NCBI GenBank assembly: GCA_019119975.1
Contig: DWVZ01000150.1
Span: forward strand, 4,311 to 68,310
Direction: 5' to 3'
DNA from: Candidatus Blautia merdavium
GTDB lineage: Bacteria > Bacillota > Clostridia > Lachnospirales > Lachnospiraceae
Length of the DNA stretch: 64,000 bases
In this document: one piece after another, positions 1 through 64,000 of the stretch
Numbering within the stretch: the first letter of the stretch is position 1
How the letters are laid out: every line of letters begins with the position of its first letter
Notes under the pieces: generated by a model
Databases searched by the model: none
What the model was told of the DNA's origin: nothing
The model's input: only the letters and a program-made list of their open reading frames with translations
Position numbers and translations under genes: made by a program

Positions 1-608
1 TTTCCCTCCTTCACATAGTTAAACGCACACAGCCCGGCATTGACACCGCCTGTAACAGCATTGGAAGTAATGGTAGCTCCGCTGATGGCATTGATCTGAT
101 CATCCCCGGACGCCCCTGTCTTTGTCACTTCAAATGCTTCTACATTTTTATTGCTGTACTGGTTTTTAAACTCATCCTTCTGGGCGTTCATGCCGAGACC
201 TGCGGTCTCATTGATCGAAAGGATGGAAATACCGTTCATGGTTCCGTCCATCTGCACGCCCATGGAGAAGGAAATATCGCCGCCGTAGCCTTCTGAGGTG
301 GTCATGTTAATGGCATATCCCAGGGTCTCCCCGGAAGCATCCTTTGCTTCCATGATCTCATTGACCGTCTGGGCAGTAAATCCGTTCTCAGCAAGGTATG
401 CCGCGATCTCTGCATCCTCTGCCTCTACACAGACTTCAAAAGAATCCGCGTCTTCAAATACAGCCTGATAGGCTTCCTGCTTTGCCAGCTCTTCCTGCTG
501 GGCAATGGGCTCTTTGGTAATCTCATAAACCAGACCTAAAAGTCCTCCCGCGACCAGGGTGATCACAGTCAGGATCAAAGTATCCTTTAAAATCGTATTC
601 TTTTTCAT
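1..608 (-). CDS. rnfG: Rnf complex subunit G (FMN-binding); C-terminus runs off the window edge
   Basis: Minus-strand frame is open from ATG 608-606 to position 1, with an ATGA overlap on the rnfD stop. My own translation reads MKKNTILKDTLILTVITLVAGGLLGLVYEITKEP...QINAISGATITSNAVTGGVNAGL. It has an N-terminal TM helix and the SGAT FMN-attachment motif of RnfG/NqrC. It follows rnfC-rnfD. Confidence 0.85.
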   Translation of the reverse strand, partial: MKKNTILKDTLILTVITLVAGGLLGLVYEITKEPIAQQEELAKQEAYQAVFEDADSFEVCVEAEDAEIAAYLAENGFTAQTVNEIMEAKDASGETLGYAINMTTSEGYGGDISFSMGVQMDGTMNGISILSINETAGLGMNAQKDEFKNQYSNKNVEAFEVTKTGASGDDQINAISGATITSNAVTGGVNAGLCAFNYVKEG

Positions 609-1564
609 GCTTTCTTCCCTCCTTTTCCGAAGGCTCTTGGCATGGTGAATCGTTCGATGATCGGCACTAACAGGTTACAGAAGATGATCGCATAGGAAAC
701 ACCTTCCGCAGATCCGCCGAAGATACGGAAAAGACCGGTGAAAATACCCAGGCAGATACCGAATACGATCCGCCCCGTACTGGTAATAGGGGACGTTACA
801 TAGTCTGTCGCCATAAACCATGCACCCAGCATAAGACCGCCGCTGCACAGCTGGCACAGAAGATAATAGAAATCCAGTCCGTGTCCTCCGAAGATCAGAG
901 CAAATACACTGAACGTAAGAATATAAGCCACCGGGATCCGATAATCAATGATACCTTTAAGCAAAAGGATCGCCGCGCCGATCAAAATAGCCAGGGCAGA
1001 AGTCTCTCCGATGGTTCCCTGGATATTTCCGATAAACAGACTTAAAAGATCTACCGTCTCGCCGGATTTCATAGCTGCCAGCGGGGTTGCTCCGGATACA
1101 GTGTTCACGATATTTCCCCATGCGCTGTCAGGAACGGCAAAGTCTGTCATTCTGCCTGTAAAGCAGATCAGCAGGAAGCATCTGGCTGCAAGCGCCGGGT
1201 TCATAAAGTTCTGACCCAGACCGCCGAAAAGCTGCTTTACTACCAGGATGGCAAATACACCGCCCACCACCGGGATCCACCAGGGAGCGTTGGGAGGCAG
1301 GTTCAGCGCCAGAAGAAGTCCGGTCACCACTGCGCTGTAATCTTTGACCGTCAGTTTTTTATGTACAAATTTTTCATAAACTGCCTCGGTTGCCACACAT
1401 ACGGCAATGGAGATCAGAATCAGCAAAAGCGCGTTCGGTCCAAAGTTATAAACGCCGAACAAAGCTGCAGGCATCAGCGCCAGGATAACCGTAAGCATGA
1501 TGCTGCTGGTGTCCACCTTCGACCTTACATGGGGGGAAGATGAAACGTGTAATAATTCACTCAT
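605..1564 (-). CDS. rnfD: Rnf complex subunit D (polytopic membrane, RnfD/NqrB family)
   Basis: 319-aa ORF with many TM helices. The N-terminus (HVSSSPHVRS) is typical of RnfD. It starts 12 nt after the rnfC stop and overlaps the rnfG start. Confidence 0.9.
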   Translation of the reverse strand: MSELLHVSSSPHVRSKVDTSSIMLTVILALMPAALFGVYNFGPNALLLILISIAVCVATEAVYEKFVHKKLTVKDYSAVVTGLLLALNLPPNAPWWIPVVGGVFAILVVKQLFGGLGQNFMNPALAARCFLLICFTGRMTDFAVPDSAWGNIVNTVSGATPLAAMKSGETVDLLSLFIGNIQGTIGETSALAILIGAAILLLKGIIDYRIPVAYILTFSVFALIFGGHGLDFYYLLCQLCSGGLMLGAWFMATDYVTSPITSTGRIVFGICLGIFTGLFRIFGGSAEGVSYAIIFCNLLVPIIERFTMPRAFGKGGKKA

Positions 1565-1576
1565 GAGTCTCTCCTC

Positions 1577-2899
1577 CTATTTCGGTTTTTTACGGTTGGC
1601 AAGAACCATTTTTCTCATAGACCGCATGGACTGGGTCAGGGGACGTTTTGCCGGACAGGCAAAGCTGCAGCAGCCGCACTCCACACATTCCATACCATCG
1701 TATTTTACAAACAATTCTTCCTGACCGTATTCCGAATATGTAGCAAGCCTTGACGGAACCAGCCTTGCAGGACATGCCGCCACACACCTGCCGCAGTTGA
1801 TGCATGCGGAAGGCTCTTTCTGAGTCACTTCATCCTTTGTCAGACACAGCATAGCGGAAGAAGTCTTTACCACAGGAACATGATAGTCAAACATGGCAAA
1901 TCCCATCATGGGACCGCCGGAAATGATTTTTTCCGCAGGGTTTTTCAATCCTCCGGCTGCTTCTAATAATTCCGCAAAGGAAGTACCTGTTCTTACCTTG
2001 AAATTGCAGGGATTTGCCACTGCGTCTCCCGTCACCGTCACAATCCGGTCCATGACAGGTTCTCCTGCCATGACAGCCCGGTATATGGCGCAGACCGTAT
2101 CCACATTGTCCACCACGCAGCCTGCGTCTGCAGGAAGCATGGAAGAATTGATTTCTCTGCCGCTGACTGCATAGATCAGACAGCGCTCAGCGCCCTGGGG
2201 GTATTTGGTCTTCAGTTCTTTTACCTCGATCCTGGGTTCCCCTTTCACCAGCTCTGTCATCTTTGCCACACAGTCCGGCTTATTATCTTCGATACAGATA
2301 TATCCCTTGGCATTATCAAACAGTTTCAGGATACATTTCAGACCGCCGATGATCCATTCCGGCTGCTCCAGCATGCGCCTGTAGTCTGAAGTCAGATAAG
2401 GCTCGCATTCTGCGCCGTTTACCAGTACATATTCGATTTTTTCCGGCTCTTTCGGAGACAGCTTTACATGGGTAGGGAACCCGGCGCCACCCATACCTAC
2501 AACGCCGGCGTCTTTGATCCTTCCTATGATCTCCTCTTTTGACAGGGAATCCAGAGACTCTGCAGGAGAAAATTCCACGGTCTCATATTTTTCGTCATTT
2601 TCAATGACAATGGCATCCACCATGGCTCCCACATTATTTCTGACTTTTTTCACATCTTTCACTGTGCCTGACACAGAAGCATGGATCGCCGCGGAAACAA
2701 ATCCGCCCATCTCCGCAATTTTCTGCCCTGCCAGTACATGATCGCCTTTTTTTACTGCCGGCTGCGCCGGGGCTCCAATGTGCTGGGACAGAGGATAGAC
2801 CAGTTCTTTTCCCGGAAGATACTCCTGAACAGGCTTTTCTTTTGACAGTTCTTTTCCATCATAAGGATGCACGCCACCCTTAAAGGTTAAAAACGCCAT
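1577..2899 (-). CDS. rnfC: Rnf complex subunit C (NADH-binding, 2x[4Fe-4S])
   Basis: 440-aa ORF. N-terminal FKGGVHP, the GMGGAGFPTHVK nucleotide-binding motif, and two ferredoxin motifs (CINCGRCVAACP, CVECGCCSFACP). AGGAGGG RBS upstream of the ATG at 2899. Confidence 0.93.
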   Translation of the reverse strand: MAFLTFKGGVHPYDGKELSKEKPVQEYLPGKELVYPLSQHIGAPAQPAVKKGDHVLAGQKIAEMGGFVSAAIHASVSGTVKDVKKVRNNVGAMVDAIVIENDEKYETVEFSPAESLDSLSKEEIIGRIKDAGVVGMGGAGFPTHVKLSPKEPEKIEYVLVNGAECEPYLTSDYRRMLEQPEWIIGGLKCILKLFDNAKGYICIEDNKPDCVAKMTELVKGEPRIEVKELKTKYPQGAERCLIYAVSGREINSSMLPADAGCVVDNVDTVCAIYRAVMAGEPVMDRIVTVTGDAVANPCNFKVRTGTSFAELLEAAGGLKNPAEKIISGGPMMGFAMFDYHVPVVKTSSAMLCLTKDEVTQKEPSACINCGRCVAACPARLVPSRLATYSEYGQEELFVKYDGMECVECGCCSFACPAKRPLTQSMRSMRKMVLANRKKPK

Positions 2900-2972
2900 A
2901 TTTTGTCCCTCCTTTTTTTACAGTGTCAACAGCTTTTGTGCCGTCTGCTGCATATAATAACCGACTGTCCGG

Positions 2973-3896
2973 TTATTTTTTCTGTTTTTTCTGCTGCTTT
3001 TCTCTGTAACGGCGAAAGTGGTTTTTCAATTCAGGATATGCAGAAACCATTCTCTTTTTGATCCTGTTCTGTTTCTGTTTCATATCCAGATATTTCTTTC
3101 CGAATTCATCCAGCCGCGCTTCCAGCTCCTGTCTTTTTTTCAGATACGATTCGGTATCCGGCAGACCGCTTTGGACGGCAAGTGTCTCAAAGCGCCGGAG
3201 AAATTCCTGTTTTCTCACCTCATAGCGCTCCTTCGCGCCCTGAACAGCCGGATAAATCTTTCCGTTTTCCAGCTTATCCCGGATTTCCTCTTTTGTGGCA
3301 TACAGCTTGCTATTCTGTAGATACAGAGAAAGCTCCTCCAGCAGGTCTTCCGCTTTTCCAAAGGCTTTGGAAAGTCCGAAAGCTGCTGCCGCAGAACTTG
3401 AGAAGTCTGCCAGATAAAGCGCCGACACCACGGCAACCACGATCCGTCCTGCATGCACCGGATATTGATCCGTGATCCAGGAGACAAAAGGCTGGAGCAC
3501 ATAAAACAGCAGCAGCGTAAAAAAACCCCAGGCAACCGATGAGCCCAGGCAGATATAACCGTGGAGATTATATTTTTTACTGCTGTAGTCCCACCATCTG
3601 GTGTGAAAGATTTTCTCCATCAGCCAGCCGGTGATATACTCCAGTACGGTCGCTGTCACCACACCTCCCACATACAAGATCAGCAGATTCTCATCAAAAG
3701 GCTTAAGAATCAGATAAACTGCAACCGCTCCCAGACCATAAATGGTACAGAGGGGACCGTTGATAAATCCACGGTTTACCAACTTTTTCTTCTTCACTGA
3801 TACATAAACCGATTCCCATACCCAGCCCAAAAAACTATAGATAAAAAACCAGCTTATGATATAATAAAAAGAAATTCCTGCAATTTCAAAATCCAT
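2973..3896 (-). CDS. Membrane protein of the DUF1113 / putative ABC-transporter type IV family, with a K/E-rich helical C-terminal tail
   Basis: The N-terminal ~180 aa are TM-rich. They share the pattern YS.LGW..ES.Y.S.....L.NRGF..GP.C.IYG.GA with the paralogue at 50993-51577. I moved the start to ATG 3896, which has an AAAGGAGAG RBS 5 nt upstream; the longer ORF start at 3926 has none. Confidence 0.7.
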   Translation of the reverse strand: MDFEIAGISFYYIISWFFIYSFLGWVWESVYVSVKKKKLVNRGFINGPLCTIYGLGAVAVYLILKPFDENLLILYVGGVVTATVLEYITGWLMEKIFHTRWWDYSSKKYNLHGYICLGSSVAWGFFTLLLFYVLQPFVSWITDQYPVHAGRIVVAVVSALYLADFSSSAAAAFGLSKAFGKAEDLLEELSLYLQNSKLYATKEEIRDKLENGKIYPAVQGAKERYEVRKQEFLRRFETLAVQSGLPDTESYLKKRQELEARLDEFGKKYLDMKQKQNRIKKRMVSAYPELKNHFRRYREKQQKKQKK

Positions 3897-4003
3897 ATTT
3901 CTCTCCTTTGTTATATAATATAACATGTTTTTCGCGAATTCTCCAGAAATATTTGGTGATATTTCGTATTATTTTCAATACAATTGGAAAGGAATTTGTT
4001 AAA

Positions 4004-5131
4004 ATGATAACAAATACGATAACTTTTTGTCAATTACTTCCAAGTCTGGACTGCTGTTTCTTTCCGGAAGATCTGACCTGGGAAAGTTCTGTCTTTTTTG
4101 ACATCGAAACCACAGGACTAAGCCCCAGAACCAGCAGAGTCTATCTCATAGGCGCCATTTATCTGCCCCGGGGCGCTTCCTCTCCTATCCTGGTGCAGTA
4201 TCTCGCCGAGGACAGCTCCGACGATGAAGAAGCCGCTGTTTTACAGGCATTTTACAATCTTTTAGCAGACCGCAGATACGCCGTTCATTTCAACGGCACT
4301 TCCTTTGATGTACCTTATCTGATCCACAGATACGAACATCACAGGCTGCCCTCGCCTCTGGCTTCTCTTGTCCAGGAAGATCTCTACAGACACTTAAAGC
4401 ATTTTAAGCCTTTTTTCTGCCAGATGGGAAACCACCGGCAGAAATCCTTTGAGAATCTGGTTTCTTATCCCAGAAAGGACCTGTTATCCGGCAAAGAACT
4501 GATAAAAATTTATCAGATCTATGAAAAAAGCCGGGAACCGGCTGCGCGGGACGCTATTTTTCTTCACAATGAAGACGATCTGAAAGGAATGCTTTCTCTT
4601 CTCCCGCTTTCCCGTCTGTCACAGCTGGAGACGGGAGCCTATCAGTTCAAAGCTATGGAAGAAGTGGAAGAAACCGACTACCAGGGAACCGTAAGGCACT
4701 CTCTGCTCCTTACCCTGCAGATGCCTCAGGAAATCCCTGCCCAGCTTTCCGTACCTCTTGCCCAGGGCTATCTGATGATCCAGAAAGATCTGATCAAGAT
4801 CAAGACCCCTATTTTTGAAGGAACCCTGAAATATTTCTACCCGGATTACAAAAATTATTATTACCTTCCCTATGAAGACGAAGCCGTCCATAAAAGTGTG
4901 GGAATCTACACGGATCCCTCCCGCAGGCAGAAAGCCTCTGCTGCCACCTGCTACCGGAAAATATCGGGAAGGTTTCTCTTTGCGCCGGGAAACCCTGCCC
5001 TTCCGCTCTGCCGACAGGAATACAAAGCACAGGAAGCTTTTACCCCTTACCCTTTTCAGGAGCCGGTTCCGGAAAATGCTCTTGCTTACGCAAAAGGGAT
5101 CCTGCAGAAGGTCATGAATCCCAAGGCATAA
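4004..5131 (+). CDS. RNase H-like fold protein (YprB-type predicted 3'-5' exonuclease domain)
   Basis: Motifs FFDIETTGLS (DxE), HFNGTSFDVPYL and HNEDDLKGM match exonuclease-fold motifs I-III. The ORF-track start at 3908 is TTG without an RBS. ATG 4004 follows GGAAAGGAA. Confidence 0.65.
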   Translation: MITNTITFCQLLPSLDCCFFPEDLTWESSVFFDIETTGLSPRTSRVYLIGAIYLPRGASSPILVQYLAEDSSDDEEAAVLQAFYNLLADRRYAVHFNGTSFDVPYLIHRYEHHRLPSPLASLVQEDLYRHLKHFKPFFCQMGNHRQKSFENLVSYPRKDLLSGKELIKIYQIYEKSREPAARDAIFLHNEDDLKGMLSLLPLSRLSQLETGAYQFKAMEEVEETDYQGTVRHSLLLTLQMPQEIPAQLSVPLAQGYLMIQKDLIKIKTPIFEGTLKYFYPDYKNYYYLPYEDEAVHKSVGIYTDPSRRQKASAATCYRKISGRFLFAPGNPALPLCRQEYKAQEAFTPYPFQEPVPENALAYAKGILQKVMNPKA

Positions 5132-5160
5132 AAAAACAGCCATTTCTGGCTGTTTTTTCT
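5131..5160. terminator. Bidirectional intrinsic terminator between convergent genes
   Basis: The sequence aaaaaaACAGCCAtttcTGGCTGTtttttc has a 7-bp stem (5137-5143 / 5148-5154) flanked by an A-run and a T-run. It lies between the plus-strand gene end (5131) and the S1 gene end (5176). Confidence 0.75.
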
Positions 5161-5175
5161 ATGCAGGAATGTTCC

Positions 5176-6270
5176 TTATTCTTCTACTGCTTCTTCTGCT
5201 TCAGCAGCCGGCTCCTGTGCCGGTTCCAGAACTTTCATGCTCAGGCTGATCTTCTTCTCTTCTCCATTGAAGTCTACTACCTTCGCAGCGATTTCCTGAC
5301 CTACCTTCAGCACATCAGAGGGTTTTTCCACATGTGCTCTGGAAATCTGAGAAACATGAAGGAGCGCGTCAACACCGGGCTCTAATTCGATGAAAGCGCC
5401 GAAGTCTGTCATACGTGCGATCTTGCCTTCTACTACATTACCCACTGCATATTTCTCTGCTGCATTGAGCCATGGATTCTGGTCTTCAAATTTTAAGCTG
5501 AGGGCAATCTTATCTCCGTTGATCTCTTTGATCAGGACTTTGATGGTCTCGCCTGCTTTGAATACCTTCTTAGGATTTTCTACTCTTCCCCAGGACATTT
5601 CGGAGATGTGAAGCAGTCCGTCCGCTCCGCCCAGGTCAATAAAGGCACCGAAGTCCGTGACATTTTTGATGACGCCTTCTACAACATCGCCTGCGTGGAT
5701 CCTTTCAAAAAGTTCTTTCTTCATTTCTTCTTTCTTTGCTAACAGAAGCTGTTTTCTGTCGCCGATCACACGGCGTCTTCTTGGGTTGAATTCTGTGATC
5801 ACGAATTCAATTTCCTGATTCTGATATTTTGTCAGGTCTTTTTCATAAGTATCGGATACCAGGCTTGCCGGAATGAATACTCTGGCTTCCTCAATGACAA
5901 CGCTTAAACCGCCGTCCAGTACCTGAGTTACTTTTGCTTTCAGCACTTCCTTGTTTTCAAATGCTTCTTCCAGTCTCTTATTGCCTTTGTCAGCTGCCAG
6001 TCTCTTGTAGGTCAAAAGCACCTGACCGTCGCCGTCGTTGAGCTTAAGGACTTTTGCTTCCATGGTATCGCCTACATGAACGACTTCTCTCAGATCCAGA
6101 TTCTGGTCATTTGAGTATTCGTTTCTTGTGATGATACCGTCAGCTTTATAGTCAATGTTTAAGATAATCTCATCTTCTTTTACATCGATAACTGTGCCTT
6201 CGACTACCTCTCCATTTCTGATTGTTTTAAATGTTTCATCCAGCATCTGTTCAAAACTTAATTCTGACAT
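5176..6270 (-). CDS. rpsA: 30S ribosomal protein S1-like protein (four S1/OB RNA-binding domains)
   Basis: Four repeats of the S1 signature (e.g. GDVVEGVIKNVTDFGAFIDLGGADGLLHISE). ATG 6270 is preceded by GAGGAGG at 8 nt. The ORF-track start at 6288 is a TTG. Confidence 0.88.
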   Translation of the reverse strand: MSELSFEQMLDETFKTIRNGEVVEGTVIDVKEDEIILNIDYKADGIITRNEYSNDQNLDLREVVHVGDTMEAKVLKLNDGDGQVLLTYKRLAADKGNKRLEEAFENKEVLKAKVTQVLDGGLSVVIEEARVFIPASLVSDTYEKDLTKYQNQEIEFVITEFNPRRRRVIGDRKQLLLAKKEEMKKELFERIHAGDVVEGVIKNVTDFGAFIDLGGADGLLHISEMSWGRVENPKKVFKAGETIKVLIKEINGDKIALSLKFEDQNPWLNAAEKYAVGNVVEGKIARMTDFGAFIELEPGVDALLHVSQISRAHVEKPSDVLKVGQEIAAKVVDFNGEEKKISLSMKVLEPAQEPAAEAEEAVEE

Positions 6271-7102
6271 GTTTTGAAACCTCCTCAATTATTTTATTTG
6301 GGGTTGACGCCCCTGCTGTAATACCTACACATGGAACGGATAGAAACCTATCAGAACTCAAATCAGCAAGTGTCTGTATATAGTAAGTATTCTTACATTT
6401 ACTTTTACAAATTTCATATAGTTTCTGGGTGTTCGAGCTATGTCTGCCCCCTATGACAATCATGGCGTCTACCTGCTTTGCGATTTCCTCTGCTTCTGAC
6501 TGCCTGTCCTGCGTCGCATTGCAAATCGTATTTAAAACAATTCTATCATACCTCTTTTTGCTCAGAATTTCAACTATTTCTTGAAAATTATTGTAATTAA
6601 ATGTCGTTTGGGAAACAATACATATTTTTTCATATATTTCCGACAAAAACTGCTCCGCTTCGACCTTATTTTTGATCACAGTGGAGCTGCCCTGACACCA
6701 GCCCCGGATCCCTACTACTTCCGGATGATCCGCGTTGCCGATGATGACAATGTGCCGTCCTGCCCGGCTTTCCCGCTCTACGATCCTGTGGATCTTCAGG
6801 ACAAAGGGACAGGTCACATCCACATAAGACAGACCTTTCTTCTCCAGCAGTTCATAGATATATTTGGGAACGCCGTGGGAGCGGATGATCACGGTCCCTT
6901 TCTCAAGTCTGCGCAGATCCTCCTCTGTCTCCAGCACATGGACGCCCCGTTTCTCCAGGTCTGTTACCACCTCTTCATTGTGGATGATCGGTCCGTAGGT
7001 ATAAACCTCTTCCTGGCTCTGCTCTGCCACCCCATAGGCCTTTTCCACTGCCCGCTTGACGCCGAAACAGAAACCGGCTGTTTTTGCTACTTTTACTTCC
7101 AT
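6251..7102 (-). CDS. ispH: 4-hydroxy-3-methylbut-2-enyl diphosphate reductase
   Basis: 283 aa with AGFCFGVKRAV at the N-terminus, HNEEV, and the C-terminal ITAGASTP motif of IspH/LytB. Confidence 0.92.
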   Translation of the reverse strand: MEVKVAKTAGFCFGVKRAVEKAYGVAEQSQEEVYTYGPIIHNEEVVTDLEKRGVHVLETEEDLRRLEKGTVIIRSHGVPKYIYELLEKKGLSYVDVTCPFVLKIHRIVERESRAGRHIVIIGNADHPEVVGIRGWCQGSSTVIKNKVEAEQFLSEIYEKICIVSQTTFNYNNFQEIVEILSKKRYDRIVLNTICNATQDRQSEAEEIAKQVDAMIVIGGRHSSNTQKLYEICKSKCKNTYYIQTLADLSSDRFLSVPCVGITAGASTPNKIIEEVSKHVRIKF

Positions 7103-7104
7103 AG

Positions 7105-7776
7105 CTATTTTCCTGCCTTTTCCTTGTATAAACGGAGGATCTCCTCTTTCACCTCCTGGATGCCCATATGGGAAGAATCCACCAGCACCGCGTCTTCTGC
7201 CTGCTTTAAGGGAGAAATTTCCCGGGTCATGTCTCTTTGGTCTCTGTCATTGATATCTGCTTCAATCTCCTCCAGGACGCAGGGGATCCCTTTTTCCTCC
7301 AGCTCCCGGCATCTTCTTAACGCCCGGGTATGGGCGCTTGCGGTAAGATAAATCTTCACATCTGCCCCGGGCAGGACGCAGGTACCGATATCCCTTCCGT
7401 CCATCACCACATTTTCTCTTGCTGCAAGCTGCCGCTGCAGCTGTACCAGCTTTTTGCGTATGGCAGCGTTTGCAGAGCTTACCGAAGCCATATTCCCCAC
7501 TTCCTCCTGCCTTAAAAGCCCGGTGACGTTCTCTCCGTTTAAGAGCACCTGTTGGGCACCCTCCTGGTAAACGATGGAAATATCCGCCTGTTCACATGCC
7601 TTTTCCATCCCTGGGGTATCCTGCGGCGAAATCCCTTTCTGGATCAGATAGAGCGCCATAGCACGGTACATGGCTCCCGTATCCACATAGATAAATCCCA
7701 GTTCTTTTGCCACAGCCTTCGCTATGGTGCTTTTTCCGGCTCCTGCCGGTCCGTCGATCGCAATATTAAATGACAT
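7105..7776 (-). CDS. cmk: Cytidylate kinase
   Basis: The sequence MSFNIAIDGPAGAGKSTIAKAVAKELGFIYVDTGAMYRA carries the Cmk P-loop. ATG 7776 has an AAAGGAG RBS 8 nt upstream; the longer start at 7797 overlaps the upstream gene. Confidence 0.92.
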   Translation of the reverse strand: MSFNIAIDGPAGAGKSTIAKAVAKELGFIYVDTGAMYRAMALYLIQKGISPQDTPGMEKACEQADISIVYQEGAQQVLLNGENVTGLLRQEEVGNMASVSSANAAIRKKLVQLQRQLAARENVVMDGRDIGTCVLPGADVKIYLTASAHTRALRRCRELEEKGIPCVLEEIEADINDRDQRDMTREISPLKQAEDAVLVDSSHMGIQEVKEEILRLYKEKAGK

Positions 7777-7793
7777 TTCTTCGTCTCCTTTTC

Positions 7794-9029
7794 TCATTCC
7801 TGCGCTGCCGCTTTCGCCGTTGACCAGGCGATCTGCAGATTAAATCCTCCTGTCACTGCGTCCAGATCCAGGACCTCTCCGATAAAGTACAGCCCCTTTA
7901 CCTTTTTGGACTCCATGGTTTTGGGATTCACATCTTTTACACTGACCCCTCCCTGGGTGATGATGGCTTCCCGGAAGTTCCTAAGCCCGGTAATGGTCAT
8001 GGGAAATTCCTTTACCAGACAGATAAAATCCTGCCGTTCTTTCTTAGTGATCTCATGGACCTTCTTTTCCGGAGGGATTCCGCCCAGTTCCAGGATCACC
8101 GGGAACATTTTTGCCGGAAACATGCCGGAAACTACATTTTTAAATTGTTTATTGATTCCTGCCTCAAATTCCCTCAAAAGCCGTGTATCCAGCTGCTGGG
8201 GCGAAAGCGCGGGTTTTAAGTCAATATAGGCAGACAGTTCTTTCTTCTGCAGCCGCTTGCCCACATAGGAGCTGGCAGTCAGCACCAGGGGACCGGAAAT
8301 ACCGAAATGGGTAAAGAGCATTTCTCCGAAAGCATGATACAGCTCTTTTTTGCCGTCTTTGATCACCAGGCTGACGTTTTTCAGAGAAAGTCCCTGCATC
8401 TGAGGTATATACGGTTCCTTTGTCTCCATTGGGACCAGCGCTGGCAGCAGTTCCGTAACCCTGTGTCCGGTCTCTCTGGCAAAGCGGTAGCCATCCCCGG
8501 TAGAACCTGTGGCACGGTAAGAGTATCCCCCTGTCGCCACAAGAACCCGGTCTGCCTCTGCCGCGGTCCCGTCTGCAAGGCAGACACCCCGAATGCAGAT
8601 TCCGTCTTCCGTCTCCTGGGTCAGGACCTCTTTTACTTCCGTTTCCAGATAGAGCCGGACTCCCAGCTGCTTCATCCGCCTCTCCAGAACCCGGATCACA
8701 TCTGAGGAATGATCCGACGCGGGGAAGATCCTGCCGCCCCTTTCTTCCTTAACTTCCAGCCCCAGACCCTGGAAAAATTCCAGGACATCCTGATTGGTAC
8801 AGCCGTAAAAAGCGCTGTAGAGAAACTTGGGATTCGTCACCACAGAAGCGAAAAAGGTCTCCGCGTCACAGGAGTTGGTCAGATTGCATCTTCCTTTTCC
8901 TGTAATAAAAAGCTTCTTGCCCGGCTTCTCATTTTTTTCATATACATGGACCTGATGCCCCTGCTCAGCTAAAAAGACAGAAGCCGCCATACCGGCAGCG
9001 CCTGCTCCGATGATAATTATTTTTGCCAT
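7794..9029 (-). CDS. HI0933/YhiN-family FAD-dependent flavoprotein (BaiN-like oxidoreductase family)
   Basis: IIIIGAGAAGMAAS dinucleotide fold, plus KLFITGKGRCNLTN and the C-terminal GGFNLQIAWSTA signature of the family. AAAGGAG RBS. Confidence 0.85.
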   Translation of the reverse strand: MAKIIIIGAGAAGMAASVFLAEQGHQVHVYEKNEKPGKKLFITGKGRCNLTNSCDAETFFASVVTNPKFLYSAFYGCTNQDVLEFFQGLGLEVKEERGGRIFPASDHSSDVIRVLERRMKQLGVRLYLETEVKEVLTQETEDGICIRGVCLADGTAAEADRVLVATGGYSYRATGSTGDGYRFARETGHRVTELLPALVPMETKEPYIPQMQGLSLKNVSLVIKDGKKELYHAFGEMLFTHFGISGPLVLTASSYVGKRLQKKELSAYIDLKPALSPQQLDTRLLREFEAGINKQFKNVVSGMFPAKMFPVILELGGIPPEKKVHEITKKERQDFICLVKEFPMTITGLRNFREAIITQGGVSVKDVNPKTMESKKVKGLYFIGEVLDLDAVTGGFNLQIAWSTAKAAAQE

Positions 9030-9040
9030 ATCAAACTCCT

Positions 9041-9976
9041 TTAATCCCTGTATCCTGCTTCCTGCTGCTTGGGATTTTTCAGCTCGATCTCATGGTTGTC
9101 CGCCAGATTGATCTCATCGCTGTTGTAAACCTGGTACTCATCCCAAATCTTTTCCAGTGTCTCCAAGGTGGTCACGACTTCTTCCTGTCTGCGCATACTC
9201 AAAGCCACCACCAGGGCATTTACCACGCTTAAGGGCGCCACCAGGGAATCTACAATGGAAGCCATATCGCTTCTGGCAATGAGATTGCAGGAGGAATACA
9301 GGTTCATGGGGGAATGAATGCTGTCTGTCAGCGTGATCACTTTGGCATTTCTGTTGTTGGCAAATTCCAGCGCTTTTAAGGTACGCATGGAATACCTGGG
9401 GAAGCTGATGCCGATGATCACATCCTCCTTCCCGATGTGGATCATCTGTTCAAAAAGCTCGCTGGAACTGTTGGTATTGAGCAGATGCACACGGTCAAAG
9501 AGCAGATTGAAATAAAAGCCGAGAAAGCTGGCAATGGGCGCGCAGCTTCTGATTCCCACAATATAGATATTCTTGGCGTTTAATATGGTTTCCACAGCAA
9601 GTTCAAAGGCATCGTGGTCAATGTCTTCCATTGTCATCTTAATTTTATCAATATCCGAATGGAGCACCGTATCCAGGATCTCCGACTGGGGCACTTTCCC
9701 ATAGGTCACTTCCATCCTCTGAATGGAATTCAGCTTATTGCGCACCAGCTCTTCTAGCGCCTTCTGGAACTCCGGATAGCCCTTATAGCCCAGATGGATG
9801 GCAAAGCGCACCACGGTGGATTCACTGACTCCTACCGTTTCTCCCAGCCTGGCAGCGGTGAGAAAGGCTGCTTTGTCATAGTTTTCCCTGATATATGCAG
9901 CCAGCTTTTTCTGCCCCTTACTCAGCTTCTGGTATTTTTCATTCATTTGATTGAGTAAATTGTCTGTACTGCCCAT
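9041..9976 (-). CDS. MurR/RpiR-family transcriptional regulator (HTH_6 + SIS domain)
   Basis: N-terminal HTH (AARLGETVGVSESTVVRFAIHLGYKGYPEF) and a C-terminal SIS sugar-phosphate-binding domain. I trimmed the start to ATG 9976 (MGSTDNLL); the 72-codon upstream extension looks non-coding. Confidence 0.85.
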   Translation of the reverse strand: MGSTDNLLNQMNEKYQKLSKGQKKLAAYIRENYDKAAFLTAARLGETVGVSESTVVRFAIHLGYKGYPEFQKALEELVRNKLNSIQRMEVTYGKVPQSEILDTVLHSDIDKIKMTMEDIDHDAFELAVETILNAKNIYIVGIRSCAPIASFLGFYFNLLFDRVHLLNTNSSSELFEQMIHIGKEDVIIGISFPRYSMRTLKALEFANNRNAKVITLTDSIHSPMNLYSSCNLIARSDMASIVDSLVAPLSVVNALVVALSMRRQEEVVTTLETLEKIWDEYQVYNSDEINLADNHEIELKNPKQQEAGYRD

Positions 9977-10063
9977 ACGATGTGTTCCCTTCCTTACTAC
10001 ATTCTTTACATGCATTTTATCATAGCACAAAATGTAGAAAGTTTCAGCAAAAATTTTTTTACA

Positions 10064-10092
10064 TTGACTTTTTTCTCTGTGTGGACTATACT
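10064..10092 (+). promoter_or_regulatory. Candidate sigma-A promoter for the 77-aa gene
   Basis: TTGACT (10064-10069), 17-nt spacer, TATACT (10087-10092), about 60 nt upstream of the ATG at 10152. Confidence 0.5.
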
Positions 10093-10151
10093 TTTTCCTA
10101 CTATAAAAACCGGCTGTACCACTGCCGAGCGCACATAAGAGGAGGTTTTGC

Positions 10152-10385
10152 ATGATCAACCCGGTAAGGCTTATGGAATTAAAACGGATCAAGAATACTT
10201 TTGAAAAGAATCATCCCAAATTTTTCCCTTTTCTGAATGCTGTCTCAAAAGACGGGATCAAAGAGGGGACGATCATAGAACTCCAGGTAACTACCCCCGA
10301 GGGTACCTGTTATAAGACCAATCTGAAACTGACTGCTTCTGACATCGAAGCCCTTGAAAAGGCAAAAGCCCAGATCCCCGGTTAA
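10152..10385 (+). CDS. Small hypothetical protein (77 aa)
   Basis: AAGAGGAGG RBS 7 nt before the ATG, a consensus-like promoter upstream, and non-repetitive composition. I recognised no domain. Confidence 0.6.
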   Translation: MINPVRLMELKRIKNTFEKNHPKFFPFLNAVSKDGIKEGTIIELQVTTPEGTCYKTNLKLTASDIEALEKAKAQIPG

Positions 10386-10420
10386 GGGTCTGAGCTTTTT
10401 TCTTTCCTTTTCAAACAGCT

Positions 10421-11833
10421 TTATACCGGATAGGCTCCGTTTTCTGTATCTGCTTCTTTCGGATCTACCTTTGTCTGCTGTGCTTCTCTGTATTTGAAGA
10501 ATTCTGTAGCAACCTGCGGGAACAGTGCGTAAGACAGAACGTCCTCTTCCTGTTCGGACCACTGAGCCATCTCTCCTCTTAAGGTATCCAACTCTGGTTT
10601 CAGCAGGTCTGCCGGACGGCAGGTGATCACTTCTGCGTCGCCGATGCACTTCTTCTGCACTTCTGTATCAAACGGTTTTACCGTTGCGCCGTATTTTCCG
10701 CTTAAGACGTCTTTGGTCTCTTTTGTTACCATCTTGTAGCGTTCACCCATGATTACGTTGAACACTGCCTGTGTACCAACAATCTGGGAAGACGGTGTAA
10801 CCAGAGGCGGTTCACCCAGGTCTTTACGCACTCTTGGAACCTCTTCCAGAACATCGTAGAATTTGTCTTCTGCGTGCTGTTCTTTTAACTGAGAGGTCAG
10901 GTTGGAAAGCATACCGCCCGGTACCTGGTACAGCAGTGTCTTGATGTTGACGCCCAGGTTCTTTGGATTGAGCAGACCGCTGTCCAGCGCTTCGTCACGG
11001 ATCGGACGGAAGTAGTCAGCAATCTCAGCCAGAAGTTTCTGGTCAAATCCTGTGTCGTATGGTGTGCCTTTGAAAGTCTCTACCATAACCTCTGTAGCAG
11101 GCTGGGAAGTTCCCAGTGCAAATGGTGACATAGCTGTGTCGATCACGTCAACGCCTGCCTCCACTGCTTTTAAGTAGGTCATGGAAGCCACACCGGAAGT
11201 ATAATGTGTATGAAGCTGGATCGGAATATCAACAGCCTCTTTTAATGCTGTCACAAGCTCTGTAGCCGCATACGGAAGGAGAAGTCCTGCCATATCTTTG
11301 ATACAGATAGAGTTTGCGCCCATATCTTCTACTTTCTTTGCCATGTCTACCCAGTAATCCAGTGTGTAGGCATCGCCCAGTGTGTAGGACAGCGCTACCT
11401 GCGCATGACCTTTTTCTTTGTTGGCTGCTTTTACTGCGGTCTGCAGGTTTCTCAGGTCGTTTAAGCAGTCAAAAATACGGATGATATCAATACCGTTTGC
11501 AATGGATTTCTGTACGAAATATTCTACTACGTCATCTGCGTAAGGACGATATCCCAGGATGTTCTGTCCGCGGAATAACATCTGCAGCTTTGTATTTTTA
11601 AATCCGTCACGGAATTTACGAAGTCTGTCCCAGGGATCTTCCTTTAAGAAACGAAGGGAAGCGTCAAAGGTAGCACCGCCCCAGCATTCTACGGAATGAT
11701 ATCCCACTTTATCCAGTTTCTCTACGATAGGAAGCATCTGCTCTGTTGACATTCTTGTCGCGATCAGAGACTGATGTGCGTCACGCAGAATGGTTTCTGT
11801 AATTTTAATAGGTTTTTTTACTGCTTCTGCCAT
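10421..11833 (-). CDS. Oxaloacetate decarboxylase alpha / pyruvate carboxylase subunit B-type (5S-like) carboxyltransferase, with no biotinyl domain
   Basis: ITETILRDAHQSL... and HTHYTSG indicate an HMGL-like TIM barrel, followed by a PYC_OADA-type C-terminal region. The protein ends without an AMKM biotinyl domain. ATG 11833 has a GGAGG RBS at 8 nt. Confidence 0.88.
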   Translation of the reverse strand: MAEAVKKPIKITETILRDAHQSLIATRMSTEQMLPIVEKLDKVGYHSVECWGGATFDASLRFLKEDPWDRLRKFRDGFKNTKLQMLFRGQNILGYRPYADDVVEYFVQKSIANGIDIIRIFDCLNDLRNLQTAVKAANKEKGHAQVALSYTLGDAYTLDYWVDMAKKVEDMGANSICIKDMAGLLLPYAATELVTALKEAVDIPIQLHTHYTSGVASMTYLKAVEAGVDVIDTAMSPFALGTSQPATEVMVETFKGTPYDTGFDQKLLAEIADYFRPIRDEALDSGLLNPKNLGVNIKTLLYQVPGGMLSNLTSQLKEQHAEDKFYDVLEEVPRVRKDLGEPPLVTPSSQIVGTQAVFNVIMGERYKMVTKETKDVLSGKYGATVKPFDTEVQKKCIGDAEVITCRPADLLKPELDTLRGEMAQWSEQEEDVLSYALFPQVATEFFKYREAQQTKVDPKEADTENGAYPV

Positions 11834-11957
11834 TTCTATTTCCTCCATATTTATTTCCGCCGATATCCCGACAGCTGTCTGTCCGGATATCAGCGGCATC
11901 TTTCACTTTACACAGCCCAAAAGCCAGCGGCTTTTGGCTGTCTCTCTGATTCCAGGT

Positions 11958-13106
11958 TTATACCCCGAAGATAGCCATAAAGGTACCGGCTGCCACGGCA
12001 GTTCCGATAACACCAGCTACGTTGGGTCCCATCGCGTGCATCAGCAGGAAGTTGGTAGGATCTGCCTCCGCGCCTACTTTCTGGGATACACGGGCTGCCA
12101 TAGGAACGGCAGAAACACCTGCGGAACCGATCAGAGGATTGATCTTGCCGTGTGTCAGCTTGCACATCAGTTTACCCAGGAGCACACCGCCTGCGGTACC
12201 GAAGGCAAAGGCTACAAGACCAAGGACAACGATCTTAATGGTATCCATTTTCAGGAATGCTTCCGCGCTGGTAGCAGCACCTACGGAAGTACCCAGCAGG
12301 ATAACAACAATATACATCAGAGCATTGGATGCTGTCTCTGCCAGCTGTTTTACAACACCGGACTCACGGAACAGGTTACCAAGCATTAACATACCTACCA
12401 GCGGAGCCGTTGTAGGCAGGATCAGACATACAACAACGGTGATCACGATAGGGAACAGGATTTTCTCCAGTTTGGTAACCGGACGAAGCTGTTCCATTTT
12501 GATCTTTCTCTCTTCTTCTGTGGTCAGAAGCTTCATGATCGGCGGCTGGATAATAGGAACCAGTGACATATAGGAATAAGCTGCCACGGCAATAGCTCCC
12601 ATCAGACCGGACTGACCTAATTTACCTGCAAGGAAAATGGATGTAGGACCGTCAGCGCCTCCGATGATAGAGATAGCTGCTGCCGCCTTTCCATTGAATC
12701 CCATGAAGATTGCCAGGAAGTATGCAACATAAATACCAAGCTGTGCTGCCGCACCCATGATAAAGCTCTTAGGATTGGCGATCAGCGGACCAAAGTCTGT
12801 CATAGCACCTACGCCCAGGAAGATCAGGGACGGAAGTACACTCCACTCATCCAGGATATAGAAAATGTGGAGAAGACCGGCAACACCGTTTGACGTTTCC
12901 TCCGCACTCGCCATAATATCCGGATAGATATTAACCAAAAGCATACCAAACGCGATCGGTACCAGCAGCAGCGGCTCAAATCCCATCTTAATGGCAAGGA
13001 ACAAAAAGATAAATGCCACTAAGATCATGATCAGATTGCCTACTGTCAGATTCATAAATGCTGTCTGTCCAATCAAGTTTGACACGATATCTGCAACGTT
13101 AGACAT
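11958..13106 (-). CDS. Sodium ion-translocating decarboxylase beta subunit (OadB/MmdB/GcdB family)
   Basis: Polytopic membrane protein with the family motifs GAMTDFGPL and IIGGADGPTSIF. ATG 13106 (MSNVAD) is preceded by a GGGAGG RBS. Confidence 0.9.
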   Translation of the reverse strand: MSNVADIVSNLIGQTAFMNLTVGNLIMILVAFIFLFLAIKMGFEPLLLVPIAFGMLLVNIYPDIMASAEETSNGVAGLLHIFYILDEWSVLPSLIFLGVGAMTDFGPLIANPKSFIMGAAAQLGIYVAYFLAIFMGFNGKAAAAISIIGGADGPTSIFLAGKLGQSGLMGAIAVAAYSYMSLVPIIQPPIMKLLTTEEERKIKMEQLRPVTKLEKILFPIVITVVVCLILPTTAPLVGMLMLGNLFRESGVVKQLAETASNALMYIVVILLGTSVGAATSAEAFLKMDTIKIVVLGLVAFAFGTAGGVLLGKLMCKLTHGKINPLIGSAGVSAVPMAARVSQKVGAEADPTNFLLMHAMGPNVAGVIGTAVAAGTFMAIFGV

Positions 13107-13228
13107 TTTTTTACCTCCCATGTGTTTATTCATCACAGCCGGGGCACAGGATACTCACACCGTACCTCTGGCTGTCCGTACAGACAATTCTGCCTGTTCT
13201 TGGGAATTTACACTGTGTTATGCAAATT

Positions 13229-13603
13229 CTAGTTCATGGATGCCAGAACATCTCCGTTTTCTACAGCATCGCCTACAGCTACATTGATGCCTGCAACGGT
13301 TCCGTCCTGAGGAGCAACAACAGGAATCTCCATTTTCATGGCTTCCAGAACTACGATGGGATCTCCGGCTTTCACTGCCTGTCCGGCATTTGCTTCGATC
13401 TTGCAGACTTTGCCAGGTACAGAAGCTTTTACTTCGATCGCGCCTGCCGCTGCAGCAGGTGCTGCTGCTTTTGCTGCGGGTGCTGCTTTGGGAGCTGCCT
13501 TCGGTGCAGCTTTTGGTGCTGCTGCCGGTGCTGCATTTCCCGCACCTTCTTCTACTGTTACATCATACGCAACGCCATTTACTGTAATTGTATAAGATTT
13601 CAT
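13229..13603 (-). CDS. Biotin carboxyl carrier protein (1.3S / MmdC / GcdC-like)
   Basis: C-terminal biotinyl domain with EAMKME and a long Ala/Pro/Lys linker. ATG 13603 has AGGAGG at 8 nt; ATG 13609 is too close to the RBS. Confidence 0.88.
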   Translation of the reverse strand: MKSYTITVNGVAYDVTVEEGAGNAAPAAAPKAAPKAAPKAAPAAKAAAPAAAAGAIEVKASVPGKVCKIEANAGQAVKAGDPIVVLEAMKMEIPVVAPQDGTVAGINVAVGDAVENGDVLASMN

Positions 13604-13627
13604 ATTCATTTCCTCCTATGGGCTGAC

Positions 13628-14383
13628 TTACCGCCAATTTCTTTTCTTTGATTTTCTGATAGAACGTACGACAAAACCATCTGCAGAAGTGCCTTCGTAA
13701 GCTGCAACCGCTGCTGCGATCACTGCTACCAGCTCCTGATCGTCTGCAAGCTCTTCTTCCGGTTCCGGTACTGCTGCCGGTGCCGCCGGTACAGGAGCCG
13801 GCGCCGGTGCTGCTTCTGCTACTTTTTTCTTTCCGAAGGAATCTACAAATCCCGGAACAAATCTCAGAAGATAAATAATAAAGCTCAGGAAAATCAGTAC
13901 AAGGAAGACTGTCCCAAGACCTACGATCGTATTCATCAGCGCATCGGTCATCTTTTCACCCATACTGTAGTAGGGGCTGAATCCGATGCTCTCCGGATTT
14001 AACTTGCTGTCATATACCAGCTCTACTTCCGCATCCCGGTTGGCAAACTGTGCGTCAATCTTCACCACATACTGATTGCTGTCCAGCTTTACAGATACAT
14101 CTTCATATCCCTGATAAGCGCCCAGTTCCTCGGAAGAATCCATCCAGGCCTCAAATGCGCTTACCACAAAATCATCCAGTGCCGGATTGGTATCAATGGT
14201 CGCCTGCATCTCCTCTGCACTGTATCCTACCAAAGACTCCATAGTAGAAACACTGTACTGATCTAAGGTCTGTGCCACTGTTTCCTTGATTTCCTGTGTC
14301 TTTACAATGGAACAGCCTGCTAAAGACAAGGTCAGGACTCCTGCTGATACTAAACCGATTAATTTTTTCCATGTCTGCTTCAT
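13628..14383 (-). CDS. OadG-family decarboxylase gamma/delta subunit fused to an N-terminal lipoprotein domain
   Basis: Signal peptide with lipobox LSLAGC, then a soluble domain of ~150 aa. Then a TM helix (IVGLGTVFLVLIFLSFIIYLL), an Ala/Pro linker, and an ELVAVIAAAVAAYEG tail, which together make up the OadG module. ATG 14383 follows GAGGTG; the ORF-track start at 14392 is GTG. Confidence 0.8.
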   Translation of the reverse strand: MKQTWKKLIGLVSAGVLTLSLAGCSIVKTQEIKETVAQTLDQYSVSTMESLVGYSAEEMQATIDTNPALDDFVVSAFEAWMDSSEELGAYQGYEDVSVKLDSNQYVVKIDAQFANRDAEVELVYDSKLNPESIGFSPYYSMGEKMTDALMNTIVGLGTVFLVLIFLSFIIYLLRFVPGFVDSFGKKKVAEAAPAPAPVPAAPAAVPEPEEELADDQELVAVIAAAVAAYEGTSADGFVVRSIRKSKKRNWR

Positions 14384-14397
14384 ATGCTTCACCTCGC

Positions 14398-15834
14398 TTA
14401 AACCGTGCCGTGTTTCTTGCTTGGACGGTCTTCTCTCTTTGTGAATAACATTTCAAAAGCACCAATTACATATTTCCTTGTATCCTCTGCTTCGATGATC
14501 GTATCAACATAGCCTCTCTTTGCCGCTGACATAGCGCTGGACTGAAGCATTGCGTACTCAGCCGCTTTTTCATTGACGGTAGCGATATCTGCATCTGCGT
14601 ACATGATCTTTGCTGCCAGCTTGGCATCCATCATTCCAATCTGCGCGCTTGGCCATGCAAATACCATATCTGCGCCTGTTGACTTGCTGTTCATGGTCAG
14701 ATATGCGCTTCCGAACGCCTGTCCGATCACTACGTTCACCTTGGGAACGGTTGCGCTGATAAATGCGCTGGTCAGTTCCGCTGCGTTTCTTGCCATATTT
14801 GCTTCGGAGCATTTGGTTGCTTTGTAGCCTTTTACATTGGTCAGAGTCAGAACAGGGATTTCAAAAGCATCGCAGAATTTTACGAATTCTGCTGCTTTCT
14901 TGCAGCCTCTTGCAGATAAAACATTATCAAAGCTGTCTGTCTTCTCTCCTTCTTCGTTGTAGATCTCACTTCTGTTGGCTACACATCCTACGGTAGCGCC
15001 GTTGAGACGGATAAAGCCTGTAACCATATCCTTCGCATATTCAGCCTTTACTTCAAAGAACTGATTGTCGTCCGCAATCTGAGAAAGAGCAATTGAAGTG
15101 TCTCCCACACAGTTCTCCAGTTCCGGACAGATGCGGTTTAAGTCATCGGTGCATTCCACATAAGCGGAATTATCTTCATAATTAGACGGAAGCATGGAAA
15201 TCAGTTCTCTCATCTGAGCGATGATCTCCTCTTCGCTTCCCAGAACATCTACCAGACCTGCGTGTTCGCTCTGGTAAGCCGCACTTGAGGTATCACATTT
15301 AGAAATTTCATTTCCCTCCAGCGCGTTTGGTGAATTGACAAACAGTCTGCCTTTCTTCTCTTCCATGAAAGTAAAGTCTGTCAGTGCGGGAACTACTGCC
15401 AGTCCGCCGCCGCATGTACCGAAAATACCTGTGATCTGGGGGATCACGCCGGAAGCCATCACCTGTTTGGTGTAGATCTCACCAAAAGCGTTCAGAGCGT
15501 CGGTAGCCTCCTGGAGCCTTAATCCTGCGCAGTCGATCAGACCGATGACAGGAGCACCTGTCTTCATGGCAAGATCATACAGGCTTACGATTTTCTTCGC
15601 ATGCATTTCACCAATGGAACCGTTTAATACGGAAGCGTCCTGGCTGTAAACATATACCAGGCTGCCGTCGATAACACCGTATCCAGTGATGACACCGTCT
15701 GCCGGTGTTTCTTTGTCAGATAAGTTGAAATCCGTATTTCTGGCTGTGACACAGCCGCCGATCTCAACAAAACTGTTCTCATCAAGTAAAGCTGCGATTC
15801 TTTTACTTGCTAAGCTTTGTGCTGTACTACTCAT
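14398..15834 (-). CDS. Acyl-CoA carboxyltransferase (12S-like; methylmalonyl-CoA decarboxylase alpha / propionyl-CoA carboxylase beta family)
   Basis: Two carboxyltransferase half-domains (...KTGAPVIGLIDCAGLRLQE..., GTCGGGLAVVPALTDF, ...FCDAFEIPVLTLTNVKGY...). GGAGGG RBS. Confidence 0.88.
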   Translation of the reverse strand: MSSTAQSLASKRIAALLDENSFVEIGGCVTARNTDFNLSDKETPADGVITGYGVIDGSLVYVYSQDASVLNGSIGEMHAKKIVSLYDLAMKTGAPVIGLIDCAGLRLQEATDALNAFGEIYTKQVMASGVIPQITGIFGTCGGGLAVVPALTDFTFMEEKKGRLFVNSPNALEGNEISKCDTSSAAYQSEHAGLVDVLGSEEEIIAQMRELISMLPSNYEDNSAYVECTDDLNRICPELENCVGDTSIALSQIADDNQFFEVKAEYAKDMVTGFIRLNGATVGCVANRSEIYNEEGEKTDSFDNVLSARGCKKAAEFVKFCDAFEIPVLTLTNVKGYKATKCSEANMARNAAELTSAFISATVPKVNVVIGQAFGSAYLTMNSKSTGADMVFAWPSAQIGMMDAKLAAKIMYADADIATVNEKAAEYAMLQSSAMSAAKRGYVDTIIEAEDTRKYVIGAFEMLFTKREDRPSKKHGTV

Positions 15835-15970
15835 TGATCAGCCCTCCATTATTATTTATTTCACCTGGATTTCTGCATGGGTCAAATCCATGGTTTTATG
15901 CAGAAACCGCCTCTTGTATGGTACCACTTTAGTCAAGTACTGTGCAAAAACAAATTTCTGCGATGATAAA

Positions 15971-15999
15971 ATTGTACCTTGTTTTCCACAAATTTTCAA
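15971..15999 (-). promoter_or_regulatory. Candidate sigma-A promoter of the decarboxylase operon
   Basis: On the minus strand: TTGAAA (15999-15994), 17-nt spacer, TACAAT (15976-15971). It lies just downstream of the trpA stop and about 130 nt upstream of the ATG at 15834. Confidence 0.5.
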
Positions 16000-16016
16000 T
16001 AGGTTTTGATAAAGTT

Positions 16017-16805
16017 TTAACATCTGTTCTCTGCGTTTTTCACAGCATTTTTCATTTTTCTCACATATTCTGCAACATAAGGAATACTGTCTGCCCCATA
16101 CTTTTCGATTATTTTCACAATGGCGCTTCCTACAATGGCTCCGTCGGATACGGCTGCCATTTTTTCTGCCTGCTTGGGCGTGGAGATTCCAAAGCCCACT
16201 GCGCAGGGTGTATCGGTTGCCTGCCGTACCAGATCTACCATTGCTTTGATATCTGTTTTGATCTCACTTCTCACTCCGGTCACCCCAAGGGAGGATACAC
16301 AGTAGATATATCCTTCGGCTTCCTTTGCGATCCTGGAGATCCGCTCCTGTGAGGTAGGCGCGATCAGGGATATGATCTGGATTCCGTATGCTTCGCATAC
16401 AGGTTTCAGCTCTCCTTTTTCTTCATAAGGCATGTCCGGCACGATCAGACCGGAAATACCGCACTGGACGCACCGTTTCATAAATTTTTCTTTTCCGTAA
16501 GTATAGATAGGATTGACATAGGTGAGAAATACCATCGGAACATGGATCTTACCTACCGTCTTTTCCAGCATATCAAAAAGGCGGTCCGTGGTGCATCCGG
16601 CTTTTAACGCCCGCTCATTGGCTGCCTGTATGACAACCCCTTCTGCTGTGGGATCAGAAAAAGGAATGCCGATCTCGATCAAATCTGCCCCTGCCTCCTC
16701 CATGGCGTATAACAGCTGTTCCGTCACTTCCAGGGATGGATCTCCTGCTGTGATGAAGGGAATAAATGCTTTTTTCTTATCAAATGCTTCTGAAATTTTA
16801 TTCAT
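16017..16805 (-). CDS. trpA: Tryptophan synthase alpha chain
   Basis: 262 aa with [13 protein letters not shown] and [13 protein letters not shown] motifs. It overlaps the trpB stop by 8 nt. Confidence 0.95.
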
Positions 16806-17982
16806 AGATCTCCACTCCTCTGTATCTTGCGATTGCCGCTACATCTTTGTCGCCTCTTCCTGACAGGTTCACTACCAGGATCTGGTCTTTTCTCATTTTG
16901 GGTGCCAGCTTTTTAGCATATGCCACAGCGTGGGCACTTTCAATGGCAGGGATGATCCCTTCTGTCCTTGACAGGTATTCAAAGGCTTCCACTGCCTCCT
17001 GATCCGTTACAGGCACATACCGGGCGCGGTTTGTTTCTGCCAGATTGGCGTGCTCCGGTCCGATGCCGGGGTAGTCCAGCCCTGCGGAAATGGAATATAC
17101 CGGCGCGATCTGTCCGTACTCATCCTGACAGAACAGGGATTTCATGCCATGGAAGACGCCGGTGGTTCCCCTGGCAACGGTGGCTGCGTGTTTCTCTGTA
17201 TCGATGCCCAGTCCTGCCGCTTCACAGCCGATCAGCTGCACGCTTTCATAGGGGATAAATTCATAAAAAGCCCCCATGGCATTGCTTCCTCCGCCCACAC
17301 AGGCAAGCACCGCATCCGGCAGTTTTCCTTCCTTTTCCATCAGCTGTTCCCGGATCTCTTTGCCGATGACCTTCTGAAAATCCCGGACGATCATAGGGAA
17401 GGGATGAGGACCCATCACGGACCCCAGCACATACAGGGTGTCATCCATCCTCCTGGTCCATTCCCGCATGGTTTCATTGACGGCATCCTTTAAAGTCTGG
17501 GTGCCGCTGGTAACGGCATGGACCTTTGCTCCTAAAAGCTCCATGCGGTATACATTGAGCGCCTGACGGTCTGTATCTTCTTTTCCCATAAAGATTTCAC
17601 ATTCCATATCCATCAGGGCTGCCGCGGTGGCAGTGGCAACTCCGTGCTGTCCCGCGCCGGTCTCTGCGATGACCCGTGTCTTTCCCATTTTCTTTGCCAG
17701 CAGCACCTGCCCCAGCACATTGTTGATCTTATGAGAGCCTGTATGGTTCAGGTCTTCTCTCTTTAAATAGATCTTTGCCCCGTTCAGATCTTTTGTCATC
17801 TTTTCTGCATAGTATAAAAGCGAAGGTCTGCCTGCGTAATTTTTCAGCAGCTCCTCCAGCTCCCGGATAAATTCCGGATCCTTTTTATATCTTTCATAGA
17901 CTTCTTCCAATTCCTGCACTGCGTTCATCAGTGTCTCCGGAATGTACTGTCCTCCATATTCTCCGTATCTTCCTTTGCTCAT
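16798..17982 (-). CDS. trpB: Tryptophan synthase beta chain
   Basis: [25 protein letters not shown] (PLP lysine) and GGGSNAMG. I set the start at ATG 17982, an ATGA overlap with the trpF stop; the 35-codon upstream extension is basic junk. Confidence 0.95.
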
Positions 17983-18599
17983 ATCGCTTCTCCTCTCACG
18001 GCTTTTAGAAATGCTTTTATTTTTTCCTCGTCTTTTCTTCCTTCTGTCTCCACTGCGCTGCTTACATCTACTGCCATCGGCGAGCACCGGGCAATGGCGT
18101 CCTTTACGTTGGATGCATTTAATCCTCCGGCAAGAAAGAAGGGTTTCTTCATCCGGGGAATCCTGCTCCAGTCAAAGGTCTTTCCGCTTCCCCCGTATAC
18201 ACCTTTTGTATAGGTATCCAAAAGCAGAAAATCACAGGACAGCGCCTCTGCCCTTAAGATATCTTCTGTATCCCGGACCCGGACAGCTTTCACTACAGGC
18301 ACATCTATAAGCTTCCTGATCTCTCTTAGGTAAGCCTCGTCTTCGTCTCCGTGCAGCTGGATCAGGTCGATGATCCCGGCTGCCGCAAGTCCGGCTGCTG
18401 CTTGCGGGTCCTCATTGACAAACACACCGACGGCTTTTATGTCCGGTGAAAGGGCTTTTTTCAACGCTTCTGCCTGGGAAGGAGAAATTTTTCTCTTTCC
18501 ATCTGCAAAGACAAATCCCGCGTAATCCGGCTTTAACCGGTTGATCATCTGGATGTCCTCCAGTGTTTTTAATCCGCAGATCTTGATTTTCGTTCTCAT
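17979..18599 (-). CDS. trpF: Phosphoribosylanthranilate isomerase
   Basis: 206 aa starting KICGLK..., with VQLHGDE-type LIQLHGDE and LAGGLN motifs. ATGA overlap with trpC. Confidence 0.92.
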
Positions 18600-19390
18600 G
18601 GATTCTGTCCTTTCAATCCTTTCAGTTCTTCCAGCATTTTTTTCTTATCCGGGCTTCTCATCAGGGTTTCTCCGATCAGGACTGCGTCTACCTTTGCTTT
18701 TCTCAGCTTTTCGATATCCTGTGCCGTACGGATCCCGCTCTCTGCTACAAACAGGATTCCTTCCGGCACCTGGCTTCTCAGTGCCAGACAGTTTTCTGCA
18801 TTTACGGAAAAGTCTTTTAAATTTCGGTTATTGACGCCGATGATGCGGGCTCCTGCGTTTATGGCAGCATGGATTTCTTCTTCGTCATGGGCTTCCACCA
18901 AAGCGGACAGCCCCAGCTCCCCGGCAAGTTCCAGATAGGTCTTTAATTCTGCTTCGTCCAGCAGAGAGCAGATCAGTAAGACTGCATCTGCACCTAAAAC
19001 TTTGGCTTCGTATATCTGATAAGGATCTATGGTAAAATCTTTCCGGAGCACCGGAATGGATACCTGCCGGGCAATCTCCTGCAGATACTGATCCCTGCCA
19101 AGGAAAAATTCCGGCTCTGTCAGACAGGAAATTGCCGCTGCGCCTGCTGCTTCATACTCTCTGGCAATCTGCAGATACGGAAACTCTGGGGCAATGATTC
19201 CTTTGGATGGGGATGCTTTTTTTACCTCACAGATAAAAGCAGGATTGCCTGCGCTTAATGCCTTTTCAAAAAGGAAGGGCTCTTTTCCCTGTGTCTGCTC
19301 TGCCAGCGCCCGGATCTTTGGCAGAGGGATTTCTTTTTTCTTTTTTTTCACCCGTTTTCTGGTGGACTGGGCTATTTTTTCTAAGATCAT
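18596..19390 (-). CDS. trpC: Indole-3-glycerol phosphate synthase
   Basis: 264 aa with FICEVKKASPSKG, LRKDF and the VAESGI motif. Confidence 0.93.
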   Translation of the reverse strand: MILEKIAQSTRKRVKKKKKEIPLPKIRALAEQTQGKEPFLFEKALSAGNPAFICEVKKASPSKGIIAPEFPYLQIAREYEAAGAAAISCLTEPEFFLGRDQYLQEIARQVSIPVLRKDFTIDPYQIYEAKVLGADAVLLICSLLDEAELKTYLELAGELGLSALVEAHDEEEIHAAINAGARIIGVNNRNLKDFSVNAENCLALRSQVPEGILFVAESGIRTAQDIEKLRKAKVDAVLIGETLMRSPDKKKMLEELKGLKGQNP

Positions 19391-19393
19391 ATT

Positions 19394-20413
19394 CTATTCC
19401 TCATATTTCTTTGTGGCTGCTGTAAATTCCTCCAGCTTTTTCAAGGCTTTTTTGCTGTCGATCAGTTCTGCTGCCATCTGGATCCCATCGCCTAAAGAGA
19501 TGCCGTCGATACCCAGATAAAGGCTCATTCCCGCGTTCATCAGCACCACATCCCGTTTCGGTCCCCGTTCTTTGCCGGAAAGGATATCTCTTGTAATCTG
19601 CGCGTTTTCTTCCGGGGTTCCGCCGACCAGCTCTTTCAGGCTGCACCGTTTCAGTCCGAACTGCTCCGGGCTGATGCGGTAGCAGGTGGTCTCTCCGAAG
19701 CGGATCTCGCAGACCAGAGTCTCTCCTGTCAGAGTGATCTCATCCAGCCCGTCTGCTCCGCATACAGCAACGCCTCTGGTGACGCCCAGATTGCCCAGCA
19801 CCTTTGCCAAAGGCTCTACCAGTTTTTCATCATAGACCCCCAGAAGCTGCATGGTAGCCGCTGCCGGATTGGATAAAGGTCCCAGGATGTTGAATACGGT
19901 CCGGACTCCCATTTCCTTTCGTACCGGAGCCGCGTATTTCATCGAGGAATGGTAGACTGGAGCGAAGAGAAAGCACATGCCTGTCTGGTTCAGGATCTCT
20001 TCATTCTGCTGGGCAGTAAGATTGACATTTGCTCCCAGCCTTTCCAGTACATCAGCTGCGCCGCTTCGGCTGGAGACGCTTCGGTTGCCGTGCTTTGCCA
20101 CAGGAATCCCTCCTGCTGCCACCACAAACGCTGAGGTTGTGGAAATATTAAAGGTACCTGCCTCGTCTCCTCCGGTGCCTACGATGTCGATCACTTCTCG
20201 CTGGGGTTTGATCTTGATGCCTTTTTCCCTCATGACTTCTGCAAAAGCCGTGATCTCATCAATGCTTTCTCCCTGCATACGCAGCGCAGCCAGAAACGCT
20301 CCCATCTGCGCCTGGGTGGCAGTTCCGTCCATCATCTCTCCCATGACTGCTTTTGCTTCCTCATAGCTTAAATTTTTTCCTTCCATTAAGATGTGGATTG
20401 CTTCTTTGATCAT
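19394..20413 (-). CDS. trpD: Anthranilate phosphoribosyltransferase
   Basis: 339 aa with DIVGTGGD, FNISTTSAFV and KHGNRSVSS motifs. GAAAGGAAG RBS. Confidence 0.95.
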   Translation of the reverse strand: MIKEAIHILMEGKNLSYEEAKAVMGEMMDGTATQAQMGAFLAALRMQGESIDEITAFAEVMREKGIKIKPQREVIDIVGTGGDEAGTFNISTTSAFVVAAGGIPVAKHGNRSVSSRSGAADVLERLGANVNLTAQQNEEILNQTGMCFLFAPVYHSSMKYAAPVRKEMGVRTVFNILGPLSNPAAATMQLLGVYDEKLVEPLAKVLGNLGVTRGVAVCGADGLDEITLTGETLVCEIRFGETTCYRISPEQFGLKRCSLKELVGGTPEENAQITRDILSGKERGPKRDVVLMNAGMSLYLGIDGISLGDGIQMAAELIDSKKALKKLEEFTAATKKYEE

Positions 20414-20442
20414 AGTGGTCTTCCTTTCTGCTGCAATAGCGC

Positions 20443-20562
20443 TGTTGATTCTATACTTGTTGATTTTGTATTTGTGGATTCCGTATTTGTGGATTCCGTA
20501 TTTGTGGATTCCGTATTTGTTGATTCTGTATCTTGTGATTCCGTATTTGTTGATACTCGGAT
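20443..20562. repeat. Tandem array of about 8 copies of a 15-bp unit in the trpG-trpD spacer
   Basis: Plus-strand units start at 20443, 20458, 20473, 20488, 20503, 20518, 20533 and 20548. The three central copies are identical (TGTGGATTCCGTATT); the flanking copies are degenerate. The mRNA-sense unit is AAUACGGAAUCCACA. Confidence 0.95.
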
Positions 20563-20677
20563 ACGGGTTTGATTTCTATAAATAGGGCTCAATTTGATTT
20601 TTACAACATTAAATTGATAAATCTTTCCTTTCTGTATGGTAATCTCTATTCTTTTTTCTTCACAGAGCCTTGTTCTT

Positions 20678-21262
20678 TTATGGTCTGGTGTCTACGGTGC
20701 ACTTAAGAAAATTTTCCAGCATAGTCATGCCCTTTTCTGTAAGAATGGATTCCGGATGAAACTGGAGCCCATAGACAGGATATTCCCGATGCGCCACTGC
20801 CATGACTTCTCCTGCCTCTGAGAGGGCTGTGATCTTCAATTCCTCCGGGATGGTCTCCTTTACCGCTGCCAGAGAATGGTATCTGGCTGCCCCGGTCTCC
20901 CTTCCCAGTCCATGGAATATAGGGCAGGAAGAATCCAGCAGGATCCGGCTTTTCTTTCCGTGCATGAGTTCTTCTGCAGGTGCGATTTTGGCGCTGTAGA
21001 CTTCACAGATTGCCTGATGTCCCAGACAGATTCCAAGAATAGGGATCTGCCCCTGAAAGCTGCGGATCACTTCTTCACAGATCCCTGCGTCTTTGGGATA
21101 ACCGGGACCGGGGGAAAGCACCAGATGAGAAGGGGCAAGCTGCCGGATTTCTTCTATGGAAATCTGATCATTTCTCACTGTGCGTATTTCTTTTTCCAGG
21201 GTTCCCAGTTCCTGCACCAGATTGTAGGTAAAACTGTCATAGTTGTCGATGAGCAAAATCAT
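20678..21262 (-). CDS. trpG: Anthranilate synthase component II (glutamine amidotransferase)
   Basis: 194 aa with MILLIDNYDSFTYNL, the GICLGHQ catalytic Cys and FHPES. ATGA overlap with the trpE stop. Confidence 0.95.
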   Translation of the reverse strand: MILLIDNYDSFTYNLVQELGTLEKEIRTVRNDQISIEEIRQLAPSHLVLSPGPGYPKDAGICEEVIRSFQGQIPILGICLGHQAICEVYSAKIAPAEELMHGKKSRILLDSSCPIFHGLGRETGAARYHSLAAVKETIPEELKITALSEAGEVMAVAHREYPVYGLQFHPESILTEKGMTMLENFLKCTVDTRP

Positions 21263-22722
21263 TCTTCCTCTACCTCCTCTGCACGGATCACTGCCTGCAT
21301 CACGGCTGCCGCTTTGTTTGCCGATTCTTCGTATTCCATTTCCGGCACGCTGTCTGCTACGATCCCGCCGCCTGCCTGTACCGATACTTTGCCGTTTTTC
21401 CGAACTGCCATGCGGATGGCGATGCAGGTGTCCAGATTTCCGGCAAAATCAAGATAACCTAAGGCGCCTCCGTAAATCCCCCTCTCTTCTTTTTCGATCT
21501 CTTCAATGATCTGGCACGCCCGGATCTTAGGCGCGCCGGAGAGGGTGCCTGCCGGAAGAACCGCCTCGATAGCGTCCAGTCCGTCTCTGTCTTTTTGAAT
21601 ACGGCTCTCTACCTGAGAACAGATATGCATGATCTTGGAATACTTGTGTACCTGCATGTATTCTGCCACTTTTACGGAACCATAGCGGCTGATCTTTCCC
21701 AGGTCATTTCTGCCCAGATCCACCAGCATATTATGTTCTGACAGCTCCTTTTCATCACTAAGAAGCTCTCTTTTCAGCCTTTCATCTTCCTCCGGGTTCC
21801 TGCCTCTGGGACGGGAGCCTGCCACCGGGAAAGTCGTCAGCTTTCCGTTCTGGAGTCTGACCAGTGTCTCCGGAGATGTGCTCATCAGCTCCTCCTGTTC
21901 TGTATGGAAATACACCATATAGGGGGAAGGGTTGGTAGTGCGCAGGACTCGGTAAGCATTGAAGAGGCTGTTTTTCATAGGGCTCTCAAACTTTCTGGAT
22001 ATGACTGCCTGGAAAATATCTCCGTTTCGTATATAAGACTTGGTTTTCTCTACCATCCGGCAGTATTCTTCTTTGGAAACTGAACAGGTGAAATGGATTT
22101 CTTCCTTTTCCCGCCTTTCAGGTGCCGGCTCTGCCTGCCGCAGAAGCGCGATCAGTTCCTGTATCTGCTCCTGAGCTCTTTTATAATTTTCTTCTGCCCT
22201 GTCTGTACGGATATTCACTATGACTGACAGCTTCTGCTTTAAATGGTCATAAGCCAGGATTTTATCAAACAGCATCACATCATAATCCGCAAAGGTTTCA
22301 TTGGTAATCTTCAATACCGGTTCTGCATAGCCGATCATGGAATATGCAAAATAGCCTGCGAAACCGCCGGTAAAAGGCGGGAAATCCGGCAGGATCGGTG
22401 AACGGTACGACTTTAAGATCTCCCGCAGAACCTCCTGGGGTTTTTGAGAGAGGATTTCCCTGCGCCCCTCCGGTTCCTCTATCCGAACGATACCTTTCGC
22501 GCAGGTTACCCGCAGGACCGGGTCGCATCCCAAAAAGGAATACCTGCCCCATTTTTCTCCTCCTTCCACGCTTTCCAGAAGAAAATACCGCTGGCTTTTC
22601 GCTGCCAGCTTACGCAGGATCGCAATCGGGGTAATACTGTCTCCGTAAATTTCCCTGCATACAGGAACGATGGAATAATCTTCCGCAAGTTTCTGAACTG
22701 TGTTTAAGTCTGGTTTTAACAT
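21259..22722 (-). CDS. trpE: Anthranilate synthase component I
   Basis: Chorismate-binding domain (GRNDLG, GTLSGAPK, YGGALGY). I set the start at ATG 22722 (MLKPDLNTV), preceded by AAAGGAAGGAA. The ORF-track extension runs through the T-box leader. Confidence 0.93.
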   Translation of the reverse strand: MLKPDLNTVQKLAEDYSIVPVCREIYGDSITPIAILRKLAAKSQRYFLLESVEGGEKWGRYSFLGCDPVLRVTCAKGIVRIEEPEGRREILSQKPQEVLREILKSYRSPILPDFPPFTGGFAGYFAYSMIGYAEPVLKITNETFADYDVMLFDKILAYDHLKQKLSVIVNIRTDRAEENYKRAQEQIQELIALLRQAEPAPERREKEEIHFTCSVSKEEYCRMVEKTKSYIRNGDIFQAVISRKFESPMKNSLFNAYRVLRTTNPSPYMVYFHTEQEELMSTSPETLVRLQNGKLTTFPVAGSRPRGRNPEEDERLKRELLSDEKELSEHNMLVDLGRNDLGKISRYGSVKVAEYMQVHKYSKIMHICSQVESRIQKDRDGLDAIEAVLPAGTLSGAPKIRACQIIEEIEKEERGIYGGALGYLDFAGNLDTCIAIRMAVRKNGKVSVQAGGGIVADSVPEMEYEESANKAAAVMQAVIRAEEVEEE

Positions 22723-22758
22723 ATCTGCTGTTCCTTCCTTTCCTGAAAGAGGGGAGGC

Positions 22759-23088
22759 AAAAAGAAAAGCCCCTGTCCCACTGGAAACTATTCCTAATGG
22801 GACAGGGGCTGATAAAACAAACTCCTGCGGTGCCACCCAAATTGTCTTTTCAGGCAGGATAAAACTTCCGCCTGCGTCTAAGACCGCTCTTTCATGTACT
22901 AACATACACTCCCTGCTGATAACGGATCGGGTCACCCGTCAGCGTCTACTCTCCTTTTCAGGATTTCAAGCTGCCCTCACAAGTCCATTCGCCTAAAACT
23001 CTTGCTGCCGGACTCTCAGCATCGCCGGCTCTCTGTAAGCAAATATCTCAGGTTACTTCTCTTGTTCATCAGTTTAAAGTTTTAACTT
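22759..23088 (-). promoter_or_regulatory. T-box riboswitch leader, Trp-specific (UGG specifier)
   Basis: Minus-strand RNA shows the stem I AGAGAG/GA motif and a specifier loop GAAUGGAC with UGG at 22987-22985. The T-box sequence UUUGGGUGGCACCGCAGGAG is at about 22842-22823. A terminator hairpin GCCCCUGUCCCA...UGGGACAGGGGC (22809-22769) is followed by UUUUCUUUUU. Confidence 0.9.
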
Positions 23089-23094
23089 GAATAG

Positions 23095-23124
23095 ATTATA
23101 TAGTACGGTTCTTCTTTCTGTCAA
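23095..23124 (-). promoter_or_regulatory. Candidate sigma-A promoter of the trp operon leader
   Basis: On the minus strand: TTGACA (23124-23119), 18-nt spacer, TATAAT (23100-23095). The -35 box overlaps the stop codon of the adhesin gene (23121-23123). Confidence 0.6.
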
Positions 23125-26100
23125 GTATCTTTTTTCCTTTTTGCATTCTTTTTTCCTGCTGTCAGCAGGATCATACCAGATAGAAAAATACTTAAAAAGA
23201 TTTTCTCTATAGGTGCAGGGTCTCCGGTCTGAGGCACGGTTTCCTTTTCCTTAATAAAAACTGTCTGAGCTTCGTCCTGCAGATCTGTATGGGAAGCCAC
23301 CAGATTCTCTCCTACATACAGACGCTCAAATACTACCAGTCTTTTTCCTTCCAGTCCCCTTGCGTCAAAAGAAAAGTCCAGTTCCACCTGCCCTGTTTTT
23401 TCCTTGGCTGTAAACTTCTTTTCCGCGGTCACAAAAGAATCCCCAGCCTGCAGCTCCTTACCTGTTTCCTGATCCATCAGGACACCTTTTACGGTATATT
23501 CGGTTCCCACTGCCAGATTTTCGTACTGCACCGTATCGGTAAGGACTGTCTTTTTCTTTGCCGCTGCTTCTTGTTTTCCAGTCTCCTGATTCCGGGCATT
23601 GGTTCTGATCTCTGGTTTGGGAAAAAGGATCGTCTGTCCTTGATCCTGAAGATCTGCATGTGCGGCAACTTCTGTTTGCTCCACATACAGGCGCTCGAAA
23701 ACCACCAGAGACGTACCAGTCAGACTGGATGCGTCAAACACAAACTCCATCTCCACCGTGCCAGATGCCTCCTTGGGGGTGAAGCTTTTTTCTGCAGTTA
23801 TGGTTTTGCCCTGGATCTTCAGCTCTTTTTCTACAGGTTTTTCCATAAGAATACCTTTGAGTGTATACTCCTGTCCGGGGATCAGATTCTCATAGTTTAC
23901 CGTATCGATGATCACCGTATTCTCTCCTGCTGCCGCCGCCTGTCCGTGATTCAAAGGATTTTCTGCCTTTGTTCCAATCTCAGGGACAGGAAATTCCACG
24001 GTCTGCCCTTCATCCTGAAGATCTGTATGAACAGCCGCCTCGGTATCCTTCCAGTAGAGACGTTCAAAAACAACCACCTGTTTCCCTGTCAGTTCCCTTG
24101 CGTCAAAAGAAAATTCCAAAGCGATGCTTCCGTTTTTCTCCTCCGGTACAAAAGTCTTTTCTGACGTTACGGTCTGTCCTTTAATCTTTAATTCTTCTAC
24201 TGTTTCCTTGTCCATCAAAATGCCTCTTACCGTGTATTCCTGTCCGGGGATCAGGTTTTCATACTTTACGGTATCTGTAATTGTAAGCTTTTGGTTGGCT
24301 GCCGCCTGTCGGCTGGCTGTCTTTTGATTCTGTGCCGTGGTTTTGATCTTATGCTCCGGGAACGTAATGGACTGTTCTGGATCCTCCAGATCTTCATGCT
24401 CTTCAATCTGCGTCTCTCCAATCCACACTTGTTCAAATACCACCACCGTTTTTCCCGCAAGCTGGGAAGCATCAAAGCTGAACGTATTTTCAACCTCCTG
24501 TTCCGCTTTCTCGGCAGTAAATTCCACTGTGGCAGTCACAGGCTGCCGATTTATCAGAAGCTTTGTCTTTTCTTCCCGGTCCATCAGCACGCCTTTTATG
24601 GTATAAGTTTCACCCGGCTGAAGATTTTTCAGGGTAAGGCGGTCTGTGATAACGGTTTCCTTCTTCGCAACTGCCTCCCGGCTCCCGGTATCGACGCTGA
24701 CTGCCTGGGTTTTTACAAGCTGGGTCTCCCGGTTTTCTATGGCAAGGACTGCTTCCGCTTTCCCGTCAATCTTTCCGTCTTCACCCACCGTAAATTCATG
24801 GATCTCCATATCCATCGCATATCCGGGTATTCCTTTTGTCTCCTGGATGCAATAGGTTCCCGGAAGGAGTCTTTCTATGCGGATCCTGCCGTCTTCTTGG
24901 GTGGTATAAACTTGCTTTTGGCTGTTTTCCTGTCCGGTTTCTTCTTTGTCCGTCTTTTTCCATAAAGAAAACTCTACGCCGGAAAGCTTCTGTCCGCTTC
25001 CGTGTACTTTTTTATCCAGGATCAGCACGGTAGGCTGGTTGGCGATCTCTAAAGTATCGTATACCAGGGGCGTCACCTGATCCTGATACGAAAGCTCTGC
25101 CTCATATTCCTGCTGGGAGAGGACAAATCCCGGAGCTGGTTTTGTTTCTTTTACCAGGTATTTTCCAAGATACAGCTCTTTGCTTACAGCGCTGCCGTCC
25201 TGACCGGTGGCAACCGTATCTGCCAATTCTCCTTTCTGCATCCGTATCGTGCCGTCCGGCGTCTTGATCTCTTCTGCTGCCCGTATTTCAAAAACCGCGC
25301 CCTGCAGTTTTTCTCCCGTTGTCTGATGCCGCTTTTCAATCCGGATCTGTCCCTTCACCGGCACATCGAAATATTCTACCGTCAATGGCGCATCCCATTC
25401 ATAATCGCCGTCTACAGAAAATTCCAGAAGCTCTCCCTGTAAATATCCCTTTGGCGCCTGAACCTCTTTCAGATAGTAAATGCCGGGCTTTAATTTTTCA
25501 GGAAGCAGGAAGGATCCGGTTTCGTCGGTCTCCCAGGTATCCTGGATTACAAGAGACGGATAATGGGTAACGGTCATTTCCACCAGGTGTTTCTCCTGAT
25601 CCAGGATCTGGAAGGAGCTTCCTTTCACTGGTATGATCTTCCCTGTCTCTTTGTCTTTTTTCACTATGGAAACCGGAGCTTCGATCACATCGTTTTCCAG
25701 TATGTAATAGAGGGTCCTGCCTTCTTCACTGATGGAGATTTCGTAAGGTTCTATTTCTGCGTAATCCGCATAAGGGCTGTCCTCTGTCACCACATAGGTA
25801 TCATAGACCAGTCCTCCCCGGTCTTTGCCCAGCTGCCTTGTGCTGGCATAACCGTTTTCATCGGTTACGATGGTGTATTCTTTGCCTGTTGTTTTGCTGG
25901 TAAAGGTGAAGCAGACACCTTTTAAGGGCTTCTTCTGTTCTGACTGATGTCCTTCCTGGTCCGCGCCGAATTTCACGATCTGCACATCCCCCCGGATCAC
26001 ATCGTTTTTTATAGCTGTATCGGATGTGTTCATCTGCACTATTTTCCCGTTTTCGCCAATGGAGAAATCCCGGACGAGAACCCCGGTAGGATTATATCCC

Positions 26101-29100
26101 TGGGGCGGTTTGATTTCTTTTATCTGATAGTCTCCATAGGGCAGCAGATCATTTTCGGTAGATGCCTGTCCTGCTTTGTCTGTGGTCAAAACAGCAATCA
26201 CTTCTCCCTTTTTGTACTCTTTTTCTTCTACTAGGATGGTATTAGCGTTCATAGAAAGGATTTGAAACTCAGCGCCTTGGAAACTGGCTGCCCCCTGGGT
26301 TTCCTTTTTATTTTGTTCCTTGTCCCATTTCTCCACAGACACCCCGCCGCGGATCACCTGATTTTTCACTGCGGTGTTCATCTCCACTATTTTTCCATTT
26401 TCGCGGATAGAAAAGCTGCGGGTCCGTGTGCCGGATGCCGTATAACCGGCTGGCGCTTTTACTTCTTTTAGCTGATAATTTCCATAAGGCAGATAATCTG
26501 CATCTGTTTTCGCTCTCCCTTCTTCGTCTGTGATCAGGGTAGTGATGACCTCTCCTTCTTGATAAATTTTTCCATCGACCAAAATACTTTTGGAATTCTT
26601 CGATAGAATCTGGATCTGGGCTCCTTTTAAACTGGCTCCTCCCTGGGGTTCTCTCTTATTCTTTTCACTGTCCCATTTTTCCACAGATACGCCGCCGCGG
26701 ATGACCTGATTTTTTACTGCGGTGTCTGCAGTCTTCATCTCCACTATCTTTCCGTTTTCGCGGATAGAAAAACTGCGGGTCAGCACGCCGGACGCCAGAT
26801 AGCCTGCGGGCGGCTTTACTTCTTTTAGCTGGTAATCTCCATAGGGCAGATAATCTGCGGCAGTTTTTGCTTTCCCTTCTTCATCCGTGGTAAGGGTGGT
26901 GATCACATCGCCTTCTTTATACGTTTTCCCTTGGACCAGAATACTGGTGGCATTCTTCGATAGGATCTGGATCTGCGCTCCTTTTAAAGAGGCTCCTCCC
27001 TGAGGTTCTCTCTTATTCTTTTCGCTGTCCCATTTTTCCACAGACACACCGCCGCGGATCACCTGATTTTTCACCGCGGTGTCTGCGGTGTTCATCTCTA
27101 CCATCTTTCCGTTTTCACGGATAGAAAAATTACGGCTCAATGTTCCGGATGCTGTATAACCAGTTGGTGCTTTTATTTCTTTTAACTGATAATTGCCATA
27201 GGGCAGGTAATCCGATGAGGTTTTTGCCTTGCCCTCTTTGTCTGTCGTCAGGGTGGCAATGACCTCTCCTTCCTGATAGGTTTTTCCTCCGACTAAAATA
27301 CTATTGGAATTCCTGGACAAAATCTGGATCTGGGTTCCTTCCAGCGTGGCTGCTCCCTGAGCCTCCCTCTTATTCTTCTCACTGTCCCATTTTTCCACAG
27401 ACACACCTCCGCGGATCACCCGATTTTTCACTGCGGTGCCTGAAGTATTCATCTCCACCATCTTTCCGTTTTCGCGGATAGAAAAACTGCGGGTCAGCAC
27501 GCCGGATGCCAGATAGCCTGCAGGCGGTTTTACCTCTTTTAGCTGATAATCCCCATAGGGCAGATAATCTGCGGCAGTTTTTGCTTTCCCTTCTTCATCC
27601 GTGGTAAGGGTGGTGATCACGTCGCCTTCCTTATAGGTCTTACCTTCCACCGTGATGCTGTTGGAATTTTTCGATAGGATCTGAATCTGAGCGCCTTTTA
27701 AACTGGCGCTTCCCTGAGGCTCTCTCTTCTCTTTTTCACTGTCCCATTTCTCTACAGACACACCTCCGCGGATGATCGTTTCCTCACTCTTGACTGTCTT
27801 ATAAAAAACGGTACTGGTCCGGTTCTCTGAAGTAAATTTGACCGTATACGAAGCCTTATCCAAAAGGTAGCCTGGCGCTGCCTTCGTTTCTTTTACGGTA
27901 TAAGTACCTAAAGGCAGTTCTTTGCTCTGGGCTTTTCCGTCTTCTGCGGTTGTCAGGGTGGCAACGGTCTCATCTTTGCTGTTCTTTACGGTATAGACCG
28001 CTCCTTTGAGCGATCCTTCTCCCTGGGACGCAGAAGTTCCCGTGTCCGTGTCGCACTTTTCTAAAAGGATGATTCCTTTCTGAGGTGTCTCTTTGCTGAC
28101 CACCTCCTCATAAAGCGCCGAACCATTGCCGCTCTTTGCAGAAAGAGTGACCGTGTAGGTCTTGCTGTCTTTCACATATCCTACGGAAGGAAGTGTTTCT
28201 TTGACGGTATAAGTGCCCAAAGGCAGCTCTTTGCTCTGGGCTTCTCCGTTCTCATCTGTGGTCAGCGTATCTGCCAGGTTTCCTAAGCTGTCCCGGAGCT
28301 CATAGACGGCTCCTTTGAGGGTTCCTTCCCCTGAAGGTTTCCCTTCGGTCTCACGGTCCTGTTTGATCAGCCGGATTCTCCCTTTCTGGGCGTTTTCCTG
28401 ACTTTCCACATCCTGATAGAGAATTCCTTTGGAGGTAGTATCTCCCTGAAAAGTCACGGTATAGGTTTTCGTATCCAACAGATAACCGGAGGGCGCTGTT
28501 TTCTCTTTGACGGTATAGGTGCCCAGAGGCAGTTCCTTGCTCTGTGCCTTTCCCTGTTCATCAACAGTCAATGTATCTGCCAGACTTCCATCTTTTTTCC
28601 TGACTTCATAGACCGCTCCTTTCAGGCTTTGTCCGCTCTTTTCCTGATCTGTCTTTGTCAGGCGGATCACACCTTTCTGGCAGTCATCCTCACAGGAATA
28701 GACCGATGTTTTCTGAGCCGTCACAGTCACATTCCCGGTCTTTTGGTTTAGAAGATAGCCTTTCGGTGTCTGGGTCTCCCTGATTTCATAATCTCCTTCC
28801 AAAAGCTCGCCGCTTTTTCCTTTTCCGTCTTTGTCTAAACGGATCTCTCCAGCCTTCTCTCCGGTATCTTTGCTGTAAATCTCATATCTGGCTCCTTCCA
28901 GAGAATACGCTTCATTTCCGTCTGTAAAGGCAGGATTCCCGGAGGATTTGCGGATTTCGATCCATCCATACTGCAGGGGCCAGCTGCCTCCCATGGTCTG
29001 ATAGGAGCCGCTTCCCATGTTAAAATAAAAAGCTTTAAAAGAGGACGGGGGATCCGGAAGCGTTTTGATCTGATCCAGTTCTGCCAGCAGTTCATTTTTC

Positions 29101-30065
29101 GTCTGCTCTCCCAGTCCTGTAAAAGCGTCCATGCTGCCGGTATAGGCAAAGGACACCAGACAGTGACTCATACAATATTCACTTTCCTCACTGTACTCCA
29201 CACTGCCGATATTGCCGAAATGTTCTCTGTACACTCCATAGCCTGCGCCGCCGTACACATAATACATGGTCTTTCTTAACAGTCCTTCCCCCATTTCCGT
29301 TGTGCTATAAGTCCCGGAAGCAGGTGCCAGCTTGGACGGCTCCAGACAATATGCCGTGCTGCCGTTCACATCAAAGAAATGGGTGTAATACTCTTCATAA
29401 TAAGCCCGTTCTCCTACCGTAAGATATACATTTTCCCTGGCGCCGTTAGAAGCGATCTCTCTGCTGACCTGAAAACTCCTGATCCGCTGTTCCAGCCGGG
29501 CTGCGGCAGCTTTCTCATCCTTCAAACTGGATTCCTGGGATTTTTCTGTAGTTTCCTTCTCTTTCTGCAGACTGTCCGGCTGCGTCTGGTTTTGGCTTTC
29601 TTCCTGGTCTGCTTCCCTATCCGCAGGAGTCTCCCCTTCTCCCGGTTCTTTTTCAGAAGCATCTGCCGCTGGAGGATCCGCTGCCTCCGGTACAAAAACG
29701 GCTTTCACAGCCTGCGTCTCTCCCGCCGTGAGTTCAATCCTGCCGCTTTCGTCCGGCTGCTGTTTGACCTCCTCGCCTGCCGTCTCCAGATACAGGTTCT
29801 CCAGCCTCCATCCCTCTTCCGGAAGGATCTCTGCCTGAAGTTTTTCGCCTTTTTTAAAGGCGGCGGCTGTCTTTTGGGGCGCTTCGCCCTGTATTTCGGA
29901 TACTCTGCCGCTGCTGTCTTTTACAGAGATCTTCCCGGCTCCTTCCGCAATGGTTAAAAGGAGTTCCGTCTCCTGTGCTTCCCCTGCAAAAAGCGGCTGG
30001 GAAAAAGAGAGCAGAACAATCGCAAACAGCAGCAGCCATACCAATCCTTTCTTCTTTTCTTTCAT
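23121..30065 (-). CDS. Giant cell-wall-anchored adhesin: signal peptide, thioester (TED) domain, Cna-B/SpaA-type domains, ester-bond (VaFE-type) domains, VPQTG sorting signal
   Basis: Starting from ATG 30065 gives 2314 aa, with an AGGAGA RBS and an ATGA overlap on the upstream gene. Signal peptide MKEKKKGLVWLLLFAIVLLSFSQPLFA and an acidic linker. The TED-like segment has TAYCLEPS (Cys codon 29348-29346) and YQTMGGSW. There are many prealbumin-fold repeats (G.Y.V.E...P.GY). Five C-terminal repeats each end in HxDLxDxxQT. The C-terminus reads VPQTG, then a hydrophobic helix, then a KKNAKRKKDT tail. Confidence 0.92.
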   Translation of the reverse strand: MKEKKKGLVWLLLFAIVLLSFSQPLFAGEAQETELLLTIAEGAGKISVKDSSGRVSEIQGEAPQKTAAAFKKGEKLQAEILPEEGWRLENLYLETAGEEVKQQPDESGRIELTAGETQAVKAVFVPEAADPPAADASEKEPGEGETPADREADQEESQNQTQPDSLQKEKETTEKSQESSLKDEKAAAARLEQRIRSFQVSREIASNGARENVYLTVGERAYYEEYYTHFFDVNGSTAYCLEPSKLAPASGTYSTTEMGEGLLRKTMYYVYGGAGYGVYREHFGNIGSVEYSEESEYCMSHCLVSFAYTGSMDAFTGLGEQTKNELLAELDQIKTLPDPPSSFKAFYFNMGSGSYQTMGGSWPLQYGWIEIRKSSGNPAFTDGNEAYSLEGARYEIYSKDTGEKAGEIRLDKDGKGKSGELLEGDYEIRETQTPKGYLLNQKTGNVTVTAQKTSVYSCEDDCQKGVIRLTKTDQEKSGQSLKGAVYEVRKKDGSLADTLTVDEQGKAQSKELPLGTYTVKEKTAPSGYLLDTKTYTVTFQGDTTSKGILYQDVESQENAQKGRIRLIKQDRETEGKPSGEGTLKGAVYELRDSLGNLADTLTTDENGEAQSKELPLGTYTVKETLPSVGYVKDSKTYTVTLSAKSGNGSALYEEVVSKETPQKGIILLEKCDTDTGTSASQGEGSLKGAVYTVKNSKDETVATLTTAEDGKAQSKELPLGTYTVKETKAAPGYLLDKASYTVKFTSENRTSTVFYKTVKSEETIIRGGVSVEKWDSEKEKREPQGSASLKGAQIQILSKNSNSITVEGKTYKEGDVITTLTTDEEGKAKTAADYLPYGDYQLKEVKPPAGYLASGVLTRSFSIRENGKMVEMNTSGTAVKNRVIRGGVSVEKWDSEKNKREAQGAATLEGTQIQILSRNSNSILVGGKTYQEGEVIATLTTDKEGKAKTSSDYLPYGNYQLKEIKAPTGYTASGTLSRNFSIRENGKMVEMNTADTAVKNQVIRGGVSVEKWDSEKNKREPQGGASLKGAQIQILSKNATSILVQGKTYKEGDVITTLTTDEEGKAKTAADYLPYGDYQLKEVKPPAGYLASGVLTRSFSIRENGKIVEMKTADTAVKNQVIRGGVSVEKWDSEKNKREPQGGASLKGAQIQILSKNSKSILVDGKIYQEGEVITTLITDEEGRAKTDADYLPYGNYQLKEVKAPAGYTASGTRTRSFSIRENGKIVEMNTAVKNQVIRGGVSVEKWDKEQNKKETQGAASFQGAEFQILSMNANTILVEEKEYKKGEVIAVLTTDKAGQASTENDLLPYGDYQIKEIKPPQGYNPTGVLVRDFSIGENGKIVQMNTSDTAIKNDVIRGDVQIVKFGADQEGHQSEQKKPLKGVCFTFTSKTTGKEYTIVTDENGYASTRQLGKDRGGLVYDTYVVTEDSPYADYAEIEPYEISISEEGRTLYYILENDVIEAPVSIVKKDKETGKIIPVKGSSFQILDQEKHLVEMTVTHYPSLVIQDTWETDETGSFLLPEKLKPGIYYLKEVQAPKGYLQGELLEFSVDGDYEWDAPLTVEYFDVPVKGQIRIEKRHQTTGEKLQGAVFEIRAAEEIKTPDGTIRMQKGELADTVATGQDGSAVSKELYLGKYLVKETKPAPGFVLSQQEYEAELSYQDQVTPLVYDTLEIANQPTVLILDKKVHGSGQKLSGVEFSLWKKTDKEETGQENSQKQVYTTQEDGRIRIERLLPGTYCIQETKGIPGYAMDMEIHEFTVGEDGKIDGKAEAVLAIENRETQLVKTQAVSVDTGSREAVAKKETVITDRLTLKNLQPGETYTIKGVLMDREEKTKLLINRQPVTATVEFTAEKAEQEVENTFSFDASQLAGKTVVVFEQVWIGETQIEEHEDLEDPEQSITFPEHKIKTTAQNQKTASRQAAANQKLTITDTVKYENLIPGQEYTVRGILMDKETVEELKIKGQTVTSEKTFVPEEKNGSIALEFSFDARELTGKQVVVFERLYWKDTEAAVHTDLQDEGQTVEFPVPEIGTKAENPLNHGQAAAAGENTVIIDTVNYENLIPGQEYTLKGILMEKPVEKELKIQGKTITAEKSFTPKEASGTVEMEFVFDASSLTGTSLVVFERLYVEQTEVAAHADLQDQGQTILFPKPEIRTNARNQETGKQEAAAKKKTVLTDTVQYENLAVGTEYTVKGVLMDQETGKELQAGDSFVTAEKKFTAKEKTGQVELDFSFDARGLEGKRLVVFERLYVGENLVASHTDLQDEAQTVFIKEKETVPQTGDPAPIEKIFLSIFLSGMILLTAGKKNAKRKKDT
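23237..24725 (-). repeat. Five divergent ~100-aa VaFE/ester-bond-type domain repeats at the adhesin C-terminus
   Basis: Recurring pattern: T..D.V.Y.NL.PG.EYT.KG.LMD......L......V..E..F........E..F.FDA..L.G...VVFE.L......V..H.DL.D..QT. Boundaries are approximate. Confidence 0.75.
25996..27770 (-). repeat. Five tandem ~357-bp (119-aa) intragenic repeats inside the adhesin gene
   Basis: Each unit starts RGGVSVEKWDSEK... and ends ...AVKNxVI. The first and third units share an identical 57-aa core (GKTYKEGDVITTLTTDEEGKAKTAADYLPYGDYQLKEVKPPAGYLASGVLTRSFSIRENGK) and long near-identical DNA stretches (about 26770-26920 versus 27485-27640). Confidence 0.9.
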
Positions 30066-31039
30066 CGCTTCTCTCCTTTCTCCATAGCCTTTAATTTGTT
30101 CAGACATTTTTTCACATACTGGCTCAGCAAAAGAATTGCCAGAGAATACAGGTACGGTTCCAGGTCTTCTTTTCCCTGAAACTTCCCTGCTTCGATCATC
30201 TCTCCCACCTTTTCTGTACTGAGGACCTCTCCTGCGATCACGTTGCGGTCAATGCCGCCCATGCGGAATAAGGTCTGCAGATAGGACTCAAATTTTTCCT
30301 CCTCCTTTTCCCGGACACCGGAAAAAATACGGTCCGGATACTGCACCGTTGACTCCAGTATTTTCCGGAACTCTTTCTGATGTTCCTTCCTTTCCCCTGG
30401 CAAAAGCCCGGTCCCTACTTCTTCTCCTGTACTTTCCCACAGCTGGTTTCCTTCCCCGGCGCAGCGGCACAAAAGTCTGTATTTCTCATCCGGTCTGACC
30501 AAAATCCCCCGATTCTCCGCTTCCAGCAATACGATGCAGATCTGGCTGATCCCCATAAACTGCCAGTTCTTATAATTTCTTGCGTTCTCACAGATCTGAA
30601 CAAAGGGGATCTCTGCCTTTCCGTCCAGGAAACGGCAGTCCTCCCGGAATCCGCAGTGCAGCAGATACCAGAAGCTGATCCATGCCTTCTCACACCGTTC
30701 GTCTTCCCTTCCCCGGATGTCCTCCAGCATCCCCAGAATTGCCTGTGCGCACGGATACTCTTCGTACCCCAGACTTCCCCAGAAATACTCTCCCTGGTAA
30801 ATGCTCCGCCTTGCGTTTTGCTCCAGGTAGATCCGCCATTCTTTTTTCATATCCCGGATTTTCTCCCTGCATCTTACATTCTGGCACATGGCATAGAGAA
30901 TAAAATACGTCACATCTAAAAACCCTCCGTCCTGTACCGGCAAGCGGACTCCTCCATAGGAACCCTCCTCTTCCAGCCGGGCTGCGGGCTCTCTTTCCCA
31001 CACCTGCAGCCCCTGGAACAAAATACCTGTTTTTCTCAT
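30062..31039 (-). CDS. Hypothetical cytoplasmic protein (325 aa), translationally coupled to the adhesin gene
   Basis: ATG 31039 follows AAAGAGG. The stop TGA overlaps the adhesin ATG (ATGA at 30062-30065). There is no signal peptide or TM segment. The protein is rich in Cys, Trp and charged residues. I recognised no domain. Confidence 0.65.
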   Translation of the reverse strand: MRKTGILFQGLQVWEREPAARLEEEGSYGGVRLPVQDGGFLDVTYFILYAMCQNVRCREKIRDMKKEWRIYLEQNARRSIYQGEYFWGSLGYEEYPCAQAILGMLEDIRGREDERCEKAWISFWYLLHCGFREDCRFLDGKAEIPFVQICENARNYKNWQFMGISQICIVLLEAENRGILVRPDEKYRLLCRCAGEGNQLWESTGEEVGTGLLPGERKEHQKEFRKILESTVQYPDRIFSGVREKEEEKFESYLQTLFRMGGIDRNVIAGEVLSTEKVGEMIEAGKFQGKEDLEPYLYSLAILLLSQYVKKCLNKLKAMEKGEKR

Positions 31040-31367
31040 AAAACCTCTTTTCTGTCTGCGCAGAAAATCACCCGCAGCCTGTCAGCCCGATGCCGGACTG
31101 TCCGCTGACGTGAATAAGAAAAGCGAAAAAAGTCAAACTAACACAGCGCTCCTACTCTGTATTTCCTGTTTTCTCTGTTACTCTGTTGTAAAAATTAAAA
31201 AATGGATATTTTGCAGAAACTGCATGAATATCAGAATTGAATTTACGCGGGTGTCTTTCCCTGCACAGACTTATTTGATGAACACAAAAGAAACTGAACT
31301 TTTCAGTTCCCTTTTGTTATGATTAAGACTACTACAAATCGGTTTAAAATGCTATTGACTTTTTAGA

Positions 31368-31399
31368 CAAAAAACCACCGGAGCGCTCCGGTGGTTTTT
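31368..31399 (-). terminator. Intrinsic terminator downstream of tyrS (palindromic, potentially bidirectional)
   Basis: The sequence acaaaaaaCCACCGGAGCGCTCCGGTGGttttt has a perfect 10-bp stem (31375-31384 / 31385-31394) with flanking A and T runs. It lies about 60 nt past the tyrS stop. Confidence 0.85.
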
Positions 31400-31455
31400 C
31401 TGTACATTTTACTAATCCTGTCAAGTGCCTGCCGACACCCGCAGAGGACTGCCGG

Positions 31456-32679
31456 TTATTTTAAAGTCACTTTTCTGAAGTTTTTCTTTCCCTTTTTCAG
31501 AACAATGCCTTCTCCCTGGAGCTTTTCTCCCGGAACCAGGTATTTGATATCTGTGATCTTTTCCCCGTCAATGGCAACGCCGCCCTGCTCAATGGCACGT
31601 CTTGCCTCGGAGCGGGTATTTGCCAGACCGCTCTTATGGAGCAGAGAGATCAGATCGATGTTCCCGTCGGTCAGTTCAGACTCTTCGATCTGAGCAGAAG
31701 GCATATTGGCAGCGTTTCCGCTGGAGAACAGCGCTCTGGCAGACTCCTGGGCTTTCTCAGCCTCTTCTTTTCCGTGTACCAGGGCAGTCAGCTCATAGGC
31801 AAGGATCTCTTTTGCACGGTTCAGCTGGCTTCCTTCCCACTGATCCATCTCGTCGATCTGCTCCAGGGGCAGGAAGGTCAGCATACGGATGCATTTTAAG
31901 ACATCTGCGTCTGCCACATTTCTCCAGTACTGGTAGAAATCAAAGGGGGAAGTCTTATTGGGATCCAGCCAGACTGCGCCGGACTGGGTTTTGCCCATCT
32001 TCTTGCCTTCAGAATTCAGCAGAAGGGTGATGGTCATGGCGCAGGCGTTTTTGCCCAGCTTGCGGCGGATCAGTTCCGTACCGCCCAGCATATTGCTCCA
32101 CTGGTCGTCTCCGCCGAACTGCATGTTGCAGCCGTACTTCTGGTACAGCATGTAAAAGTCGTAGCTCTGCATGATCATGTAGTTAAATTCCAGGAAGCTT
32201 AAGCCTTTTTCCATACGCTGTTTATAGCATTCTGCAGTCAGCATGCGGTTGACAGAAAAATGAGGTCCCACCTCTCTTAACAGTTCCACATAATTCAGGT
32301 CCAGCAGCCAGTCTGCATTGTTGACCATCAGCGCTTTTCCGTCAGAGAAATCAATGAAACGCTCCATCTGCTTTTTAAAGCAGTCACAGTTGTGCTGGAT
32401 GGTTTCCGGAGTCATCATGGAACGCATATCGGTCCTTCCTGACGGATCCCCAATGTAGCCTGTACCGCCTCCGATCAGGGCGATGGGCTTATTTCCTGCC
32501 ATCTGCAGACGCTTCATCAGGCACAGAGCCATGAAATGTCCTACATGAAGGCTGTCTGCGGTGGGATCAAACCCAATGTAGAACGTAGCCTTTCCATTGT
32601 TGATCAGTTCTCTGATCTCCTCTTCATCGGTCACCTGGGCGATCAGCCCTCTGGCAACCAGTTCGTCATAAATCTTCAT
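31456..32679 (-). CDS. tyrS: Tyrosine--tRNA ligase
   Basis: 407 aa with the HIGH motif (LHVGHF), KMSKS-type KMGKT, and a C-terminal S4 domain. AAAGGAGAAG RBS. Confidence 0.96.
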
Positions 32680-32734
32680 TTTTCTTCTCCTTTTCTCTGT
32701 GTTGTTTCAGAGCGGATCCGGCTTTTATGGATAC

Positions 32735-33020
32735 AAAAAGCCCCCGCCCTTTCTGTCACAAAAGGACGGGAGCCTAAAAGTCCCGTGTTACCACCTTTCT
32801 TCACAGACAGCTCACACTGCCTGCCTCTGCAAGTACAGCATTTCTGCGATACTTAAAGCGCTTTAACGTGCACCGCTCCGCCGCAGCCTACTCATTTCTT
32901 TTCGGTGCGGAGCTCCGGGAGGTATTCACAACAGCAGTTTTCCACGCGCCTCTCATCTGCCGGCTGCTTTCTGTGTGGTCCCTGCTGGCTACTTGTTCCC
33001 TTCACAGCTTTTCGTTTCTG
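32735..33020 (-). promoter_or_regulatory. T-box riboswitch leader, Tyr-specific (UAC specifier)
   Basis: Minus-strand RNA shows GAUGAGAGG in stem I and a specifier loop GUGAAUACC with UAC at 32924-32922. The T-box sequence AAAGGUGGUAACACGGGA is at 32798-32782. A terminator CCCGUCCUUU...AAAGGGCGGG (32770-32743) is followed by GGCUUUUUG. The terminator 5' arm overlaps the 3' arm of the antiterminator. Confidence 0.88.
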
Positions 33021-33026
33021 TGGTCT

Positions 33027-33056
33027 AGTATACAAAATCCAGTCAGTTTTTGTCAA
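33027..33056 (-). promoter_or_regulatory. Candidate sigma-A promoter for the tyrS leader
   Basis: On the minus strand: TTGACA (33056-33051), 18-nt spacer, TATACT (33032-33027). Confidence 0.55.
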
Positions 33057-33161
33057 GGGTACTTTTACAACTCACATTGGCAGAGCGGCACATTTGCTGC
33101 TTCGTATGCTTGCTTTCGGCATATTCTTACTTTCAGCGCCTGCCGCCTGCGGCAGCACCTG

Positions 33162-34391
33162 TCAGCCTACCGTTTTCCACTGATATTCTCCATTATCTTT
33201 GATCCCGTAAAAATCACCAAAGTTCAAATCAAAGATATCCTTTTCGATTCCGGTAATAGAAATCTGGTTTTTGATCAGATACTGCCAGATTCCCGCATGG
33301 GAAATGTCTCCCTGCAGGATCACGCCTGCTACCTTTCCCTCTCTTAAAATGACTCGTTTATAATTGTGGGAATCCTCTCTGGCGATGACCACATCTCCTT
33401 CTTTTGAAAGGATCTCACCCACACACATAGAAACAAGCCCGAAGAAATTAATGGTATTTTTCAGCGCATACCGGTCTTCATACAGCACCTGGGCACCGCA
33501 CATATTCAATGCGGCGGTTTCTCCCTGCTTCTGGGCGTTTGGCCAGATGCCGGAAAGCCCGGTCACATCTCCTGCCGCATACACGTCCGGAGCGCCTGTC
33601 TGCAGATATCCGTTGACCTGGATCCCTCTGTCAATGACAATGCCTTCGCCGTCCATGCCAGCCACTGCGCTGCGCACGCCTGCTGCCACAAGGATCATAT
33701 CGCAGGGAAGCGCTTCTCCGTTATCCAGGATCAGTTCCGTGATCTTTTTGTTTTCATCCATCCTGGTATCCGCGCCTTTTCTTCCCAGATAAAAGACAGC
33801 TCCGGCAGCCTCAAAGCGCTTCTGGTACTCTGCCGCGCCGGTCTTATCCAGCTGCACCGGCAGGATCTGCTCTGCCATCTCGACAATGGATACCTTCTTT
33901 CCGGTCTCCATCAGTCCGTATGCCGCATCCAGTCCTACCAGACCGGAGCCGATGATGACAATGTTTTCTGCTTTTTCTGCCATTTTGCGGATCGCCTGGG
34001 CATCTCTTAAATGACGAAGTCCAAAGACATTTTCTGCCTCTCTTAAATTCCCTACCGGAGGGATAAAACTTTCAGCTCCGGTGGCGATCAGAAGCTTATC
34101 GTAGTTTAAAACCTCCCCGTTATCCAGGATTACTGTCTTTTCTTTCGTATCCAGCTTGCCGGCGGTTTTTCCTGCGATCCAGCGGATGCGGTTCTTTTCA
34201 AAGAAATCTTCCTCCACGAAATTTAACTGTTTTTCGTCTCTCTCACCGCTTAAATATTTGTGCAGCATACAGCGGGAATGCACATAGATATCCGTGGAAA
34301 CTACCGTAATGCTGCCGTCTTTGTCTGCTTTCCGGATGGTTGCCGCGGCTTTCATCCCTGCCGCTCCGGCGCCTAAGATCACGTATTCCAT
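33162..34391 (-). CDS. FAD/NAD(P)-dependent pyridine nucleotide-disulfide family oxidoreductase (CODH-associated FNOR type)
   Basis: Two Rossmann motifs (VILGAGAAGMKAA; VIIGSGLVGLDAA) and AAGDV. It starts 3 nt after the cooF stop. Confidence 0.85.
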   Translation of the reverse strand: MEYVILGAGAAGMKAAATIRKADKDGSITVVSTDIYVHSRCMLHKYLSGERDEKQLNFVEEDFFEKNRIRWIAGKTAGKLDTKEKTVILDNGEVLNYDKLLIATGAESFIPPVGNLREAENVFGLRHLRDAQAIRKMAEKAENIVIIGSGLVGLDAAYGLMETGKKVSIVEMAEQILPVQLDKTGAAEYQKRFEAAGAVFYLGRKGADTRMDENKKITELILDNGEALPCDMILVAAGVRSAVAGMDGEGIVIDRGIQVNGYLQTGAPDVYAAGDVTGLSGIWPNAQKQGETAALNMCGAQVLYEDRYALKNTINFFGLVSMCVGEILSKEGDVVIAREDSHNYKRVILREGKVAGVILQGDISHAGIWQYLIKNQISITGIEKDIFDLNFGDFYGIKDNGEYQWKTVG

Positions 34392-34394
34392 ATG

Positions 34395-34841
34395 CTACAC
34401 CTCCTCAACCCAGATTGCCTGCTTGGGACAGGCTTTGACACAGCTGGGATCTTCCCCTTTGTCTATGCAGAAATCACATTTGATGACTTTGCTCTTTGTA
34501 CTTTCGTCCGGCTTTAATACGCCGTAAGGGCAGTTCATGACACACATAAAGCAGGAGCCGCATCTCTCCTTGTCATACTGTACATGACCGGTCTTTTCAT
34601 CCTTGGTCAGAGCGCCGCTCATACAGGACATAACGCACTCCGGCTGGTCACAATGCCTGCAGAACACCGGTGTATAGCTGCCGTCCGGGTTCTTGTAGAT
34701 AAAGTTTCTCGACTCATTTCTGATATCGGTCAGATCCAGGGTATAGACATCGCCCTCATCTTCTCTGTGCGCCTGCATACATGCGATGGAACAGCTCTTG
34801 CAGCCATCGCACTTTGCAGCGTCTATCATAATTCTTTTCAT
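34395..34841 (-). CDS. cooF: CooF-type 4Fe-4S ferredoxin
   Basis: 148 aa with multiple ferredoxin Cys motifs (CDGCKSCSIAC, CRHCDQPECVMSC, CGSCFMCVMNCP, CDFC...C..ACP). It starts 14 nt after the cooS stop. Confidence 0.85.
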   Translation of the reverse strand: MKRIMIDAAKCDGCKSCSIACMQAHREDEGDVYTLDLTDIRNESRNFIYKNPDGSYTPVFCRHCDQPECVMSCMSGALTKDEKTGHVQYDKERCGSCFMCVMNCPYGVLKPDESTKSKVIKCDFCIDKGEDPSCVKACPKQAIWVEEV

Positions 34842-34855
34842 CTTTTTTGCTCCTG

Positions 34856-36739
34856 TTAGATATTTAAACCTGCACGCTTTTCTTCAATGATCTGATCCAG
34901 GATATCCGCACTTTCTTTGGCATCCGGATTGATGATGACCTGTCCGCCTGTCAGTGTCTTCATATCCTCTGTCAGAAGTTTTACGGCAGTCTTGCTGCCA
35001 GTCACAAACGGCGGCAGTCCCAGATGCAGGGGCAGTCCTAAAGCCAGTCCGAAGCATCCGTCCGCCAGCGCCTGCTCTTCCAGCCACTGAGCGGCAGAAA
35101 GAACCAGAGGAAGCTGCGGGATATCTACGCCGATGGCTTCTGCCAGCTCGGTCGCCACGATCTCCAGTCTTCCGATGGCAAGGCAGGGACCAAAGTTCAG
35201 TACCGGAGGAATATTTAATTTCTCACAGACTGCACGCAGCTTAGGACCTGCGTATTTGGCAGCTTCCGGTGTCATCAGTCCGCAGTTTTCGATACCGCCT
35301 GAAGAACATCCGGCAGTCAGTACCAGGATATCTTTTGCGATCAATTCTTTTGTCAGTTCTACGGAAAGGACGTCATGTCCGCCTGCGGTCAGATTGGAGC
35401 AGCCTACCACGCCTGCGATTCCCTTGATATCGCCGGAAACGATCAGGTCGATCAGCGGCTTCCAGTTTCCGCCCAGGAAGTCTTTCAGGGAAATCTCTGA
35501 TACACCGGTCAGGGTGTGGTCGTTTCCGTGTTCCGGCATCAGGTTCATGGGTACCTGACCCCTTCTTTCCTTGTATGCTTCGATGATCTCGTCAATGATC
35601 TCTTCACTCTGTTTTTCTCTTTCTTCAAACACATAAGGCTTCAGCTCTGCGTTTGCTTTCTTTGCCACATCATCCAGACAGATCTGTTTGATCTTCAGCT
35701 GGTCGCAGATAGGCTCGATTCCCGGCAGAGTACAGTTAAACTCAGACAGCACCGCGTCAATTCCTCCGGTTGCCAGAACAGCTTCACTGGTGTAGTTGTT
35801 TCCTGCGTGTCCGTCAAAGACTTCCGTATAATGTGCGCCCCTAAGCTGCAGGTCCTGTCCCACACAGGTACATCCTACCAGCTTAAAGCCCTTTGCTCCC
35901 GCTGCCTTTGCTTTTGCCACTGCTTCCGGAGAAACCAGGCGTTCCTGGAGATCTACGAAAATGGTATGCTGGTGTCCGGTGATCATAATGTTGATGTAAT
36001 CCGGATCGATCACCCGCAGGCCTACCGGAGCCATGCGAAGTTCCGGCTCTCCTAACAGCACATCGTTTAACAGGTTGGTCAGAGTCAGTCCGTAAAGCCC
36101 GGTGGAGATTCCCAGCTTCAGGCAGTCGGTGTACATATCTACAGGATCGGAGTTTAAGTTGGTGGAGCATTTTACCACTCCGTGGAATACTTCGCCTTTG
36201 GCGCCGCCGGGAAGGATTCCCAGTTCCTGCCATTTTTTAAATCTTGGCGCATAGGCAAGCTTTTCTACCAGTTCCATTTTCTCATATTCCGGTTTGTACA
36301 GATCCTTTAATACCAGGTCTGCTACCTGCTTTGCAGTGTCCCATTTGTCGGCGCCCTGTACGCCGAAGGTTTCGGCAAGTCTTGCCAGAGATTTTTCTCC
36401 TTTGATCTCTCCTTTGGCTTCTGCTGTTTTCTTTACATTCAGGGCTGTATTTTCCACGATGTGGATGTAGCAGCCGGAACCGCTCGCCACTGCGCGCAGG
36501 AAATTTCTTGCCACGATCACATCTGCCGTAGCGCCGCAGATTCCTCTGGGAGCCTTTGGTGTGATCCGGCAGGGACCATTGGAGCACAGACGGCAACAGA
36601 CACCCTGAAGCCCAAATCCGCATTTGGTGCTCTGACCTTCTACACGGTGATGAGAGGTCTCCATGGGAAGGTCACGGATAAATCCTTCCAACGGCTTGTC
36701 TGCACTGGGGCAGGTACTGCATGAAAAACACTGATTCAT
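34856..36739 (-). CDS. cooS: Anaerobic Ni-Fe carbon monoxide dehydrogenase catalytic subunit
   Basis: The CooS signature is present: CGFGLQGVCCRLCSNGPCRI....GICGATADVIVARNF, followed by C-cluster region motifs. ATG 36739 (MNQCFSC) is preceded by an AGGAGGAAG RBS; the ORF-track extension to 36808 overlaps the upstream gene. Confidence 0.92.
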   Translation of the reverse strand: MNQCFSCSTCPSADKPLEGFIRDLPMETSHHRVEGQSTKCGFGLQGVCCRLCSNGPCRITPKAPRGICGATADVIVARNFLRAVASGSGCYIHIVENTALNVKKTAEAKGEIKGEKSLARLAETFGVQGADKWDTAKQVADLVLKDLYKPEYEKMELVEKLAYAPRFKKWQELGILPGGAKGEVFHGVVKCSTNLNSDPVDMYTDCLKLGISTGLYGLTLTNLLNDVLLGEPELRMAPVGLRVIDPDYINIMITGHQHTIFVDLQERLVSPEAVAKAKAAGAKGFKLVGCTCVGQDLQLRGAHYTEVFDGHAGNNYTSEAVLATGGIDAVLSEFNCTLPGIEPICDQLKIKQICLDDVAKKANAELKPYVFEEREKQSEEIIDEIIEAYKERRGQVPMNLMPEHGNDHTLTGVSEISLKDFLGGNWKPLIDLIVSGDIKGIAGVVGCSNLTAGGHDVLSVELTKELIAKDILVLTAGCSSGGIENCGLMTPEAAKYAGPKLRAVCEKLNIPPVLNFGPCLAIGRLEIVATELAEAIGVDIPQLPLVLSAAQWLEEQALADGCFGLALGLPLHLGLPPFVTGSKTAVKLLTEDMKTLTGGQVIINPDAKESADILDQIIEEKRAGLNI

Positions 36740-36778
36740 TCTTTCTTCCTCCTGTGTATGTATAAAATCTTTGTTAAT

Positions 36779-36808
36779 AGTGTAACAATATTGGACTAAA
36801 TTAGTCAA
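36779..36808 (-). promoter_or_regulatory. Possible internal promoter in front of cooS
   Basis: On the minus strand: TTGACT (36808-36803, containing the AAA gene stop codon), 18-nt spacer, TACACT (36784-36779). The -10 box is weak, so this is tentative. Confidence 0.3.
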
Positions 36809-38370
36809 GTATAACTTTCGCTTTTTTCCATTCTTTCCCTTTCTTCCTGTTCATAGAACCGGCGGATTTCCTGTTTCAGAGTCTCTTCTCTCTGGCTGCG
36901 AAGAAGGCATTCCCCTTTTTCCAGATAAATATCGCATCCGTACTCTCCAATGAACCCCATGATATCCGGGTCCTCAGAAATCCTGGTAAGGAACAGCGCT
37001 GCCTCCTGCCCTGCGCCCGGATTCTCTGTGGCAAAGCAGATCCCTCTTTTAAGCGCCAGCTCCAGCTCCTCGCTTTTCTTCTTAAGCCTTACGGTTTCCC
37101 TGTAGAAATCCTGCTTCACCTGTTCAAATCCCTGCTGCTTATTAAGGATCCTGTTTTTTCTGACCTCTAAGAGCTCTTTTCCCAGCCAGCGGTCCAGCCG
37201 TTCCATCCAGGCTGCCTGTTCTGCCTCCAGAAGTCTCTGCTCTTTCAGCACCTTCTGTTTTTGTTTCAGCTCCTGCACAAAATCTTCCAGGATCCGGTCA
37301 AATTCCCGGTTTTCCGGCTCCTGTTTTACAATCTCTTTCAGCTTCGCCAGCTCCTGGTGGAGGAAGGAATCGTACCGCTCTTCTCTTCGATACTCCCGCG
37401 CCCTGGTCTGCAGGGCTGCTTCCAGAAAGCTTAAGACCGCGATCCTTTCTTCAAACCCTGCCTGCGCATACAGCCGGCTGGCTTCCTGGTTCTCTCCGGC
37501 ATCTTTCTCCAATATTTTTTCCGGTTCATACTCCTCCTGATAAGTGGCGCACAGGGTATAGAAATCGGAAAATTCCCCGGCTGTTTCCTTTTCCTGAAGG
37601 TACTGGGCAATCAGCTCCCGGGATACCGGGAGCTCTAATTCTTCATACTCCAGAAGCATTCTGGACAGATCCTCCCAGCCTCTGGCAGTGACGAAGGAAA
37701 CGCCCTCTCTGTCGTCTTCCACCTTGTAAAAACGGTCTTTGCGGATATCCAGATACGCCCATATGGAAGGGTGGACGCCATGCTTTACCGCATACTGTCT
37801 CCACACAGGATAATCCTCTTCCACCACAATCTTTTTCACCCTGTCTAAGGTGACGATGTCAAAATCTCTGGCAGTTTTATTATACTGGGACGGATTTCCG
37901 GCAGCTACAATGAGCCAGCCTTTGGGCAGCTTATGAGTGCCAAAAGTTTTCTGCTGAAGGAACTGGAGCATGGTAGGCGCCAGGGTTTCGGACACACAGT
38001 TGATCTCATCCAGAAATAAAATGCCTTCTTTCACTCCGGTTTCCTCCATACACCCATAAACCGATGCTACAATCTCGCTCATGGTATATTCTGTCACCGT
38101 ATATTCTCTTCCCTCAAAAATCTTTTTGCTCAGCACCGGAAGCCCTACCGCGCTCTGTCTGGTATGGTGGGTGAGGGTGTATTCCACCAGTCCGATGCCC
38201 ATCTCTTTGGCAATCTGCTTCATGATCGCCGTCTTGCCGATTCCCGGCGGTCCCATAAGCAGCACCGGACGCTGATGCACCGGAGGAATTTTATAGTTTC
38301 CGTCTGCATCCTTTGCCGTATATGCCTTTATGGTATTTTCAATCTCCTCTTTTGCCTGCCCGATATTCAT
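36805..38370 (-). CDS. AAA_5 (MoxR-class, CbbQ/NorQ/GvpN-like) ATPase with a ~260-aa coiled-coil C-terminal extension
   Basis: Walker A LLMGPPGIGKTA, Walker B GILFLDEIN, sensor-1 VAAGNP, and arginine TLDRV. Residues from ~260 to 521 are E/K/R/L-rich heptad-like sequence. It starts 9 nt after the stop of the VWA gene. Confidence 0.88.
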   Translation of the reverse strand: MNIGQAKEEIENTIKAYTAKDADGNYKIPPVHQRPVLLMGPPGIGKTAIMKQIAKEMGIGLVEYTLTHHTRQSAVGLPVLSKKIFEGREYTVTEYTMSEIVASVYGCMEETGVKEGILFLDEINCVSETLAPTMLQFLQQKTFGTHKLPKGWLIVAAGNPSQYNKTARDFDIVTLDRVKKIVVEEDYPVWRQYAVKHGVHPSIWAYLDIRKDRFYKVEDDREGVSFVTARGWEDLSRMLLEYEELELPVSRELIAQYLQEKETAGEFSDFYTLCATYQEEYEPEKILEKDAGENQEASRLYAQAGFEERIAVLSFLEAALQTRAREYRREERYDSFLHQELAKLKEIVKQEPENREFDRILEDFVQELKQKQKVLKEQRLLEAEQAAWMERLDRWLGKELLEVRKNRILNKQQGFEQVKQDFYRETVRLKKKSEELELALKRGICFATENPGAGQEAALFLTRISEDPDIMGFIGEYGCDIYLEKGECLLRSQREETLKQEIRRFYEQEERERMEKSESYT

Positions 38371-38379
38371 ATTCTGTTC

Positions 38380-39690
38380 TCACTCCTGTATCATTTGCTC
38401 TTTTTCCTCTGCGTCCTGCTCTTTTTGGGGAAGATACATCAGTTCTGCCCATGCCGGCACATTCGCCTCCCTGGGCGGTTCTTTTGTCAAAAGAAAGGTG
38501 GTCTTATAAGAAGGCTCTTCCAAAGGATAAATGCCGTCTCCGTCTGTGAAATAAAGAAGCCCTTTTAAATTCTGAAACTCCCCTTCCTTGATCAGCTGAT
38601 CCAGATAGCGGAACACCGGACGGAAATCGGTGCCTCCCCTTCCCTGGATCCTGATGTTCTTCAGGTAATCTTTCCACTCTTTTTCACAGGTCAGCACCGC
38701 ATCCTCCTGGATATAACAGTCGCACTGGATCACATGGATGTTTATTTTCCGAAAGAAGTTCTCCTGCCCGCTTAAGATGCTCCAGGTTTCCTCCAGAAAT
38801 CTCTGTACCTGGGCACGGCGGCAGGAGCTGGAGGTGTCAATGGCAATGACAAGCTCCTCTGTCTTTCTGGCTTCCGTGTATTCCAGATGCTCGATCAGCG
38901 GAAGATTTCCATACCGTTTCAGCCCATAAAGATAGGGGATATAGTCAAAGCTTTCCTTGTCCGTCTGAAGTTCTTCCCGCTCCACGAAATATCTTCGCAG
39001 AAATCTCCGGAAATCCCGTTTTCTCTGCTCCTGGACTTGATACCATTCCTTTTTTTCTCCCGGCAGGCTTCCCCGCCTGCCGATGCCTGCCTTTCCCTGC
39101 CCCTGCACGCCTGCATGGACCAAACCTGCACTTTTCAGGATCCTCTGCAGTTCCTTCTCCCCTGGCTTTTTCCAGAATTTATGACTGTCTGCATGAAAAA
39201 GCCTTTCCCATCTCTGTATGGTCTCACAAGAGAGCTCCAGTTCCCAAATCCTGCGGCAAAGCTCCTCCTGACTGAGATAATCCTTTCCCTGCCAGAGGCT
39301 GCGGCAGATGTCTTCTGCTTCCTGTGACATCCTTCCTGTCAGGGACACCAGTTCCATGCAGTCAATAGTATACTCCGCGCTGATGTCCCATGCCAAATGA
39401 CGGAGTCTGCTGTCCTTGTCTTTTTCCTCCGCCAGATTCAGGTAGAGCACGTGAAAAAGCATATGAAAAAGCAGCCGGTTCACCCCTCTTTGTCCTTTTT
39501 CTTCATAAAGGGAAAACAGGCTGTCTGCGTGGTAATAAATCCTGGTTCCATCGGTTCCTGTCTCTCTTCCCGGGACAAATTCCCGAAAAATCTCCTGTAC
39601 GGCTCTTCCCAAAGTCCCGGTGCAGACAGCCTCCTGGACTGCCTGCTCCCAGATGCTCTGGGCAATTTCTTCCTTGGTCCTCATATTCAC
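38380..39690 (-). CDS. DUF2201-type protein: N-terminal metallopeptidase-like domain (degenerate HExxH) plus C-terminal VWA domain
   Basis: The N-terminal region has LLFHMLFHVLYL where the family carries HExxH. The C-terminal VWA has an intact MIDAS motif (AIDTSSS ... GRGGTDF ... YFTDGDG). ATGA overlap with the upstream small gene. Confidence 0.82.
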   Translation of the reverse strand: MNMRTKEEIAQSIWEQAVQEAVCTGTLGRAVQEIFREFVPGRETGTDGTRIYYHADSLFSLYEEKGQRGVNRLLFHMLFHVLYLNLAEEKDKDSRLRHLAWDISAEYTIDCMELVSLTGRMSQEAEDICRSLWQGKDYLSQEELCRRIWELELSCETIQRWERLFHADSHKFWKKPGEKELQRILKSAGLVHAGVQGQGKAGIGRRGSLPGEKKEWYQVQEQRKRDFRRFLRRYFVEREELQTDKESFDYIPYLYGLKRYGNLPLIEHLEYTEARKTEELVIAIDTSSSCRRAQVQRFLEETWSILSGQENFFRKINIHVIQCDCYIQEDAVLTCEKEWKDYLKNIRIQGRGGTDFRPVFRYLDQLIKEGEFQNLKGLLYFTDGDGIYPLEEPSYKTTFLLTKEPPREANVPAWAELMYLPQKEQDAEEKEQMIQE

Positions 39691-40037
39691 AGCTCCCAGT
39701 TCTTTTCGTGAAATCCTTTGCCTGTTTTTTTCCTTCTCAGAAGCAGCATCTGCGCTTCCTGGTTCTTACAGGAAAGGGCGGTATCCAGGAACTGATCCAG
39801 CACTGCAGGCTCCGGCTGCAGTTCCTCAAGCAGCTGTTCCAGCTTCCTGTTTTCTCCCTGCCGGATCAGCTCCTGGGCTGCCGGACGCAGGCGCAGGGAC
39901 AGGTAGTTTCCATAGCGTTTTTTCAGCTCTTCTTCCTGGGGCAGAAGTTCAAAATACCGCTGCAGGGCAATCTCTAATTTCTTTGCCGCCTGTTTGGTCG
40001 TCAGGAAAATCTCATCCTCTTTTTTCATGGCATCCAT
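39687..40037 (-). CDS. Small helical hypothetical protein (116 aa)
   Basis: AGGAGG RBS 8 nt before ATG 40037. The stop overlaps the VWA gene start. Composition suggests an all-helical protein. I recognised no domain. Confidence 0.6.
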   Translation of the reverse strand: MDAMKKEDEIFLTTKQAAKKLEIALQRYFELLPQEEELKKRYGNYLSLRLRPAAQELIRQGENRKLEQLLEELQPEPAVLDQFLDTALSCKNQEAQMLLLRRKKTGKGFHEKNWEL

Positions 40038-40070
40038 GTTTTTCGCCTCCTGTGCGCCTGACCTTTTTTC

Positions 40071-40826
40071 TTAGAATTTCTCTGAAAAATATTCCCACAG
40101 CGCCTGATTGGTCCTCTCATTGATCCGCAGATCTTCCTCCTTAGGCAAAGCGCTTCCATCCTGAGGGTCCTCCCCGCAGATATCCGCTCCCGCCGACTTC
40201 CTGCAGGAAAATGCCAGGTCAAGAAGGGCAAACAGCTGGGAAAGCGGGGTCTCTCCCTGGTCCCAGTTGGTCCTTGCTTCCTGACGGCAGAGAAGGTCTT
40301 TGTCAACGGAAACATACAAAGGAACCTGGGGATCTTCCCTTAAAAATGCCTCCAGCGTCTCTGTCTTTCCCTCTTTTAAATCCTCTGCGCAAAGAGCTGT
40401 CACCCGGCAAAGATCTTCCGGAGCACATTCTGCGAACGCCTTTTTCGGCGGTCCCACGATGCAGATCTTTCGGACCTTTTCATTGGTATCCAGCACTTCT
40501 TTTACCCAGCTTCCGCAGGAGAGCAGACCGAAAAAGGCAGATTCCTGCATGTCTGTATGCTGGTCGAATACTAATAGGTCGCAGGGCTGTTCCAGCTTGT
40601 CCAGCCAGAATTTGCTCAGATAATGATAGTTCCCCGAATCTAGAAAGTGCAGCCCTAAAGGAGAACAGCCGGCAATCTGCCGTTTGATTTCCTCCTCCGC
40701 CTCCTGGGTGCAGTAGCAGTTCACGCCCTGCATCCGGGTAAAATCTATCCAGATGTGTTCCTTATCTCTGTAAAAATCTTCCTCTGCGTAAACGCCGGAA
40801 AAATTCATGATCACGGTTTCTTTCAT
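40071..40826 (-). CDS. Divergent arginase/ureohydrolase-fold (possibly UPF0489-like) protein
   Basis: Order and spacing of motifs resemble the binuclear-metal ureohydrolase fold. The three motifs are DSGNYHY (GGDHS position), LLVFDQHTDM (DAHxD position) and LYVSVDKDLL (SxDxD position). ATG 40826 forms an ATGA overlap with the upstream Fe-S gene. Confidence 0.55.
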   Translation of the reverse strand: MKETVIMNFSGVYAEEDFYRDKEHIWIDFTRMQGVNCYCTQEAEEEIKRQIAGCSPLGLHFLDSGNYHYLSKFWLDKLEQPCDLLVFDQHTDMQESAFFGLLSCGSWVKEVLDTNEKVRKICIVGPPKKAFAECAPEDLCRVTALCAEDLKEGKTETLEAFLREDPQVPLYVSVDKDLLCRQEARTNWDQGETPLSQLFALLDLAFSCRKSAGADICGEDPQDGSALPKEEDLRINERTNQALWEYFSEKF

Positions 40827-42151
40827 ACGTCTTTCCTGTTCTCTTTTTCCTTTTTCTTTCTGCTCCACTGCATCTGGCAGGACAAAAGCTTATCCAGATA
40901 GATAGACTTAAACTGTTTGCTGGCAAGCGCCTGTTTCAAAGGCGGCAGCTTTAAAATAGTCCCGAAGACCGCAGCCATTGCCCTGTGATTGGCAAACGCC
41001 TGATTATCAAAGACCAGGTTCTGTAAGGTTCCCTTTTCGATTGCCTGCAGTACAAAGCGGTGAGTGCTGTTCACCGGGGTGATCACCTGAATGGGACGTC
41101 TCTGCAGTGTCAGGGAATGGTTGGGGCAGTTGGAAGCACAGACCCCGCAGCCCAGACAGATTTCCGCATTTAAAACAGGACGTTTCACCGTCTTTTCCCC
41201 CATCTGCTTTTCTTCCATGGTGAGGGCAAAGATCGGACATGCTTTGGCGCATTTCCCGCAGCCGATGCAGGTCTCTTCCTGTATTTCAGGAATGTAGTTG
41301 GTAGTTGCCACTGGCTGCATGGGCGCAAACCTTCTGGCTGCCTGGAGCGCTTCACAGCAGCAGCCGCAGCAGTTGCAGATAAACGCCGGATTTTCCCTTA
41401 CGTTTTCTCCGATCTGTACCAGATTGGAAGCATAGGACCGCTCCAGGGCATCCATGGCTTCTGCTTTGTCAATGAGCCTTGCATGTCCTCCGTGCTCTGC
41501 CAGGGACCGCGCCACATTTCCAAAGGTCAGGCACACATCCCAGGGCGCGTCGATCTCGCAGGGATGTCCTGCATGATAGGCTTTGTGGCGGCAGTAGCAG
41601 AGTCCCAGACCGATGTAATCCGCTTCCTCAATGATGTGGCTGGCTCTCTCATGATCCAGGATATGGAGGGTATTTTCATTGGTCAGCACCGGCTCCTGTA
41701 CATAAACTCTTCCCAGCTTGGTCTCTGTTGCCCAGAACAGGTCCTTTACAAAGTCTTCCTCCACATTCATATACTGATAATACAGTTCACTTAAATATTT
41801 CTGGTCAATGTCGCCTCGGGTGCGCATCAGGGCAAACTCAATAAAGCCTGCCATAGGCGGCGGCATGACAAAACGGCGGACTCCCTTATACTCAGAGTCT
41901 ACCAGAAGGGCTTTCTCACACAGGTGGTCCAGCACCTTCTCCGCATGCGCTTCTGAAGTTCCCCAGATCTTGGCTGCACGGGTGATGGTAAAGGGGCGCA
42001 CCGGAAGCATTGCCACCCATTTCGCCTCCCGTTCTTCGTACAAAACCTGCAGGATCTTATAAAAGGTTTCGCTGGCAGGGGCGCCCTGGGTAAACCAGTT
42101 AATACGCTCCTCCAGATTTTTATATGCGTCTTTTGAAGTAATATGTCCCAT
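40823..42151 (-). CDS. Fe-S protein with a CNCCGCCC motif and a 2x[4Fe-4S] ferredoxin domain
   Basis: Motifs: LGLCYCRHK..., FICNCCGCCCE, CIGCGKCAKACP, CLGCGVCASNCP. ATG 42151 (MGHITSKD) follows an AGGAGAG RBS. A basic C-terminal tail overlaps the next gene. Confidence 0.75.
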   Translation of the reverse strand: MGHITSKDAYKNLEERINWFTQGAPASETFYKILQVLYEEREAKWVAMLPVRPFTITRAAKIWGTSEAHAEKVLDHLCEKALLVDSEYKGVRRFVMPPPMAGFIEFALMRTRGDIDQKYLSELYYQYMNVEEDFVKDLFWATETKLGRVYVQEPVLTNENTLHILDHERASHIIEEADYIGLGLCYCRHKAYHAGHPCEIDAPWDVCLTFGNVARSLAEHGGHARLIDKAEAMDALERSYASNLVQIGENVRENPAFICNCCGCCCEALQAARRFAPMQPVATTNYIPEIQEETCIGCGKCAKACPIFALTMEEKQMGEKTVKRPVLNAEICLGCGVCASNCPNHSLTLQRRPIQVITPVNSTHRFVLQAIEKGTLQNLVFDNQAFANHRAMAAVFGTILKLPPLKQALASKQFKSIYLDKLLSCQMQWSRKKKEKENRKDV

Positions 42152-42201
42152 ATGTTCTCTCCTGTCAATCTGCAAATAATCGGTTTTCGCATCTATGTTT
42201 T

Positions 42202-42230
42202 ATTGTATCACGTTTTTTTTCTTTTTCAAA
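42202..42230 (-). promoter_or_regulatory. Candidate sigma-A promoter of the Fe-S/arginase-fold/VWA/AAA operon
   Basis: On the minus strand: TTTGAA (42230-42225), 17-nt spacer, TACAAT (42207-42202), about 50 nt upstream of ATG 42151. Confidence 0.5.
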
Positions 42231-42332
42231 GTTTTCTATATTTGAAGTTTTCCGCCTTTGAATCCAGGTATATTTTTCCCCGAAAAGGAAATGCTATTTT
42301 CAGAAATCATGATCCACAAGGAGGCTACAAAA

Positions 42333-42524
42333 ATGGAAAACACTTCAGCAAATTCACCAGAAAGAAAAGAAGCAAAAAAGCCGGAAATGCTCTGCCCGGG
42401 CAAAGACTTTAAGCTTGCAGAACTGCCGGATTCCTGCGTCAGCCAGATCCACAAATTCGAGCAGGAACTCAACAGCCACGGCTACTGGAACATTGCCCTG
42501 GTAGCTTATCAGAAAAACAGCTGA
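42333..42524 (+). CDS. Small hypothetical protein (63 aa)
   Basis: AAGGAGG RBS 8 nt before ATG 42333 (MENTSANSPE...). It is divergent from the Fe-S operon. I recognised no domain. Confidence 0.5.
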   Translation: MENTSANSPERKEAKKPEMLCPGKDFKLAELPDSCVSQIHKFEQELNSHGYWNIALVAYQKNS

Positions 42525-42609
42525 TCTACCCCAGACGGGCAGGAAAATACCGGATGCTCTTCTCCTTCAGCATTTTCTCCGGTCATTCCTGCCTGTTTCT
42601 GCCGTTTCC

Positions 42610-43839
42610 TTACCACGCCGGACCCTCTGTCAGCTTTTCCATGGTCTGCTTCAGACACCAGGGAAAATCAATTTTTTCCACTGCGCCGGCAGTGACCACC
42701 TCTTCCGTTCTCCAGATTTCTTCTCCTACCCGGTACGTCAGCTCCCCCACCTTTTCTCCTGCCTGAACAGGCGCTGTCAGAGCGCTGACTCCTTCGTAGA
42801 CTGTCTCCATGGTCTCATCCTTTCTAAGGAGAAATTTCTGATCCTCCTGCCGTATATGGGTAAGCGCCGCCTGGGCAGTCTGTCCCAGGGCTGTACTTTG
42901 TCCGTCCTGCACCGGCAGGCTCTGCGGGATCGCGGGCAGGACTGCTTCACTGAAGCTGTGGAATTCATAATTTTCTATGCCGTACTCCATCAGCTTTCTG
43001 GTATCTGCCCATTTATAGGACTTGTGATTGGGCCAGCCGCAGCCTAGAAGCGCCACGATAAAGGTCCTTCCCTGATCCTCCAAAGCCCCTACATAGCAGT
43101 ACCCCGCATTGGCAGTAAAGCCTGTTTTCCCGCTCAGCGCCCCCTCCATCATGGTAAGAAAGGCATTGTGGTTCACACAGGAAAAGCTCCGGTTTCCCGA
43201 CACATCCGAAAAGCTGTAGGAAGGCGTCCTGGTGATCTCCAGGAATTCTTCTGCCTTGGGAGAATCTTTGATGCAGTATTTCATGATCCTTGCCAGATCC
43301 TCCGCTGTAGTTGAGTGGGTTTTCACCCCATCTTCCGTCTCTTCCTGGGCATCCAGTCCGTTTGGCGTGATAAAGTAGGTGTCCTTGCATCCCAGTTCCT
43401 CTGCCTTTTCATTCATTTTCTCTGCAAAGGCTTCCCGGCTCCCTCCCACGTGCTCTGCCAGGATCACCGCAGAATCGTTGTGGCTTTCCAGCATCAGGGA
43501 GTACAGCAGATCTTTTACATAGAACGCTTCTCCAGCCGCTGCGCCCAGATGTACCTTCGGCATGGAAGCCGCATAGGCGGAAGTCACTGCCTGATCGGTA
43601 AGGTTCCCATTTTCCAGTACCAGGATGCAGGTCATGATCTTGGTGGTACTTGCCATGGGGCGGGGCACCTGTCCCTCTTTTTCATACAGGACTCTGCCCG
43701 ATTCCCCGTCCAAAAGCACTGCGGAAAGTGCGTATAGATTTTGCGGCTCCAGGATCTCTCCTGCCTGCGCCGGGACTGCCGCCTGCAGGAGCAAAAACAC
43801 CAGCACCGCAGCCACACCTGTCTTCATCCCTCTTCTCAT
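42610..43839 (-). CDS. dacB: D-alanyl-D-alanine carboxypeptidase (peptidase S11, DacB-like)
   Basis: Signal peptide, SxxK (ASTTKIM), SxN (SHND), KTG (KTGFT), and a PBP5-type C-terminal domain. Its position after scpA-scpB matches the Bacillus ypuG-ypuH-...-dacB arrangement. Confidence 0.85.
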   Translation of the reverse strand: MRRGMKTGVAAVLVFLLLQAAVPAQAGEILEPQNLYALSAVLLDGESGRVLYEKEGQVPRPMASTTKIMTCILVLENGNLTDQAVTSAYAASMPKVHLGAAAGEAFYVKDLLYSLMLESHNDSAVILAEHVGGSREAFAEKMNEKAEELGCKDTYFITPNGLDAQEETEDGVKTHSTTAEDLARIMKYCIKDSPKAEEFLEITRTPSYSFSDVSGNRSFSCVNHNAFLTMMEGALSGKTGFTANAGYCYVGALEDQGRTFIVALLGCGWPNHKSYKWADTRKLMEYGIENYEFHSFSEAVLPAIPQSLPVQDGQSTALGQTAQAALTHIRQEDQKFLLRKDETMETVYEGVSALTAPVQAGEKVGELTYRVGEEIWRTEEVVTAGAVEKIDFPWCLKQTMEKLTEGPAW

Positions 43840-43943
43840 ACCCTTTCTCCACCCTTCTGTCCAGATCAGCAGCTTCGCAAAGCCGCTCTGCTATACTTTA
43901 TGTACAACCCCGCCAAAGAATTCCTGCCGGAAAAAGTACAAAA

Positions 43944-43988
43944 CAAAGAAAAACAAAAAAAGACCGGAAAGAGATACCTGTTCGTATC
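43944..43988 (-). terminator. Intrinsic terminator downstream of scpB
   Basis: Minus-strand hairpin CCGGAGAGCAGAUAC...GUAUCUCUUUCCGG followed by UCUUUUUUUG. Confidence 0.75.
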
Positions 43989-44055
43989 TGCTCTCCGGCA
44001 GTCCTTTTGCCTATGTAAAAAAAGCCCGTCGCTTTTCTTGTTTCTCTGTTCCCTT

Positions 44056-44625
44056 TTATACATTCAGCTGAAGCTGCACTTCCTCTTCTGCCTCTGCCTT
44101 GAAATCTTCCACCTGCACCGGATCGATCTCCGGCAGCTCGTCCAGTCCCTGTACGCCGAAATTTCTGAGAAATTCTTCCGTGGTCCCTAACAGGATGGGG
44201 CGTCCGGGAGCGTCCAGTCTTCCCACTTCCTGGACCAGATTGTATTCGATCAGTTTATTGACCGCATGGTCGCATTTGACGCCGCGGATCTTTTCAATCT
44301 CCAGCTTGGTAACCGGCTGCTTATAGGCGATAATAGACAGGGTTTCCAGCATCACGTCAGACAGAACTGCCTTTTTCGGCTGCAGAGCCAGTTTTACCAG
44401 GCAGTCATAGTATGCCTCTTTGGTACACATCTGATAGGCGTTTTCCAGTTCTATGATCTGGATGCCTCTGTCTTCCTCCTGATATTTCAGCATCATATTC
44501 TGTATGATCTTCCTGGTGGTATCCTGGTCATGCCCGACGGCTTTGGCGATGGCGCTTAGCTCCACCGAATTTCCCATCGCAAACAGCAGCGCCTCTATGG
44601 CTCCTTCCAGTCTTTTTATCTCCAT
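44056..44625 (-). CDS. scpB: Segregation and condensation protein B
   Basis: MEIKRLEGAIEALLFAMG... and the ScpB winged-helix repeats. The ATG 44625 start is chosen over the overlapping longer ORF. Confidence 0.88.
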   Translation of the reverse strand: MEIKRLEGAIEALLFAMGNSVELSAIAKAVGHDQDTTRKIIQNMMLKYQEEDRGIQIIELENAYQMCTKEAYYDCLVKLALQPKKAVLSDVMLETLSIIAYKQPVTKLEIEKIRGVKCDHAVNKLIEYNLVQEVGRLDAPGRPILLGTTEEFLRNFGVQGLDELPEIDPVQVEDFKAEAEEEVQLQLNV

Positions 44626-44629
44626 GCTT

Positions 44630-45382
44630 TTATCCTCTCTCCATACGGCTCTCAATCTCGATCTCACCAAAGATCTGCTCCTGCCGGATCATTATTTTTC
44701 CCGTTTTCATCAGCTCCAGGATGGCAAGAAACGTAACGATCACCTGCACCTTGCTGGCTTGTCTCTGTAACAGACTGCGGAAGGAAAACCTGGCGTGCTG
44801 CCGGGCGTATCTCTCTACCTCCGTCATTTTATCCGGAAGGCTGACCTCCTCCTGCTCAATCTTGCCGAACTTGCTGCGGATAGGATCCAGTTTATTTTCC
44901 TGCCTGCGCATGACACTTTTAAAGATCTCATTGAGTTTTTCCAGTGTCAGATGATCCAGAAGCCGGGACGTATCCACCGGCTCCCGGTAGGACAGGACCT
45001 CCTTGGGCACAGAGGGCAGCTTGTAGACATGCTTTGCCGCTTCAGCCATACGGTCCCGCAGTTCATAAGACATATACTTATACATCTTATACTCTAAAAG
45101 CTGGCGCACCAGCTCTTCTCTGGGGTCTTCCTCCTCCCCTTCTTCACTGACTTCCTTGGGAAGGAGCATCCGGCATTTAATGGAGATCAGCGTCGCCGCC
45201 ATCACCATGAATTCACTGACCACATTCAGATCTTCCCGCTCCATCTGATGGATATACTCCATGTACTGGTCCGTGATCTCCACAATGGGAATATCGTAAA
45301 TATTGACTTTATTTTTCTCGATCAGATGCAAGAGCAGATCCAGCGGTCCCTCAAACACCTGCAGCTTCACGGGAATTCCCAT
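44630..45382 (-). CDS. scpA: Segregation and condensation protein A
   Basis: 250 aa with the typical FEGPLDLLLHLIEKNKVNIYDIPI N-terminus. Confidence 0.9.
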   Translation of the reverse strand: MGIPVKLQVFEGPLDLLLHLIEKNKVNIYDIPIVEITDQYMEYIHQMEREDLNVVSEFMVMAATLISIKCRMLLPKEVSEEGEEEDPREELVRQLLEYKMYKYMSYELRDRMAEAAKHVYKLPSVPKEVLSYREPVDTSRLLDHLTLEKLNEIFKSVMRRQENKLDPIRSKFGKIEQEEVSLPDKMTEVERYARQHARFSFRSLLQRQASKVQVIVTFLAILELMKTGKIMIRQEQIFGEIEIESRMERG

Positions 45383-45438
45383 GGTTCCTGCTCCTTCCTC
45401 CTGATTTTTTACAGTCCTTTTTTCCGCTGAAAGCCATT

Positions 45439-46674
45439 TTACACTATTTCTCTGGAAAAGTCTACCCTGTCTGCCTGTTTCATTTCCTGCTCCTGCGCCC
45501 GGGTGCAGGGTACGCTGCTGTATCTTGCCTGCTCATAGATCTGGTGCAGACGCTCCCTTTCAGCAGAAGGCTTCAGCCCTGCCTGCTCCTCCAGTTCTTT
45601 AGGTGTTTCCGTACCGGAGGGCTTAGTCTTCCCATATTTCAGGATCTGCTGCCTGTAATATCGGCGGATCCTTTCCTTTGCACTGTATTTATGAAAAAAT
45701 CCGATGACTTTACGCCTTGGTCTCAGTCGTTCTCTTTTTTCTTTTCCCGCTGCTTCGATGGACTCCAGCACATCTCCGTTCTCACTGCGTCCGGCTTCGT
45801 ATCTGCGGTACAGCCAGATGATGAAATACACCACTCCTGCCAGAAATGCCAGGATCACTGCGGCGACCAGCAGCTTTTCCACTGCCTGGAAAAGCGCATG
45901 CAGGAAAGCGGGCATTTGCCCTTCTTCTGCCTTGGGGAAGGGATTCTGGGCGTCCTGGGTCATCATCTGTTCCTCATAGGTACTGTCGCTTTCCAGCCCC
46001 CGCAGCAGCCAGGAAAAGAATGACCGCAGCAGGTATCCCAGTCCGTAGATCCCCTGGCGCAGCCCTGAAAAAGGCAGAAATGCCATGCCTGCCAGGGTAG
46101 CAAGGGTGATCAGCCCAAGCAGCAGACGGTTATTTCCCATGATGGCGCTTTGGGGAAACCTGTGCAGCTTCTGGTTTTCCCGGCATACCCAGAGAACTGA
46201 CTCCCGGTTGCCCACCCAAAGGATCAGCAGCCAGTAAAGCACGGCTGCGCACAAAGCTGTATACTCCAGCAGTGTCCTCTGGAGATACAGACTATAAAAA
46301 TAGACCGCAGCAAATACGCCGAGAAACGGATATTCCGGTCTGCACAGGATCCCATACACATCACGGACCCGGTCCGCGAAATAGCCAAAGGCGATCATTG
46401 CGGTAAAGACTGCAAGCCCTGCCTTCTCCAGCAGACTGCTTCCCACAAGCCAGCCGCCCCAGAGGAAAACACCGGTAAAGAAAAAATAACTCCAGATATG
46501 CTTTCCCTTTTCCTTATTCCAGTACAGACCAAAAACCGGGAGCAAAAAATACAGGGCTTTCAGCAGCTGCCCGGCATCTGCTGCCTTCGACAGAGACAAG
46601 AGGGCAAAATACAGCACAGCTGTCAAAAGCCAGGCATGGATACCTCCATAAAGAGTCAAAAGCCGGTCTCTCAT
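45439..46674 (-). CDS. Polytopic membrane protein with a C-terminal DUF4129 domain
   Basis: About 8 TM helices, then a cytoplasmic tail with the DUF4129-type pattern (RRYYRQQILKYG....ETPKELEE....IYEQARYS). It is the third gene of the MoxR-DUF58 operon. No transglutaminase Cys-His-Asp core is evident. Confidence 0.75.
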   Translation of the reverse strand: MRDRLLTLYGGIHAWLLTAVLYFALLSLSKAADAGQLLKALYFLLPVFGLYWNKEKGKHIWSYFFFTGVFLWGGWLVGSSLLEKAGLAVFTAMIAFGYFADRVRDVYGILCRPEYPFLGVFAAVYFYSLYLQRTLLEYTALCAAVLYWLLILWVGNRESVLWVCRENQKLHRFPQSAIMGNNRLLLGLITLATLAGMAFLPFSGLRQGIYGLGYLLRSFFSWLLRGLESDSTYEEQMMTQDAQNPFPKAEEGQMPAFLHALFQAVEKLLVAAVILAFLAGVVYFIIWLYRRYEAGRSENGDVLESIEAAGKEKRERLRPRRKVIGFFHKYSAKERIRRYYRQQILKYGKTKPSGTETPKELEEQAGLKPSAERERLHQIYEQARYSSVPCTRAQEQEMKQADRVDFSREIV

Positions 46675-46917
46675 CCTTTCTTCACCTCCCAGCGGATCAC
46701 CTGCATAGTTCTGCTGTTTCTGACCTTCAGTTCCATTTCCGGATAAAGAGCTGCCAGAAAGACGCAGCCCTGATTCTTCCTTCTCAGCTCTTCCATAGCA
46801 AGGACAAGCTCCTCATACTGGTTCCTGGTGATCAGGATGCAGAATGCCTCTTCTGACAGCAGCCCGTTCTTCCTGGCTGCCAGACACTGGGAAAATTTTC
46901 CCGGCGCTTTATTCAGA
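46671..46917 (-). pseudogene. Out-of-frame C-terminal part of the DUF58 gene (frameshift or split gene)
   Basis: The frame offset from the DUF58 ORF reads LNKAPGKFSQCLAARKNGLLSEEAFCILITRNQYEELVLAMEELRRKNQGCVFLAALYPEMELKV...KKG. It ends in a TGA that overlaps the ATG of the DUF4129 gene (ATGA at 46671-46674). No usable start codon precedes it. Confidence 0.6.
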
Positions 46918-47797
46918 CCATCCTGGACAGGCTCTGCAAAATCCTGGTGCTCTGCCCCTTGCCGGCTCTGGCTGGCACACAGATCTCTTCCCCGGATACA
47001 CAGTCCCTGCCGTTGCTGATCACGCCGGTTTCTATCCCTCTGCCAAGGAACTCCTCTGCCAGAGCGGCAGCGATCCGGATGCCGGTTTCGTGGAGCTCTT
47101 CGTATTTCCAGATAGTCTCATCCTCCACATCCAACAGCAGCCAGACCTTTCCGGCAGTGGTGGAATCCTGCATATTTACCATATAGGTTCCGGTTCTGGC
47201 GCTTGCTTTCCAGTTGATGCGGTTCATGGGATCTCCCGGTGCATACTCCCGGATACCCCGGAAGGTAAAGGGATCCTCCAGCAGCCGTTTTCTCTCTTCC
47301 AAAACTCCGCTGAGCTTCTGGAACAGCTCCGCAAAGTTCTGTCCGCTCTCTTTCTTCGGATACACGTATAAATAGGTGCTGACCGGGCAGGTACTGTACA
47401 GCTCTCCGGACATCAGAGGCCCCTTCGTGAACAGCTCGGTCTGGGTGATCTCGTAATACCCTCGCTTTAAGGCGCTAAACGACACCTGCCGGATGATCCT
47501 CTGCCAGCTCATGACGGAAAAGATATCTCTCTTATAGGTATTGTCTGACACACTGGCATTCTCTTCTTCGGAAAAACTCAGATTCCGGTTCACCATAAAG
47601 CCCGCCTGGAGCATAGGCAGAAACAGCCATTTCCTGTTTTCAATGATCTCGGTCAGAGTTCCCTCTTCTCCTTCTGTCACAGCTGTCTCCTCAAAATGAA
47701 GTGTCATCCGAAGCTGCCTGTCCCAGTTTTTCTTATAGTACACGCCTGCCAGGTACTGGATCAGAACAGCTCCCAGCAGCACCAGCAGTATCGTCAT
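46913..47797 (-). CDS. DUF58-family protein (MoxR-associated, VWA-like); apparently truncated by a frameshift
   Basis: N-terminal TM helix and the DUF58 signature FRGIREYAPGDPMNRINWKASAR. ATG 47797 overlaps the moxR stop (ATGA). It stops prematurely at 46913 within the VWA-like region. Confidence 0.8.
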   Translation of the reverse strand: MTILLVLLGAVLIQYLAGVYYKKNWDRQLRMTLHFEETAVTEGEEGTLTEIIENRKWLFLPMLQAGFMVNRNLSFSEEENASVSDNTYKRDIFSVMSWQRIIRQVSFSALKRGYYEITQTELFTKGPLMSGELYSTCPVSTYLYVYPKKESGQNFAELFQKLSGVLEERKRLLEDPFTFRGIREYAPGDPMNRINWKASARTGTYMVNMQDSTTAGKVWLLLDVEDETIWKYEELHETGIRIAAALAEEFLGRGIETGVISNGRDCVSGEEICVPARAGKGQSTRILQSLSRMV

Positions 47798-48732
47798 CTT
47801 CCATTTCCCCAATCTTCCGTGGGAACAGGCACCTGTCCCAGGATTTTTTCTATCAGTTCTTTTTCTCTTCCGGCTCCCGTCCCCAGGATCAGCCTGTGGG
47901 CAAGCACCGGAACTGCCAGGGTCTTAATATCCTCTGGTACCACGTAGGTCCGCCCCTGCACATAAGCATACGCCTTTGCAGACTGGAAAAAAGCAATACT
48001 GCCTCTGGGACTTACCCCGCCCAGGATCTCTCCGTTTTCACGGGTTGCCCTTACCAGCTCCAGCAGATACTCCTGCAGCTCCGGGTGCACAGAAACCTCC
48101 CGGAATTCTTTCTGCGCTTTTTTCAGTTCTTCCGAACTGCAGACCGGTTCCAGCTCCAGCAGAGGGTCTGCTTTGTCAAACCGCTCCAGAATGGCAAGCT
48201 CCTCCTCTTTTGTGGGCATCCCCAGGGAAAGCCGCATCAGGAAACGGTCCATCTGTGCCTCCGGAAGAGGAAAGGTTCCTGCATTTTCTATGGGATTCTG
48301 GGTCGCTATGACGAAAAAAGGCTCCTCCAGCTTCCTGGTCACTCCGTCTGTGGTGATCTGTCCCTCTTCCATACATTCCAGGAGACTGGACTGGGTCCTG
48401 GGCGCGGCACGGTTGATCTCATCCCCCAGAAGAATGTTGGTAAATGCCGGACCTTCCCGGAATACAAACTCTCCCTTCTTCTGGTCATAATAATTCAGTC
48501 CCGTCACATCGGAGGGCAGCAGATCCGGGGTAAACTGCACTCTGGAAAACCGGCAGTCTACAGATCTTGCCAGCGCCTTTGCCAGCTTGGTCTTGCCTGT
48601 CCCGGGCACGTCCTCCAACAGAACATGACCTCCCTCCACCAGGGCAGTCAGGATCAGATCGATCACCTTTCTTTTTCCAACGATTACCTTCTCAATGTTA
48701 TCTCCTGCTTTTTTTAAAATATTTTCGTTCAT
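47794..48732 (-). CDS. moxR: MoxR-family AAA_3 ATPase
   Basis: Walker A LLEDVPGTGKTK, Walker B NILLGDEINRA, and the conserved FxVxATQNP (FFVIATQNPIE) motif. Confidence 0.92.
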   Translation of the reverse strand: MNENILKKAGDNIEKVIVGKRKVIDLILTALVEGGHVLLEDVPGTGKTKLAKALARSVDCRFSRVQFTPDLLPSDVTGLNYYDQKKGEFVFREGPAFTNILLGDEINRAAPRTQSSLLECMEEGQITTDGVTRKLEEPFFVIATQNPIENAGTFPLPEAQMDRFLMRLSLGMPTKEEELAILERFDKADPLLELEPVCSSEELKKAQKEFREVSVHPELQEYLLELVRATRENGEILGGVSPRGSIAFFQSAKAYAYVQGRTYVVPEDIKTLAVPVLAHRLILGTGAGREKELIEKILGQVPVPTEDWGNGR

Positions 48733-49637
48733 CTGTCTGATACTCCTTCTGCTTTTTTCTTCCCGGGCTTACAGGTGATCACCAGCAGCTCTCTGGGATT
48801 AAAAATTCTCAGAGGAATGGTGTGTTCTCCCAGCCCGGCACTGACAATGGCTGTTCTGTCTCCTTCCTGAAACTTTCCCCTGCAGTAGCGGGGAAAAAGC
48901 CTCAGATCCGGGCTTATGGCGCCTCCCAGCCCGGGAACCCGGACCATGCCCCCGTGGTAATGCCCGGAAAGGGCAAGGTCGGCTCCCCAGGCAAGATATT
49001 CCCGGGTATATCTGGGCGTATGGGCGAGAAGGATCTGGAATTCTTCTGCTGCAGCTCTCCCTGTAAAATGATTTAACTCCCGGACCGTCAGCTGTTTCTT
49101 CTTTCCCTTATTGTAATAAAAATGGGGAAGCGCCAGACCGGTAACTGCCACGGCTTCTCCTTTGAACTTTTCATGGGCTGTCCTGTTTTCCAGCAGATGC
49201 ACCCCCAGCTTGCGTATCCGCTTCTCAAAGACCAAATAGTCCCTTCCAAAGGTTTCCGGATATAATTTCATTCTGTGCTCATGATTTCCCAGAGAATAAT
49301 AAACCGGGGCGATCTTCACTGCCTCTTTCAGAAACTCCAGCGCCGGTGCAAGAGGCGCCTTCTTTTTCCCCAGCACCAGATCTCCGGCGATCAGGATGGC
49401 ATCGGGCTTTTCCTCCCTTATGGCAGAGAGAAGCTTCTCATTTTTTTCTCCGAAGACTACATTGTGAAGATCGCTGACCATCACGAAGGTCAGATTTTTC
49501 TTGGATAATTTCTCTGTGGTAACTGTGTATCTGGTTTTTACAAATTTCTTCAATGTCTTTACCTGCTGCTTTCCCAATTCATATGGATTTTTCAATATTT
49601 TAACGCATTTTGCCGCAAAAAAAAAGAGGCTTGTCAC
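48729..49637 (-). CDS. Calcineurin-like metallophosphoesterase (YkuE-like)
   Basis: Motifs VSDLHN, AGDLV, GNHE and GHYHGG. The stop overlaps the moxR start (ATGA). The ORF-track start is a GTG at 49637 with no clear RBS, so the true start is uncertain. Confidence 0.8.
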   Translation of the reverse strand: MTSLFFFAAKCVKILKNPYELGKQQVKTLKKFVKTRYTVTTEKLSKKNLTFVMVSDLHNVVFGEKNEKLLSAIREEKPDAILIAGDLVLGKKKAPLAPALEFLKEAVKIAPVYYSLGNHEHRMKLYPETFGRDYLVFEKRIRKLGVHLLENRTAHEKFKGEAVAVTGLALPHFYYNKGKKKQLTVRELNHFTGRAAAEEFQILLAHTPRYTREYLAWGADLALSGHYHGGMVRVPGLGGAISPDLRLFPRYCRGKFQEGDRTAIVSAGLGEHTIPLRIFNPRELLVITCKPGKKKAEGVSDR

Positions 49638-49652
49638 CCAAAAGAAAGAGCA

Positions 49653-49700
49653 CTAAAAAGAAAGACCTTGCGCCGGAATACATCACGGCACAGGTCTTCC
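49653..49700 (-). terminator. Probable intrinsic terminator downstream of the dacA-like gene
   Basis: Minus-strand GGAAGACCU...(23-nt loop)...AGGUCUUUC followed by UUUUUAG. The large loop lowers confidence. Confidence 0.45.
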
Positions 49701-49715
49701 TTTCCAGTGAAAAGT

Positions 49716-50894
49716 CTATTGGCTCCCCAAAAAATATTTCCAGGTCTTTTTCAGATAATCTCCATAGTCTGCCCGCTGTGCGTCCTCTGTCAGAACGATC
49801 TTTACCGCTCCGATTTTTTCCCCATCCAGATAATACTCTGCCGTTCCGGCTGTATCCCCTTTTTTCGCCGGAGCCTGGATGCTGTCCTTTAGCTGTACCT
49901 TTTTCTCAATCTGCTCCAGCGCTTTTCCCTGGGTATCCAGATACCGGAACTCCCCTGCATATTCACAGGAAATCTCTTCCTCCCTGGCGCCTTTCAGCGC
50001 AATCTTGGGCAGAGGCTCCTGATTCTCATCCACATAGAGGCTGCAGGTGCCGAAGCCCAGGTTCAGCATGGCAGCCGCATCCTGAAACCGCACCTTATAA
50101 TCCGGCGCTGTCATTACCACACTGATCAGGGTAATGCCGTTTCTCTGCGCCACCGCAGATACGCAGTATTTTGCCGCGCTGGTGCTGCCTGTCTTTAATC
50201 CCACGCAGCCCTCATAGCTGCGGATCAGTTTATTGGTATTGGTCAGCCCAAATTCACTGCTGCCCTTGTCAGTTACATGGGTAATGGTATCCATCCACAC
50301 AGAAGAGTATTCCAGGATCTTGGGATACCTGGTAACAAGTTCTCTGGACATAAGCGCCACATCGTAAGCGCTGGTATAATGGTTGTCAGACTCTGTCAGC
50401 CCGCAGCAGTCCTCGAAATGGGTATTTTCCATCCCCAGCCCTGCGGCTCTCTCATTCATGCGCCGGACAAATTCGCCCTCGCTTCCTGCAATGTGCTCTG
50501 CCATGGCGACGCTGGCATCATTGCCCGATGCAATGACAATGCATTTGATCAGAGTTTCCACGGTCTGCTTTTCTCCCTCTTCCAAAAATACCTGGGAGCC
50601 GCCCATGGATTTAGCGTAAGCACTGGTCACCACAGGATCCTCCATATGTAAGCTGCCCTTTTCCAGCTCGTCAAAGATCAGGATCAGCGTCATGATTTTT
50701 GTGATACTGGCTGGCTTTACCTTTGTATCTTTTTCTTTCTCATAAAGCACCGTCCCTGTGGAAGCTTCCATCAGGACTCCATGGGGCGCCGTGATCAATG
50801 CTTCTCCTTCTGCCCTCACCGGGGCTGCCATGCCGGACAGCAGCCCGAAAAACACCAGCATGCCAATCCAGAACTTCGCTGCCGCTTTTTGCAT
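49716..50894 (-). CDS. D-alanyl-D-alanine carboxypeptidase (peptidase S11, PBP5/DacA-like)
   Basis: Signal peptide MQKAAAKFWIGMLVFFGLLSGMAAPVRA, SxxK (ASITKIM), SxN (SGND), KTG (KTGST), and a PBP5 C-terminal domain. ATG 50894 follows an AGGAGCAG RBS. The 110-codon upstream extension overlaps the neighbouring gene. Confidence 0.88.
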   Translation of the reverse strand: MQKAAAKFWIGMLVFFGLLSGMAAPVRAEGEALITAPHGVLMEASTGTVLYEKEKDTKVKPASITKIMTLILIFDELEKGSLHMEDPVVTSAYAKSMGGSQVFLEEGEKQTVETLIKCIVIASGNDASVAMAEHIAGSEGEFVRRMNERAAGLGMENTHFEDCCGLTESDNHYTSAYDVALMSRELVTRYPKILEYSSVWMDTITHVTDKGSSEFGLTNTNKLIRSYEGCVGLKTGSTSAAKYCVSAVAQRNGITLISVVMTAPDYKVRFQDAAAMLNLGFGTCSLYVDENQEPLPKIALKGAREEEISCEYAGEFRYLDTQGKALEQIEKKVQLKDSIQAPAKKGDTAGTAEYYLDGEKIGAVKIVLTEDAQRADYGDYLKKTWKYFLGSQ

Positions 50895-50992
50895 CTTACT
50901 CTGCTCCTGGCTGTACCCTTTACAGTATTCTAAGCCGCAAAGCAGGAAAATATGACAAAAGACAAAAGAAAAAACCTTTAAACACCAGCGGT

Positions 50993-51577
50993 CTAAAGGT
51001 TTTCCTGAATGATCTCTTTTCTTTCTCCCCCGGAAGAAAGCCTGTCCCTGCGTCTCACATAGAGACTGTGCAGAAAGTCCGCGGCAAAGAGAAGCAGCGC
51101 CAGACTGCCCAGCCTTCTGCCCATTTCCACAGAATAACTGCTCACCACATGCTCCACGCTCCTGTGAAGGAACCAGAACAAAAACACCGTATAAAATCCC
51201 CAGGCAATGGTACTTTCCAGACACAAAATCCCTTTATAATTAAAGGGTTTCTCTGAATAATCCCACCAGACCTCCCCGAAAACCCGGAGCATCAGGCGCG
51301 CGGTGAAGTATTCCAGAAGCGTCGGAAAGATGCAGCCCAGAAAATACAGCAGCAGCACATTGTGGCATACCGGCTGCAGGATAAAATAAACAGAAAGGGC
51401 GCCCACCCCGTAAATAGGACAAAAAGGTCCTTTCACAAAGCCTCTGTTGGTTAATTTTCTGTTGCAGACAGACATATAGGCGGACTCTACGATCCAGCCC
51501 AGGATACTGTATATCAGGAACCACTGGACAATATGGTAGACATCGGTTCCCAGCATTGGTTTTGCCCACGGCATCAT
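50993..51577 (-). CDS. Membrane protein of the DUF1113 / putative ABC-transporter type IV family (short paralogue)
   Basis: 194 aa and TM-rich, with the same YS.LGW..ES.Y.S...KL.NRGF..GP.CPIYG motif as 2973-3896. AAGGAGAG RBS. Confidence 0.75.
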   Translation of the reverse strand: MMPWAKPMLGTDVYHIVQWFLIYSILGWIVESAYMSVCNRKLTNRGFVKGPFCPIYGVGALSVYFILQPVCHNVLLLYFLGCIFPTLLEYFTARLMLRVFGEVWWDYSEKPFNYKGILCLESTIAWGFYTVFLFWFLHRSVEHVVSSYSVEMGRRLGSLALLLFAADFLHSLYVRRRDRLSSGGERKEIIQENL

Positions 51578-51702
51578 CTTATCTTCTCTCCTTAGCTTTC
51601 AAAATCTCTTTTTCATCATAGCATGAACTTTCTTATATGTCTATTCCGCCTGCTGCTGTTTCTAAAATTATCCTAAACTTTCCATAAACAATTTCCACAA
51701 TT

Positions 51703-53238
51703 TCACAGCATCGGCGCAAACAGCCTCAGAATACTCTGCAGTCCTCTGCGAAAAATATTCTGGCTCTGACAGAATTTCAAGTCGATGAGCCTGCACTGCT
51801 CAAAGGTTTTCACCATATCTTCCTTTACCTGCCCTACGGCTCTGCACCGGTACATCCAGGCTGCGCACTCAAAATGCAGGTACAGACTGCGGTAATCCAG
51901 GTTAATGGTCCCCACCACTGCAAATTCATCATCACAGACAAAGTTTTTCGCGTGGATAAATCCCGGTGTATATTCATAGATCTTAACCCCCGCCTCTACC
52001 AGCTGGCTGTAATAAGACTGGGTCAGCAGGAACACAACCTTTTTATCCGGGATCGCCGGGGTGATGATCCGCACATCCACGCCCTTTTTGGACGCCAGGC
52101 ACAGCGCTGTCATCATTTCATTGTCAATGATCAGATAAGGAGTGGAAATATACACGTATTTCTTTGCCTGATTGATCATATTCAGATATACATTCTCTCC
52201 CACAGTCTCACTGTCCAGAGGGGAATCCCCGTAAGGCTGCACATATCCATCTGTCTCAAACTCCTCCGGATGATAGATATAAGGACCATACGCCGGAAGA
52301 TGGGTCGTTGTCCTGGTGATCACAGACCACATCTGCAGGAACATGACGGTCAGGTTCCACACGCCTTCCCCGCAGAGACGGATCCCGGTATCCTTCCAGT
52401 GTCCGAACCGCACCTTCTCATTAATGTATTCATCTGCCAGATTGATTCCTCCGGTATAGCCGGTATGTCCGTCGATCACCAGAATCTTTCTGTGGTCCCG
52501 GTTATTGAGTACAATATTTAAAATAGGGCGCACCGGGTTAAACGCCGCGCACTTGATCCCCTTCTCCTGAAGCTTTTTATAATACCGGGCAGGCAGGGTA
52601 TTGACACAGCCCATATCGTCATAGATCAGCCGCACGTCTACCCCTTCCTTCGCCTTTCTCTCCAGCACATCCAGGACCGTCTGCCACATTCTTCCTTCGT
52701 CGATGATAAAATACTCCAGAAAGATAAAGTGCTCCGCCTTTTCCAGATCTTCCATCATATCTACAAACATGTCGTCTCCCACCGCATAATATTTGGTGGT
52801 GGTATTTTTATGCAGGGGGAATCCTGCATAGTCCCGGATATAGGCGGACTGTATGGAAGCCCCCTCATCCAGGGTTTCCAGTTCTTTTCTTGTCCCGGCA
52901 TCCTCTTTGAAATAATTCCGGATGCGTCTGACCACCATCTCGGATTCCAGCATCATTTTCTTCGCCACTCGCGACTGTCCCAGAAGCAGGTACAGCATCA
53001 CGCCGAACACAGGAACTGCCAGGATCAGGATGGTCCATGCCAGCTTGTAAGAAGGATTGATCCTTTTATTTACGATCCACAGCGCCAGGACCAGGCTCAG
53101 CAGAGAGATGACGTTCATCACATAGCCGGAAAAAGCCCCCAGCCCCAGGACCATGGCGAAAATCCAGATCAGCTGCAGAAGCACCGCTACGACTGTCACA
53201 AAAAGTCTGCTGGATATCAGGTCAATAATTTTTTTCAT
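51703..53238 (-). CDS. cls: Cardiolipin synthase
   Basis: Two N-terminal TM helices and two HKD motifs (HRKILVIDG....GGINL; HAKNFVCDD....GTINLDYRS). I chose ATG 53238 (MKKIIDL) as the start. Confidence 0.92.
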   Translation of the reverse strand: MKKIIDLISSRLFVTVVAVLLQLIWIFAMVLGLGAFSGYVMNVISLLSLVLALWIVNKRINPSYKLAWTILILAVPVFGVMLYLLLGQSRVAKKMMLESEMVVRRIRNYFKEDAGTRKELETLDEGASIQSAYIRDYAGFPLHKNTTTKYYAVGDDMFVDMMEDLEKAEHFIFLEYFIIDEGRMWQTVLDVLERKAKEGVDVRLIYDDMGCVNTLPARYYKKLQEKGIKCAAFNPVRPILNIVLNNRDHRKILVIDGHTGYTGGINLADEYINEKVRFGHWKDTGIRLCGEGVWNLTVMFLQMWSVITRTTTHLPAYGPYIYHPEEFETDGYVQPYGDSPLDSETVGENVYLNMINQAKKYVYISTPYLIIDNEMMTALCLASKKGVDVRIITPAIPDKKVVFLLTQSYYSQLVEAGVKIYEYTPGFIHAKNFVCDDEFAVVGTINLDYRSLYLHFECAAWMYRCRAVGQVKEDMVKTFEQCRLIDLKFCQSQNIFRRGLQSILRLFAPML

Positions 53239-53302
53239 AAATTGTCTTTTTCTCCTGAAAGGTAAAAAAGCCTCTGGCATTTCCAGAGGCTTTTACTGCA
53301 CA

Positions 53303-53479
53303 TTAATTATATTTACGTTTTCTAGCTGCTTCAGATTTTTTCTTACGACGAACACTAGGTTTTTCGTAATGCTCTCTTTTACGGATTTCCTGCTGAATGC
53401 CTGCCTTAGCACAGCTACGCTTGAAACGACGTAAAGCGCTATCCAAAGTCTCGTTCTCTTTTACGATTACGTTTGACAT
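53303..53479 (-). CDS. rpsU: 30S ribosomal protein S21
   Basis: The sequence is [58 protein letters not shown], a typical 58-aa S21. Confidence 0.95.
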
Positions 53480-53617
53480 AGTCTCACACCTAACCTCCCT
53501 CCAGCTGTAAATTGTGCATAATACAACTGTCTGGGTATTTTTATTGCACAACAGATATTATACCAGATTTTCTCTATTCGTCAACTGTTTTAAATGATTT
53601 TTTCTAAAAAATCGCAA

Positions 53618-56257
53618 TTATTTTAACTGAGCTGACAAAATGTTCGCTGCTTCTTCTAAAGCCTCCGGCACCTTCTCCGGATTCCTGCCTCCTGCCTGCG
53701 CCATATTGGGGCGTCCGCCGCCGCCTCCGCCGACTATGGCAGCAATGCCTTTGATAAGATTGCCTGCATGTGCCCCTGCTTTCTGCGCCTCCTGGGTCAC
53801 CATGGAGAGAAGGTTCACCTTGCCTCCTGCTACACTGGCAAGAACGATCACGCCCTCACCCAGTTTTTCCTTTAACTGGTCTCCTAAGTCACGCAGTCCG
53901 TTCATATCCACGTCAGAAAGAGAAACTGCCAGCAGCTTCACGCCTTTTACTTCCTGTACCTGGTTCATCACATCGCCCACTGCCTCCTGCGCCATTTTGG
54001 CTTTCAGAGACTCGTTTTCACTATGCAGAGCTTTCACTTCTGCCTGCAGGTGAGCGATCTTTTCTTCAATCTCAGCCGGTGAGGTCTTCAGCATTGCCGC
54101 GATCTCAGCCTGACGCTTTTCGATCTCTCTGTAATAAGCAAACACGCCTTCGCCGGTCAGCGCTTCAATACGGCGCACGCCTGCCGCGATTCCGGACTCG
54201 GATACGATCTTAAAGGTGGTGATCACACTGGTGTTTGCCACATGAGTTCCGCCGCAGAGTTCTTTCGAAAAATCTCCCATGGAAACCACCCGGACTTTCT
54301 CTCCGTATTTTTCGCCGAACAGCGCCATAGCGCCGGTCTTCTTAGCCTCTTCAATATCCATCACATCCGTGCGCACCGGAAGGGCTGCACGAATCTCCTG
54401 GTTCACCAGCGCTTCTACCTTGGCGATCTCTTGGGCAGTCATTGCCTGGAAATGAGCAAAGTCAAAACGCAGACGGTCCGGTGTTACCAGAGAACCTTTC
54501 TGCTCTACATGAGAACCCAGCACGGTTTTCAGCGCCTTCTGCAGAAGGTGGGTAGCGCTGTGGTTCTTGCAGCAGTCTTCTCTTCCCTGCTCCGATACTT
54601 TTAACGTAACGGTATCTCCTACCCGGATCACGCCTTTTTTCAGTACGCCTACATGACCGACTTTTCCGCCTCTTAAATGAATGGTGTCCTCTACCTCAAA
54701 TTCAGCGTCCCCGCAGAGGATCACACCCTGATCTCCCTGCTGACCACCCATGGTTGCATAGAAAGGTGTCTGCTCTACCAGAATGGTTCCCTTCTGGTCT
54801 TCGGTCAGCGCCTCTGTCAGCTCTTCCTCTGTGGTAAGGACGGTCACCTTGGAATCCCAGGTCAGATGGTCATAGCCCACGAATTCTGTGGTAATGGAAG
54901 GATCGATCTCATCATAGACAGTAGCGTCTGCTCCCATATAATTGCTGGTTCCCCTGGCAATCCTTGCTTTGGTCCTCTGCTCTTCCATGGCAGCGGCAAA
55001 TCCGGCTTCATCAATGGTGCAGCCTTTCTCTTCCAGAATCTCCTTGGTCAGATCCAGCGGGAATCCGTAGGTATCGTATAATTTAAATGCATCCTCACCG
55101 GAAAGCTCCTTTTTGCCTTCCTGCTGCATTTTCTCTTCCATTTCTCCCAGGATGTGGAGACCCTGGTCAATGGTCTTATTAAACTGTTCTTCCTCTTTGG
55201 TCAGTACGTTAAAGATAAAGTCCTTCTTCTCTTCCAGCTCCGGATATCCGTCCTTAGAGCCTTCGATCACGGTGGCGCTGAGCGTTGCAAGGAACTTGCC
55301 GTCAATGCCCAACAGGCGTCCGTGACGGGCAGCCCGGCGGATCAGACGGCGAAGCACATAGCCTCTTCCCTCATTGGTAGGCATAATGCCGTCCGAGATC
55401 ATAAAGGTAGCGGAGCGGATGTGGTCTGTGATCAGACGGATGGACACATCCTTCGCCTCGTCTTTCTTATATTCAGTGTGGGCAAGCTCACAGACTTTGT
55501 TTCTCAGGGCGCAGATGGTATCCACATCAAAGATAGAGTCCACATCCTGAACGACAGATGCCAGACGCTCCAGTCCCATACCGGTGTCAATATTTTTCTG
55601 TTCCAGTTCCGTGTAATGTCCTTCTCCGTCGTTGTCAAACTGGGTAAAAACGTTGTTCCAGATCTCCATATAGCGGTCGCAGTCGCAGCCTACCGTACAG
55701 CCTGGTTTGCCGCAGCCGTACTTCTCTCCTCTGTCATAGTAAACCTCGGAACAGGGACCGCAGGGACCTGCGCCGTGCTCCCAGAAGTTATCTTCCTTGC
55801 CGAAGCGGAAGATCCTCTCTGCCGGAATGCCGATCTCCTTATTCCAGATTTCAAAAGCTTCATCGTCATCCTGATAAACAGACGGATAGAGACGGTCCGG
55901 ATCCAGACCGATCACCTCGGTCAAAAATTCCCAGGACCAGGCAATGGCTTCGTGTTTAAAATAATCTCCAAATGAGAAATTTCCCAGCATTTCAAAAAAA
56001 GTACCATGGCGGGCAGTCTTTCCCACGTTTTCAATGTCTCCGGTACGGATACATTTCTGGCAGGTGGTCACCCTGCGTCTGGGCGGGATCTCAGCCCCTG
56101 TAAAGTATGGCTTTAAAGGCGCCATTCCTGAATTGATCAAAAGGAGGCTCTTATCGTTGTGAGGAACCAAAGAAAAGCTCTTCATAGCCAGATGTCCCTT
56201 ACTTTCAAAGAACTCCAAAAACATTTTTCTAAGTTCGTTTACTCCGTATTTCTGCAC
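53618..56257 (-). CDS. alaS: Alanine--tRNA ligase
   Basis: NELRKMFLEFFESKGH N-terminus, class II core, editing domain (HSATHLL), and a C-terminal DHHA1 domain with GGGGGRPNMAQAGG. I prefer a GTG start at 56257 (VQKYGVNELRK) because AGGAGG lies 7 nt upstream. The ATG at 56302 has no RBS. Confidence 0.93.
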   Translation of the reverse strand: MQKYGVNELRKMFLEFFESKGHLAMKSFSLVPHNDKSLLLINSGMAPLKPYFTGAEIPPRRRVTTCQKCIRTGDIENVGKTARHGTFFEMLGNFSFGDYFKHEAIAWSWEFLTEVIGLDPDRLYPSVYQDDDEAFEIWNKEIGIPAERIFRFGKEDNFWEHGAGPCGPCSEVYYDRGEKYGCGKPGCTVGCDCDRYMEIWNNVFTQFDNDGEGHYTELEQKNIDTGMGLERLASVVQDVDSIFDVDTICALRNKVCELAHTEYKKDEAKDVSIRLITDHIRSATFMISDGIMPTNEGRGYVLRRLIRRAARHGRLLGIDGKFLATLSATVIEGSKDGYPELEEKKDFIFNVLTKEEEQFNKTIDQGLHILGEMEEKMQQEGKKELSGEDAFKLYDTYGFPLDLTKEILEEKGCTIDEAGFAAAMEEQRTKARIARGTSNYMGADATVYDEIDPSITTEFVGYDHLTWDSKVTVLTTEEELTEALTEDQKGTILVEQTPFYATMGGQQGDQGVILCGDAEFEVEDTIHLRGGKVGHVGVLKKGVIRVGDTVTLKVSEQGREDCCKNHSATHLLQKALKTVLGSHVEQKGSLVTPDRLRFDFAHFQAMTAQEIAKVEALVNQEIRAALPVRTDVMDIEEAKKTGAMALFGEKYGEKVRVVSMGDFSKELCGGTHVANTSVITTFKIVSESGIAAGVRRIEALTGEGVFAYYREIEKRQAEIAAMLKTSPAEIEEKIAHLQAEVKALHSENESLKAKMAQEAVGDVMNQVQEVKGVKLLAVSLSDVDMNGLRDLGDQLKEKLGEGVIVLASVAGGKVNLLSMVTQEAQKAGAHAGNLIKGIAAIVGGGGGGRPNMAQAGGRNPEKVPEALEEAANILSAQLK

Positions 56258-56432
56258 GGTTTTTCCCTCCTGAGTGTCTGTCACTTCTATTTTTTTCATC
56301 ATTGTTTTTTATCATAGCACAGGATACCCGTTCTTGACAAGAGGACATGCGCCCTTTCCTTCTCATACAGTCCAAATCTATTTCATAAATGGTGTTCTCT
56401 TCTTCCACCAGTTTTGTCTTTTCATATTCCAT
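56229..56432 (-). CDS. Possible small ORF (67 aa) upstream of alaS and overlapping its start
   Basis: AAAGGAG RBS 7 nt before ATG 56432 (MEYEKTKLVEEENTIYEIDLDCM...). The 3' part overlaps a candidate alaS promoter and the alaS start region, so its coding status is uncertain. Confidence 0.3.
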   Translation of the reverse strand: MEYEKTKLVEEENTIYEIDLDCMRRKGRMSSCQERVSCAMIKNNDEKNRSDRHSGGKNRAEIRSKRT

Positions 56433-56567
56433 ACTGATTTCTCCTTTCCTTCTATCTTATGCAGAAGCCGCCTGCGTTGAGCCATGACACGGTTTTCTTT
56501 CCTGTGCCGGGTATCGGGTGCTTTTTGATGCATAAACCCTTTGCTTTCGGCATAAGGTGAGGTAAGA

Positions 56568-56963
56568 ATGTCTAAGGAGTATGAAGCCTTTATGGACTCT
56601 CAGTCTTTATTAGATGAAATGGTCAGCGAGGATTCGGTTCAGCTTCTAAAAGCAGCCCTTCCCTATATCCCCTCCTCCAGGCAGCCTGCCGTTTCAGTCT
56701 TTGCAAAATTTCTGGAGCTGCAGAATACCATCCGTCTTTTCCATACGGCTCCGGGAACCATGCAGATCTGCGGCAGTGACCAGGTAAAATCCAGCCCGCT
56801 GGAAATGCTCTCTGCCTGCAGCAAGGTCTGCCACGGTCCTGTGAAAGAACAGATCGATTCCATGATCAATGCCTTTGCCATGATGCAGATGCTGGAGCTG
56901 TCCCAGCAGCCCCCGGTGTCTTCCTGTGAATCCCGCCAAGAAACGGAGGTCTCCCATGAGTGA
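56568..56963 (+). CDS. Hypothetical protein (131 aa)
   Basis: AAGGTGAGG RBS before ATG 56568. The 3' end overlaps the next ORF by 8 nt. I recognised no domain. Confidence 0.55.
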   Translation: MSKEYEAFMDSQSLLDEMVSEDSVQLLKAALPYIPSSRQPAVSVFAKFLELQNTIRLFHTAPGTMQICGSDQVKSSPLEMLSACSKVCHGPVKEQIDSMINAFAMMQMLELSQQPPVSSCESRQETEVSHE

Positions 56964-57243
56964 AAATCCAACCAATCCTTCCTGGACAGAGCATCCCTCC
57001 CTGGAAGGCATTGACACCGGCAAGCTGGCGCTCTTAAATTCCCTGGCACAACAGGGAAAGGGGAAAAGCCCTCAGGAGCTTCTCCCCTTTCTCATGTCAG
57101 CGGCCTCCCAGAACAAATCCAGGGGCATGAAATTTTCTCCGAAAGAAATGGACACCATCCTGCAGGTTCTGAAGATCGGCAAATCTCCCGAAGAGATCCA
57201 GCGTATGGAACAGCTGATTCAGATGATGAAACTTCTGCACTGA
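56956..57243 (+). CDS. Hypothetical protein (95 aa)
   Basis: ATG 56956 (MSENPTNPSW...) follows ACGGAGG and overlaps the stop region of the preceding ORF. I recognised no domain. Confidence 0.5.
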   Translation: MSENPTNPSWTEHPSLEGIDTGKLALLNSLAQQGKGKSPQELLPFLMSAASQNKSRGMKFSPKEMDTILQVLKIGKSPEEIQRMEQLIQMMKLLH

Positions 57244-57268
57244 CGGTCTCACACGCCGCAGCCTGCCG

Positions 57269-58519
57269 TCACATTTCCATCAGACACGCCCGGAGCAGCA
57301 CCAGGGCATTGGCGACCGCCTGTTCTCTTACGCTGCTTCGGTTTCCTGCAAAATGATATTCCTTTACGGTGGTCCTTCCTTTCAGACAGCAGCCGATGAA
57401 CACCGTGCCCACCGGGGCTTCTACCCCTCCTTCCGGTCCCGCAAACCCGGTCACCGATACCGCAGCATCCGCTCCTGTCACAAGGCATCCGCCCTTTGCC
57501 ATCTCTTTTGCGCATTTCTCACTGACTGCCCCGTACTCTTTTAAAGTACTTTTCTTTACGTTTACCAGGTTTCTTTTTGCTTTGTTGCTGTAAGTGATAA
57601 AGCCCTGCTTCAGTACCTGGGAAGCCCCCGGCACATCGATGATCCTGGCAGACAGGGCGCCTCCTGTGCAGGATTCCACAGTGGTAAGCGTCATGCCCCG
57701 TTCTTTCATCAGCTCTACCACAGCTGCCTCCAGTGTGGTCTGTTCCTCCCTGGCATAGACCCAGCTGCCAAACCGTTTTTCCAGTTCCCGGATCATTGGC
57801 TGGAGCATCCTTTGCGCCTCTTCTTCCTTTTCAGCCTTTGCTGTGATCCGGATATGGACCTCGCCGGTTTTGGCATAAGTGGCAATGGTGGGGTTGGTCT
57901 GTTTCTCGATCAGGTCCCGGATCTTGGTCTCTGCCTGGCTTTCTCCCATACCGCAGATCTTCACGGTGGCGGAGCAGATCACCTCCGGCTGTTTTCTTCT
58001 CAAATAAGGGGCAACCTTTTTTTCAAAAAGCGGGATCATTTCCCCCGGAGGTCCCGGAAGCAGGATCAAAGTGGTCCCTTCCTCCTCCAGGATCAGCCCC
58101 GGCGCCGTTCCATTTTCGTTTTCCAGCACCAGAGCGCCCTGGGGGATCTGTGCCTGCTTCCAGTTGTTCTCAGTTAATTTTTCCTGAGGATGCCAGCGCA
58201 GATATTCTTCCATGAATTTCTGGATGTGTTTTTTGGTACCGGGATCTTCTACCAGTTCTCTTTTCAGCACTTTTGCGGCAGTCTCTTTTGTCAGATCATC
58301 CTGGGTAGGTCCCAGACCTCCGCACAAAAAGACGATGTCCGACCGCTTCCGCGCGGTCCGTATGGCGCTGGAAAGCCGTCTCTTATTATCTCCCACCACA
58401 CTCTGGTGATACACAGACAAGCCCAGCTTCGCGCATTCCCTCGCCAGATAGGCGGCGTTGGTATTGACGATATCACCCAGTAAAAGCTCTGTTCCCACAC
58501 AGATCAGTTCTGCCGTCAT
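57269..58519 (-). CDS. cinA: CinA-family competence/damage-inducible protein (MoCF-type domain + nicotinamide-nucleotide amidase domain)
   Basis: MTAELICVGTELLLGDIVNTNAAYLA N-terminus and a C-terminal PncC-type domain (TVESCTGG). AAAGGAG RBS. Confidence 0.92.
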   Translation of the reverse strand: MTAELICVGTELLLGDIVNTNAAYLARECAKLGLSVYHQSVVGDNKRRLSSAIRTARKRSDIVFLCGGLGPTQDDLTKETAAKVLKRELVEDPGTKKHIQKFMEEYLRWHPQEKLTENNWKQAQIPQGALVLENENGTAPGLILEEEGTTLILLPGPPGEMIPLFEKKVAPYLRRKQPEVICSATVKICGMGESQAETKIRDLIEKQTNPTIATYAKTGEVHIRITAKAEKEEEAQRMLQPMIRELEKRFGSWVYAREEQTTLEAAVVELMKERGMTLTTVESCTGGALSARIIDVPGASQVLKQGFITYSNKAKRNLVNVKKSTLKEYGAVSEKCAKEMAKGGCLVTGADAAVSVTGFAGPEGGVEAPVGTVFIGCCLKGRTTVKEYHFAGNRSSVREQAVANALVLLRACLMEM

Positions 58520-58536
58520 AAAGCTGCTCCTTTCTC

Positions 58537-59079
58537 TTAATCCTGCATGCTCAGCACGCTCTTATTCTTCCTAATGTAATCCACCAGGGAAACCACCGTC
58601 AGCACTACAGCGATCACCACGAAAATCTGGATCAGCATCTGGAAAGCACGGTACGGAAGATCCATAATCATTAAAATAATCAGGATCATCTGGGACACGG
58701 TCTTAAATTTTCCCCAGTAGCTTGCCGCGATCACAATGCCGTTGTCCGCCGCGATCAGACGGAAACCGCTGATGATAAATTCTCTGGCAATAATGATAAT
58801 GGTGATCCACGCAGCCAGCTGCCCTGTGGCAGTAAAGCAGATCAGAGCAGAACAAACCAGAAGTTTATCTGCCAGAGGATCCATAAACTTGCCGAAATTC
58901 GTTACCAGATGGTATTTTCTCGCCAGATAGCCGTCCAGGGTATCGGTCAGGCTGGCAATGATAAAGATCGCCAGCGCCACCCATTTGCCTGCGCTTCCCA
59001 CAATGTCATACATGAGGAACGCTACAAAAAAAGGAATCATTATCACTCTTGCAATGGTCAGTTTATTCGGTGTATTCAT
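58537..59079 (-). CDS. pgsA: CDP-diacylglycerol--glycerol-3-phosphate 3-phosphatidyltransferase
   Basis: The CDP-alcohol phosphatidyltransferase motif is present: DTLDGYLARKY....GKFMDPLADK. Four TM helices. Confidence 0.92.
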   Translation of the reverse strand: MNTPNKLTIARVIMIPFFVAFLMYDIVGSAGKWVALAIFIIASLTDTLDGYLARKYHLVTNFGKFMDPLADKLLVCSALICFTATGQLAAWITIIIIAREFIISGFRLIAADNGIVIAASYWGKFKTVSQMILIILMIMDLPYRAFQMLIQIFVVIAVVLTVVSLVDYIRKNKSVLSMQD

Positions 59080-60403
59080 CTTTCAACTCTCCTATCAAAT
59101 CATATTCCAAGGCGCCGGTCACATGCACCAGGGCAAAGTCCCCGGACAAAAGCTCCGTGTCCGTATTGACAAAAATGTAGCCGTCCACATTGGGGGCGTC
59201 CCCGTAAGTCCTTCCCACATAGGCATTTTCATCGGCTACCTTGCCCTCGATCATGACCTCCACCTCTGTGCCGATCCGCTGGTTCCCCTTATCCAGGGAA
59301 ATCTCCTGCTGCAGTTCCATCAGTTCAGCCTGACGGTCCAGTTTGACCTCCTCATCGATCTGATCCGGCATCCTCGCCGCCGGGGTATCCTCTTCCGCAG
59401 AATAAGTAAACACGCCCAGCCGGTCAAATTCCATGGTATCGATAAATTCCATCAGCTCCTCATGGTCCTCCTGGGTCTCTCCCGGAAAGCCAGTGATCAG
59501 TGTGGTCCGCAGGATAATATCCGGGATCTCCCGGCGCAAAGTTCCAACGATATCCATCAGCTCCTGCTTGGTGGTCCTTCTTCCCATGCGTTTTAAGATC
59601 CGGTCACTGCAGTGCTGAATGGGCAGATCCAGGTAATGACAGATCTTCTTTTCTTTTTTCATGGTCTCGATCAGTTCCGGATAGATCTCCTCCGGATAGC
59701 AGTACAGCACCCGGATCCACTGGATCCCCGGGATCCGGCACAGCTTCTTAAGCAGGATGTGCAGGGATTTCTTCCCATAAAGGTCTGTTCCGTAAATGGT
59801 GGTCTCCTGTGCTACGACGATCAGTTCCCGAACGCCTTTTTCTGCCATGTATTCTGCCTGGGCGATCAGCTCCTCCATGGGCACGCTTCTGTAATTTCCC
59901 CGCAGTTTGGGGATGATGCAGTAGGTGCACCGCTTGTCGCAGCCTTCCGCGATTTTCAGATAATCAAAATAGCCGCCTGTGGTGATCACCCTTTTCCCGG
60001 AGGTTTTCGGCAGATAGTCGGTGTCTTTGAACTCCAGATACCGCTCTCCCTCATAAACCTGATCCAGGGCTTTTAAGATCTCGTCAAAGCTGGTGGTTCC
60101 CAGGACAGCATCCACTTCCGGGATCTCCTCTATGATCTCCTTTTGATAACGCTGGGCAAGGCAGCCTGTCACCAGAAGGGCTTTTGCTGTGCCTGCCTTT
60201 TTATACTCTGCCATTTCCAGGATGGTATTGACGCTCTCCTCTTTGGCATCGTGGATGAAGGCACAGGTGTTGATCACTATGACCTCCGCCTGGGTTTCCT
60301 CATCGGTGATCTCATATCCATGTCCCACCAGCATACCCAGCATTTCCTCCGAATCCGCCAGGTTCTTATCACATCCCAGTGAGACAAACAGTACTTTTCT
60401 CAT
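59063..60403 (-). CDS. rimO: Ribosomal protein S12 methylthiotransferase
   Basis: The MTTase N-domain (FVSLGCDKNLADSE), radical-SAM CDKRCTYCIIP and a C-terminal TRAM domain. ATG 60403 follows AAAGGAGG. Confidence 0.88.
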   Translation of the reverse strand: MRKVLFVSLGCDKNLADSEEMLGMLVGHGYEITDEETQAEVIVINTCAFIHDAKEESVNTILEMAEYKKAGTAKALLVTGCLAQRYQKEIIEEIPEVDAVLGTTSFDEILKALDQVYEGERYLEFKDTDYLPKTSGKRVITTGGYFDYLKIAEGCDKRCTYCIIPKLRGNYRSVPMEELIAQAEYMAEKGVRELIVVAQETTIYGTDLYGKKSLHILLKKLCRIPGIQWIRVLYCYPEEIYPELIETMKKEKKICHYLDLPIQHCSDRILKRMGRRTTKQELMDIVGTLRREIPDIILRTTLITGFPGETQEDHEELMEFIDTMEFDRLGVFTYSAEEDTPAARMPDQIDEEVKLDRQAELMELQQEISLDKGNQRIGTEVEVMIEGKVADENAYVGRTYGDAPNVDGYIFVNTDTELLSGDFALVHVTGALEYDLIGELKDEYTE

Positions 60404-60470
60404 ACAGCCTCCTTTCGGATATGCACAAAGGACTGCCGGCAAGAAGCTGTCAGCAGTCCCTGTACATAGA

Positions 60471-60761
60471 TTAAATATTTTCTTCGGTTGTGGTATCTTC
60501 CAGAGCAGCTTCTTCCTCTGCTGCTTCTTCCGGTTCATCAGGCAAAATGTGGACTTTGCCTTTGTAGAACTCTTCCACTGCTACGGACAGCGGCTTCTTT
60601 CCCACGGAGGGGACTGTGGCTTCTTTTCCCCCGATCAGCTGTCTGGCTCTTTTGCTGGTCGCCAGGACAACGGAGTAACGGCTGGTTACTAATGGTTCAT
60701 CCTCCAGCTCTGCTCCTTCGTTGATCGCCTGCATTAATTCTGTATAAGACGGATGTATCAT
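60471..60761 (-). CDS. rpoZ: DNA-directed RNA polymerase subunit omega
   Basis: MIHPSYTELMQ...SRYSVVLATSKRARQL is the omega signature, with an acidic tail. ATG 60761 forms an ATGA overlap with the gmk stop. Confidence 0.88.
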   Translation of the reverse strand: MIHPSYTELMQAINEGAELEDEPLVTSRYSVVLATSKRARQLIGGKEATVPSVGKKPLSVAVEEFYKGKVHILPDEPEEAAEEEAALEDTTTEENI

Positions 60762-61399
60762 AATTCTTCTCCTTTCCCGAATACTGCAATTTCTTCTGTG
60801 ATCTTTTCGATAAACTCCCGGCAGTTTTCTGTCTTGTCGTGCTGGCTCTGGATCACTTGGTGCATCCGGTCCACACACTCCTCCACCGTGTCGTTTACCA
60901 GTATATAATCATACTCAGGCATGCCTTTTGCTTCTTCTGAGGCCCTTCTGAGTCTTGATTCAATGATTTCCATGCTTTCAGTTCCCCGGTTTACCAGGCG
61001 GCGTTTCAGCTCCTGGGCGCTTGGCGGGGTGACGAACAGCAGCAGGGTGTCCGGAAGCTTTTTCTTTACTTTCAGAGCGCCCTGGATCTCGATCTCCAGG
61101 ATCACGTCTTTTCCCGCATTTAACTGCTTCTCCACGTAAGCCTTGGGCGTTCCGTAATAATTGTCCACGTACTGCGCGTGCTCGATCAGCGCGTCCTGCA
61201 GGATCAGCTCCTCAAACTCCTGTTTTGTGTGGAAGAAGTATTCTCTTCCGTGCTCCTCGCCTTCTCTGGGCGCCCTTGTGGTGGCAGAGACAGACAGCGC
61301 GTAATTGTCGTATTTCTCCAGAAGGCGCTTCATCAGTGTTCCCTTTCCGGCTCCAGAAAAGCCGGATACTACTACTAAGATTCCCTTTTTAGTCATCAT
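60758..61399 (-). CDS. gmk: Guanylate kinase
   Basis: P-loop VVVSGFSGAGKGT, SATTRAPREGE, and the YFF/Y-G-T motif. Confidence 0.93.
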   Translation of the reverse strand: MMTKKGILVVVSGFSGAGKGTLMKRLLEKYDNYALSVSATTRAPREGEEHGREYFFHTKQEFEELILQDALIEHAQYVDNYYGTPKAYVEKQLNAGKDVILEIEIQGALKVKKKLPDTLLLFVTPPSAQELKRRLVNRGTESMEIIESRLRRASEEAKGMPEYDYILVNDTVEECVDRMHQVIQSQHDKTENCREFIEKITEEIAVFGKGEEL

Positions 61400-61661
61400 A
61401 TTCCCCTTTTGCTTCATTTTCCGGAAGTGTTCCGAATCGTTTTGCTATGGTTTCCGGCTGCAGCGCAGATAAGATCACCAGTTCTCCGCTTGTGATCAGG
61501 ACTGCCTTTGTCTTTCTGCCCTGGGTGGCATCCACAGACTTTCCCGCTTCCTTTGCCGCCTGGACCAGGCGTTTGATGGGCGCGGCGTCCGGGCTGACTA
61601 CAGCCACCACCTTATCCATATTTACTACATTTCCGAAACCAATATTCAATAATCTTGACAT
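61389..61661 (-). CDS. remA: RemA/DUF370-family regulator
   Basis: The sequence MSRLLNIGFGNVVNMDKVVAVVSPDAAPIKRLVQAAKE...LITSGELVILSALQPETIAKRF is typical of RemA. Confidence 0.9.
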   Translation of the reverse strand: MSRLLNIGFGNVVNMDKVVAVVSPDAAPIKRLVQAAKEAGKSVDATQGRKTKAVLITSGELVILSALQPETIAKRFGTLPENEAKGEYDD

Positions 61662-61681
61662 TGCCAACCTGCCTTTTCGCG

Positions 61682-62560
61682 TCATTCAATATTCTGAATC
61701 TGTTCTCTTACTTTTTCAATCTCTGTCTTTAAGTCGATCGCAAGATTGGAAGTTTCCAGATCATTGGCTTTTGACAAAATGGTGTTTGCCTCCCGGTTCA
61801 TCTCCTGAGCGATGAAATCCAGCTTTCTGCCAATGCCCTCGCTTTCGGATAAAACCTTTGCCATATGCCGGATGTGGCTTCTCAGCCGGACCGTCTCTTC
61901 ATCGGTACAGATCTTGTCCGCAAAGAGGATCACTTCCGCCGCGATCCTGCTCTCCTCGATCTGGGTATCGGAAAGGAGCTCTTTTACCTTGGTCTCCAGC
62001 TTTTCCCTATACTCCTTCAGGATCTGAGGGGACCGGGCTTCCACCAGGTCTACCTTTTTCTCCATGCCGTCCAGCTTTTCTAAAATGTCACGGCGCAGAT
62101 GCTCTCCTTCTCTTTCCCTGGCTTCCACAAACTGAGCTGCCGCCTCCCGGATCACCTGAGAAAGAAGATCCCACAGCCGGCTCTCGTCCACTGCCTGCTC
62201 TTCCATGGTGAAAACTTCCGGGTATCTGGAAAGCATTCCCACACTGATATCCTGATCCAGTCCGAACTCATCGCCCATCTCTTCCAGGTATTCCAGATAC
62301 TGCCGGGCGATCTCTTTGTTGTACTTGATGAAAACGCCGGCTTTCGTGTAGTCCTCATAGGTAATAAAGAGATCCACCTTTCCTCTCTGGATCGATTCCT
62401 TTAAAAGGCTGCGGATCGATGCCTCAAAAATACTAAGCTTCTTGGGCATGCGCATATTGATATCCAGATACCGGTGATTTACGGATTTCATCTCTACCGT
62501 AATCTTCTTTTCCTCATCCAGTCTTTCGGCTCTGCCGAAACCGGTCATGCTTTTTATCAT
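61682..62560 (-). CDS. yicC: YicC-family stress-induced protein (endoribonuclease YicC/YloC)
   Basis: MIKSMTGFGRAE...SVNHRYLD N-terminus and the C-terminal DUF1732 motif (EMNREANTILSKA). Confidence 0.9.
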   Translation of the reverse strand: MIKSMTGFGRAERLDEEKKITVEMKSVNHRYLDINMRMPKKLSIFEASIRSLLKESIQRGKVDLFITYEDYTKAGVFIKYNKEIARQYLEYLEEMGDEFGLDQDISVGMLSRYPEVFTMEEQAVDESRLWDLLSQVIREAAAQFVEAREREGEHLRRDILEKLDGMEKKVDLVEARSPQILKEYREKLETKVKELLSDTQIEESRIAAEVILFADKICTDEETVRLRSHIRHMAKVLSESEGIGRKLDFIAQEMNREANTILSKANDLETSNLAIDLKTEIEKVREQIQNIE

Positions 62561-62697
62561 GTCTGAACTCTTTTCTGTAACTCTTATTTACCTTTGCCGC
62601 CTGCCTGAATCTCCGTCTTTTCCCGGCTGCAGGTTCCCAAAGGCATAAACATACATAATTATTATAAGACAATCACTTTTTATCGTCAAATATTTTT

Positions 62698-62726
62698 TTG
62701 CCTCTTTCTAAAATTTATGGTAAGAT
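62698..62726 (+). promoter_or_regulatory. Candidate sigma-A promoter for rqcH (extended -10)
   Basis: TTGCCT (62698-62703), 17-nt spacer ending in TGG, TAAGAT (62721-62726). About 100-nt leader to the ATG at 62829. Confidence 0.45.
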
Positions 62727-62828
62727 GTAGAAAGTATATTGCCAAAACAGCAGCAAGGTGGGTAATTCCTTACTGGCTGTAAGGGATATTTGCCATAAAT
62801 ATATTGTATAGATAGGAGATGAAAACAG

Positions 62829-64000
62829 ATGGCTTTTGATGGGATTACCATTGCAAATCTGGTAAAAGAATTTCAGGAGACCCTGGTAGGCGGACGGATC
62901 AATAAGATCGCCCAGCCAGAGGCAGATGAACTCCTGATCACCATAAAAAATAATAAAACGCAGTACCGGCTGCTGCTGTCAGCCAGCGCCTCTCTCCCTC
63001 TGGTCTATTTCACAGAAAAAAACAAGACCAGTCCCCTGACCGCGCCCAATTTCTGCATGCTGCTGCGCAAGCACATCGGCAGCGGACGCATCGCAGCTGT
63101 GACCCAGCCGGATATGGAGCGCGCCATTGAATTTCGCATTGAACACTTAAACGAACTGGGGGATCCCTGCTTTAAGATCCTGGTGGTAGAGATCATGGGG
63201 AAACACAGCAACATCATCTTTTTAAATGAGGAGCGGATGATCCTGGACAGCATCAAGCACGTGTCCTGCAATGTCAGCTCCATCCGGGAAGTATTGCCCG
63301 GCCGTGATTATTTCCTTCCCAAGACCCAGGAGAAAAAAAATCCCCTGACCGTTACAGAAGAAGAATTTTTCCAGACCGTGTATGCCAAACCCATGGCTTG
63401 TGCTAAGGCGCTTTATACCTCTCTTACCGGGCTCAGCCCTTCCATGGCGGAGGAAATCTGTTTCCGCGCATCCATAGACGGAAGCCTCCCTCCGGACGGA
63501 CTTTCCCAGGCTGCCAGGCTTCATCTGTACCACACCTTTGCCAGGACCATGGAAGATGTGGCAGAAGGAAGATTTGTTCCCAACATCGTGTACAATGAAA
63601 AAGACGAGCCGGTGGAATACGCTGCCCTTCCCCTGACCCATTACGGAGACGCTCCTGTAAAGACCTTCGCTTCCATGTCCCAGGTACTGGAACTGTACTA
63701 TGCCCAGAAAGACCGGATCACCAGGATCCGCCAGAAATCCGCAGATCTCAGAAGAATTGTCCAGACTGCCCTGGAGCGGAACCGGAAGAAATTCGACCTT
63801 CAGTCCAGGCAGATGAAGGATACAGAGAAAATGGATAAATACAAAGTATACGGAGAGCTGATCAACACTTACGGCTACAACCTGGAAGAAGGATGCAAAT
63901 CCTTCACGGCGCTGAACTATTACACCAACCAGGAGATCTCCATTCCTTTGGATCCCACCATGACACCCCAGGAAAATGCAAAAAAATATTTTGACCGGTA
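62829..64000 (+). CDS. rqcH: RqcH / FbpA-NFACT ribosome quality control protein; 3' end beyond the window
   Basis: It is not in the ORF track because there is no stop within the window. My own translation from ATG 62829 (RBS TAGGAG) reads MAFDGITIANLVKEFQETLVGGRINKIAQPEADELLITIKNNKTQYRLLLSASASLPLVYFTEK...GKHSNIIFLNE, which is an NFACT-N domain. Confidence 0.85.
   Translation, partial: MAFDGITIANLVKEFQETLVGGRINKIAQPEADELLITIKNNKTQYRLLLSASASLPLVYFTEKNKTSPLTAPNFCMLLRKHIGSGRIAAVTQPDMERAIEFRIEHLNELGDPCFKILVVEIMGKHSNIIFLNEERMILDSIKHVSCNVSSIREVLPGRDYFLPKTQEKKNPLTVTEEEFFQTVYAKPMACAKALYTSLTGLSPSMAEEICFRASIDGSLPPDGLSQAARLHLYHTFARTMEDVAEGRFVPNIVYNEKDEPVEYAALPLTHYGDAPVKTFASMSQVLELYYAQKDRITRIRQKSADLRRIVQTALERNRKKFDLQSRQMKDTEKMDKYKVYGELINTYGYNLEEGCKSFTALNYYTNQEISIPLDPTMTPQENAKKYFDR

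Follow-up and report, generated by a model that had tools for sequence, protein, structure and literature searches.

A MoxR/VWA gene cassette beside a Ni-CODH cluster of Candidatus Blautia merdavium is probably an autonomous unit

The region upstream of the Ni-CODH cluster in the window (the whole 64-kb stretch of DNA that was analysed) is probably a mosaic of independent units in one variable slot, in which an autonomous MoxR/VWA remodelling cassette stands in synteny with the CODH genes by chance. As judged by sequence comparison, the conserved unit is a helical-tail protein, followed by a DUF2201-type VWA protein and then by a ~500-aa AAA_5/MoxR-like ATPase. A preliminary description had treated five genes as a single module, yet conservation across species covers this trio only; the Fe-S gene is swapped for another, and the arginase-fold gene usually lies elsewhere or alone.

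Gene Content and Organization

Profile searches identified the claimed domains in seven of eight minus-strand genes of the region, the exception being a 116-aa protein. In the direction of transcription, the first gene (40823-42150) encodes an Fe-S protein of 442 aa from its ATG, with Fer4 family matches, in an open reading frame that opens at TTG 42175. It is followed by genes for a compact 251-aa arginase/ureohydrolase-fold protein (40071-40826; PF00491), the 116-aa helical-repeat protein, hereafter h116 (39687-40037), which has no significant family match and is modelled as a seven-helix bundle, a VWA protein of the DUF2201 type (38380-39684/39690; PF09967; 434-436 aa, starting at ATG 39684 or GTG 39690), and a 521-aa MoxR-like AAA+ ATPase with AAA_5/bpMoxR matches in Pfam (36805-38370). 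A 65-nt spacer (36740-36804), containing the ribosome-binding site of cooS (AGGAGG), separates the ATPase gene from cooS-cooF-FNOR (33162-36739), a known "FNOR-type" Ni-CODH cluster recognised by TIGR01702, by Fer4_11, and by Pyr_redox_2 with Rubredoxin_C. CooS itself (34856-36739) scores 762 bits against the TIGR01702 cut-off of 478.

The junctions were read directly from the sequence; all five genes exist as first described, with their domains and close spacing. The Fe-S and arginase-fold genes share an ATGA overlap, 33 nt with GGAGG lie between the arginase-fold gene and the h116 gene, and 9 nt separate the VWA gene from the ATPase gene. The h116 and VWA genes, earlier given an ATGA overlap, actually overlap by GTGA, or lie 2 nt apart if the VWA gene starts at its ATG. 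The promoter-like element previously placed at 42202-42230 is present upstream of the Fe-S gene as a sigma-70 consensus match alone (minus strand, 42229-42202; TTGAAA-16-TACAAT plus a TG extension), although the region holds no excess of promoter-like sites (12 versus 9.0 ± 2.8 expected from shuffles). A weak promoter-like match (TTGACT-18-TACACT, 36808-36779) occurs at the ATPase gene/cooS spacer, and a scan of this spacer gave no terminator-like hairpin. In a comparison with a relative at 78% ATPase identity, the h116, VWA and ATPase genes have dN/dS values of 0.05-0.13, and these three genes are under purifying selection.

The ATPase/VWA Pair and Its Third Component

The ATPase of the window matches the Pfam families AAA (39.7 bits), AAA_5 (35.9 bits) and bpMoxR (32.7 bits), each above the cut-off. 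Its core spans approximately aa 30-190 and precedes a conserved C-terminal extension of ~300 aa; the Walker A (GPPGIGKT) and Walker B (ILFLDEIN) motifs are invariant across the family alignment. A second, canonical MoxR protein is also encoded in the window and has an AAA_lid_2 match, which the cassette ATPase does not have. The VWA protein (48.4 bits to PF09967 versus a cut-off of 26) combines a C-terminal VWA domain with an intact MIDAS (DTSSS...GGTDF...FTDGDG) and a metallopeptidase-like N-terminal domain lacking the catalytic Glu in an alignment of 66 family sequences, where the motif is HxxxHCxxxH versus HMLFHVLYLN in the window protein. The VWA gene is located directly upstream of the ATPase gene in 76 of 80 species loci.

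The sole recurrent third neighbour of this pair is an LRR_5-helical protein, clusters of which occur in 43 loci. When scored by profile, the third component was present in 46 of the 65 loci having sufficient upstream sequence, and about 30% of loci, notably those of Eggerthellaceae and several Butyrivibrio, have no recognisable one. We found that h116 aligns over its full length with the last ~115 aa of these ~320-aa LRR_5-helical proteins, which elsewhere lie upstream of the VWA protein, and that both have the tail motif [KR]K-x-[FYW]-[DE]-L-COOH. The AlphaFold2 model of h116 (pLDDT 86) shows seven helices and then a disordered tail with NWEL-COOH at its end, and its fold gave no significant match in the PDB. 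The family comprises 1130 clusters at 50% identity. LRR_5 forms the N-terminal domain in 113 of 144 representatives of the third protein, and LRR_8, HAD_2, an arginase-fold domain or no domain at all is found in others. By these alignments, h116 represents a short version of the third cassette component, with the helical domain kept and LRR_5 missing.

We infer that the ATPase and the VWA protein would act as a MoxR-type remodelling pair, whose specificity would come from the third protein through a helical-repeat domain with a flexible, conserved tail. This tail is proposed to dock on the MIDAS site of the VWA protein or on the ATPase ring, and the N-terminal domain of the third protein might be the target binder or the target itself. 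That domain is mostly LRR_5, is an arginase-fold enzyme in close relatives and is absent in the window. Because close relatives carry an arginase-fold enzyme in this position, the likeliest partner of the cassette in the window would be the arginase-fold enzyme encoded immediately upstream.

The Arginase-Fold Protein

Although the PF00491 match of the arginase-fold protein is marginal (25 bits versus a cut-off of 22), six of six ligand positions for a binuclear metal site are conserved in the family alignment (GNYH, DxHTD, SxDKD). In Foldseek, an AlphaFold2 model built for a fused homologue matched formiminoglutamase, agmatinase and guanidinases (probability 1.0, TM ~0.5, 10-16% identity), and metformin hydrolase was also among the structural matches. 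Fusions of the arginase-fold protein to h116 form 12 protein clusters in relatives, and each fusion examined is encoded directly upstream of VWA-AAA. These clusters share only 45-95% identity with one another, and the fusion has therefore been retained through long divergence. It is suggestive rather than proof, and it suggests a functional link between the arginase-fold protein and the cassette within the Blautia-like lineage only. The proposal that this protein handles a binuclear metal for CooS thus loses ground, because the fusion points instead to a client or effector of the cassette.

Another reading takes the arginase-fold protein as an accessory of the cooS operon, for example in metal binding or small-molecule processing, with the cassette inserted between them. 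An abundant relative has the cassette-free order nitroreductase, arginase-fold gene, 60 nt, cooS-cooF-FNOR, which speaks for this reading. Some ureohydrolase-fold enzymes are Ni-dependent, and the guanidinase and metformin hydrolase matches are in keeping with such a role. However, cooS is absent within 8 kb at 67 of 80 arginase-fold loci, Blautia hominis carries both the cassette and cooS but no arginase-fold gene, and the h116 fusion binds the protein to the cassette, so that we regard an accessory role as very unlikely. The arginase-fold gene is solitary in 67 of the 80 surveyed loci; it occurs near the ATPase gene in 2 of 80 species loci, 8 kb off and beside lgt.

Distribution of the Cassette and Its Dissociation From cooS

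Relatives of the ATPase were found in at least 564 GTDB species genomes of the Lachnospiraceae, Oscillospiraceae and Eggerthellaceae, including the genera Faecalibacterium, Gemmiger, Oribacterium and Eggerthella. The synteny of the ATPase/VWA pair with cooS, suggested earlier as a test, comes out against a CODH link: cooS lies within 10 kb of the cassette in 1 of 80 species loci, and the adjacency recurs solely in one Blautia-like lineage at one syntenic locus (scpA-scpB-dacB ... tyrS). In this lineage the cassette adjoins cooS in most contigs seen (the window, L081, L090, L097/98, L103 and L105-107), among them relatives whose ATPase is 51-78% identical; given the terminator-free spacer, co-transcription and a lineage-specific link are possible. 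Other contigs of the lineage have the arginase-fold gene followed by cooS-cooF-FNOR with the cassette missing (L093-95, L100, L102), the cassette, an alanine symporter gene and cooS in order with the arginase-fold gene missing (L001), the cassette and tyrS without cooS (L003), or a solitary arginase-fold gene (L099, L101, L104). Each element of the locus can be missing independently of the others. Chance adjacency of an unrelated vWA-MoxR-type module, which the preliminary description had kept as a fallback, is favoured by the single syntenic case among 80 loci and by the cooS operons that lack the cassette.

The Fe-S protein has an uncharacterised N-terminal part of ~290 aa, which includes the string CNCCGCCC, and then a 2x[4Fe-4S] ferredoxin domain (aa 295-358). 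A nitroreductase stands in for its gene in the closest relative (L081) and in L093-95, and in L086 the Fe-S protein is 92% identical whereas the cassette proteins are merely 52-57% identical. An Fe-S gene was found near the ATPase gene in 1 of 80 species loci, with a weak match. By comparison of these loci, the Fe-S protein is a neighbour by synteny outside the conserved cassette, as the cooS-cooF-FNOR operon would also be, and comparative support for the Fe-S protein as a reductant is absent.

These observations bear on the lead interpretation offered previously, in which the five-gene block takes the place of CooC and matures or reactivates the adjacent Ni-CODH; the AAA+/VWA pair would remodel CooS, the Fe-S protein would give electrons and the arginase-fold protein would handle metal. 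The common strand, the short spacer free of terminators and the adjacency repeated in diverged relatives all agree with it, and MoxR/VWA pairs do mature other metalloenzymes (CoxD/E, NorQ/D and CbbQ/O; summarised in PMC7159879). As stated in the preliminary description, no CooC-type ATPase is encoded in the window: a six-frame search of the 64 kb for the Walker A motif KGGxGK[ST] found none. However, a missing cooC is the described norm beside FNOR-type cooS and no anomaly. This genomic context has been described (PMC6344411; PMC11338639), and network analysis associates the FNOR-type cluster with CooF, a regulator and unknown proteins, and CooC with the WLP and ECH clusters (PMC6344411). In published surveys, FNOR-type cooS clusters are without cooC, which occurs beside acetyl-CoA-synthase cooS. 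Gut Lachnospirales carry cooS-cooC-acsB, with up to three pCODH genes per Blautia genome, and some CODHs need no maturase according to the literature. The CODH of the window would presumably mature like other FNOR-type CODHs, using a cooC elsewhere in the genome or no dedicated maturase.

Further evidence against a maturation machine is that the third component is canonically an LRR protein and not a metal handler, that a nitroreductase can substitute for the Fe-S gene, and that AAA, VWA and arginase neighbours go unmentioned in two surveys of CODH neighbourhoods. A gut-genome survey reports pCODH in only 10.5% of the gut genomes from Lachnospirales and 4.8% of those from Oscillospirales; among the entries listed in its supplement there is one Faecalibacterium MAG and none of Gemmiger, Oribacterium or Eggerthella, genera in which the cassette is common. 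Together with the confinement of the adjacency to one lineage and the cassette-free cooS operons there, this makes CODH maturation highly improbable.

A role in biological conflict, as a MoxR-vWA ternary system of the anti-phage or abortive-infection type, is unlikely, although several features fit it. A cytoplasmic LRR domain would sense an invader protein, and the ATPase/VWA pair would release or activate an effector, namely the arginase-fold hydrolase in the Blautia-like lineage. The three-component layout, in which the third protein varies in its N-terminal domain, resembles VMAP ternary logic, the cassette proteins evolve faster than their flanks (51-78% versus 84-99% identity), presence of the cassette is polymorphic between close relatives, and the ATPase and VWA families are distantly similar to phage families phrog_1297 (2e-44) and phrog_1314 (6e-26). 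On the other hand, PADLOC gave no matches for the VWA protein, h116 or the arginase-fold protein and only weak P-loop matches for the ATPase; the low dN/dS values give no sign of diversifying selection; the third protein has little N-domain variation; and gene order and domain content differ from four of four ternary classes (PMC7159879). Among 111 neighbours, flanking genes serve ordinary housekeeping and transport functions, and the 25 families listed include no cooS, cooC or mobile-element family and no integrase, transposase or restriction family. The distribution also appears wide and stable across whole families, unlike that of patchy defence islands.

Comparison With Known Systems

CooC, CooT and CooJ, which act in Ni insertion, resemble the cassette in position beside cooS alone, and this only in the Blautia-like lineage. 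CooC belongs to the MinD/ParA class of P-loop ATPases, with a deviant Walker A and a CxC metal site, and no member of this class is encoded in the window; no family is common to the cassette proteins and these three, and the cassette mostly occurs without cooS.

The ternary conflict systems (VMAP, iSTAND, FtsH, beta-propeller; Kaur et al., 2020, PMC7159879) are closer, with three genes, a MoxR-vWA pair and a third protein whose helical module is conserved and whose N-terminal domain is replaceable; bpMoxR is among the best Pfam matches of the cassette ATPase. In contrast, the cassette order is third-vWA-MoxR rather than VMAP-MoxR-vWA, its N-domain diversity is low, VMAP, iSTAND, FtsH and propeller domains were undetected in it, its vWA protein has no C-terminal effector domains, and its hosts are gut Clostridia, which are unicellular, and not multicellular actinobacteria or cyanobacteria.

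The arginase-fold protein shares its fold and all six metal-ligand positions with the ureohydrolase superfamily (arginase, agmatinase, formiminoglutamase, guanidine/metformin hydrolases), the source of every top Foldseek match. It differs in its size of ~250 aa, low identity to solved members, marginal Pfam score, own invariant motifs (NCYC, SCGSW, TNWDQG and CGE) and, in some lineages, fusion to the cassette's helical tail domain.

The MoxR/VWA pairs RavA-ViaA, CbbQ-CbbO, NorQ-NorD, CoxD-CoxE and BchI-BchD similarly place an AAA_5/MoxR-like ATPase beside a MIDAS-intact VWA protein in tightly coupled genes, and by analogy ATP-driven remodelling of a VWA-held protein may be expected of the cassette. 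Unlike them, the cassette has no conserved synteny to any client metalloenzyme, its ATPase bears the long C-terminal extension in place of an AAA_lid_2 match, its VWA protein has a zincin-like N-domain missing the catalytic Glu, and it includes a dedicated third protein with an LRR and a helical tail domain.

Organization of the Gene Region

Sequence, Pfam, and NCBIfam comparisons confirmed the order and domains of the minus-strand genes in the preliminary description. The gene for an Fe-S protein (40823–42150 from ATG), which carries two [4Fe-4S] motifs at residues 295–358 and CNCCGCCC N-terminal to them, is followed by genes encoding an arginase-fold protein (40071–40826; PF00491, 25 bits with a cut-off at 22), the 116-aa protein h116, which has no family (39687–40037), a DUF2201-type VWA protein (38380–39690; PF09967 VWA-like domain, 48.4 bits against 26.4), and a 521-aa AAA_5/bpMoxR-like ATPase recognized by Pfam (36805–38370). 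Next on the same strand are cooS (34856–36739; TIGR01702, 762 bits against 478), cooF (Fer4_11), the gene for an FNOR-type flavoprotein (Pyr_redox_2 and Rubredoxin_C), and tyrS.

Reading the junctions bore out that the Fe-S and arginase-fold genes overlap by ATGA, as well as the 33 nt before h116 (which carry GGAGG) and the gaps of 9 nt between the VWA and ATPase genes and 65 nt between the ATPase gene and cooS. The h116/VWA junction, previously given as ATGA, is instead a GTGA overlap or, with the ATG start, a gap of 2 nt. The promoter-like site at 42229–42202 is present, and promoter-like matches in the region are no commoner than in shuffled sequence. In the spacer before cooS, which includes a ribosome-binding site, the promoter-like match is weak and no terminator-like hairpin was found.

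The N-terminal ~290 residues of the Fe-S protein (CYCRH...C...CNCCGCCC) have no Pfam or NCBIfam match. In a relative with only 84% identity in ScpA, these residues retain 92%; they form a strongly constrained, uncharacterised Cys-rich domain. Divergent from the Fe-S gene lies a small ORF (42258–42524, plus strand; ~63 aa from the likely ATG) without a Pfam family. Two relatives (L081 and L086) show strong conservation of its C-terminal half, CPGxxFKxAELPDSCxSQIHKFEQELNSHGYWNIALVAYQK, at the corresponding position. A second, canonical MoxR operon is located ~7 kb upstream (45439–48732, minus strand), encoding a MoxR protein with AAA_3 and AAA_lid_2 (47794–48732), a DUF58 protein (46913–47812), and a DUF4129 membrane protein (45439–46674). 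Its DUF58 gene is frameshifted near 46916–46919 relative to the L081 orthologue (tblastn frame switch at residues 293/295), reflecting either a pseudogene or a sequencing error. Elsewhere, a gene at 23121–30107 (minus strand) encodes a secreted protein of 2328 aa that has many repeats of ~100 aa in tandem and, C-terminally, a membrane anchor region; it is probably a surface adhesin.

A Conserved Three-Gene Cassette

With the ATPase as query and one genome per species, relatives were found in at least 564 genomes, mostly of Lachnospiraceae and Oscillospiraceae and also of Eggerthellaceae. Neighbourhoods of the best 80 loci from these genomes were surveyed up to 10 kb on each side. The VWA gene is directly upstream of the ATPase gene in 76 of them, and clustering of flanking ORFs revealed a single further recurrent neighbour, a gene immediately upstream of VWA. 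Its ~320-aa product combines a BspA-type LRR_5 domain at the N terminus with a helical domain at the C terminus. When the helical domain was used as a profile, this third component was detected in 46 of the 65 loci with enough upstream sequence. Over its full length, the window's h116 aligns with the helical domain of these LRR_5 proteins, and the two have in common the C-terminal tail [KR]K-x-[FYW]-[DE]-L-COOH (NWEL in h116). The conserved unit therefore comprises three genes, encoding in order the third protein, the VWA protein, and the ATPase, and the window holds a short-form member. The suggestion that all five genes form one module does not hold, since only this trio recurs in the best 80 loci; the Fe-S protein occurs in one of them (a weak 30% match) and the arginase-fold protein in two, 8 kb away and adjoining lgt.

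An exhaustive profile search recovered 1130 clusters of the third component at 50% identity. Among 144 representatives, the N-terminal domain is LRR_5 in 113, LRR_8 in three, and HAD_2 in one, and searching a word-indexed protein database with the helical-domain profile returned 15 short proteins only. The structure model of h116 predicts a seven-helix repeat followed by a disordered tail; a fold search with h116 gave no match with E <0.2 and generic helical repeats only.

The ATPase belongs to the MoxR family of AAA+ proteins: it matches AAA_5 (35.9 bits against a cut-off of 22), bpMoxR (32.7 against 27), and AAA (39.7 against 21.2), and its Walker A (GPPGIGKT) and Walker B (DEIN) motifs are invariant in the alignment. 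It also has a conserved ~300-aa C-terminal extension. Searches of PDB sequences gave P-loop-level matches only for the ATPase (e.g., midasin and p97) and nothing useful for the VWA and arginase-fold proteins.

The MIDAS motif has the form DxSxS...T...D, and it is intact in the VWA protein, where DTSSS, GGTDF, and FTDGDG are conserved across 66 aligned sequences. Zincins carry HExxH; the zincin-like N-terminal domain of the VWA protein has the family motif HxxxHCxxxH with M, S, I, or T at the Glu position (HMLFHVLYLN in the window), so that the HExxH motif of DUF2201_N, with its catalytic Glu, is absent across the 66 sequences. Pfam did not detect PF13203 in the window's VWA protein; this family is on record for the orthologue in L086. 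No account of DUF2201 function was found in literature mentioning this domain. Mechanistically, the conserved tail of the third protein would dock on the VWA MIDAS site or on the ATPase ring, and its N-terminal domain (mostly LRR; arginase-fold here) would be a binder or a client remodelled by the ATPase.

The Arginase-Fold Enzyme and Its Fusion to the Helical Domain

The homologue search with the arginase-fold protein gave 1101 matches, and among the best 120 of these, 12 clusters of 360–373 aa are fusions of the arginase-fold and h116 domains. With the exception of P0158, they terminate in an aromatic-x-[LF] tail (11/12), for example SWEL, SWKL, or GWEF. The fusion clusters are only 45–95% identical to one another, and the fusion has therefore been maintained over long divergence; the one example examined is encoded directly upstream of VWA-AAA. 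Judged from these sequences, recurrent fusion ties the arginase-fold enzyme to the cassette and appears to be the one real link beyond the trio. This link is lineage-specific because, of 80 metagenome loci, 67 have a member of the enzyme family on its own, among neighbours that are particular to the clade. No conserved partner was found outside the lineage in these 80 loci, where contexts vary by clade and lgt adjoins the gene in 11. One third-component representative (among P0256–P0399) has a HAD_2 hydrolase domain in place of LRR_5, making it the second case in which an enzyme is attached to the helical tail domain.

The binuclear metal site of ureohydrolases is formed by six ligands, in the order H, DxHxD, and DxD. 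Corresponding positions in the arginase-fold protein, assigned by motif order rather than by superposition, are H68 (GNYH), D88/H90/D92 (DxHTD), and D175/D177 (SxDKD), all invariant in 14 sequences down to 39% identity; other invariant motifs are specific to the family. A confident AlphaFold2 model of one fusion protein (pLDDT 87.7) retrieved ureohydrolases exclusively among its top 50 Foldseek matches (probability 1.0, TM 0.41–0.61, 10–16% identity), including formiminoglutamase, agmatinase, proclavaminate amidinohydrolase, and guanidine and metformin hydrolases. The predicted fold and the six ligand positions place the protein in the arginase/ureohydrolase superfamily.

Variation Within the Blautia-Like Lineage

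In all contigs of close relatives, these genes occupy a single slot, flanked by scpA-scpB-dacB and tyrS, whose content varies. L081 and L097/98 encode nitroreductase, arginase-fold protein, h116, VWA, AAA, and cooS-cooF-FNOR. In L103 and L105–107, arginase-fold and h116 genes (separate or fused) precede VWA, AAA, and cooS-cooF-FNOR, and L090 has the arginase-fold::h116 fusion with the same downstream genes. The order in L086 is Fe-S, arginase-fold, beta-hydroxyacid-dehydrogenase-like, h117, VWA, and AAA, after which the contig ends, and that in L001 is dehydrogenase-like, h116, VWA, AAA, symporter, and cooS. Contigs of an abundant species (L093–95, L100, and L102) carry nitroreductase, arginase-fold, and cooS-cooF-FNOR without the cassette, L003 has the cassette and tyrS without cooS, and L099, L101, and L104 have the arginase-fold gene alone. 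Every pair of elements is therefore separable, and the five genes resolve into three units, namely an exchangeable Fe-S/nitroreductase gene, an arginase-fold enzyme, and a short-form representative of the very widespread, uncharacterised MoxR-like/VWA/adaptor cassette.

The beta-hydroxyacid-dehydrogenase-like gene (NAD_binding_2/NAD_binding_11; L001 7485–8378 and L086 7534–8394) overlaps the h116 start by 8–14 nt and occupies the place of the window's arginase-fold gene; its product could be another cassette partner. In the allele represented by L086–L089 (ATPase 57% identical; ~12–13 similar contigs), each contig listed ends ~350 bp past the ATPase gene, coinciding with the start of cooS in other relatives, which suggests strain-level variation or a repeat at the junction.

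Between relatives, the cassette and arginase-fold proteins are 51–78% identical and the flanks 84–99%. A recombining or fast-evolving block was considered and rejected: dS is saturated for all genes (0.85 or more) and cassette dN/dS is 0.05–0.13, indicating purifying selection, so that the low identity reflects weaker constraint rather than recombination or positive selection. Co-divergence of the arginase-fold, h116, VWA, and AAA proteins was likewise dropped as a definition of the unit, as it reflects weaker constraint and not shared history.

Relationship to the Ni-CODH

CooC-type maturases are MinD/ParA-class ATPases with a deviant Walker A motif (KGGxGK[ST]) whose genes accompany cooS or lie close to it. 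Scanning all six frames of the 64-kb window revealed no such Walker A, in agreement with the preliminary description that no CooC-type ATPase is encoded there; P-loops in long ORFs were limited to the AAA_5 protein and a protein at 7752. Pfam and NCBIfam scans of the eight genes did not detect the CooC family either.

Client-specific maturases of the CoxD/E, NorQ/D, or CbbQ/O kind are recognized by an ATPase-VWA pair that is syntenic or co-distributed with its client across lineages. In our survey, cooS lies within 10 kb of the ATPase gene in 1 of 80 loci, that of Blautia hominis KB1, which has an alanine symporter gene between the two. With adjacency this rare and limited to one lineage, the proposal of a CooC-independent CODH maturation machine fails the refuting condition set out with it, and the data favour the alternative raised at the same time, an unrelated vWA-MoxR-type module adjacent by chance. 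A functional tie of the cassette to CODH specific to this lineage is very improbable: all cassette-cooS adjacency traces to one syntenic locus and therefore amounts to one evolutionary observation, and some cooS operons inside the same lineage lack the cassette.

The window's cooS-cooF-FNOR fits the FNOR-type cluster (cooS, a CooF-type 4Fe-4S protein, and an FAD/NAD(P) oxidoreductase), a described context (PMC6344411; PMC11338639). In network analysis, the FNOR type groups with CooF, an NsrR/IscR-like regulator, and unknown proteins, and CooC groups with Wood–Ljungdahl and ECH clusters (PMC6344411). Among human-gut Lachnospirales genomes encoding pCODH, 92 of 379 have the FNOR type; the WLP type of the human gut is cooS-cooC-acsB, and Blautia genomes have up to three pCODH genes (PMC11338639). 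Just 10.5% of Lachnospirales genomes and 4.8% of Oscillospirales genomes from the gut encode any pCODH, and the entries listed in the supplement of that survey include one Faecalibacterium MAG and no Gemmiger, Butyrivibrio, Eggerthella, Oribacterium, or Agathobaculum (PMC11338639); the cassette is present in each of these genera. A 2026 study of the gene neighbourhoods of 1376 CODHs did not mention AAA, VWA, or arginase neighbours and noted that some CODHs do not need a maturase (PMC13056359). For CODH biology, this is a negative yet useful result: the missing cooC beside the window's FNOR-type cooS is no reason to invoke a new maturase, and annotating the adjacent AAA+/VWA genes as CODH accessory genes is unwarranted.

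Comparison With Known MoxR-vWA Systems

The 111 genes flanking the cassette are ordinary metabolic, transport, and regulatory genes. Against PADLOC v2 models, the Fe-S, arginase-fold, h116, and VWA proteins gave no match and the ATPase gave weak P-loop-level matches (best E 2.5e-5 over ~55 residues), and the cassette does not qualify as a known anti-phage defence system. Cassette proteins match the phage families phrog_1297 and phrog_1314; a phage origin was rejected, given that true phage relatives are only ~25% identical over the ATPase core and that the 46%-identity "phage" matches are unannotated fecal virome fragments of 4–15 kb.

The cassette is carried by hundreds of species of gut Clostridia, including abundant Blautia, Faecalibacterium, and Butyrivibrio. 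As a speculative proposal that we consider unlikely, the Blautia-like lineage would have swapped the LRR domain of a widespread cassette for a compact ureohydrolase-fold metalloenzyme, separate or fused; the cassette would serve as the activase dedicated to this enzyme or remodel its metal centre, and might have a metal economy (e.g., nickel) in common with the CODH operon; and the third-vWA-MoxR order with an aromatic-acidic-Leu docking tail would define an undescribed MoxR-vWA ternary class, near-ubiquitous in gut Clostridia. The conserved C-terminal tail and the natural enzyme fusion, which names a candidate client, offer experimental handles.

No function is assigned to the cassette, which is outside the described MoxR-vWA classes. 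Systems of the VMAP type have the order VMAP-MoxR-vWA, VMAP-C/M domains, and effector domains C-terminal to vWA (PMC7159879). In contrast, the cassette has the order third-vWA-MoxR in all loci, the VWA domain is itself C-terminal in its protein according to Pfam, and h116 has no significant Pfam family. Compared with MoxR-vWA ternary conflict systems (PMC7159879), the cassette is distinct in its host range as well as in gene order, third component, and placement of effectors.
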